Assembly (NCBI GenBank): GCA_048882385.1
Contig: JBHLRQ010000070.1
Coordinates: 1-17,476, forward strand
Source: Candidatus Thorarchaeota archaeon
Lineage (GTDB): Archaea > Asgardarchaeota > Thorarchaeia > Thorarchaeales > Thorarchaeaceae
Reading direction: 5' to 3'
Length of the DNA stretch: 17,476 nucleotides
Below the pieces are notes generated by a model. It did not search any database. It had not been told where the DNA came from and worked only from the letters and a program-made list of their open reading frames with translations. Positions 1 through 17,476 of the stretch are shown one piece after another. Made by a program: the position numbers and the translations under genes. Each line of letters starts with the position of its first letter. The first letter of the stretch is position 1.

Positions 1-764
1 ATTGCATGACCAATAGTGTGGCCAAAGTTCAATATCTCTCTCTTGCCTTTTTCTTCTCTCTCATCCGACTTGATAATTTGCGCTTTATTCCTAAGTGCTC
101 TCTCCACAACTTTTGTGAGGACTGTAGGATTTCTGAGAATTATTTCATTTCTGCTCTCAACAAGAATATGGAAAAGCTCTGGATCCATTGTCATACCATA
201 CTTAATGACTTCTGCTAGTCCTGCTAGAAAATCATTGGTCGGTAGTGAATTGAGGGTACAAACATCAACTATTACCGCATGAGGTTGATAGAATGTCCCA
301 ACAAGATTCTTTCCTTCACTTAGATTGACTCCTGTTTTTCCACCTATGGACGAATCGACCTGTGCCAAAAGAGTTGTAGGCACCTGAATTAGCATCATCC
401 CTCTTTTGAATGTTGAAGCGACAAACCCCGCGATATCACCAATAACACCTCCTCCGAGTGCAATTATTGCATCTGAACGTGTTGCTAGGTTTTCACTCAA
501 GCAAGCATACAAGTCTTTCACTGAATCCAGAGTTTTTACAGACTCACCAGCTTGCAGGATTATCGGTATGACTTCTATCTCTGAGGTGTTTAGTTTTCCA
601 ACTATAGAATCGAGGTAGAATGGAGTAATAACATCATCCGAAATTATGAATGCTCTGTCAAATGAGCCTTTTAGAATTTCATTGATTTCCACAATCAAAT
701 TCTGTCCAATATATACAGGATATTCTCTACTTTCCGTATATACATCGAATCTAGAATAAATCAT
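1..764 (-). CDS. aroB: 3-dehydroquinate synthase, AroB type (3' end runs off the window; absent from the ORF track)
   Basis: Manual translation from ATG at 764: MIYSRFDVYTESREYPVYIG...AGESVKT...ALGGGVIGDIAGFVASTFKRG...QVPTTLLAQVDSSIGGKTGVN...GKNLVGTFYQP...GLAEVIKYG...LNFGHTIGHA. These are diagnostic AroB motifs. The start overlaps the tyrA stop (ATGA, 764-761). Confidence 0.95.
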   Translation of the reverse strand, partial: MIYSRFDVYTESREYPVYIGQNLIVEINEILKGSFDRAFIISDDVITPFYLDSIVGKLNTSEIEVIPIILQAGESVKTLDSVKDLYACLSENLATRSDAIIALGGGVIGDIAGFVASTFKRGMMLIQVPTTLLAQVDSSIGGKTGVNLSEGKNLVGTFYQPHAVIVDVCTLNSLPTNDFLAGLAEVIKYGMTMDPELFHILVESRNEIILRNPTVLTKVVERALRNKAQIIKSDEREEKGKREILNFGHTIGHA

Positions 765-1615
765 GATTTGCATCCCTCCTCCATGACCTTGAGCACTCGG
801 TACATTTCTTGGTACTTGTCTTCAAGACTTAGTTTCTCTTCCAAGCTTGACTTGATATCAGAATATGATTTCTCGAATCCTTCAATGTCTGAAGTCAGCC
901 GTTTCACTTCTTCGATAGTCTTGGTCAGCAACTTCTGCAAGATCTCAGTGAAGTATGCATTTTCCTTGTGGAGTGCACGATGGAATTCGGATGTGTGTGA
1001 CATGATACTTCCTGTTAGCATGAATTGAACTGCGAATGTTGTACCACTGAGTTGTTGCATTAGAGAAATGTCTTCATCTTTCAAAACTGACGCAAAAATC
1101 ATATTCATGAAATAGGGAAGTGATAATGTTAGTGCCATTATACGGTCATGAATATCTGCTTCAACAACGATAATCTGTGATTTTGGAAATAGACTTTCAG
1201 CTACGTTTCTCTCTTCATGACTATCATGAACTGGAATTAACGCATATCTCTTCTTGAGAGTACTCGCACCCGGACCAAACAGAGGATGTATTGATAGTGG
1301 GCGAATATTGTCATGAGCTATTTTTCTCAGATCTTCTATTATGTTCGACTTTAGTGTTGATATCTCACAGAGAATAGAATTCTCTCTCATGTAAGGAATA
1401 ACTTCTCGAATGACTGATGTAGTGTCCTCCATTGGTACTGATATCAATACAACATCTGCTTTAGCTGCTGCCACATTGTTTGAAATCAACTCGAATCCTG
1501 ATTTACCCCCATTTGCTTTTGGATCTGCAACCATCACAGAATGACCAACTTCGAGGAAGTGATTAACTAACCATTTTCCCATTCTACCCGCTCCACCAAT
1601 AACTGCTATCTTCAT
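761..1615 (-). CDS. tyrA: Prephenate/arogenate dehydrogenase (TyrA family)
   Basis: N-terminal Rossmann motif IAVIGGAGRMG, ISVP, EISTLK, SIHPLFGP and HDRIMA motifs. ATGA overlap with the upstream gene at 1615-1612. Confidence 0.9.
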   Translation of the reverse strand: MKIAVIGGAGRMGKWLVNHFLEVGHSVMVADPKANGGKSGFELISNNVAAAKADVVLISVPMEDTTSVIREVIPYMRENSILCEISTLKSNIIEDLRKIAHDNIRPLSIHPLFGPGASTLKKRYALIPVHDSHEERNVAESLFPKSQIIVVEADIHDRIMALTLSLPYFMNMIFASVLKDEDISLMQQLSGTTFAVQFMLTGSIMSHTSEFHRALHKENAYFTEILQKLLTKTIEEVKRLTSDIEGFEKSYSDIKSSLEEKLSLEDKYQEMYRVLKVMEEGCKS

Positions 1616-3009
1616 CCTAGAAACTCCTCCATCCTCTTTGCAGCTTCAACAAGAATGTCCTCAGGTTGGCACACTGAGATTCTGAAAAAACGAGAGTATT
1701 CTTGTCCATAAGCTGTACCGGGCACAACTGCAACTCCCTGTTCATTGAGAAGCCTGTCTGTAAATTCAAGTCCATCCAAATTCTCATGGTTCAACTTGGG
1801 AAAGATATAGAATCCACCATCTGGTCTTAGAAGAGAGAGTGGGAGTTTTTCCAATTTGTCACATAATGCGATCTGTCTTTTCTCAATTATTGTGGCAAAT
1901 TCTTTGACTTCATCCAAAAGATCCAGTGCTTTCACTCCTGCATATTGAATGAACTCAGGTACACATGTGAGGGAAAGATTCTGTAATTTGATCATCTTCT
2001 GAACTGTTTCAGCATTAGAAATAGCATATCCAAGTCTGAACCCGGTCATCCCAAATGACTTTGAAAAGGAATTTACATAGATTTGATTGCACTCTGGAAA
2101 CTGAAGTGTGCTTGTGTGGGGTGTGAATGAAAATTCCGAGTATACCTCGTCACTAATAATACGAATTTCATTCTCAATTGAAATCTCTGCAATCTTTTCT
2201 ATTGTTGACTCATCTAGGATCTTTCCTGTTGGATTGCATGGACTGTTTAGTATTATCACTCTTGTGCTCTGATTGATGTTGTCTTCGAGTGATCCAATAT
2301 CCAGCTTCCATTCATTTTCCATTTGTGTTGAAACATGGACCGGTCTTCCACCGACCTGTCTGATGCAATCTGAGTAAGCTGGATAAGACGGATCAATGAT
2401 AATAGCTTCATCGCCTGGTCTGAGCGACACAGTTAGACCCAGGTACAAAGCAAATCGTCCACCAACAGTGGTTATAACTTGATCTACAGAGATATCCGTA
2501 CCAAGTACTCTATTCAGATGTTCAGCAATTTTTGTCCGAAGATCCTGGATTCCTGCTGACTGAGTATATCCACTCTGTCCACCTGCTATGGCATTTGTCA
2601 TTGATTCAACAACAGCAACTGGAGGACCAAAATCAGGCTCTCCCACTTCAAGATGAAAGACTTCTTTCCCTGCACTCTCCAGTTTTCTAGCCTTCACAAA
2701 GATGTGGTATGCAGTCTGGGGTACTTTAGTTTCAAAATGGCTTTCCTGTTTTCTTATGGACTCCGTTATGAGCTCATTGACAAGCCGTACCGCAAAATCA
2801 ATATCACTTGCATCTCTCCTACACTGTTCTACGACTTTTGCTTTGAGATTTCTTTCAACTTCTCTATCTACAAGTTCAATCCCTTTCTTAATCTTCTGAG
2901 CACCTATCCTTGCTGCAAGTTCACTCCTGCGACCTGCCAGGCTCACAATCTCCAACGTAAGTTGTTCCATCTCTTGTCTAAGGTCACCCAGGCTTACCTC
3001 TTCAGTCAT
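1612..3009 (-). CDS. Fusion of AroQ-type chorismate mutase (N-terminal ~90 aa) and class I/II PLP-dependent aminotransferase
   Basis: N-terminus LGDLRQE...RRSELAARIGAQK...VDREVE...ESIRKQ follows the AroQ pattern. C-terminus has GEPDF, NSPCNPTG, SDEVY and the PLP-lysine motif SFSKSFGMTGFRLG. SD AAGGAGG at 3026-3020. Confidence 0.9.
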   Translation of the reverse strand: MTEEVSLGDLRQEMEQLTLEIVSLAGRRSELAARIGAQKIKKGIELVDREVERNLKAKVVEQCRRDASDIDFAVRLVNELITESIRKQESHFETKVPQTAYHIFVKARKLESAGKEVFHLEVGEPDFGPPVAVVESMTNAIAGGQSGYTQSAGIQDLRTKIAEHLNRVLGTDISVDQVITTVGGRFALYLGLTVSLRPGDEAIIIDPSYPAYSDCIRQVGGRPVHVSTQMENEWKLDIGSLEDNINQSTRVIILNSPCNPTGKILDESTIEKIAEISIENEIRIISDEVYSEFSFTPHTSTLQFPECNQIYVNSFSKSFGMTGFRLGYAISNAETVQKMIKLQNLSLTCVPEFIQYAGVKALDLLDEVKEFATIIEKRQIALCDKLEKLPLSLLRPDGGFYIFPKLNHENLDGLEFTDRLLNEQGVAVVPGTAYGQEYSRFFRISVCQPEDILVEAAKRMEEFLG

Positions 3010-3092
3010 TGGACTATTTCCTCCTTTGTTACGCTACCTGAGCAACAATTATCGAGAGACCTTCCATTGTGTAGAATTGATTTTAGAGTCAT
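3006..3092 (-). CDS. Putative 28-aa upstream ORF (uORF3) whose TGA overlaps the chorismate mutase ATG
   Basis: ATG at 3092, MTLKSILHNGRSLDNCCSGSVTKEEIVQ*. ATGA overlap at 3009-3006. GGTGG lies 4 nt upstream of the ATG. Confidence 0.3.
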   Translation of the reverse strand: MTLKSILHNGRSLDNCCSGSVTKEEIVQ

Positions 3093-3108
3093 AGAACCAC
3101 CAAAACAA
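3049..3108 (-). CDS. Putative aromatic leader peptide 2 (uORF2), MFWWFYDSKINSTQWKVSR
   Basis: AGGTG-N7-TTG start followed by TTT TGG TGG TTC TAT, five consecutive aromatic codons. TAA stop at 3051-3049. Confidence 0.6.
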   Translation of the reverse strand: MFWWFYDSKINSTQWKVSR

Positions 3109-3132
3109 GTTACGACACCTATACAGCGTCGC
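3101..3132 (-). promoter_or_regulatory. Leader hairpin GCGACGCU-GUAUA-GGUGUCGU followed by U-rich AACUUGUUUU (candidate attenuator terminator and/or SD sequestrator of uORF2)
   Basis: 8-bp stem with three G-U pairs that work only on the minus-strand transcript. The loop and 3' arm contain AGGUG. Confidence 0.5.
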
Positions 3133-3156
3133 TAATCTTGACTAGCAGTCTATCAG

Positions 3157-3246
3157 CTAATAATAGCTATAATAGACGCCACTATACTGACAGTTTACTG
3201 TCAAGTATGTTCGAGTGGCAACTGCATTTTCCGTCAAGATTTTCAT
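3157..3246 (-). CDS. Putative Tyr-rich leader peptide 1 (uORF1), MKILTENAVATRTYLTVNCQYSGVYYSYY
   Basis: ATG at 3246 (alternative in-frame ATG at 3258), TAG at 3159-3157. 6 of 29 codons are Tyr, including 4 of the last 5. It lies upstream of the Tyr-branch genes. Confidence 0.7.
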   Translation of the reverse strand: MKILTENAVATRTYLTVNCQYSGVYYSYY

Positions 3247-3270
3247 TAAACTGTCCATCAGAAGTCTGAC

Positions 3271-3283
3271 CTAATATAGTTGG
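3271..3283 (-). promoter_or_regulatory. Possible TATA box of the aromatic operon
   Basis: Minus strand reads CCAACTATATTAG about 30 nt upstream of the uORF1 ATG, compatible with a near-leaderless transcript. Confidence 0.35.
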
Positions 3284-3367
3284 TGTTCAATGAGGAAAAT
3301 CCGCTCGTATAATGCATTAAGCTTAAGTGAGAATCAAAATACCTCATAATCTATTGAGGTCTTCATA

Positions 3368-5260
3368 TTGAGGATGCTACAGATTCACAGCGATGGCTTT
3401 GCCTATGAAGCCAAGAGAAAAGCACTGAAGAATGCAGAAGAAGTCAAAGAGAAGTTCTACAAGACTGATGACTCGTGCCTAGTCAATTTTATCGCTGCTG
3501 AAACTACAGATGCAAATGATGTAGCTAGTGCTGCAAAAGAAACTGCAGATATGATTGCCAGTGCCGCTGATGAGGTAAAAGAGAAAAATGTTGTAGTTTA
3601 TCCCTTTGTACATCTTAGCGAGAATCCTTCAAAGCCTAGTGTTGCCCTTAAGCTGTTGAAATCTGTGTCAAGAGACTTGGAAGTTCGAGGATTCAATGTA
3701 ATCCGTGTTCCATTCGGATGGTACAAAGCGTTTGAGCTTCATTGTAAAGGACATCCACTTGCAGAACGCTCAAAGGTTCTTGATGTGTCCAAGAAAATTG
3801 CTAAAGCTGCAGATGTCGAAGTCACTGAAGGAGAAGATCTCACTGCACTTGTTGCTGAAGAAAAAGCCTCATCAGCATTCTATATCATGGAACCAAATGG
3901 GAAAGTAACGGATGCAAGAGAGTTCGATTATTCCAAGTATAAGGAACTTGAGCTTTACATGAGATATGAAACTGCAAAAGACAGAATTGCTCGTGAACCA
4001 CCTGCACACATCGAGCTGATGAAACAGCTTGAACTAGTCGATTACGAGCCTGGTTCTGATGCGGGAAACTTCAGGTGGCCACCTCGAGGGCTTACTCTAA
4101 AGAAAGCAATTGAGGAGAGAGTTACTGCCGAGATGGTCGACTATGGTGCTCATGTACTTCAGACGCCTCTGATTTATGACTACCAACATCCCTCGCTGAA
4201 ATCATATCTCCAAAGATTTCCTTCTCGTCAATACGTTGTGAAATCAGGGGATCAAGACTATTTTGCTAGGTTCAGTGCATGCTTTGGACAATTCTTGCTT
4301 ATCTCCCAAGCAACTGTTTCACACAAGCAGTTACCCTTGAAGTTATTCGAGATTGCTCCATCTTTCCGGCGAGAGCAGAGCGGTGAACTAGCTGGAATGA
4401 GAAGATTAAGAGCATTCACGATGCCTGATATCCACGAAATCGTTGCTGATGAGAAGATGGCCAAAGCTGCTGTGATGAACCAGATAGAATTTGTTGAGAA
4501 ACTCCATATTGAACTAGAGGTTTCCTATGAAGTTTCATTTAGGGTTCTGAAAGAGTTCTATGAGAAAAACAAGAAATTCATGGAAAAGATAGCTGACCGG
4601 ATTGGGAAGCCAATTCTAATTGAGGTCTTTGACGAAAGATACGCATACTTCATCTTCAAGGGCGAATGGAATGTAGTTGATGCCCAGAAGAAGGCTGGCT
4701 GTCTTGGAACAATCCAAATCGATGTTGAAAATAGTGAACGCTTCAACATCACCTACGTTGACGAAGATGGCAAGGAGAAACACCCGCTCATTCTGCACAC
4801 TTCGCCATCTGGTGCTATCGAGAGGATCCTCTATGGGGTTCTAGAACAAGCATACAAGGATATGAAGAGTGGAAAGGTCCCGCACCTTCCCCTATGGATG
4901 ACTCCTGTTCAGGTGAGATTCGCACCAGTAGACGATAGTTACGTAGAATATTGTATTGAACTTGGAAAAACGCTTGATGCTGCAGGAATTCGATATGAGA
5001 TTGATGACAGATCACAAACAGTGGGCAAGAAAGTCCGATCTGCTGAGAAGCTCTGGATTCCTTACATTGTTGTCATTGGTGGGAAAGAAAAGAAGAGCCG
5101 AGAGCTATCGGTTCGAAGACGTGAGCTAAAGGATCAAGTGAATATGACAATTGACGATTTAGCAAAAGATGTAGAAGAGAAAACGAAATTTGCGCCCCAG
5201 CAACGGTTGCTTCTCCCGAATTTAGTTTCCAAGCAAGCAATCTTCTCAAGAGAAGTGTGA
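3368..5260 (+). CDS. thrS: Threonine--tRNA ligase, archaeal type with N-terminal editing domain
   Basis: Editing-domain motifs MRMLQIHSD, YPFVHLS, PFGWYKAF. Catalytic motifs RFSACFG, SFRREQSGE, RLRAFTMPDIH, ILHTSPSGAIER. C-terminal anticodon-binding domain. GAGGT-N7-TTG start. Confidence 0.97.
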   Translation: MRMLQIHSDGFAYEAKRKALKNAEEVKEKFYKTDDSCLVNFIAAETTDANDVASAAKETADMIASAADEVKEKNVVVYPFVHLSENPSKPSVALKLLKSVSRDLEVRGFNVIRVPFGWYKAFELHCKGHPLAERSKVLDVSKKIAKAADVEVTEGEDLTALVAEEKASSAFYIMEPNGKVTDAREFDYSKYKELELYMRYETAKDRIAREPPAHIELMKQLELVDYEPGSDAGNFRWPPRGLTLKKAIEERVTAEMVDYGAHVLQTPLIYDYQHPSLKSYLQRFPSRQYVVKSGDQDYFARFSACFGQFLLISQATVSHKQLPLKLFEIAPSFRREQSGELAGMRRLRAFTMPDIHEIVADEKMAKAAVMNQIEFVEKLHIELEVSYEVSFRVLKEFYEKNKKFMEKIADRIGKPILIEVFDERYAYFIFKGEWNVVDAQKKAGCLGTIQIDVENSERFNITYVDEDGKEKHPLILHTSPSGAIERILYGVLEQAYKDMKSGKVPHLPLWMTPVQVRFAPVDDSYVEYCIELGKTLDAAGIRYEIDDRSQTVGKKVRSAEKLWIPYIVVIGGKEKKSRELSVRRRELKDQVNMTIDDLAKDVEEKTKFAPQQRLLLPNLVSKQAIFSREV

Positions 5261-5485
5261 ACCAATTTCCAGTGTTATCACAAATCCACAGTGATACTAC
5301 TATCAACCATCCCAGGATTAAATGATAATCATACACATTCTGATCTTAGCTCATTTAATATCAACTCGTAGACATCACATTTGGAACTCTAGATATAGAA
5401 TCACATATCCCTGGCGCACTACGATAGTATTTTTACCCACCGAGACAACCTGCTAGATAACCATTGGTCTGAGGAGAGTAACAAC

Positions 5486-6628
5486 TTGAAGGTCCTTGTA
5501 CTGGGGTCAGGTCTAATGGGCAAAGGTGCAGCCTATGACCTGGTAAAACAAGACGAAATTGAACAAGTGATTGTCGCTGATATTGATCCAAAATGCTCTG
5601 AATCTCTAGCAAAAGAAGTGGGTCCTAAAGCTGTAGCTGAAACTGTTGATGCCACCAAGAAGAATCAGCTCGCCAAGGTGTTCTCCAAGGTTGATTCTGT
5701 GATCAGCGCTGTTAGCTACAAAGTGAATCATCTCCATACTCAAGTAGCGATAGAAACTGGCACACACATGTGCGATCTAGGGGGAAACAAGTTCGTAGTA
5801 GAGAAGCAGCTTGAGTTGCATGATCAAGCAAAAGATGCAGGTGTAACTGTAGTCCCTGATTGTGGTCTAGCTCCTGGAATGGTAAGCGTTCTTGCTAGAG
5901 AAGGAATTGAGTATCTTGACAGAGTTGAAGATGTGAAGATTCGTGTTGGAGGTCTCCAACAGGAACCACGACCACCACTGAATTATTCATTGATTTTCTC
6001 TGTTGAGGGTCTGATAAATGAGTACATCGAACCCTGTGTCGCTATACGAAATGGAGAGATAGTTACCGAGGATCCACTCGTAGGTTTCGAAGAAATCACC
6101 TTTCCAGAACCCTTTGGCAAACTTGAGGCTTTTAACACAAGTGGAGGTACCTCGACTCTACCACAAACCTACCTCGGCAAAGTGAATAACCTCGACTATA
6201 AGACAATCAGATATCCAGGACACGGACACAAGATGTGGTGTCTTATGAAACTCGGATTGATGGATAGCGAGGAGATTGATGCTCGAGGTGTGAAGATAGC
6301 ACCAAGACAAGTTCTTGAGTCCTTATTAGAAAAGAATCTACCACCTTCCGGTAAGGATGTGACTCTCCTTCGAGTTACAGTAGAAGGTTGGAAGGGCACT
6401 GAAGCAAGAATCGTCGAGTACGAAACTATCGATTACTTCGATGAAGAAACCGGACTCACTGCAATGATGCGGACAACGTCATTCCCAGCAGCTATAACTG
6501 CTATGATGATGGCGGATGGTCGCATAAGTGATAGGGGCGTTCTCACCCCTGAGAGGTGTATTCCTCCAGCTCCCTTCATAGAGGAGCTCAGAGCTAGAGG
6601 AATAGAAATCAAGCACAGAGTGATATGA
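5486..6628 (+). CDS. Saccharopine dehydrogenase / lysine 6-dehydrogenase family oxidoreductase
   Basis: VLVLGSGLMG Rossmann motif, DLGGN, DCGLAPG, EGLINEY, LEAFNTSGG, YKTIRYPGH, TAMMRTT. SD GAGGAG before the TTG. Confidence 0.85.
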   Translation: MKVLVLGSGLMGKGAAYDLVKQDEIEQVIVADIDPKCSESLAKEVGPKAVAETVDATKKNQLAKVFSKVDSVISAVSYKVNHLHTQVAIETGTHMCDLGGNKFVVEKQLELHDQAKDAGVTVVPDCGLAPGMVSVLAREGIEYLDRVEDVKIRVGGLQQEPRPPLNYSLIFSVEGLINEYIEPCVAIRNGEIVTEDPLVGFEEITFPEPFGKLEAFNTSGGTSTLPQTYLGKVNNLDYKTIRYPGHGHKMWCLMKLGLMDSEEIDARGVKIAPRQVLESLLEKNLPPSGKDVTLLRVTVEGWKGTEARIVEYETIDYFDEETGLTAMMRTTSFPAAITAMMMADGRISDRGVLTPERCIPPAPFIEELRARGIEIKHRVI

Positions 6629-6731
6629 CCTCTAGGAATCAAATCTGCAAGATTTCGATAGACTTCTAATTCTGTACTACACCTAAACCTTATCAATACT
6701 AAAGCAAATCCTGCGAAGAGGTTCTCAATCT

Positions 6732-7436
6732 TTGAAAGTGTTAGTGATAAACGGTAGTCCTCGAAAAAATCATGGAGTGACAGCGTATCTTCTCAAGCAT
6801 TTCATTGATGGAATGGAAGAAGCAGATGCAGTAGTGGAGATTCTTTATTCTAAGGGCTTGGATCTTGGGGATTGTAGGGGGTGTTTCAATTGCTGGTCTA
6901 CAACTCCAGGAAAGTGTATCCAAGACGATGAAATGAAAGAAGTTCTTGCGAAGATAGCTGACGCGGATCTCCTCATTATCGCTACACCTGTATATGTAGA
7001 TGGAATGACAGGTTCTTTAAAGACACTTCTTGACCGTTCAATTCCACTACTTCACGGGGCCTTTGAGTTACGTGATGATCATTGTCGTCACGCTTTGCGT
7101 GACCATGTTAAAGCTGGAAAGATAGCGCTCTTTTCGGTATGTGGCTTCTATGAGATGGACAACTTTAACCCATTAATCAGCCATGTCAAAGCTATAAGTA
7201 AGAACATGAATCGTGAATACATCGGTGCTCTTTTACGTCCGTATGGATGGATTGTCGAGGGAGGTATAAGCCAAGGGTTTAAACTCGAGTACATACTCGA
7301 TGCAATAAAAGAGGCTGGTAACCAGCTAATCTCTAAAGGGGCAATGAATGAAGAAACACTAGCAACCATTGCTAGTGAGATTGTTCCAAGAGACAGAGTC
7401 ATCGCGATGCTTAAACAGAATTATGGTGATAAGTAA
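6732..7436 (+). CDS. Iron-sulfur flavoprotein / NADPH-dependent FMN reductase (flavodoxin-like) family
   Basis: INGSPRK FMN loop, CxxCxxCx7C (CRGCFNCWSTTPGKC), ATPVY, LKTLLDR. Confidence 0.88.
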   Translation: MKVLVINGSPRKNHGVTAYLLKHFIDGMEEADAVVEILYSKGLDLGDCRGCFNCWSTTPGKCIQDDEMKEVLAKIADADLLIIATPVYVDGMTGSLKTLLDRSIPLLHGAFELRDDHCRHALRDHVKAGKIALFSVCGFYEMDNFNPLISHVKAISKNMNREYIGALLRPYGWIVEGGISQGFKLEYILDAIKEAGNQLISKGAMNEETLATIASEIVPRDRVIAMLKQNYGDK

Positions 7437-7465
7437 AAATTGCGTAGAAGGAAATCACTATTCAT

Positions 7466-8392
7466 ATGATTATTCAAACAAATCATATGATAGAAGAGAT
7501 TCATCAAGATGAACTAAATGCAATTGGTCCACTCATTGACAAGTATAGAGAGCAATTTCCTGAAAGAATACCTGAGAATTTCTTGAATAGGATCAAAGAA
7601 TCTGTTGCAGATGACAAAGCCTGTGTTTTCGGTGCGTATTCAGAAGGTCATTCAGTGACCGGAATCGCACTTTTTGGGAAAGTGAGTAAGCGGATTAATT
7701 TTGTATATGGAATGGGCGACATTGAAACTGAGAAGAAACTTGTGACTGCTCTATTTGACCGATTCTCTGATGAGTTCTCCTACATTGGCACAGGAGGTCC
7801 ATGGATACCGGAGGAACTGGCAAAGCACATCCAAGAGATTGGTTTTGGGAGATACGACCGAATGTACATGACCCTTCCTCGTGCAGGTATTGAATCCCTT
7901 GATGAGCCAAAGTTGCCTGATGGTATGAGCTTCAATCCATATACTCCTGAACTACGTGAGGAGATATCTCAAGTTGTTTTCGAAGGGAACGATAATCATG
8001 TAGACCAAAGCGTATTTCCAGAATTCTTTGGTACTATTGAAGCTTGTCAGCGTCTTCTAGAAAACATTGAGGACAACAGATATGGTGAGTATCGAGAGTC
8101 ATTGTCCTGGATTCTAAGAAGAAATGGAGAAGCAATTGGTGCCTGTTTCATGACGGTCAGGAATGGGGATATGGGGTATGTCCCTGAAATCGTAATCAAC
8201 AAGGAATATCGGGGCAAGAAACTGGGGAAATCAATCCTTGTTCATTCAATGAAGAGGTTACTAGAGTCTGATTCGGATCTAATCAAAGTGGATCTTGACG
8301 TAACCCTGAGTAATCACGCAAGGTTTCTGTATGAGTCACTTGGGTTTACGAAGGTTCAAGATTATACTATGTACACTTGGATTAGGAAATAG
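7466..8392 (+). CDS. GNAT family N-acetyltransferase (true start may be 7487)
   Basis: C-terminal acetyl-CoA motif INKEYRGKKLGK and NHARFLYESLGF. Confidence 0.85.
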   Translation: MIIQTNHMIEEIHQDELNAIGPLIDKYREQFPERIPENFLNRIKESVADDKACVFGAYSEGHSVTGIALFGKVSKRINFVYGMGDIETEKKLVTALFDRFSDEFSYIGTGGPWIPEELAKHIQEIGFGRYDRMYMTLPRAGIESLDEPKLPDGMSFNPYTPELREEISQVVFEGNDNHVDQSVFPEFFGTIEACQRLLENIEDNRYGEYRESLSWILRRNGEAIGACFMTVRNGDMGYVPEIVINKEYRGKKLGKSILVHSMKRLLESDSDLIKVDLDVTLSNHARFLYESLGFTKVQDYTMYTWIRK

Positions 8393-8528
8393 TAGAATCA
8401 TTGATATTCATTTGTAGTGAATAGAATTTCAATTTAACACGCGGAAGGTACAATTAAGCAGAATTGATCGTGACTGAAGATAGAATAATTGATGTCCTCT
8501 TGTAATCCGAAATTAGGAAAATAATATG

Positions 8529-8595
8529 TGCATAGTAACGTACGCATAATAATGTGTACATAATAATGTATATATATGATTTAGATTCATATATA
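8529..8595. repeat. Three tandem 14-bp dyad boxes plus a 9-bp inverted repeat upstream of the HTH gene (candidate operator)
   Basis: TGCATAGTAACGTA (8529-8542), CGCATAATAATGTG (8543-8556), TACATAATAATGTA (8557-8570). Inverted repeat TATATATGA-N7-TCATATATA (8571-8595). Confidence 0.6.
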
Positions 8596-8596
8596 C

Positions 8597-8890
8597 TTGA
8601 TTAGAATGAAACTTCCACTCTCAGCCCCACGAGTTGATTTAGCTAAGGCGATGGTTGCAGTATTGCAGGCATTAAAGGAGGCTCCTTCATTGTCGATTGC
8701 TGGAATATCAAAAGCAACTGGCATTGATCGACGAACAGTGGCAAAAGCTGTTGATCTGATATTAAATGTCCAAAGGAGCCTGGCATCTCAACGCATGGAA
8801 AAAGAGAAGGTGGGGAAGAGGTGGGTAATATCCCTAAGGAAGCGGACTTCTGATTTCATTGGCAGTGCAAAGAAAAAAGTGAAACGGTGA
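8597..8890 (+). CDS. Small basic helix-turn-helix DNA-binding protein (start may be ATG 8606)
   Basis: LSIAGISKATGIDRRTVAKAV is an HTH-like segment, followed by a wing-like KVGKRWVISL and a Lys/Arg-rich C-terminus. Confidence 0.7.
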   Translation: MIRMKLPLSAPRVDLAKAMVAVLQALKEAPSLSIAGISKATGIDRRTVAKAVDLILNVQRSLASQRMEKEKVGKRWVISLRKRTSDFIGSAKKKVKR

Positions 8891-8900
8891 TTCTTTTTCC

Positions 8901-9431
8901 ATGTCATTGAACATACGCAATTTTACTTATCTACTCGCCTTTGTTGTTCTTTCTACAACCACATCACATCAAATGTGGATTTATTTTCAATGGAGAATGA
9001 TTCCTCATCTCCTGCTAATCCTACTTGTATCAGTGATTGGCGAGAACTTTGTATCAGCACAAGGATATTATCATTATACCAAACAAGAGCAAAATGGAAT
9101 CTTTGTCCGAAATATGCCTCTCTGGATCATGTTCCTTTGGTTATTCTGTATACAAGGAAGTCTATTGATCCCATACATTCTGGGTTTTGATCCTGTTTCA
9201 ACCATCTTAGCATCTGGATTCATAGCTTCTATGGTCGACATTATCCTTTTTGAGCCATACATGAGTAGACGAAGGGGATTATGGTTGTGGACTTCAGTTA
9301 ATAATGGGTACTTCGAATTCATCCCATCCAAGTTAAATCGATTCACTGCTCCACCTGGAAACTACATTACTTGGTTCATGTTTCCGATTCTAGCCAACTG
9401 TTTTCTGGCATTACTGATGATACCTCTCTAG
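8901..9431 (+). CDS. Integral membrane protein resembling the carotenoid biosynthesis (CruF-like hydratase) family
   Basis: Hydrophobic helices with spaced motifs GE...GYYHY, NMPLWIMFLW, D..LFEP, LWLW, PPGNYITWF that match the remembered CruF family pattern. Confidence 0.55.
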   Translation: MSLNIRNFTYLLAFVVLSTTTSHQMWIYFQWRMIPHLLLILLVSVIGENFVSAQGYYHYTKQEQNGIFVRNMPLWIMFLWLFCIQGSLLIPYILGFDPVSTILASGFIASMVDIILFEPYMSRRRGLWLWTSVNNGYFEFIPSKLNRFTAPPGNYITWFMFPILANCFLALLMIPL

Positions 9432-9476
9432 TGGGAAAACTCGATGCATTAATCTAGATGGTAGTATAATCCTGCA

Positions 9477-10712
9477 ATGATGTTAACAATGGGCAAATAC
9501 AGTAATATCTATGCAAAAATCTGTGATGCTCGTGAAGTTCTCAAAGACATTAAGCATGTGACGCGACTTGATTCATCATCTACTTTCAGTAGATTCACAG
9601 GTGGGCATGTCTATCTCAAGTTAGAAAACCTCCAGAAAACTGGGTCCTTTAAGGTGCGAGGAGCCGCCTACGCCATGTCGCAGCTCACAGATGAAGAAAA
9701 GCAAGCTGGAGTTATCGCTGCAAGTGCAGGAAATCATGCACAAGGAGTAGCATATGCTGCGACAAGATTGGGTCTTAATTCAACTATTGTCATGCCAGTG
9801 TTTTCACCTGTGGCAAAAATACAAGCTACTCAGGGATATGGAGCAAATGTTGTTTTGCATGGAACTAGTTTCGATGATGCGTTAGCTCATGCTAGAGAAA
9901 CAGCTGAAGCAACAGCGGCAACATTTCTACATCCCTTCAATGATGAGGATGTAATCGCAGGTCAGGGAACAATTGGTCTTGAGATTCTAGATGATTGTCC
10001 TGACGTTGACATAATTGCTGTCCCTGTGGGCGGAGGCGGTCTTGTTTCAGGAATTGCTATTGCTGTGAAAGAACAGAAACCTGAGGTTCAGATCTACGGA
10101 GTAGAAGCCGCTAGTGCAGCATCAATGAAGGCATCAATTGAAAGTGGAAAAATTACTGGAGTAAAAAATCTTGACACTGTGTGTGACGGAATTGCAGTGA
10201 AGAAACCAGGGAAACTGACATTTAAGATTGCAAAGGATCTTCTTTCTGGCGTTGTCACAGTAGAGGAATTAGAAGTAACACGTACGCTGTTCATGCTTCT
10301 GGAAAGGGCGAAAATAGTTGTAGAACCGGCTGGATGTGTGGGTCTCTCAGCTTTCCACCACAAGAAGATTGACATCGCAAAGAAGAATGCTGTTGCTGTT
10401 CTTTCAGGAGGCAATATCGATATGTCCTTCCTCTCAAAGGTAGTTGAGAAGGAGCTCTTCCGACTTGGTCGTTCAGTCCGTGTTCGGGGATCAATTCTGG
10501 ATAGGGTCGGAAGTATGAGTAGGATTCTCAAGATTGTAGCTGAATCCGGTGTCAGTATAATTGAGATTAATCAAGACAGATTCGATCCTGATATACCACC
10601 AAACAGAGCTGAACTTGAAATGATTCTTGAAGTTCCAGATGAAACTGCAGTCAAGAGACTATTGAAGATGCTGAATGAAAAGGGTCTCAACTTCAGAATC
10701 TATGAGGATTGA
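9477..10712 (+). CDS. ilvA: Threonine ammonia-lyase (dehydratase) with C-terminal ACT-like domain
   Basis: KLENLQKTGSFKVRGA PLP-lysine motif, ASAGNHAQGVA, VGGGGL, SGGNID. C-terminal DRVGSMSRIL ACT-like segment. Confidence 0.93.
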   Translation: MMLTMGKYSNIYAKICDAREVLKDIKHVTRLDSSSTFSRFTGGHVYLKLENLQKTGSFKVRGAAYAMSQLTDEEKQAGVIAASAGNHAQGVAYAATRLGLNSTIVMPVFSPVAKIQATQGYGANVVLHGTSFDDALAHARETAEATAATFLHPFNDEDVIAGQGTIGLEILDDCPDVDIIAVPVGGGGLVSGIAIAVKEQKPEVQIYGVEAASAASMKASIESGKITGVKNLDTVCDGIAVKKPGKLTFKIAKDLLSGVVTVEELEVTRTLFMLLERAKIVVEPAGCVGLSAFHHKKIDIAKKNAVAVLSGGNIDMSFLSKVVEKELFRLGRSVRVRGSILDRVGSMSRILKIVAESGVSIIEINQDRFDPDIPPNRAELEMILEVPDETAVKRLLKMLNEKGLNFRIYED

Positions 10713-10732
10713 ATCTACTTCAAAACTGAAAA

Positions 10733-12526
10733 CTAGACTAGTGGTAGACTCGACATTGCTACAATAGCCAGCATGAATGCAGTAAGAATCACAGCTGGCC
10801 ATGTATTCTCGAATTCTACTGCTGCATACACTGTAACAATTGTTGTGAACAATTGTACAACCATAATGAGTAAAATCAGGAGACCGAGGAGGACCATCTT
10901 ACCAGCTATAAGACCCAATGCAGTTGTTCCAAAGACCACAGCAATGGCTAGAAGTGAAGCTACGGCGAATTTGGATATGAATGCAAAAATGACTGATTTG
11001 GTTGTTGGATATCTTCCAGTCCAATCCCTCTTGCTTAGTAATAACCCCCTAATCCATGCTGCTTCAACAAGTAGGAAAGGAACTGACAGAATTGCGACGA
11101 TTACTGTGTTGAGTGCTCGATCTCCAACTGGCCATTTTACGAGAGCAATGATCGTGTATGGAGTCATTGTATCAGGAATACCAGCAATTACTAGCCAGAA
11201 CATGACCCAAGCGATTGGAATCGCTGTAATGAATAGGCTCTTCAAAATATCTTCTACATGCATTCTAATTTTCAGACGCTCTATTCCAACGGATTTGAGA
11301 GCTAGTGACGCGTTCTCTCTGCCAATAAAGAGATACATCAGTACTAGTACTGCTATCATACTAAGGAAATAATAGAGTAGTAAACCAGTAGCAAACATAG
11401 AATTTGGCCAAGCAAGTCCAATGTTTTCCAAGTGAAATCCAGAAGCTGCTGTTATCGCATAGATTGTGATAGTAACTGCTCCTAGAATTGAGCTGACGAT
11501 GAAGGTCTTTGGTATATTGAGTGATTTAGTGGCATTAGTAATCTTGCGAGGTTTCAATCTATCTGGTAAAAAGCTATAGACTAGAATCATTAGTGGTAAT
11601 GTCGATATAAGAAGGAATGTGGCTCCTGTGAATGTAGCGATTGTCTTGTTGAAATATACCTGACTCTTAGGATCAAGTGTATGCTGCAATTGAGCTTCTC
11701 CCTGAACTGCTTCAACAAGCCATGTGATAGTTTCACTTACAATTGTACTATCAACTGCTTCAAAGACATGATCGGTTGGTGCGAATGCTAGACGATAAGC
11801 AGTCTGGTTGATGAAAGAACCATATGTGACACCCGCCTCAGCTGATGAGTTTCCTGTAGCTGTTCTAATTGCTTCTAGAGCAGCTTCATTCGAGATCATC
11901 TCATCGTATTCACCAACAGCTATTATCAAATTGCCCGGAAAGTCAAGATACTCTCCTAAAGCCATCTGACCAACATTTCCCACAGCTGCATATGCAATGG
12001 GTGCAATTGGGAAATCTTGTAGCTGAATTGCTACACGAAAGCCAAGTGAATGTGAGATGACGCCATAGCTCTCATTGTGGATGTTCGGGTATGTAGTTTG
12101 AACATGACGTAGTGCATAATACGCGTCTTGAGCTATTGTTTCATAATCTGTTACAATGAATGGAAGTGTGGAATCTCCATGGCCCGGCAAGTCCATCGAA
12201 ACGACTGTGAAGTTTCTTCTAGCGAGTTCTATATTGAATGCATACATTCCTTCTTTCGATCCTGCTATTCCATGGAGTGAAAGAATGATTGGCGTAGGTT
12301 CAAGATCGCCTCCCAATGCTTCAACTCTAGGAGAGTAGACCAGAATCTCTACAGGTCTACCAGGCTCTCTTTCCAAAGAGATTCTTTCGACGTTGACAGC
12401 ACCCATCCCTCTATCAACTGACCAAGACAAGTAGAGTGATGACCCAATTAGAATGGTCAGTATGAATATTGTGAAGTAGATGGGTTGTCGATTCATATTG
12501 ACTCTCCTCAATTCTCCCAGTGACAT
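10733..12526 (-). CDS. Membrane-anchored alpha/beta hydrolase fused to a multi-pass transmembrane domain
   Basis: N-terminal TM, LHGIAGS oxyanion motif, DLPGHGDS, nucleophile SHSLG, GEYDE, TDHVFE. The C-terminal ~300 aa are multiple hydrophobic helices. Confidence 0.8.
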   Translation of the reverse strand: MSLGELRRVNMNRQPIYFTIFILTILIGSSLYLSWSVDRGMGAVNVERISLEREPGRPVEILVYSPRVEALGGDLEPTPIILSLHGIAGSKEGMYAFNIELARRNFTVVSMDLPGHGDSTLPFIVTDYETIAQDAYYALRHVQTTYPNIHNESYGVISHSLGFRVAIQLQDFPIAPIAYAAVGNVGQMALGEYLDFPGNLIIAVGEYDEMISNEAALEAIRTATGNSSAEAGVTYGSFINQTAYRLAFAPTDHVFEAVDSTIVSETITWLVEAVQGEAQLQHTLDPKSQVYFNKTIATFTGATFLLISTLPLMILVYSFLPDRLKPRKITNATKSLNIPKTFIVSSILGAVTITIYAITAASGFHLENIGLAWPNSMFATGLLLYYFLSMIAVLVLMYLFIGRENASLALKSVGIERLKIRMHVEDILKSLFITAIPIAWVMFWLVIAGIPDTMTPYTIIALVKWPVGDRALNTVIVAILSVPFLLVEAAWIRGLLLSKRDWTGRYPTTKSVIFAFISKFAVASLLAIAVVFGTTALGLIAGKMVLLGLLILLIMVVQLFTTIVTVYAAVEFENTWPAVILTAFMLAIVAMSSLPLV

Positions 12527-12593
12527 AAAGGTGACGATTTACGTTCCTCTAAGATTATCAATGTGGGTAAATCTGCATAAATATCGGGAATAT

Positions 12594-12615
12594 GGAGAGT
12601 TGTTTCTAGCTCTCC
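12594..12615 (-). terminator. Short hairpin directly after the tdh stop codon
   Basis: GGAGAG-N10-CTCTCC inverted repeat adjacent to the TAG. There is no strong U tract. Confidence 0.3.
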
Positions 12616-13584
12616 CTAATACTTAATCCCAAGTTTCTTTGATAATTTGTCCAGCATGTCTTTGGTCATTGCTGCAAGATCATAATCTGGTTTCCAACCC
12701 CACTCTTCACGAGCTGCATTGTCATCTAAAGACGCTGGCCATGACTCAGCAATCTGCTGTCTGAAGTCTGGTTCATAACTCATCTCAAACTCAGGTATGT
12801 GCTTCTTTATTTCTGCGGCAATCTCCTCGGGTGCGAAGCTCATTGCAGTAATGTTGAAGCTTCTGTGTTTGAGCTTGCTTGCATCTGCTTCAATCAAGTC
12901 TATTGTGCATTTCAAACAGTCTGGCATATACATCATGGGAAGGTAGGTACCCTGGTCAAGGAATGATGTGTATTTCTTGTTCTTGAGGGCTTCATAAAAG
13001 ATTTCAACAGCATAGTCAGTAGTACCTCCACCTGGAAGAGCTTCTGCACTGATAATACCAGGATATCTGAGCGATCGGAAGTCCATACCATAGCGTTTTA
13101 CGTAGTACTCTCCCCACAACTCTATGAAGACTTTTGATACTCCATATGCTGTTGTAGGTCGCATGATTACATCATTTGGAGTGTTTTCTTTAGGAGTACT
13201 TGGCCCAAACGCTGCAATTGAACTCGGAATCATTACTTGGTCGAGATTAAGGATTCTGACAGCTTCAAGAACATTGTACGCACCTTCAATGTTTGTGCGA
13301 TATGCCAACTGTGGATTTTTCTCTCCAGTTCCAGAGAGAAGCGATGCGTTGTGAATCACGATATCAATATCATTATCAACCAACATGGCGTGAAGCTGGT
13401 TTGTATCGAGTACATCTAATTGTAAGTATGGTCCATCTTTCTTCAAGATAGCAGGAGGTTTTTTCCTACCAGTGGCTACAACATTCTCGCCACCATATTT
13501 CTTCCTCAAAGCACCAATAAGCTCAGTACCAATTTGACCATAACTACCAGTAACCAGAATCCGTTTCATTCTATCATCTCTCAA
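12616..13584 (-). CDS. tdh: SDR-type (GalE-like) L-threonine 3-dehydrogenase (likely start ATG 13569)
   Basis: ILVTGSYGQIG, PSSIAAFG, YGVSK (YxxxK), the family-typical PGGGTTDYAV and LPMMYMPDC, and RQQIAESWP. Confidence 0.88.
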   Translation of the reverse strand: MRDDRMKRILVTGSYGQIGTELIGALRKKYGGENVVATGRKKPPAILKKDGPYLQLDVLDTNQLHAMLVDNDIDIVIHNASLLSGTGEKNPQLAYRTNIEGAYNVLEAVRILNLDQVMIPSSIAAFGPSTPKENTPNDVIMRPTTAYGVSKVFIELWGEYYVKRYGMDFRSLRYPGIISAEALPGGGTTDYAVEIFYEALKNKKYTSFLDQGTYLPMMYMPDCLKCTIDLIEADASKLKHRSFNITAMSFAPEEIAAEIKKHIPEFEMSYEPDFRQQIAESWPASLDDNAAREEWGWKPDYDLAAMTKDMLDKLSKKLGIKY

Positions 13585-13658
13585 GATTCGATGTAACCAA
13601 GCGACTGGCCGAGTTGTCTCCGTTTTAAGTGTTCTTGAAGGCGTTTAGGATTAGATTG

Positions 13659-13695
13659 ATATCATATTTGGAGATTATAATATCGTATTTGGAGA
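13659..13695. repeat. 16-bp direct repeat, 21-bp period, in the divergent tdh / membrane protein intergenic region
   Basis: ATATCATATTTGGAGA (13659-13674) and ATATCGTATTTGGAGA (13680-13695), one mismatch. Confidence 0.75.
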
Positions 13696-13711
13696 GTGGA
13701 GTGACTAGATA

Positions 13712-14374
13712 ATGGATGTACCAAGTGAACTGCGATGGGTCGGTCCATTATTTGCGATATTGTATTCCATTTTCTGGGGAACGCGCGCCTTTGCACCTTT
13801 ACTAGCGATATTCGGGCTCGCCCTGTTTGTATTTGCTGTTTCAGTCATTCTTGTTCCAATAATAATTATAATTGCATTTTTTGCATCCAAAACGCGGTTT
13901 CGATATGCCATACTCATTCTGTGTATCAGCTTTTTCTTTTCAGGAATATCAATAGAACCTATTCCAATTCCCTACCCTGAACCTTATCCTTATCCTTACC
14001 CTCCTTATTCTCCAGCGCCTCGATTTATGTATAATCTGTCGCCAATTTTTATTGTTCTGCTTTTCATATCTTCTTCAGGATATTTGCATATTCCCGAAAT
14101 TGTGTTAGGAGGATTTTTGCTACTTATCGTAATGGCAATCTTATCCGCAATTATCATGGCTCTTGCTACTGAATGTAGAATAGATGCAGTTCGTGCAATG
14201 ATATCTTTCGTATCGTTGATAGTCTGTTGGACTTTTATCCCGGTCTTCCTATATCCATACCTTGATCCATACATCTTCATGACACCAGTTCCACTAGGTC
14301 CCCTAATTGCCCTGAATTTGCTACCACGAACACCTGTACTCAAAAGTGAATCTAGGAAGGTCCTATCTAGCTAG
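13712..14374 (+). CDS. Hypothetical multi-pass membrane protein with Pro/Tyr repeat loop
   Basis: About 6 hydrophobic helices. Loop EPIPIPYPEPYPYPYPPYSP. Confidence 0.7.
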   Translation: MDVPSELRWVGPLFAILYSIFWGTRAFAPLLAIFGLALFVFAVSVILVPIIIIIAFFASKTRFRYAILILCISFFFSGISIEPIPIPYPEPYPYPYPPYSPAPRFMYNLSPIFIVLLFISSSGYLHIPEIVLGGFLLLIVMAILSAIIMALATECRIDAVRAMISFVSLIVCWTFIPVFLYPYLDPYIFMTPVPLGPLIALNLLPRTPVLKSESRKVLSS

Positions 14375-14454
14375 TCACATGCGTCAAACCTTCGTTTTTT
14401 ATTATATTTCGACTCACCCCTGTTTGCTATATTGAGAAAGGAGTAAAAGCAGGA

Positions 14455-16074
14455 ATGGTATTGATCCATGTTCGACTATCGAGGATAACAGCTCTTGCTA
14501 TTGCAAGCATCCTCCTACTTGGAATATCCACCTCAGCAGCTTCAGCTGGTCCTATTGTACAGTCATATATTCTAGCAGATGATCCTACATTCATCACATA
14601 TTTTGGCGGATCAAACACCGAAGATGCGACTAAGGTTGCATTTGATAATGAAGGGAATACAATACTGATAGGACAGACGATGTCATCCAACTTGCCCGTG
14701 ACAGACAATGCTTTTCAATCAGAGGATGGGGGTGGAGATGGAGACTGGGATTCGTTCATAGCAAAATTCAGCGATACTGGAGAACTCCTCTTCTGTAGCT
14801 ATCTTGGTGGCTCAAGTTATGAACATGTTACGACTGTAAATGTTGATTCTGAGAATAACATAGTTGTAGCTGGTACAACCCAAAGCGATGGATTACCAAC
14901 GACAGCAGGGGCCCTCCATGAATCACCATTGGGACAAACTGATGGTTTCATTTTGAAGATTGCACCCAATGGAACAGTCCTCTATGGGACTTATTTTGGA
15001 GGAACAGGCCAAGATTGGATATACGGAATGGAGTTTGACGATTCCGGGAACTATCTTTTCAGTGGATGGACAACCACAACTGGTTTAGCTACTTCTGGTG
15101 TATATCAAACTAGTTATGCTGGAGGCGGTGGAGATGCATTTGTTGCAAGGATTAGTGCAGATGGATCGACATTGCAGATGTTCTCATATGTTGGCGGAGT
15201 CAGTGACGACAGAGCATGGACAATGACAGTTGATGGCTCTTATAATTTCATAATCAGTGGAGTTGCGAGTTCAGGATTCCCTGTGACCGGTGGAGCCTAT
15301 CAGAGCTCACATGGTGGTAGCTACGATGCATTCTTGACGAAACTTTCCTACTCTGGAGCCATACTGAATTTCAGTACATTCATTGGAGGGTCTGGTAACG
15401 ATTTAGGTCTGGGTGTTGACGTAGACAGTCATGGTGATATCATTCTGACAGGCGATGCGGAATCAAACAACATCAATACTATGAACGCAGTTCAAGAAGC
15501 CTTCGCAGGAGGAACCAATGATTTCTTTGCATCAAAATTCAACTCAACTGGATATCCATACTTCGTGACATACATTGGTGGTAATGAATCAGACAGATGT
15601 TGGGATGCTCGAGTGGATGCTGAAGACAATCTCATCCTAGTTGGACGGACAAGCTCAGATGATTTTCCTGCATTTGATGGTCTCAATGATACCAAAGCCT
15701 CAGGTTTCGATGCGTGTGTTGTGAAGCTCTCATCAGATGGTCAAACCATCATCGCTTCGACATTCTTCGGAGGTGGTGGTGAGGATATTGGCGAAGGTAT
15801 TGCAGTGGATGATGACGGAAACATTGTTGTGACTGGACGCACATGGTCACTCGATCTACCCATATCCGAAGGTGCATATCAAGAAGAGAAGTCAAGTCTG
15901 TCTGATGTCTTTGTGTGTCATGCTCCATTTCTGTCTCGTGCAATAACTGTGACTACTACAACAACACCCAGCTCCCCAATACCTCCTCCTGATGATTTGA
16001 CTATGATTATGGCAGTAGCTGGTGGTGTTGTAATTATAGTGATTCTATCTTTCTTTCTGAAACGTAAATCTTAG
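14455..16074 (+). CDS. Secreted SBBP-like beta-propeller repeat protein with C-terminal membrane anchor
   Basis: Signal peptide and seven [YF]xGG repeats (YFGGSNTED, YLGGSSYEH, YFGGTGQDW, YVGGVSDDR, FIGGSGNDL, YIGGNESDR, FFGGGGEDI). Thr/Pro linker, TM helix, KRKS tail. Confidence 0.88.
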   Translation: MVLIHVRLSRITALAIASILLLGISTSAASAGPIVQSYILADDPTFITYFGGSNTEDATKVAFDNEGNTILIGQTMSSNLPVTDNAFQSEDGGGDGDWDSFIAKFSDTGELLFCSYLGGSSYEHVTTVNVDSENNIVVAGTTQSDGLPTTAGALHESPLGQTDGFILKIAPNGTVLYGTYFGGTGQDWIYGMEFDDSGNYLFSGWTTTTGLATSGVYQTSYAGGGGDAFVARISADGSTLQMFSYVGGVSDDRAWTMTVDGSYNFIISGVASSGFPVTGGAYQSSHGGSYDAFLTKLSYSGAILNFSTFIGGSGNDLGLGVDVDSHGDIILTGDAESNNINTMNAVQEAFAGGTNDFFASKFNSTGYPYFVTYIGGNESDRCWDARVDAEDNLILVGRTSSDDFPAFDGLNDTKASGFDACVVKLSSDGQTIIASTFFGGGGEDIGEGIAVDDDGNIVVTGRTWSLDLPISEGAYQEEKSSLSDVFVCHAPFLSRAITVTTTTTPSSPIPPPDDLTMIMAVAGGVVIIVILSFFLKRKS

Positions 16075-16112
16075 GAGACCAACATTCGGTCTCCACCATT
16101 TTCTTTTGATTT
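16074..16112 (+). terminator. Hairpin plus T-tract terminator after the SBBP gene
   Basis: GGAGACC-AACATTC-GGTCTCC (perfect 7-bp stem) followed by ACCATTTTCTTTTGATTT. Confidence 0.65.
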
Positions 16113-16187
16113 GAATGTTCTAAGATTAGATTGATATTTGTCATCATCAATAGTTATGCGGAGGTTTCGAGGAGGGTCGTGGAAGGT

Positions 16188-17476
16188 ATGAAGAAGAAGT
16201 TCGTAAATGGACTCGTGTTGGTTCTTCTTGTTTTCTCTGTCATGCCATTATCCAGTCCTATTGTCGTTGATTCCGGTGTCATTGACTCTCCTCGAAATCC
16301 TTCACTTTCTGATATGGTATTTACTAGTAGTGAATGCGGATTTGATTTATGGTGGACTTCTCGCTGGCAATCGGTCCCAAAACGTATCCAGAATTATTCA
16401 ATAGCGACTGGTGACCATGTTGTTCTGAATGTTACAACTGACATTCCTGATGTATTGGAGATTTCACTCCTCGTTAATGATTCACTAGGTTCAGGTCACG
16501 AGGTTTTTACCAACAGTAGTGGTTCTCAGTTATTGTACGATACCTATTCGTTCGGGACTGGACATAATATGACCGCGAACATTACAGTCTGTGTCTATTC
16601 ACTTTCTGGTGGTGCTTATGTTCAGACCTACCACAATGTATCAATCAACAATTTCTTCAGTCCTATTCTAACGGTGTATCAGCCATACCAAATTATGCCA
16701 CCACCGGGCACCCAGATTTCACAACTCCCTATATCTGATAGAACTTGGGAATTTGAATGGGATTGTATGGACCTGAACGCAAATGACACAAACTACTATT
16801 CTGTCTGGCTGAGTACGGACGGAGGGACTTCATTTCAATTACTTCAAAACAATCTATCAATGTCATACTTTTCCTGGGATTCAACTGGTTTTCTTGAGAG
16901 AGATGACTATATCTATCGAGTCAGAGCCTATAGTCTAGACTTCACTGTTTTCGATGATCTGAACAACTCGTTGTGTTCTTTTGATAATCCGCCATATAGC
17001 TACTGGCCAGGCGACTATGTGGATGGAAAATCGATGGAATTCGGTAGAAGAGATGGACCAATTATATATCATGGTGCATCCAATGTTGCGGTGAATCACC
17101 CATCAGACCTTACCATTTTCCTATCTGAATCAGGTAAGCAGGTTGTTTGGGAGCTACATACTGATGACTCTGGTGATCAGACTGCTTCTGTCAGTTACAC
17201 AATACTCAGAAACGGCACTACTCATATCACTGACACTGCAACCATCGCACCATCAGCTGCAAGGAATGTCACTCTTAACCTAGATGAACTGGATGCGGGT
17301 ATCTATGAGTTTACTATCGCATTCCTGAATCCTGGTTATTTGGGTGGTTATGTTGGAGATACAATCATTGTGACAATACTCGCTGAATCCTCAGTTTTAC
17401 TCGTTGCAGCTGGAATTAGTGGAGGTTTGTTGGTCGGAATTGTGATTCTGGAAGTATTTCGAAGAGTATATGTAAA
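16188..17476 (+). CDS. Secreted, membrane-anchored surface glycoprotein with FN3/Ig-like beta domains (stop beyond the window; absent from the ORF track)
   Basis: Frame is open from ATG 16188 (MKKKFVNGLVLVLLVFSVMP signal peptide) to the window end. Contains YSVWLSTDGGTSFQLL...WDSTGF...YIYRVRAY and a C-terminal TM LLVAAGISGGLLVGIVILEVFRR. Confidence 0.88.
   Translation, partial: MKKKFVNGLVLVLLVFSVMPLSSPIVVDSGVIDSPRNPSLSDMVFTSSECGFDLWWTSRWQSVPKRIQNYSIATGDHVVLNVTTDIPDVLEISLLVNDSLGSGHEVFTNSSGSQLLYDTYSFGTGHNMTANITVCVYSLSGGAYVQTYHNVSINNFFSPILTVYQPYQIMPPPGTQISQLPISDRTWEFEWDCMDLNANDTNYYSVWLSTDGGTSFQLLQNNLSMSYFSWDSTGFLERDDYIYRVRAYSLDFTVFDDLNNSLCSFDNPPYSYWPGDYVDGKSMEFGRRDGPIIYHGASNVAVNHPSDLTIFLSESGKQVVWELHTDDSGDQTASVSYTILRNGTTHITDTATIAPSAARNVTLNLDELDAGIYEFTIAFLNPGYLGGYVGDTIIVTILAESSVLLVAAGISGGLLVGIVILEVFRRVYV

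Follow-up and report, generated by a model that had tools for sequence, protein, structure and literature searches.

What does a short reading frame that ends in a run of tyrosine codons do at the head of an archaeal operon for aromatic amino acid biosynthesis? The question is raised by the minus strand of a stretch of Candidatus Thorarchaeota DNA (GenBank contig JBHLRQ010000070.1, positions 1 to 17,476; the whole 17,476-nt stretch is referred to as the window), in which an earlier note had recognized a candidate sensor of the leader-peptide type. Leader-peptide attenuation is a textbook bacterial mechanism and requires ribosomes that read the nascent RNA. The earlier note knew of no established archaeal leader-peptide attenuator, and this agrees with the literature searched here, in which no archaeal precedent and no purely Tyr-rich leader was found; unlabelled cases are possible in the supplementary tables of Asgard genome papers. 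A comparison of 29 related leaders points to a tyrosine sensor that is read by ribosomes and takes the form of a translational relay, a reading to which we assign a probability of roughly 0.58. A Tyr-rich leader frame overlapping alternative helices ahead of a Tyr-branch operon is conserved in all 29 copies, and a sensor of the kind first proposed appears to be the best explanation of that combination.

The operon and its leader family

The gene content of the operon is narrower than the general Phe/Trp/Tyr operon originally described and consists of the tyrosine branch plus the entry to the pathway. In the window, the fused chorismate mutase and aminotransferase gene (CM-AT) is accompanied by the genes for a TyrA-like prephenate dehydrogenase and AroB (Table 1), while DAHP synthase comes after AroB in other loci. 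The gene for prephenate dehydratase is located on a different contig, and no Phe run is present in the region upstream of it. The CM-aminotransferase fusion also occurs downstream of the leader in distant loci, where a run of four co-directional ORFs, recognized by size, was seen in 6/6 cases. When this run was checked against Pfam in two of the six, TyrA, AroB and DAHP synthase were identified.

The leader copies were gathered from 22 of 87 genomes of one archaeal class and from seven metagenome contigs, with one copy per genome and a CM(-AT) gene downstream of all 29. The copies are kin, and their alignments were fitted to the model. Eight of them came from a second model and had been left out of its building; in these held-out copies the CM gene begins at +198 to +310 relative to the leader, and in the first 14 copies the distance is about 270–290 nt as judged by eye. 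A search of the genome contigs for related loci using the single CM-AT protein returned two bacterial aminotransferases only. Twenty DNA datasets, labelled sediment, mangrove, soil, marine or simply 'metagenome', were listed, with no RNA runs among them.

The TATA-like box that had been noted before the first reading frame (uORF1) is borne out by the family. It is part of a conserved promoter motif, and the end of the TATA[AT][AT]A heptamer is separated from the uORF1 ATG or GTG by 23–26 nt (mode 25) in 29/29 copies. Based on the TATA-to-start spacing usual in archaea, transcription is predicted to start at, or 1 nt 5' of, the ATG at 3246, and uORF1 is probably leaderless. Previously, uORF1 had been drawn from 3258 to 3157. 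The frame from the ATG at 3246 onward is shared by every copy, but the start at 3258 is not conserved and occurs only 13 nt after the TATA box.

Table 1. Features of the operon and its leader, in window coordinates
Feature	Position	Strand	Details
AroB (3-dehydroquinate synthase)	3..773	-	Pfam; truncated at contig end
Prephenate dehydrogenase (TyrA-like)	761..1615	-	Pfam PDH_N
CM-AT, chorismate mutase (CM_2) fused to class I/II aminotransferase	1612..3009	-	Pfam
CM-AT own SD	3024-3020	-	GGAGG
uORF3	3006..3092	-	28 codons; TGA overlaps CM-AT ATG (ATGA); open in 29/29 copies
uORF2 of the earlier note	3049..3108	-	TTG start, LFWWFY...; not conserved
Conserved block	3083..3109	-	T-rich tract, SD-like GGTGG (3101-3097), uORF3 ATG (3092-3090)
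P1' partner of the switch strand	3095-3087		uORF3 start region
Variable hairpin Pv	3112..3132	-	nested within P1'; kept despite sequence change
Switch strand (P1 3' strand)	3135..3143	-	pairs with 3240-3233 (P1) or 3095-3087 (P1')
Three-way-junction fold P1-P5	3135..3240	-	around uORF1; RNAalifold consensus
P1	3240-3233 with 3142-3135	-	
P2	3225-3221 with 3149-3145	-	
P3	3219-3214 with 3183-3178	-	
P4	3203-3198 with 3193-3188	-	
P5	3176-3149	-	
uORF1, conserved part	3157..3246	-	29 codons + TAG; open in 29/29 copies
Tyr-codon cluster	3160..3186	-	codons 21, 25, 26, 28, 29; overlaps P3 3' strand and P5
Conserved promoter motif	3270..3281	-	AACTATATTAGG; alignment
TATA-like heptamer	3277-3271	-	TATATTA; inside conserved promoter motif

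A covarying fold and a proposed relay frame

Surrounding uORF1 is a covarying three-way-junction fold (P1-P5) common to 29/29 copies. Within this fold, 87.9% of the cells are paired, compared to 27–44% when the partners are slid, and 13 pairs are changed on both sides; for a set of 21 sequences, the corresponding values are 91.4% and 14 pairs. P2 is weak (73% paired). The fold of the window's own leader has a z of -4.36. A column-based scan for conserved alternative helices recovered only short G/U-rich candidates adjoining P1, P3 and P4.

The most conserved stretch after the P1-P5 fold is the block at the start of a further reading frame, uORF3, in which GGTG[GAC] is followed by an ATG 4–6 nt on in all 29 copies. 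The frame lacks an aromatic run in the window, is variable in sequence and has a length of 25–52 codons across the family. Measured from the first base of the CM-AT start, its stop lies between 2 nt upstream and 11 nt downstream in 29/29 copies, overlapping that start by 4 nt in 13/29 and by 1 nt in 2/29, and the other two frames over the same spans contain 103 and 86 stops. A stop held at the enzyme gene's start in every copy suggests, at the level of sequence, that uORF3 and CM-AT may be translationally coupled. Because uORF3 ends on the CM-AT start codon, translation of CM-AT would be tied to that of uORF3 via termination-reinitiation. Most CM-AT genes of the family also carry their own SD.

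Several other arrangements around this block were considered. A role of the block 3109-3083 as anti-SD to the ribosome-binding site of CM-AT was rejected, since its duplexes did not exceed shuffled ones in stability (mean z 0.03, n = 24/29, the CM start of the other five copies not having been located by the script). Whole-leader folds of 12 representatives with and without ribosome footprints revealed no consistent change in exposure of the CM-AT SD, and no conserved partner 3' of the block, corresponding to a fourth segment, was present in the folds of 21 representatives. Of the two hairpins described in the earlier note, the G/U-rich local hairpin is found at 3107-3081 in the window's minimum-energy fold. 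The second, over the CM-AT SD, is present in the window just 5' of that SD, and it was not counted as conserved because the sequence cannot be aligned between genera. Features beyond those of the earlier note are uORF3, which lies in a different frame (ATG 3092), the covarying three-way junction around uORF1 and the Tyr-branch content of the operon.

The fold and the relay frame would be connected by the 3' strand of P1 and the linker that follows it, for which the 5' end of uORF1 (P1) and the SD and ATG of uORF3 (P1', with Pv inside) would be alternative partners. The two helices are near-isoenergetic, with mean duplex energies of -12.0 kcal/mol for P1' and -11.7 kcal/mol for P1. In silico, P1' hides at least three of the five SD nucleotides or at least two of the three ATG nucleotides of uORF3 in 27/29 copies. 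The P1' duplex is stronger than those of shuffled blocks (mean z = -2.2), and in the partner-swap test 500 of 20,000 permutations were as low as the cognate pairing or lower; four copies (L041, L042, L054 and L079) have a weak P1'. These values are duplex energies rather than formal pair counts on the MAFFT alignment; counting was given up there, the register being shifted by indels from one lineage to the next.

Tyrosine codons, ribosome position and rival readings

Counted from the ATG at 3246, uORF1 is open across 29–32 codons in 29/29 copies. In the alignment, 15 copies begin with ATG and 14 with GTG; an in-frame ATG occurs at codon 5 in 13 of the 14 GTG copies, and ATG is present at codon 1 or codon 5 in 28/29. 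The C-terminal end is YSGxYxSY-like in every copy (YSGVYYSYY* in the window), with 3–6 Tyr per peptide and 2–5 of these within the last 11 codons. Indels within uORF1 come in multiples of 3, and the in-frame insertions of other genera add Tyr codons. The two alternative frames contain 1–9 stops in varying places, at about 9–10 variable sites per frame, and frame 0 has no such site. When alignment columns were resampled, frame 0 remained open in about 85% of draws for 6/7 templates (27% with template L041), so that under this null the openness of the frame adds little beyond column make-up. Across the 3.7-Mb genome, uORF1 is the only upstream short ORF with at least five Tyr in 10 residues. A search of the genome for other cognate leader ORFs gave 112 amino-acid-rich upstream short ORFs, and none of the 10 checked by Pfam precedes a matching biosynthesis gene.

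Under the proposed mechanism, transcription would start at or beside the uORF1 ATG or GTG to give a leaderless mRNA, and a ribosome loading on the nascent 5' end would read uORF1, encountering the Tyr cluster in its last third, on the P3 3' strand and P5. The preferred logic, we infer, is kinetic and trp-like. When Tyr-tRNA is ample, the ribosome would reach the stop codon and cover the P1 3' strand, as expected from a stop positioned 3–5 nt before that strand in 19/29 copies. Pairing between the linker and the SD would then nucleate, and P1' would zip on release of the ribosome, hiding the uORF3 start and keeping expression low. When Tyr-tRNA is scarce, the ribosome would halt 20–31 nt earlier and P1 would close behind and around it, forming before the SD/ATG block is transcribed about 75–85 nt later; the uORF3 start would stay open and expression would be high. 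In the window's own genus, the uORF1 stop is 14–18 nt before the P1 3' strand, and the kinetic argument from stop position fails there.

Release of the uORF3 start by a Tyr-stalled ribosome would be given by this kinetic argument only and not by equilibrium folding. In support of the switch, P1' takes over from P1 in the minimum-energy fold of 11/14 representatives once the Tyr codons are covered by a footprint. In equilibrium folds of 21 representatives, a ribosome on the Tyr cluster leaves the uORF3 start as accessible as in the free RNA or makes it less so, never more. As a function of ribosome position, accessibility is lowest at codons 0–10 and highest at the stop codon. Equilibrium folding at face value would mean that Tyr scarcity lowers expression. 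The missing rise in accessibility favours a relay without amino-acid sensing, in which the P1/P1' pair would tie CM-AT to ribosome traffic, as an enhancer or as a general gate on translation capacity, and the Tyr codons would be a by-product of P5. The P5 stem is made of UAU-rich sequence, and TAT codons would be favoured anyway in such an AU-rich palindromic stem. Additionally, purifying selection on the uORF1 peptide is absent, with a pN/pS of 0.92 (control frames: 0.95 and 0.52) and with variation spread 33/39/32 over the three codon positions. A relay of this type is nevertheless considered unlikely. The Tyr cluster is kept in 29/29 copies though P5 varies in length and sequence, and insertions increase the number of Tyr codons. 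The one Tyr-rich upstream short ORF of the genome precedes the Tyr-branch operon, and in three copies (L082-L084) in which uORF1 has fewer Tyr, a second Tyr cluster is borne by uORF3.

More doubtful still is a riboswitch, in which the junction would bind Tyr, prephenate, 4-hydroxyphenylpyruvate or uncharged tRNA-Tyr and thereby stabilize or break P1, with uORF1 incidental or auxiliary. The layout is the usual one for such elements, with a covarying, closed multi-stem domain before a biosynthetic operon and P1 opposed to a helix that hides a ribosome-binding site. The UGGN motif of the T-box is also loosely resembled by an invariant TGGTG in the downstream block. However, Rfam returned no matches at gathering scores for the whole window, and at E up to 10 the region 2950-3400 gave only two chance-level matches and no usable match to any family, the T-box included. 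Junction and loop columns, which a riboswitch would be expected to keep more strictly than its stems, are less conserved than stem columns (0.75 vs 1.34 bits), an order that is expected if the strands have two partners. Further, the uORF1 frame, its start codons and its in-frame indels are all kept, and with the observed promoter spacing the RNA would have the start codon at its 5' end.

Classical transcription attenuation was suggested by the hairpin Pv, the sequence of which differs in nearly every lineage while the hairpin is retained (mean dG = -8.7 kcal/mol, 29 copies). Pv and its T-rich tail AACTTGTTTT appear terminator-like in a simple scan, and 5–7 of the 10 nt after Pv are T in 29/29 copies; archaeal termination has been described in terms of poly-U and aCPSF1 (PMC10450193). 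Ribosome position would then decide whether Pv and the T-rich tract act as a premature terminator, either intrinsic or aCPSF1/FttA-assisted. We regard this as improbable, as P1' contains Pv rather than excluding it and no helix competing with Pv was found. In a crude test, T-runs were not in excess after stops in the genome (T5+ in 14% of downstream vs 12% of upstream stretches), and the T-rich block runs straight into the conserved SD and ATG of uORF3, the frame that extends to CM-AT.

The model of the earlier note, with serial Tyr and then Phe/Trp/Tyr leader peptides as two-input logic, is hardly credible, as the second peptide (uORF2, given as MFWWFY) exists in the window as a TTG-started frame but has a nearby start and at least five codons in only 6/29 copies, all of the window's own genus, while 14 copies have a stop after a single W codon and 12 have no in-frame start. 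The SD and ATG of uORF3, which is in a different frame, account for the conserved bases beneath uORF2. The comparison of orthologous leaders that had been suggested recovered the Tyr cluster (29/29) and covariation of the fold, but not the F/W/Y run (6/29).

Should the tyrosine-sensing relay operate as proposed, it may represent the first amino-acid sensor of Archaea to be mediated by ribosomes, located in the Asgard archaea, a wider claim that we place slightly below even odds. The device would be one-shot and co-transcriptional: the pioneer ribosome to translate the leaderless, Tyr-rich frame would set the fold of the nascent leader, and uORF3 would relay the outcome to the first enzyme gene. 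Gene control by coupled transcription and translation would then be present among the prokaryotes most closely related to eukaryotes. The leader would also count as a rare Tyr-specific one, with sensor ORF, relay ORF and enzyme gene in series. At about 250 nt, the family provides a compact test object: its 29 natural variants come with an evident cognate amino acid, two small ORFs and one competing helix pair.

Comparison with known systems

The mycobacterial leaderless polycysteine short ORFs (Ms5788A class) are described as first cistrons rich in codons for the amino acid of their own pathway (bioRxiv 10.1101/834739), and uORF1, here predicted to be leaderless, shares both the position and the codon enrichment. 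In that account, stalling places the ribosome right on the strand by which the downstream site is hidden, while the Tyr codons of uORF1 are on P3 and P5 and the hiding strand (P1 3' strand plus linker) is 9–45 nt further on, so that the effect of stalling here would be indirect. The leaders also differ in the relay ORF placed here between sensor and enzyme gene and in the archaeal host.

Escherichia coli trpL and pheL and Corynebacterium glutamicum aroR, as presented in PMC11802643, have cognate codons near the end of a short leader ORF and mutually exclusive helices, one of which uses the strand beside the stop codon, with output following ribosome position; all of these elements would have counterparts in the leader described here. 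The control codons of aroR include Tyr, as in uORF1, and its control is reported there to be unaffected by Tyr availability. Output from the bacterial leaders is an intrinsic terminator, whereas no competing terminator helix was found here and what is conserved downstream is a ribosome-binding site. Unlike uORF1 as predicted, the bacterial leader ORFs possess an SD and a 5' UTR.

For attenuation of the ermC type, a leader ORF and alternative pairing free or hide the SD/AUG of the next ORF, and the leader described here has a similar arrangement over the start of uORF3. The signal for ermC is a drug-bound ribosome acting across four serial segments, while the signal proposed here is tRNA supply, and the anti-sequestering strand is the extreme 5' end of the leader ORF itself.

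Termination-reinitiation coupling at overlapping gene pairs has been described in archaea (PMC6728339, PMC10666635), and the uORF3 stop overlaps or abuts the CM-AT start in the manner reported for these pairs. In contrast to those pairs, the upstream partner is not a gene for an enzyme but a variable ORF of 25–52 codons, and most copies of CM-AT are preceded by their own SD.

The Tyr-branch operon and the distribution of its leader

The finding is confined to the 358-nt spacer between the genes for threonyl-tRNA synthetase and a chorismate mutase-aminotransferase fusion (CM-AT), where a Tyr-rich small ORF (uORF1) and a relay ORF (uORF3) could together form a Tyr sensor. In this model, to which a probability of roughly 0.58 is assigned, both ORFs would be translated and the supply of Tyr-tRNA would set the position of the ribosome on uORF1. 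Both an actin (440 bits) and a profilin (at the Pfam cut-off) are encoded in the host genome (3.7 Mb, 256 contigs, 42.7% G+C), on which basis the host is assigned to the Asgard archaea. As the neighbour upstream of the leader is not constant across loci, threonyl-tRNA synthetase is placed outside the regulated unit. A CM(-AT) gene lies downstream of all leader copies (29/29), and four co-directional ORFs (~465, 294, 355 and 361 residues) follow the leader in 6/6 distant loci, two of which were assigned by Pfam as CM-AT, prephenate dehydrogenase, 3-dehydroquinate (DHQ) synthase and DAHP synthase with a ferredoxin-like domain. Prephenate dehydratase is found on a different contig from the CM-AT operon, and the regulated unit would therefore be the Tyr branch together with the pathway entry.

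Features of the window around the leader
Feature	Position	Strand	Remark
3-dehydroquinate synthase	773-3	minus	truncated by contig end
Prephenate dehydrogenase	1615-761	minus	
CM-AT	3009-1612	minus	
uORF3	3092-3006	minus	28 codons; overlap ATGA with CM-AT
LFWWFY frame	3108-3049	minus	TTG-started
Pv (variable hairpin)	3112-3132	minus	
P1 (closing helix)	3240-3233/3142-3135	minus	
uORF1, conserved start	3246-3157	minus	
uORF1, earlier start	3258-3157	minus	ends YSGVYYSYY*
TATA-like element	3277-3271	minus	
Hairpin, 6 bp	3341-3360		T-rich tails on both strands
Threonyl-tRNA synthetase, archaeal-type	from 3368		divergent from CM-AT operon
Saccharopine dehydrogenase-like, FMN reductase-like and GNAT acetyltransferase genes	5486-8392	plus	past threonyl-tRNA synthetase; no relation to leader

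Located between the TATA box of the leader and the start of the threonyl-tRNA synthetase gene, the 6-bp hairpin was scored as terminator-like in either direction by a simple scan.

Full-length CM-AT orthologues occur in only seven of the 28 genomes of the genus, 25 of which were taken in by the orthologue search, and one is split across two contigs. In all seven, the ~270 nt upstream are far more similar as DNA than are the proteins (50-63% identical). A covariance model of the 121-nt leader core (R1) identified one copy in each of these genomes, seven further copies spread over four more genera of this family and matches in 7/19 stretches from a metagenome pattern scan. A second model (R2), built on 21 copies, added eight copies unused in model building and placed the leader in 22/87 genomes and 6/17 genera of the class, including 11 of the 24 genomes with completeness of at least 90% and contamination of at most 5%; among 124 genomes sampled across 26 further families of the phylum, none had a match. 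The total of 29 copies (28 distinct cores) are related by kinship, and some metagenome contigs may represent the same organisms as the genomes.

Within the genus, the leader-bearing genomes are those with the full-length orthologue; in the other genomes of the genus and class, the best matches include no more than stand-alone aminotransferase paralogues. Three aminotransferase matches in relatives contain one or two in-frame TAA codons (genome:contig G010:C110:46308-47555, G004:C107:16093-17331 and G032:C43:81637-82797), which may indicate pseudogenes, frameshifts or faulty assembly. The whole cassette, with its bacterial-type DAHP and DHQ synthases, may reflect patchy inheritance or transfer.

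Two small reading frames

In 29/29 copies uORF1 runs without a stop for 29-32 codons from a conserved ATG (n = 15) or GTG (n = 14), and ends in a Tyr cluster (e.g., YSGVYYSYH, FSGYYSYSYSL, YSGYYWYTL, YSGSYSYRA, YSGYYSYYL). The other two frames contain 1-9 stops per sequence, at ~9-10 variable sites each, and frame 0 contains none; a hand calculation that assumes an even spread and ignores composition gives P of ~5e-4 for none of ~19 variable stops falling in one named frame. Against a coding reading, the frame stayed open in ~85% of draws for six of the seven templates tried when alignment columns were resampled. Indels within uORF1 are multiples of three, two of which bring extra Tyr codons, and the alignment places an in-frame ATG at codon 5 in 13/14 GTG copies and 0/15 ATG copies. 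The end of a TATA[AT][AT]A heptamer lies 23-26 nt from the ATG or GTG in all 29 copies which, combined with the usual archaeal distance from TATA box to transcript start, predicts that the transcript begins at or adjacent to the uORF1 start codon. By the same spacing, the start at ATG 3258 favored in the earlier note would fall upstream of the predicted transcript.

A plain relay, lacking any sensing of Tyr, is one rival explanation. The pN/pS of uORF1 is 0.92 and variation is even across codon positions (33/39/32). The amino-acid sequence itself is thus not under selection, as would be the case for a leader peptide but just as well for an untranslated frame. Additionally, UAU is favored by the AU-rich palindromic stem P5, which counts against a coding reading of the Tyr cluster. 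In favor of a conserved frame, uORF1 is, among 112 amino-acid-rich candidates in the genome, the sole upstream small ORF with at least five Tyr in ten residues.

Two other groups of small frames were observed in the host genome. Upstream of 28669-30225 on G000:C1, overlapping frames are very rich in Asp, Ser and Thr/Met (e.g., a D run with W) and, as far as checked, represent a low-complexity repeat region and not the leader of an amino-acid operon. In L076 (a locus on G000:C187), frames at 1482-1562 (minus) and 1998-2108 (plus), upstream of prephenate dehydratase, both read ...QISPSAPSF...; the same reading on opposite strands suggests an inverted repeat of at least ~30 nt, possibly a small mobile element.

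The most conserved stretch of the leader lies 3' of Pv and consists of a Shine-Dalgarno-like motif (SD), GGTG[GAC], followed after 4-6 nt by ATG in 29/29 copies. From this ATG the uORF3 frame stays open for 25-52 codons, crossing sequence that is unalignable between genera, and over these spans the other two frames contain 103 and 86 stops. Measured from the first base of the CM-AT start, the uORF3 stop falls between 2 nt before and 11 nt beyond it in all 29 copies, with overlaps of 4 nt (n = 13), 1 nt (n = 2), 8 nt (n = 4) and 11 nt (n = 6) or a gap of 1-2 nt (n = 4), though the script-picked start is doubtful for three copies (L037, L045, L059). On this pattern uORF3 is taken as a real relay ORF, putatively coupled to CM-AT; two reports describe translational coupling at such gene overlaps in archaea (PMC6728339, PMC10666635).

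A covarying fold and two exclusive helices

In silico, the uORF1 region folds such that P1 closes a three-way junction of P2, P3-P4 and P5. Across 21 copies 91.4% of cells are paired and 14 pairs changed on both sides; for 29 copies the values are 87.9% (27-44% with slid partners) and 13 pairs, and 0/500 shuffles reached the covariation score, all on alignments fitted to the covariance model and thus biased in favor of the fold. P2 is weak (73% paired). The fold could instead bind a ligand or tRNA, but conservation is higher in the stems than in the junctions (1.34 vs 0.75 bits), which is the opposite of a ligand-binding aptamer and the expectation where strands must suit two partners; Rfam provided no usable match to the leader.

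The second partner is the SD/ATG block, to which the 3' strand of P1 and the following linker are complementary. This alternative helix, P1', and P1 are mutually exclusive and nearly isoenergetic (mean duplex energy -12.0 and -11.7 kcal/mol, respectively). P1' has a mean z of -2.2 against shuffled blocks and covers the SD (at least 3/5 nt) or the ATG (at least 2/3 nt) in 27/29 copies; it is weak in copies L041, L042, L054 and L079. Linker differences between lineages are matched by changes in the block, and when partners were swapped among nine lineages, 500/20000 permutations were at least as low.

Pv, which follows the fold, varies in sequence in nearly every lineage and retains its hairpin shape because it nests inside P1'. 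While Pv and its T-rich tail were flagged by a simple scan, making a premature terminator conceivable, no helix competing with Pv was found and no T-run signal follows genes in the genome. The leader elements of the earlier note (uORF1, TATA-like box, predicted hairpins and, as its uORF2, the LFWWFY frame) are present in the window, but its logic of two leader peptides is not supported by the comparison with related leaders, as the LFWWFY frame is kept in only 6/29 copies and its conserved block is the SD and ATG of uORF3.

Ribosome position and the proposed response to Tyr

Fourteen representatives were folded with the ribosome modeled as a 28-nt footprint on the Tyr codons, and in 11 of them P1' took the place of P1. 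Among 21 representatives, accessibility of the uORF3 start is minimal with the ribosome on codons 0-10, at or below that of the free RNA with the ribosome on the Tyr cluster, and equal or higher with the ribosome at the uORF1 stop. At equilibrium, therefore, stalling on the Tyr codons would make the start of the relay ORF inaccessible. If coupling through uORF3 is positive, this sign is wrong for an operon of biosynthesis.

The expected sign would return under a kinetic reading. The uORF1 stop lies 3-5 nt before the 3' strand of P1 in 19/29 copies, and a ribosome at the stop would cover this strand during synthesis of the SD block, such that P1' could zip up on its departure. If the ribosome instead stopped 20-31 nt earlier, both strands of P1 would be free long before the SD block exists. 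In the window's own genus the spacing is 14-18 nt and the kinetic argument fails. The odds that Tyr acts with the expected sign are judged to be about even.

Literature searches, supplements apart, turned up neither a Tyr-codon leader nor a leader-peptide attenuator from an archaeon. The nearest described system is the mycobacterial leaderless polycysteine sORF attenuator (10.1101/834739), followed by trpL/pheL and the Phe-Tyr-Phe leader aroR (PMC11802643).

In three leader copies of one other genus (L082-L084, genus g28), uORF1 contains fewer Tyr (3-4), and uORF3, located ~150-200 nt after the core element, has a Tyr cluster as well (YLSYxVYT-like). On visual inspection, these Tyr codons fall within a 10-nt segment complementary to the sequence right after the SD-like motif that precedes CM-AT, and uORF3 of this genus may act as a second Tyr sensor, one that works directly as in mycobacteria.

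Follow-up and report, generated by a model that had tools for sequence, protein, structure and literature searches.

The window, the whole 17,476-nucleotide stretch of DNA analysed here, comes from a Candidatus Thorarchaeota archaeon and carries on its minus strand a tyrosine/aromatic operon with a structured leader. The first gene of the operon encodes a fusion of chorismate mutase (CM_2) and a class I/II aminotransferase (1612-3009; 465 aa), with the Shine-Dalgarno (SD) sequence GGAGG at 3024-3020. It is followed by a prephenate dehydrogenase-like gene (761-1615; 284 aa) and a 3-dehydroquinate synthase gene (3-773), which matches DHQ_synthase with 155 bits and DHQS_C with 76 bits and runs off the window. 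Both the only CM_2 match and the only PDH_N match of the genome, which is 95% complete, lie in this operon, and for that reason tyrosine sensing would suit the genes concerned.

The leader is compact, at ~250 nt. A TATA box comes first, then a small open reading frame (ORF1) with three stems around it (P1, P2 and P3). Beyond these lie a sequence-variable hairpin and a GGUGG-containing pyrimidine tract, and another small frame (ORF2) leads into the fused gene.

Two small reading frames in a conserved leader

The TATA box of the putative promoter, TATATTA (3272-3278, minus strand), is invariant in a six-sequence alignment. From the first T of the TATA-like box to the ORF1 start codon, which is ATG or GTG, the distance is 31-33 nt in 20 of the 21 loci scored, and at the 21st locus a TATA-like box stands 31 nt from a conserved ATG. 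Judged by this fixed spacing, transcription probably starts at or within a few nucleotides of the ORF1 start codon, which would make ORF1 leaderless. A genome-wide histogram of TATA-to-start distances had no clear leaderless peak, its counts being too low to inform. Another ATG, at 3258 upstream of the ORF1 start, is not conserved.

ORF1 (3157-3246, minus strand; MKILTENAVATRTYLTVNCQYSGVYYSYY) runs for 29 codons from an ATG at 3246 to a TAG stop at 3159-3157. Six of its codons (14, 21, 25, 26, 28 and 29) specify tyrosine, four of them within the last five, and the C-terminal end reads YSGVYYSYY before the stop; the binomial probability of at least six tyrosine codons in 29 is 5e-4 to 1.4e-3. 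Counterparts with C-terminal motifs such as YSGYYSYYL occur at 23 of 23 related loci, with 29-32 codons at 21 of them and 26 and 23 codons at the remaining two. Across this set tyrosine accounts for 107 of 679 codons (15.8%), compared with 3.54% genome-wide, and TAT and TAC vary synonymously (86:21). Frame, start, length and stop position are retained at all 23 loci despite ~50% divergence in the middle, and the indels that separate genera are of 3 or 6 nt and so leave the frame intact. The motif YSG.Y.Y is conserved as amino acids in seven genera, whereas the N-terminal half of the peptide diverges. From these patterns we infer that ORF1 is coding sequence and would serve as a tyrosine sensor.

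ORF2 (3006-3092, minus strand) has 28 codons and ends in a TGA (3008-3006) that overlaps the ATG of the fused gene as ATGA. It is found at 24 of 24 loci, where it spans 25-52 codons and its AUG follows a GGUG at a distance of 4-9 nt. At all 24 an in-frame start of the main gene lies between -8 and +5 nt from the ORF2 stop, and at 14 of them this is the first in-frame start. Because of this overlap, ribosomes that translate ORF2 are expected to continue into the main gene through termination-reinitiation. In several genera, purine tracts resembling an SD sequence lie shortly before the main start and are masked by predicted hairpins inside ORF2; they are clearest in genera g22 and g28, the tract of g28 being ~15 nt from the start.

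The fused gene is carried by 24 of the 86 genomes of the family, and the same leader layout precedes it in all 23 relatives with upstream DNA, the loci scored here, which represent seven genera of this one family. Within the host genus the leader is upstream of the fused gene in seven of seven gene-carrying genomes, the named genus-mates of the window being metagenome-assembled genomes (MAGs) labelled Candidatus Thorarchaeota, and a pattern scan of metagenomes added two genus-type leaders with P3 unchanged in both. Among 314 genomes of the phylum that lie outside the family, 18 had chorismate-mutase matches, all of them weak, and the Tyr-rich upstream frame was absent at six stand-alone mutase loci inspected there. 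The leader marks the family members that retain their own tyrosine pathway.

Sister leaders were sought in the same genome. A strict promoter-proximal scan returned 13 matches, among which ORF1 was the sole aromatic one; two Leu matches that were inspected sit within long ORFs. A looser scan gave 71 candidates, none obviously tied to its cognate pathway. At another site in the genome lies the prephenate dehydratase gene, and no leader is evident there. Genes of the TrpE type and HisG were not found by searches of this 95%-complete genome, and if that absence holds, tryptophan and histidine leaders cannot exist in it.

Fold of the leader transcript

The first-pass annotation, made from the letters of the window, had described a multi-stem RNA on the minus strand. 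All the stems that it named are present at the coordinates it gave, and the minimum free energy (MFE) fold of 3241-3101 recovers the main set: a perfect 9-bp outer stem (3241-3233/3142-3134), a long hairpin (3219-3178) and a hairpin that encloses the YYSYY-stop codons (3177-3148). This fold has -52.5 kcal/mol and a z-score of -5.37, with 0 of 200 dinucleotide shuffles as good, and also includes a GCA/UGC pairing (3225-3223/3147-3145) and the hairpin at 3132-3112. The same region of the plus strand folds less strongly (-41.4 kcal/mol, z -4.77). Homologues have U-A to U-G and C-G to U-G changes in P1 and P2, and since these would be mismatches on the opposite strand, the minus strand is taken to be the transcript, in agreement with the earlier argument from G-U pairs.

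P1, the outer stem, joins the 5′ arm AAUCUUGAC (3233-3241), which covers ORF1 codons 2-5, to the 3′ arm GUCAAGAUU (3134-3142); its 9-bp duplex in the window has a z-score of -2.6, matched by 1 of 200 dinucleotide shuffles. P2, the long hairpin within ORF1 (3178-3219), comprises P2a (GCCACU/AGUGGC) and P2b (GACAG/CUGUC) and when folded alone reaches -17.4 kcal/mol (z -4.7, 0 of 200 shuffles as good). P3 surrounds the codons V-Y-Y-S-Y-Y-stop (3148-3177) and alone reaches -11.1 kcal/mol (z -3.9, 0 of 200).

The compensatory changes in homologues that had been anticipated for the fold are borne out for two of these stems, P1 and P2, but not for P3. The 5′ arm of P1 covaries with its partner across genera, as do P2a and P2b. 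Taken together, P1, P2a and P2b have 91.8% of cells paired, compared with 32-39% when the partner is slid; six pairs and 25 cells carry changes on both sides, and their covariation score is 0.331 against 0.035-0.069, a score reached by 0 of 500 shuffles. In contrast, the paired bases of P3 are identical in all nine genus-type sequences, one copy having lost 1 nt from its apical loop, and P3 is not present in the remaining six genera of the family. The YSG.Y.Y tail is nevertheless retained in the genera that lack P3, where the tyrosine codons are unpaired.

Such strong, covarying stems could also belong to a structured non-coding RNA with a metabolite, protein or tRNA as its ligand, the frame and tyrosine codons being by-products of the fold. 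The substitutions within the genus would fit this explanation, as they fall mainly in loops and include non-synonymous ones, and one compensatory A-U to G-C change converts Cys to Arg; the tolerance of the second codon for all four middle bases would fit as well. Against it, outside the host genus the most conserved unpaired stretch is the run of tyrosine codons itself, and frame, start, length and stop are constant at 23 of 23 loci, with indels in frame. The junction sequences of the fold differ between genera, so that no candidate ligand core of the riboswitch or T-box kind is apparent, and Rfam gave 0 matches at gathering thresholds over the whole window, with one noise match (E 7.6) in 2950-3320. 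Tyrosine codons ahead of a tyrosine operon would, moreover, have to be a coincidence. A non-coding role is accordingly considered improbable, and ORF1 as a translated sensor is retained as the preferred reading.

Downstream of P1 lies a further hairpin, Pt (3112-3132, minus strand); its bases differ from species to species, but a hairpin persists. Alone it folds with -10.2 kcal/mol (z -3.8, 0 of 200 shuffles as good). Every homologue has such a variable hairpin in this position, with a U/C-rich tract after it in each case, and a Tyr-rich leader frame is just what transcription attenuators carry. These features raise the alternative of a classical attenuator, in which Pt and its U-rich tail form a conditional terminator, and the ribosome on ORF1 would determine by its position whether the polymerase halts ahead of ORF2. 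A scan for bacterial-type terminators flags Pt, with an 8-bp stem and the tail AACTTGTTTT, and finds three terminator-like sites in the region compared with 0.4 expected, although archaeal polymerase may differ. The longest T-run before GGUG, however, is 5 in 1 of 23 sequences, 4 in 11 and only 2-3 in the other 11, whereas archaeal intrinsic termination is usually linked to longer oligo-T runs. The conservation of the U/C tract can be explained without termination, because the tract doubles as the 3′ strand of a helix with a segment downstream of ORF1, described below. By window coordinates and the size of a ribosome footprint, a ribosome at the ORF1 stop would end ~15 nt before Pt.

An attenuator of this kind would also be expected to have an antiterminator over the 5′ arm of Pt, and no conserved one was found, nor does this arm have a recurring complement within the segment that follows ORF1. 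The first-pass annotation had offered two pairings in competition with Pt. Both are present in the window, where the duplex of 3186-3175 with 3130-3120 has -10.3 kcal/mol and the hairpin UGCUAGU-CAAG-AUUAGCG -5.1 kcal/mol, but neither is conserved in the genus. In the six other same-genus homologues the duplex falls to between -2.6 and -4.1 kcal/mol, which is no improvement on shuffled sequence (means from -3.2 to -6.6), and the hairpin falls to between 0 and -0.9 kcal/mol. The two pairings look like chance features of one sequence. Control by conditional termination therefore appears unlikely, if less so than the non-coding alternative, and a mainly translational output is preferred.

Possible alternative pairing at the ORF2 ribosome-binding site

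A different alternative recurs across genera. Segment X (3134-3156, minus strand), made up of the P3 3′ arm, UGC and the P1 3′ arm, has two possible partners. One is the 5′ end of ORF1, as in P1; the other is a region at the start of ORF2 (3110-3090), here called the mimic, which contains the pyrimidine tract CUUGUUUU, the SD sequence GGUGG (3101-3097; SD2) and the ORF2 AUG (3092-3090; AUG2). Within the mimic, T..TGG.G and ATG are invariant in 23 of 23 sequences; its 15-nt ribosome-binding site and start also occur before an unrelated gene in another genus.

The 3′ half of the leader in the window (3160-3085) folds as one long hairpin with -24.6 kcal/mol (z -2.9, 2 of 200 shuffles as good), and the X:mimic duplex alone is weak there, no better than composition-matched shuffles (z -0.9, 38 of 200 as good). 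With the 5′ arm left out, most of the 23 sequences fold into the long X:mimic hairpin. Cognate X:mimic duplexes average -15.0 kcal/mol, compared with -11.4 kcal/mol for cross-genus swaps. Support for the pairing is good in genera g25 and g26 of the family, with z-scores of -1.9 to -4.4 and cognate duplexes stronger than cross-genus ones, and it has no cognate specificity in three more (g22, g27 and g28). When the 5′ arm is masked, SD2 and AUG2 are predicted to become less accessible in 20 of the 23 sequences, the mean dropping from 0.38 to 0.25. The closed fold is ~13 kcal/mol more stable than P2 together with the X:mimic hairpin (-54.9 vs -42.0), so the X:mimic alternative would need ribosomes or kinetics to form.

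Ribosome footprints were modelled on the leader at equilibrium. Placing the last tyrosine codon in the A site gives an SD2 accessibility of 0.35, compared with 0.38 for free RNA, and a ribosome at codons 23-26 reduces accessibility in five of seven same-genus sequences, from which a simple steric model predicts less expression under tyrosine limitation. Whether footprints were stepped codon by codon through the ORF1 tail or set up as five ribosome scenarios, the changes were modest and inconsistent, giving no clear direction of regulation. The clean switch between folds that the first-pass annotation had asked for under footprint constraints did not appear, and at equilibrium a stalled ribosome was not predicted to prevent the X:mimic duplex. 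The most economical reading of the leader is still that ribosome position sets a switch, and the anti-SD version of it had been listed from the start, but the mutually exclusive folds first proposed for it are not conserved.

In the same modelling, the position at which a ribosome covers segment X is the ORF1 stop codon. This lends something to the idea that the ORF1 peptide is active itself, with the YSG.Y.Y tail acting as an exit-tunnel arrest peptide for free tyrosine or a pathway intermediate, in the manner of TnaC or the fungal arginine attenuator peptide, or as a small protein; conservation of the C-terminal amino acids over seven genera beside a diverging N-terminal half would agree with it. 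The part of the motif encoded by AGUGG, however, is also the 3′ arm of P2a, so RNA pairing can account for its conservation, and the motif is not uniform, one of its positions being V/F/Y/S/I and its end Y/Q/H/L. The peptide has no family match, and the predicted sign would be awkward for a biosynthetic operon, as a rise in tyrosine would arrest the ribosome at the stop, leave SD2 open and increase expression. An active peptide thus seems a poor candidate, on a par with a non-coding RNA.

The reading preferred over these, tentatively and with slightly less than even confidence, takes the element as a 5′ leader that regulates the tyrosine/aromatic operon: ribosomes on it would sense tyrosine, and the output would be mainly translational, by way of the relay ORF2. 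The layout, its conservation and the alternative pairings are evident from the window and its homologues; the response to tyrosine, its sign and the choice of translation over transcription as the output are inferred. Ribosomes on the 5′ part of ORF1 would release segment X, which would then sequester the ORF2 start and turn expression off. A ribosome held at the tyrosine codons near the end of ORF1 would instead leave the 5′ arm free to capture X during its transcription. Closure of P1 would block new initiation on ORF1, the ribosome-binding site of ORF2 would stay open and expression would be on, with ORF2 handing its ribosomes to the main gene by termination-reinitiation. A leaderless tyrosine-codon sensor lying within a stem whose closure shuts out its own translation would make a bistable, self-locking switch relayed by the coupled ORF2; this may be the first time that a leader-peptide regulator sensing an amino acid is seen in Archaea, and in an Asgard lineage, a proposal about which we are a little more doubtful than convinced.

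Comparison with known leader systems

Leader-peptide attenuation is a textbook bacterial mechanism, and the geometry of the bacterial trpL/pheL/hisL attenuators serves as the basis of comparison. Like them, the thorarchaeal leader has a short frame rich in codons for the end product, set among stems just before the operon and followed by a hairpin and a U-rich tail. The differences are an archaeal host, an apparently leaderless frame enclosed whole by a stem that joins its first codons to the region after its stop, and a second, coupled small frame between sensor and gene. Unlike the trpL/pheL/hisL type, it also has a short U-run, no conserved antiterminator among the pairings found and no match to an Rfam leader family.

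Other parallels are translational. Leaderless poly-Cys short ORFs of mycobacteria were described by Canestrari et al. as translational attenuators whose Cys codons pair with the SD region and are covered by a stalled ribosome (10.1101/834739), and they provide a bacterial precedent that works. The two systems share a leaderless sensor as first cistron, end-product codons clustered toward its 3′ end, and a proposed output through RNA-duplex control of a downstream ribosome-binding site (10.1101/834739). In contrast to the mycobacterial case, the thorarchaeal segment able to pair with the ribosome-binding site follows the stop and has a second partner in the 5′ end of the frame, the site that would be regulated belongs to the relay ORF rather than the enzyme gene, and footprint modelling had no stalled ribosome covering the anti-SD segment. 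Translational attenuation of the ermCL/cat type responds to a drug and the nascent peptide, not to codon supply, and has neither an enclosing 5′-3′ stem nor a relay ORF. The resemblance is that ribosome position in the leader frame reshuffles hairpins, so that a downstream Shine-Dalgarno sequence is masked or freed (10.1101/834739).

For Archaea, full-text literature searches, judged by titles and abstract openings, returned no amino-acid-sensing leader peptide; in ribosome profiling of Haloferax, small ORFs in 5′UTRs are only called "reminiscent" of uORFs (PMC10117724). If the present reading is true, ribosome-based metabolite sensing exists in Archaea, and translation in these organisms proceeds in a manner that permits it, a point of relevance to leaderless initiation and transcription-translation coupling among Asgard archaea. 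A relay of two ORFs, as proposed here, is an architecture unlike that of the bacterial models compared.

In eukaryotes, genes for amino acid synthesis are controlled by upstream ORFs, as with the GCN4 uORFs and the arginine attenuator peptide of CPA1/arg-2. The thorarchaeal leader likewise places two successive upstream ORFs before an amino-acid biosynthesis gene, in a lineage that is the closest prokaryotic relative of eukaryotes, although the likeness is conceptual only, with no evidence of scanning in the leader. If the reading holds, ribosome control of amino-acid synthesis through upstream ORFs, known in bacteria and otherwise in eukaryotes, would extend to the closest archaeal relatives of eukaryotes.

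Structure and conservation of the leader

All of the stems listed in the first-pass annotation are present on the minus strand at 3241-3101 and are reproduced by the minimum-free-energy fold, which consists of P1 (3241-3233 with 3142-3134), a 3-bp GCA/UGC pairing between P1 and P2, P2 (3219-3178), P3 (3177-3148), and Pt, a separate variable hairpin (3132-3112). Comparison with shuffled sequences, which the annotation had proposed as a check, bore out the fold, with a minus-strand energy of -52.5 kcal/mol (z -5.37) that none of 200 shuffles equaled; the plus-strand fold is weaker (-41.4, z -4.77). Taken in isolation, P3, P2, and Pt have z-scores of -3.9, -4.7, and -3.8. No Rfam family matched the window at gathering scores, and a search of 2950-3320 at E up to 10 returned a single match, which was noise (E 7.6).

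RNAalifold recovered P1 and the two parts of P2, P2a and P2b, from 14 leaders of five other genera of the same family. Across the 20 pairs of these stems, 91.8% of alignment cells hold standard pairs, compared with 32-39% after sliding the partner by 1-3 columns, and the compensatory changes anticipated in homologs are found, with both sides changed in six pairs (25 cells). The covariation score is 0.331, compared with 0.035-0.069 for the slid controls and with no score as high in 500 shuffles; among related sequences, shuffling exaggerates significance, a flaw from which the slid controls are free. Everywhere, P1 joins the first codons of ORF1, the tyrosine-rich leader ORF, to the segment after its stop, here called X, and in sequences of two genera read by eye (g25 and g28) it reaches the GUG start codon itself. 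P3 is restricted to the window's genus, where none of its paired bases differs among the 9 sequences, so support for P3 is thermodynamic only. The stems are real and are part of a conserved regulatory leader of ~250 nt.

The leader precedes an aromatic operon on the minus strand. ORF2, a putative relay ORF of 28 codons (3092-3006), has GGTGG upstream and a TGA that shares bases with the ATG of the gene that follows. That gene encodes a 465-aa protein in which a CM_2 chorismate mutase is fused to a class I/II aminotransferase (1612-3009); after it come a prephenate dehydrogenase-like gene and a 3-dehydroquinate synthase gene. The fusion is an uncommon architecture. The CM_2 and PDH_N domains of the operon are the only matches to these domains in the 95% complete assembly, and the whole genome has no match to Chorismate_bind (TrpE-type) or HisG; the organism may retain the tyrosine branch yet be without tryptophan and histidine synthesis. 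The prephenate dehydratase gene lies elsewhere in the genome, outside the operon (G000:C187, 870-1403, minus), and no Phe-rich leader ORF was found in its upstream region, where it adjoins an apparent tRNA-like or structured GC-rich segment. The divergent neighbor of the operon encodes a threonyl-tRNA synthetase with an archaea-specific editing domain. Between its start (3368, plus) and the leader promoter lies an intergenic 6-bp inverted repeat with an 8-nt loop (3341-3360), flagged as terminator-like on both strands.

The fused gene is found at full length in the window's genome and six further genomes of its genus, on one contig in five of the six and split over two contigs in G021. All seven carry the leader, which is ~95% identical in its core, compared with only 50-63% identity among the proteins. 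A pattern scan of named genomes found four same-genus leaders, and metagenome contigs yielded two more. PDH_N had no match in five congeners without the fused gene (G001, G012, G014, G018, and G024; 91-99% complete), and apparently only some members of the genus have kept the tyrosine branch and its leader. Across 86 family genomes, blastn with the leader matched 14: seven strongly, all within this genus; three weakly, in three other genera, where the match is a diverged leader ahead of the same fused gene; and four (G084, G072, G083, and G073; loci L041-L044 and L047), from one other genus, over 20 nt only. Those 20 nt correspond to the ribosome-binding site and start of ORF2 in the window (TTGGTGGTTCTATGA...) and there precede a conserved, unrelated ORF that is ~75 codons long and has CPAC-type cysteines, so the sequence is a genuine translation start in that genus.

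A chorismate-mutase domain search found the fused gene in 24 of the 86 family genomes, spanning 7 of 16 genera; one of these loci is cut by a contig end, and leader counts use the remaining 23. In a 400-genome sample of the phylum, strong mutase-domain matches were confined to these 24 genomes. NCBI taxonomy places Candidatus Thorarchaeota within Promethearchaeati, its name for the Asgard archaea. No Tyr-rich upstream ORF was found at six stand-alone mutase loci outside the family. Two frames of 463-470 aa with weak chorismate-mutase matches (G037:C1:48759-49040 and G392:C16:2826-3086) belong to another family, in small genomes of about 1.3-1.4 Mb, and may represent an independent fusion.

The tyrosine-rich leader ORF

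A small ORF occupies the same place in all 23 loci with upstream DNA. In the window it spans 33 codons if read from ATG 3258, as in the ORF listing; ATG 3246 is the only start conserved in relatives, and from it ORF1 reads MKILTENAVATRTYLTVNCQYSGVYYSYY-stop. A conserved TATA box precedes ORF1, and in 20 of 21 scored loci the distance from its first T to the ATG or GTG is 31-33 nt; the 21st has a conserved ATG at 31 nt. Given the usual archaeal TATA-to-start distance, transcription would start at the ORF1 start codon or slightly upstream of it.

ORF1 is 29-32 codons long in 21 loci and 26 and 23 codons in the other two; indels between genera are of 3 or 6 nt, and the other two frames contain stops in 23/23. 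Tyrosine accounts for 107 of 679 codons (15.8%; TAT 86, TAC 21), compared with 3.54% in the genome's long ORFs, and the chance of at least 6 Tyr in 29 codons is 5e-4 to 1.4e-3. Tails among relatives include ...CQYSGYYSYYL, ...QFSGYYSYSYSL, ...LYSGSYSYGA, ...LYSGYYWYTL, and ...CYSGFYYFIL, the most divergent being ...VFYHSYRDHR. When the whole genome was scanned for small, promoter-proximal ORFs whose tail is rich in one residue, 13 matches resulted, among which ORF1 was the sole aromatic case. Where P3 is missing, in six genera, the run of Tyr codons is predicted to be unpaired, yet it is the best-conserved stretch. Same-genus substitutions fall in loops and are frequently non-synonymous, one compensatory A-U to G-C change converts Cys to Arg, and all four middle bases occur at codon 2, all of which count against a constraint on the peptide only. 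Constraint thus acts on the RNA fold as well as on the reading frame and its Tyr codons, and not on the rest of the peptide.

Alternative partners and access to the proposed relay ORF

The two competing pairings proposed in the first-pass annotation can form in the window (-10.3 and -5.1 kcal/mol) but vanish in the six other same-genus sequences; those specific alternative folds are not conserved. The competition that does recur involves X, which in the window covers 3156-3134 on the minus strand and is made up of the 3′ arms of P3 and P1 with UGC between them. X can also pair with the mimic, a pyrimidine tract with the GGUGG and AUG of ORF2 (3110-3090), placing Pt at the tip of a long hairpin; in most of the 23 sequences, the 3′ part adopts this hairpin as its minimum-free-energy fold. 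In the window, 3160-3085 folds into this hairpin at -24.6 kcal/mol (z -2.9, 2/200). In swap tests, cognate X:mimic pairs averaged -15.0 kcal/mol versus -11.4 for 426 cross-genus pairs, 15.7% of which attain the cognate mean; the corresponding values for P1 were -12.3, -8.1, and 8.9%. Against dinucleotide shuffles, the duplex is clear in g25 (z -1.9 to -2.6), g26 (z -2.7 to -4.4), and one same-genus member (z -3.4), and not clear in the window (z -0.9, 38/200), g22, g27, or g28. Under X:mimic pairing, the U/C tract can be understood as duplicating the P1 5′ arm, not as a terminator tail. The longest T-run reaches at least five T in only 1 of 23 sequences; a bacterial-type terminator scan nonetheless flags Pt with AACTTGTTTT in the window.

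ORF2 is present in 24/24 loci, with 25-52 codons and a sequence poorly conserved between genera, and GGUG lies 4-9 nt upstream of its AUG in all of them. In 24/24, the main, fused gene has an in-frame start within -8 to +5 nt of the ORF2 stop, counted from its first base; it is the first in-frame start in 14, and ten have an upstream in-frame start as well. This layout has the geometry of termination-reinitiation coupling, a mechanism known from the literature. In several genera, hairpins predicted within ORF2 mask Shine-Dalgarno-like purine tracts just upstream of the main start, most clearly in g22 and g28, where the g28 tract is ~15 nt from the start. ORF2 of one genus (L071, G047) contains VYFSGYY, resembling the ORF1 sensor motif, and that of another (L057/L066/L070; G094, G092, and G093) contains DYLSY.VYT; such motifs may reflect either duplication or an additional layer of Tyr-codon sensing.

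Equilibrium folding with 28-nt ribosome footprints was used to predict mean accessibility of the ORF2 Shine-Dalgarno sequence and start. Accessibility was 0.38 in free RNA, 0.25 with the 5′ arm masked (lower in 20/23), 0.35 with the last Tyr codon in the A site, whether or not a ribosome queue stood behind, and 0.40 with the stop codon in the A site. In 5/7 same-genus leaders, accessibility fell with a ribosome at codons 23-26. The switch between folds that the annotation expected from ribosome position did not emerge cleanly, and these values do not settle the regulatory sign. By energy, the closed fold is favored over P2 plus X:mimic by ~13 kcal/mol (-54.9 versus -17.4 plus -24.6), so the X:mimic alternative would need ribosomes on ORF1, or kinetics.

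We infer that ribosome position on ORF1 selects the partner of X, and our best guess is a kinetic scheme, which would give a physiologically sensible sign. A ribosome held at the Tyr codons would have cleared the 5′ arm without yet reaching X; P1 would close as X emerges, blocking further ORF1 initiation and leaving the ORF2 site open. A ribosome running to the ORF1 stop would occupy X until the mimic is transcribed, whereupon X would pair locally with the mimic while ongoing ORF1 translation keeps the 5′ arm busy.

Relation to known leader-peptide systems

The leader shares a codon-rich leader ORF with attenuators of the trp/phe/his type; the conserved antiterminator that defines those systems was sought in the leader and not found, and the output is probably translational. 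No archaeal amino-acid-sensing leader peptide appeared among the papers listed by full-text searches of the openly accessible literature, and a passage in a Haloferax ribosome-profiling study (PMC10117724) notes 5′UTR small ORFs only as reminiscent of uORFs. The element is best placed among leader-peptide attenuation systems, as a new archaeal variant. Its closest working precedent is the leaderless poly-Cys small ORFs of mycobacteria, which are proposed to control access to a downstream ribosome-binding site and whose sensor codons themselves pair with the Shine-Dalgarno region (10.1101/834739), whereas the Thorarchaeota leader would rely on a relay ORF and on a segment after the stop that has two partners.

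What the first reader, a model, noticed from the sequence alone, without database searches (positions are those of the whole stretch)
3157..3246. Tyr-rich leader peptide uORF1 (MKILTENAVATRTYLTVNCQYSGVYYSYY*)
Seen: a 29-codon ORF with 6 Tyr codons, ending TAT AGT GGC GTC TAT TAT AGC TAT TAT TAG. It starts about 30 nt after a TATA-like box and stops 147 nt before the CM start. Established: chorismate mutase, prephenate dehydrogenase and an aminotransferase, encoded by the first two genes, form the complete chorismate-to-tyrosine branch. Inference: ribosome stalling on Tyr codons senses Tyr-tRNA charging. Caveat: TAT is common in AT-rich DNA.
Basis: partly seen in the sequence, partly recalled or inferred. 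Interest (0 to 1): 0.85.

Follow-up and report, generated by a model that had tools for sequence, protein, structure and literature searches.

The report
Tyrosine-codon leader peptide in Asgard archaea
A tiny tyrosine-rich reading frame sits in front of a tyrosine-synthesis operon in one family of Thorarchaeota (Asgard archaea), is kept wherever that operon occurs, and looks like the ribosome-based amino-acid sensors known so far from bacteria.

Summary
The ORF is real: minus strand 3246..3157, 29 codons, 6 Tyr, and 147 nt between its stop and the chorismate mutase-aminotransferase start. It is not chance. All 24 genomes of the family (86 searched) that carry this operon have a homologous leader. 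The operon is CM-aminotransferase, prephenate dehydrogenase, DHQ synthase, DAHP synthase and DHQase. In the 22 leaders found with the RNA model, frame 0 is open in 22/22 and the other two frames in 0/22. A TATA box lies 24-26 nt upstream of an AUG or GUG first codon. An AUG is present at codon 1 or codon 5, never both and never neither. The C-terminal Tyr cluster stays in frame even where the local hairpin is lost, with TAT/TAC and AGC/AGT exchanges. The ORF lies inside a covarying RNA fold. The 3' closing strand of that fold can also pair with the ribosome-binding site of a second conserved uORF, whose stop lies within -5 to +8 nt of the CM-AT start in 22/22. Best reading (about 0.6): a leaderless, Tyr-tRNA-sensing leader peptide that drives a two-uORF translational relay. 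Expression, the transcription start and the sign of the switch are not shown. My folding models did not give the expected sign. No archaeal precedent turned up in my literature searches.

The parts
3272..3278 (-). TATA box (TATATTA) of the leader promoter
   Evidence: TATAWWA lies 24-26 nt upstream of codon 1 in 22/22 homologous leaders, with a non-conserved spacer between them (alignment). Its promoter function is inferred.
3157..3246 (-). uORF1: 29 codons plus stop, the Tyr-rich leader peptide. It is predicted to start at or within about 3 nt of the transcript 5' end (leaderless type).
   Evidence: Open in 22/22 model-found homologs plus the 2 diverged leaders. Frames +1 and +2 are open in 0/22.
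3160..3186 (-). Tyr-codon cluster (codons 21, 25, 26, 28, 29), directly before the stop
   Evidence: The motif (Y/F)SG-x-Y-x-Y is kept in frame in the 22 leaders. TAT/TAC and AGC/AGT exchanges occur.
3233..3240 (-). P1a 5' strand (AUCUUGAC, codons 3-5)
   Evidence: Pairs with 3142-3135. Predicted by RNAalifold. Three of its 8 pairs show changes on both sides, and 93% of cells are paired across 22 sequences.
3135..3142 (-). P1a 3' strand (GUCAAGAU). It is part of the 'anti' segment 3159-3133, which can pair with either the 5' end or RBS2.
   Evidence: Duplex energies against the 5' end average -13.5 kcal/mol (z -3.1) and against RBS2 -14.1 kcal/mol (z -2.05).
3178..3219 (-). P2 hairpin inside uORF1
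   Evidence: There are compensatory changes, for example G013 A-U to G-C, GCC/GGC to ACC/GGU in genus g22, and a changed register in G091 and G047.
3150..3175 (-). P3 hairpin, made of the Tyr codons and the sequence after the stop. It is specific to this genus.
   Evidence: Invariant in 7/7 genomes of genus g1. It is not formable in G088, G089 and G091.
3112..3132 (-). Hairpin of variable sequence, followed by a pyrimidine/U tract at 3109-3102
   Evidence: Its sequence and length differ in every species but it stays a hairpin. A terminator role is only a possibility.
3090..3101 (-). RBS2: the Shine-Dalgarno-like GGUGGU plus the AUG of uORF2. This is the invariant block first mistaken for a T-box-like motif.
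   Evidence: UGGUG, then 4-9 nt, then ATG in 22/22 leaders. These are invariant columns.
3006..3092 (-). uORF2 (28 codons). Its stop TGA overlaps the CM-AT ATG (ATGA).
   Evidence: Present in 22/22 at 25-52 codons and poorly conserved beyond its start. Its stop lies -5 to +8 nt from the CM-AT start in 22/22, with an ATGA or TTGA overlap in 11. The same holds in G047 and G054.
3020..3025 (-). The CM-AT gene's own Shine-Dalgarno sequence (AGGAGG), inside uORF2
   Evidence: SD-like strings were printed upstream of the assigned CM-AT starts in the 22 leaders.
1612..3009 (-). Chorismate mutase-aminotransferase fusion, the first gene of the operon
   Evidence: Pfam CM_2 and Aminotran_1_2.
761..1615 (-). 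Prephenate dehydrogenase
   Evidence: Pfam PDH_N.
3..773 (-). 3-dehydroquinate synthase (runs off the window). In relatives DAHP synthase and type I DHQase follow.

Best explanation
uORF1 is a translated leader peptide of an aroF/tyrA-like operon in a family of Thorarchaeota. The transcript probably begins at the AUG or GUG itself, so ribosomes would load on the 5' end without a leader. Near the end of the 29-32 codons they meet a cluster of Tyr codons, and transit time there should depend on charged tRNA-Tyr. The ORF is folded on itself: its 5' part (P1a, P1b, P2) pairs with its 3' part and with the 8-25 nt after its stop. That post-stop 'anti' segment can instead pair with the ribosome-binding site of a second uORF. 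uORF2 in turn ends on the start codon of the first enzyme gene. So ribosome position on uORF1 would decide which helix forms, that would set uORF2 translation, and uORF2 would pass the decision to the operon by termination-reinitiation or by occluding the gene's own SD. Shown here: the ORF, its conservation, the start-codon pattern, the in-frame Tyr cluster, covariation of P1a and P2, the two-way complementarity of the anti segment, and the uORF2 stop/start overlap. Inferred: the transcription start, translation, stalling, and the direction of the response.
For: (1) Distribution. The RNA model R2 hit 23 of 86 family genomes at E<=1: 22 intact leaders and 1 decayed copy. A search with the CM domain alone found the gene in 24 of 86. 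All 22 intact leaders are among these, and the other 2 (G047, G054) have diverged leaders with FYYF and FYHSY C-termini plus a uORF2. (2) Frame. Frame 0 is open in 22/22 and frames +1 and +2 in 0/22. TAY triplets in the last 12 codons number 89, 0 and 4 by frame. The indel blocks inside the ORF are 3, 3 and 6 nt in an alignment that is not codon-aware. (3) Start. TATAWWA lies 24-26 nt upstream of codon 1 in 22/22. Ten leaders have ATG at codon 1 and no ATG at codon 5. Twelve have GTG at codon 1 and ATG at codon 5. (4) The Tyr cluster is kept where P3 is not formable. TAC replaces TAT in G075, G086, G083, G060 and G087, and Ser AGC/AGT varies. (5) The decayed copy in G074 has a degenerate TATA box, a stop after 4 codons, no RBS2 and no CM gene found. 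(6) RNA fold. 89.4% of cells are paired against 82.3% in shuffles (0/500 reach it). There are 39 double-change cells (0/500). The covariation score is 0.302 against 0.05-0.08 for slid partners. (7) The anti segment is complementary to both the 5' end and RBS2. (8) The uORF2 stop lies -5 to +8 nt from the CM-AT start in 22/22 although its length ranges from 25 to 52 codons. (9) The operon content is Tyr-directed. (10) Bacterial precedents exist for leaderless sORFs with runs of cognate codons acting at the level of translation (passages of bioRxiv 10.1101/834739; PMC4007540).
Against: There are no expression data: no RNA run holds the stretch, so the transcription start, translation and stalling are all unobserved. 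The first 17 codons show no codon periodicity (entropy 0.83, 0.98 and 0.98 at positions 1, 2 and 3). Among 7 representatives there are 33 synonymous against 222 nonsynonymous codon differences. Classical coding selection is therefore absent outside the C-terminus. Within the window's genus the leader is 94% identical in nucleotides, including synonymous sites and with no TAT/TAC exchange, so RNA-level constraint is strong. Folding with ribosome masks lowers RBS2 accessibility instead of raising it. The mean unpaired probability is 0.45 for the free RNA, 0.31 with the 5' end masked (lower in 17/22), 0.35 when stalled at Tyr (lower in 14-16/22) and 0.44 at the stop. If uORF2 is a positive coupler, this is the wrong sign. 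The effect is absent in genera g22, g27 and g28. The Tyr count falls to 3 in G094 and 2 in G054. I found no comparable leader in front of other amino-acid genes of this genome. All 24 leaders come from one family, and kin are not independent.
Confidence: 0.6

Rival explanations
1. Arrest-peptide sensor. The conserved C-terminal peptide (C-x-Y-S-G-Y-Y-S-Y-Y-L) acts inside the ribosome exit tunnel, possibly together with free tyrosine, to stall the ribosome at or near the stop codon. This would resemble TnaC with tryptophan or the fungal arginine attenuator peptide (both recalled, not read here). The stalled ribosome would then cover the anti segment.
For: The motif C-x-Y-S-G is kept even where its RNA pairing partner changed (G091, G047). 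The stop lies 0-15 nt before the anti segment, so a ribosome held at the stop would mask it. In the models, masking at the stop is the only ribosome-occupied state that leaves RBS2 about as open as in the free RNA (0.44 against 0.45 overall), and it raises accessibility in genus g26 (0.27 to 0.51).
Against: Sensors of this type do not need enrichment in the sensed amino acid, yet here 3-6 Tyr codons cluster. The motif is partly explained by the P2 3' strand (AGUGG). G054 lacks C-x-Y-S-G. The residues after SG vary (Y/F/V/I/S, S/W/R/I).
Confidence: 0.12
2. A structured cis-regulatory RNA, either a riboswitch or a binding site for a protein or tRNA, in which the open frame is incidental.
For: The leader is 94% identical in nucleotides within the genus, while the adjacent protein is 50-63% identical. 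A three-way junction fold is predicted, and P1a and P2 covary. The first 17 codons show no codon periodicity.
Against: No Rfam family matches, at gathering thresholds or at E<=10 over 2950-3420. The junction itself is not conserved: P3 is absent and P1b shifts register in other genera, while the frame, the AUG-at-codon-1-or-5 pattern and the in-frame Tyr codons are conserved. The invariant UGGUG..AUG block is a ribosome-binding site with an ORF behind it in 22/22 leaders.
Confidence: 0.15
3. uORF1 encodes a small Tyr-rich protein or peptide precursor with a function of its own.
For: The reading frame is conserved and has a conserved C-terminal motif.
Against: The N-terminal two thirds evolve without amino-acid constraint (33 synonymous against 222 nonsynonymous differences). 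The ORF is always the first cistron of the same operon, inside a stem that pairs its two ends. No modifying-enzyme genes are adjacent.
Confidence: 0.04

Closest known systems
Mycobacterial leaderless polycysteine short ORFs (Cys-responsive translational attenuators; bioRxiv 10.1101/834739, passages read)
   Same: Both are short ORFs that begin at the transcript's 5' RUG. Both carry a run of codons for the pathway's end product at the 3' end of the ORF. Both control downstream operon genes through base pairing that hides a Shine-Dalgarno region, with the ribosome as the sensor.
   Different: There the Cys-codon tract itself pairs with the SD of the next gene. Here the partner of the downstream RBS is mainly the segment after the stop. 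That segment also closes the uORF on its own 5' end, and a second uORF stands between sensor and enzyme gene. The host is an archaeon and nothing is tested experimentally.
Classical bacterial leader-peptide transcription attenuators (trpL, pheL, hisL; recalled, and described in passages of PMC4007540 and 10.1101/834739)
   Same: Both have a short leader ORF enriched in the cognate codons, in front of a biosynthetic operon, with mutually exclusive helices that overlap the end of the ORF.
   Different: No clear intrinsic terminator is present: the variable hairpin is followed by only a 4-U or interrupted pyrimidine tract, and archaeal termination signals differ. The regulatory codons lie between the competing strands, not inside the first one. 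The leader has a leaderless start and its output runs through a second uORF.
Deinococcus deserti leaderless leader peptides (PMC4007540, passages read)
   Same: The predicted leader peptides start at a 5'-AUG or 5'-GUG transcript end, upstream of amino-acid biosynthesis or tRNA synthetase genes.
   Different: They are bacterial and are predicted to act by transcription attenuation. No second uORF is described in the passages I read.
ermC-type translational attenuation and eukaryotic multi-uORF control such as GCN4 (both recalled, not read here)
   Same: In both, ribosome position on an upstream ORF decides the accessibility or use of a downstream initiation site. GCN4 uses serial uORFs in an amino-acid response.
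   Different: ermC senses a drug through the nascent peptide. GCN4 works by scanning and reinitiation tied to initiation-factor status, not by hungry codons or RNA helices.

Membership tests
Leader-peptide (ribosome-mediated) attenuator, broad sense | Short ORF conserved in the 5' leader of an amino-acid biosynthetic operon | tested here: met
   24 of the 24 family genomes with the CM-AT operon have it. Frame 0 is open in 22/22 and the other frames in 0/22.
Leader-peptide (ribosome-mediated) attenuator, broad sense | [quoted passage not shown] | tested here: met
   The 22 model-found leaders have 3-6 Tyr codons each, and G047 has 3 and G054 has 2. They are clustered before the stop, in frame, with TAT/TAC exchange. 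The operon holds prephenate dehydrogenase and DAHP synthase.
Leader-peptide (ribosome-mediated) attenuator, broad sense | Mutually exclusive RNA helices that overlap the end of the ORF | tested here: met
   The post-stop segment is complementary to both the 5' end (z -3.1) and RBS2 (z -2.05, weak in genera g22, g27 and g28). P1a covaries.
Leader-peptide (ribosome-mediated) attenuator, broad sense | The ORF is translated, and ribosome stalling at the cognate codons changes expression | not testable with these tools
   No RNA run is listed. In-silico ribosome masks gave no consistent opening of RBS2.
Classical transcription attenuator (trpL type) | Intrinsic terminator between the leader ORF and the first gene | tested here: inconclusive
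   A hairpin of variable sequence followed by a pyrimidine/U tract stands before RBS2 in the leaders. The U run is only 4 or is interrupted, and no anti-terminator pairing with the hairpin arm was found.
Leaderless sORF translational attenuator (mycobacterial polyCys type) | The sORF starts at a 5'-terminal RUG | tested here: inconclusive
   An RTG lies 24-26 nt after TATAWWA in 22/22 leaders, and conservation starts 2 nt before it. This fits the archaeal TATA-to-start spacing as I recall it, but the 5' end is not mapped.
Leaderless sORF translational attenuator (mycobacterial polyCys type) | The cognate-codon tract itself pairs with the SD of the downstream gene | tested here: not met
   The best duplexes with RBS2 use the segment after the stop. 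Only in genus g1 does the P3 3' strand next to the Tyr tract take part.
T-box riboswitch (Rfam RF00230) | Match to the covariance model, with Stem I, a specifier loop and a UGGN bulge in an antiterminator | tested here: not met
   There is no Rfam match at E<=10 over 2950-3420. The UGGUG block is followed by ATG and an ORF in 22/22 leaders, so it is an RBS.
Any described RNA family (Rfam 15) | Covariance-model match | tested here: not met
   There were 0 matches at gathering thresholds over the whole window and only 2 chance-level matches at E<=10.

The most novel reading that the evidence does not exclude
This is the first amino-acid-sensing leader peptide of the domain Archaea, and it works as a double-negative two-uORF relay. 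A ribosome held on the Tyr codons of uORF1 frees the post-stop segment, which then shuts the ribosome-binding site of uORF2. With uORF2 silent, ribosomes no longer run over the enzyme gene's own Shine-Dalgarno sequence, so the operon is translated. This would be a structure-based counterpart of serial-uORF control, found in the archaeal lineage closest to eukaryotes.
Probability: 0.2. Interest if true: 0.9.

Novelty: new variant of a known kind. Interest (0 to 1): 0.77.

Why it matters
As far as I know, and as far as five full-text searches show, ribosome-mediated attenuation by leader peptides is described only in bacteria. Archaea couple transcription and translation and often use leaderless mRNAs, so the mechanism is plausible there, but no case turned up. 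This leader offers a concrete, conserved, sequence-defined candidate with clear mutational predictions: start codons, Tyr codons, P1a, the anti segment and uORF2. It is in Asgard archaea, where little is known of gene regulation. It also shows that a conserved 'structured RNA' signal and a conserved uORF can be the same object. That matters for scans that sort intergenic conservation into riboswitch or peptide.

Tried and rejected
T-box-like tRNA sensor. The invariant UUGGUGGUU block and the UAC/UAU in P2 suggested one. I rejected it because Rfam gives no match and the block is an SD plus AUG followed by an ORF in 22/22 leaders.

Known riboswitch or RNA family: none. No tRNA or tmRNA lies in the window.

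TRAP-like (G/U)AG repeat site. By eye on the sequence, the UAG triplets are spaced irregularly. I dropped this without a computation.

Second copy in the same genome. BLAST of the leader found only chance matches of 15-26 nt.

A general family of amino-acid leader peptides in this genome. The scan of 5629 small upstream ORFs was noisy and gave nothing convincing. The prephenate dehydratase gene has no obvious Phe leader. Searches for Trp synthase alpha and histidinol dehydrogenase found nothing in this 95%-complete assembly.

Deriving the sign of the switch from thermodynamics. Two sets of ribosome-mask folds gave no consistent opening of RBS2 on stalling. Accessibility of the CM-AT RBS rose only from 0.43 to 0.54 when the 5' part of uORF2 was masked.

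Expression: no RNA holder listed.

Exact-pattern scan of genome contigs. It returned 6 loci. The other two (Woesearchaeota, Mollicutes) I took as chance matches of an AT-rich palindrome and did not examine.

The R2 search over 'class' repeated the order-level set and added nothing. The metagenome scan was not used, because every pattern loose enough to reach new lineages was estimated to give hundreds of chance hits. Protein database searches, structure prediction and complex prediction were not relevant and were not used. Supplementary files of papers were not consulted. Supplements of 10.1101/834739 and PMC4007540 may list further leader peptides.

Full report
**What is there.** The finding lies on the minus strand. 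Read 5' to 3' on that strand, a TATATTA box sits at 3278-3272. After 25 nt comes the ATG at 3246, then 29 codons, then TAG at 3159-3157. The peptide is MKILTENAVATRTYLTVNCQYSGVYYSYY, with 6 Tyr codons, five of them in the last nine codons. After a further 147 nt comes the ATG (3009) of a 465-aa fusion of chorismate mutase (CM_2) and a class I/II aminotransferase. Prephenate dehydrogenase (1615-761) and 3-dehydroquinate synthase follow. The divergent gene at 3368-5260 is a threonyl-tRNA synthetase with the archaea-specific editing domain. Record titles of contigs that carry the same leader name Candidatus Thorarchaeota MAGs.

**Is it more than chance?** On this one sequence, no. In a scan of 5629 small upstream ORFs of the same genome, ranked by clustering of any amino acid, this ORF came about 39th. 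The case rests on comparison.

**How widely the leader occurs.** The CM-AT fusion has orthologs in only 7 of the 25 genus genomes that searched, the window's own included. All 7 carry the leader at 78-83% nucleotide identity. The central 117 nt reach 94% mean column identity, although the adjacent proteins are only 50-63% identical.
- A covariance model built from these sequences (R1) found diverged copies in other genera.
- A second model built from 11 sequences (R2) hit 23 of the 86 family genomes, in 6 genera.
- It hit no genome of 26 other families in a sample of 151 genomes of the phylum.
- Twenty-two hits are intact. The weakest (G074, E 0.46) is a decayed copy.

**An unbiased cross-check.** I searched the 86 genomes with the CM domain alone. 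Twenty-four have it. All 22 intact leaders are among them. The two genomes the model had missed (G047, G054) turned out to have more diverged leaders in the same place. So 24 of 24 operons have the leader. In six genomes from five genera (g1, g22, g25, g26, g27, g28 being represented by one or two each) the ORF layout is the same five genes. Pfam on two of them (L079, L083) identifies them as CM-AT, prephenate dehydrogenase, DHQ synthase, DAHP synthase with a ferredoxin-like regulatory domain, and type I DHQase. This resembles an aroF-tyrA unit.

**Evidence that uORF1 is read as codons.**
1. Frame 0 is open in 22/22 leaders at 29-32 codons. Frames +1 and +2 carry 1-7 stops each and are open in 0/22.
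2. TATAWWA lies 24-26 nt upstream of codon 1 in 22/22 leaders. The spacer is not conserved, and conservation resumes 2 nt before codon 1. With the archaeal TATA-to-start spacing as I recall it, codon 1 sits at the transcript's 5' end.
3. Codon 1 is ATG in 10 leaders, and these have no ATG at codon 5. It is GTG in 12, and all of these have ATG at codon 5. Genus g25 contains both kinds.
4. The C-terminal motif (Y/F)SG-x-Y-x-Y is kept. Examples are SGVYYSYY, SGYYSYSYSL, SGYYSYYL, SGSYSYRA, SGYYWYTL and SGSYSYGA. TAY triplets in the last 12 codons number 89 in frame 0, 0 in frame +1 and 4 in frame +2.
5. TAC replaces TAT in five genomes, and the interspersed Ser codon alternates between AGC and AGT.
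6. In the window's genus the Tyr codons form one arm of hairpin P3. In G088, G089 and G091 no such hairpin can form, yet the Tyr codons remain.
7. The indel blocks inside the ORF in a MAFFT alignment that is not codon-aware are 3, 3 and 6 nt.
8. In the decayed copy (G074) the TATA box is degenerate, the frame stops after 4 codons, RBS2 is gone, and no CM gene was found in that 74%-complete genome.

**Evidence that points the other way.**
- The first 17 codons show no third-position excess (entropies 0.83, 0.98 and 0.98). Among seven representatives there are 33 synonymous against 222 nonsynonymous codon differences. Only the frame, its start and its Tyr-rich end are selected, not the peptide's sequence. 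This is what one expects of a leader peptide and argues against a functional small protein. It also means there is no classical coding signal.
- Within the window's genus there is no TAT/TAC exchange at all.

**The RNA around it.** RNAalifold predicts that the ORF folds on itself.
- P1a joins codons 3-5 (3240-3233) to 3142-3135, just after the stop.
- P1b joins 3225-3221 to 3149-3145.
- P2 is a long hairpin at 3219-3178.
- P3 is a hairpin at 3175-3150.

Within the genus covariation is too sparse to count: one compensatory pair, and 66/500 shuffles do as well. Across the 22 sequences, P1a and P2 are well supported.
- 89.4% of cells are paired against 82.3% in shuffles (0/500 reach it).
- There are 39 double-change cells (0/500).
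- The covariation score is 0.302, against 0.165 for shuffles and 0.05-0.08 for slid partners.
- Caveats: the alignment was fitted to the model, and the sequences are kin.

P1a reads AUCUUGAC/GUCAAGAU here, CUCUCGAA/UUCGAGAG in G075 and CGUUUCGAU/AUCGAGACG in G088. P1b shifts register and P3 is genus-specific.

**The second uORF.**
- Downstream of P1a come a hairpin whose sequence differs in every species, then a pyrimidine/U tract, then an invariant block UGGUG(G/A)U...AUG. I first read that block as T-box-like. It is a Shine-Dalgarno sequence plus start codon.
- An ORF (uORF2, 3092-3006 here) follows it in 22/22 leaders. It is 25-52 codons long and barely conserved beyond its first codons.
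- Its stop falls -5 to +8 nt from the start I assign to CM-AT in 22/22, with an ATGA or TTGA overlap in 11. The same holds in G047 and G054.
- SD-like strings lie upstream of the assigned CM-AT starts, and 9 of the 22 starts are TTG.
- A stop that tracks the next start while the ORF's length varies is the signature of translational coupling. That reading is established knowledge as I recall it, and it was not tested here.

**The switch.**
- The 27 nt that begin at the uORF1 stop are complementary to two partners. One is the first 22 nt of the transcript (mean -13.5 kcal/mol, z -3.1 against shuffles). The other is the RBS2 region (mean -14.1 kcal/mol, z -2.05). The RBS2 pairing is strong in 12 of 22 and weak in g22, g27, g28 and part of g1.
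- In several genera the segment contains UCAC(C), the complement of GGUGA, directly after the P1a strand.
- So two exclusive states exist. In one, the uORF1 domain is closed and RBS2 is free. In the other, the domain is open and RBS2 is paired.

**What I could not establish: the direction.** I folded the leaders with ribosome footprints imposed.

| State | Mean unpaired probability of RBS2 | Lower in (of 22) |
|---|---|---|
| Free RNA | 0.45 | - |
| 5' end masked | 0.31 | 17 |
| Ribosome stalled at the first or last Tyr | 0.35 | 14-16 |
| Ribosome at the stop | 0.44 | 10 |

The effect is seen in g1, g25 and g26 but not in g22, g27 or g28. Taken at face value, a ribosome delayed on uORF1 closes RBS2.
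- If uORF2 feeds ribosomes into CM-AT, that gives less enzyme on starvation, which is the wrong sign.
- If uORF2 instead occludes the gene's own SD, it gives the right sign through a double negative.
- Kinetic, co-transcriptional effects, ribosome queues and the steric question of closing P1a around a stalled ribosome are beyond these models.

**Comparison with what is known.**
- No Rfam family matches.
- In function the closest described systems are bacterial. One is the leaderless polycysteine sORFs of mycobacteria, which act on translation by hiding the next gene's SD (passages of 10.1101/834739). Another is the predicted leaderless leader peptides of Deinococcus deserti (passages of PMC4007540). 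The third is the classical trp, phe and his attenuators.
- Five full-text searches returned only bacterial systems: leader peptide/attenuation/archaea/amino acid biosynthesis; Asgard/uORF; ribosome-mediated attenuation/archaea; archaea/upstream ORF/ribosome stalling/leader peptide; archaeal/transcription attenuation/leader peptide. I judged this from listings and abstracts.
- The Haloferax ribosome-profiling paper reports uORFs without assigning such a function (passages of PMC7261190).
- I therefore rate the leader as a new variant of a known kind. The principle is the leader-peptide attenuator. It appears in a new domain of life with an unusual architecture: leaderless, self-enclosed and relayed through a second uORF. 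The library does not hold most subscription journals, so the claim of no precedent is limited to these searches and my recall.

**Verdict.**
- I put 0.6 on a translated Tyr-codon sensor that controls the operon. The remainder is split between an arrest-peptide variant, a structured RNA with an incidental frame, and a functional peptide.

Noticed in passing
window 3281-3292 (-) and 3094-3106 (-): In the window's genus, a conserved GTTGAACACCAAC block sits just upstream of the TATA box. It is complementary to the GUUUUGGUGGUUC block at RBS2, and RNAalifold paired them (columns 2-14 with 200-213). If transcription starts after the TATA box the upstream block is not in the RNA. The pair might then be two DNA sites for a regulator about 190 bp apart, a BRE-like element, or coincidence. 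Other genera have (G)ACAAAG or GAGAAAG there instead.
   Followed up: no
L076 (G074:C148), oriented 1501-1604: This is a decayed copy of the leader: degenerate TATA box, uORF1 stopped after 4 codons, no RBS2. It sits in front of an unrelated gene that looks by eye like a methyltransferase (VLDVGCGT-type motif). No CM gene was found in that 74%-complete genome.
   Followed up: partly
L084 (G047:C28), oriented about 605-732: In G047, uORF2 itself contains a second Tyr-rich motif (VYFSGYYPP) that resembles the uORF1 C-terminus (CYSGFYYFIL). This may be a duplication of the sensor module.
   Followed up: no
whole genome G000: Searches with the Pfam families for tryptophan synthase alpha and histidinol dehydrogenase found nothing in this 95%-complete assembly. 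Prephenate dehydratase is present on C187. The organism may lack Trp and His synthesis, or the genes may be unassembled.
   Followed up: no
window 3368-5260 (+): The divergently transcribed threonyl-tRNA synthetase, with the archaeal editing domain, appears to start at TTG 3368 (MRMLQIH...), since the Pfam editing-domain profile aligns from residue 1. In other genomes the gene upstream of the leader is different, so the leader goes with the aro/tyr operon and not with ThrRS.
   Followed up: partly
L083 and L079 (G013, G088), fourth gene of the operon: The DAHP synthase of the operon carries an N-terminal ferredoxin-like regulatory domain (DAHP_snth_FXD). The pathway entry may therefore also be controlled allosterically at the protein level.
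   Followed up: no
genus g1: G010:C110 and G004:C107; also G031:C85: Some genomes without the leader show aminotransferase matches that extend into the end of the CM region but contain 1-2 in-frame stops. These may be split or differently organised CM and AT genes.
   Followed up: no
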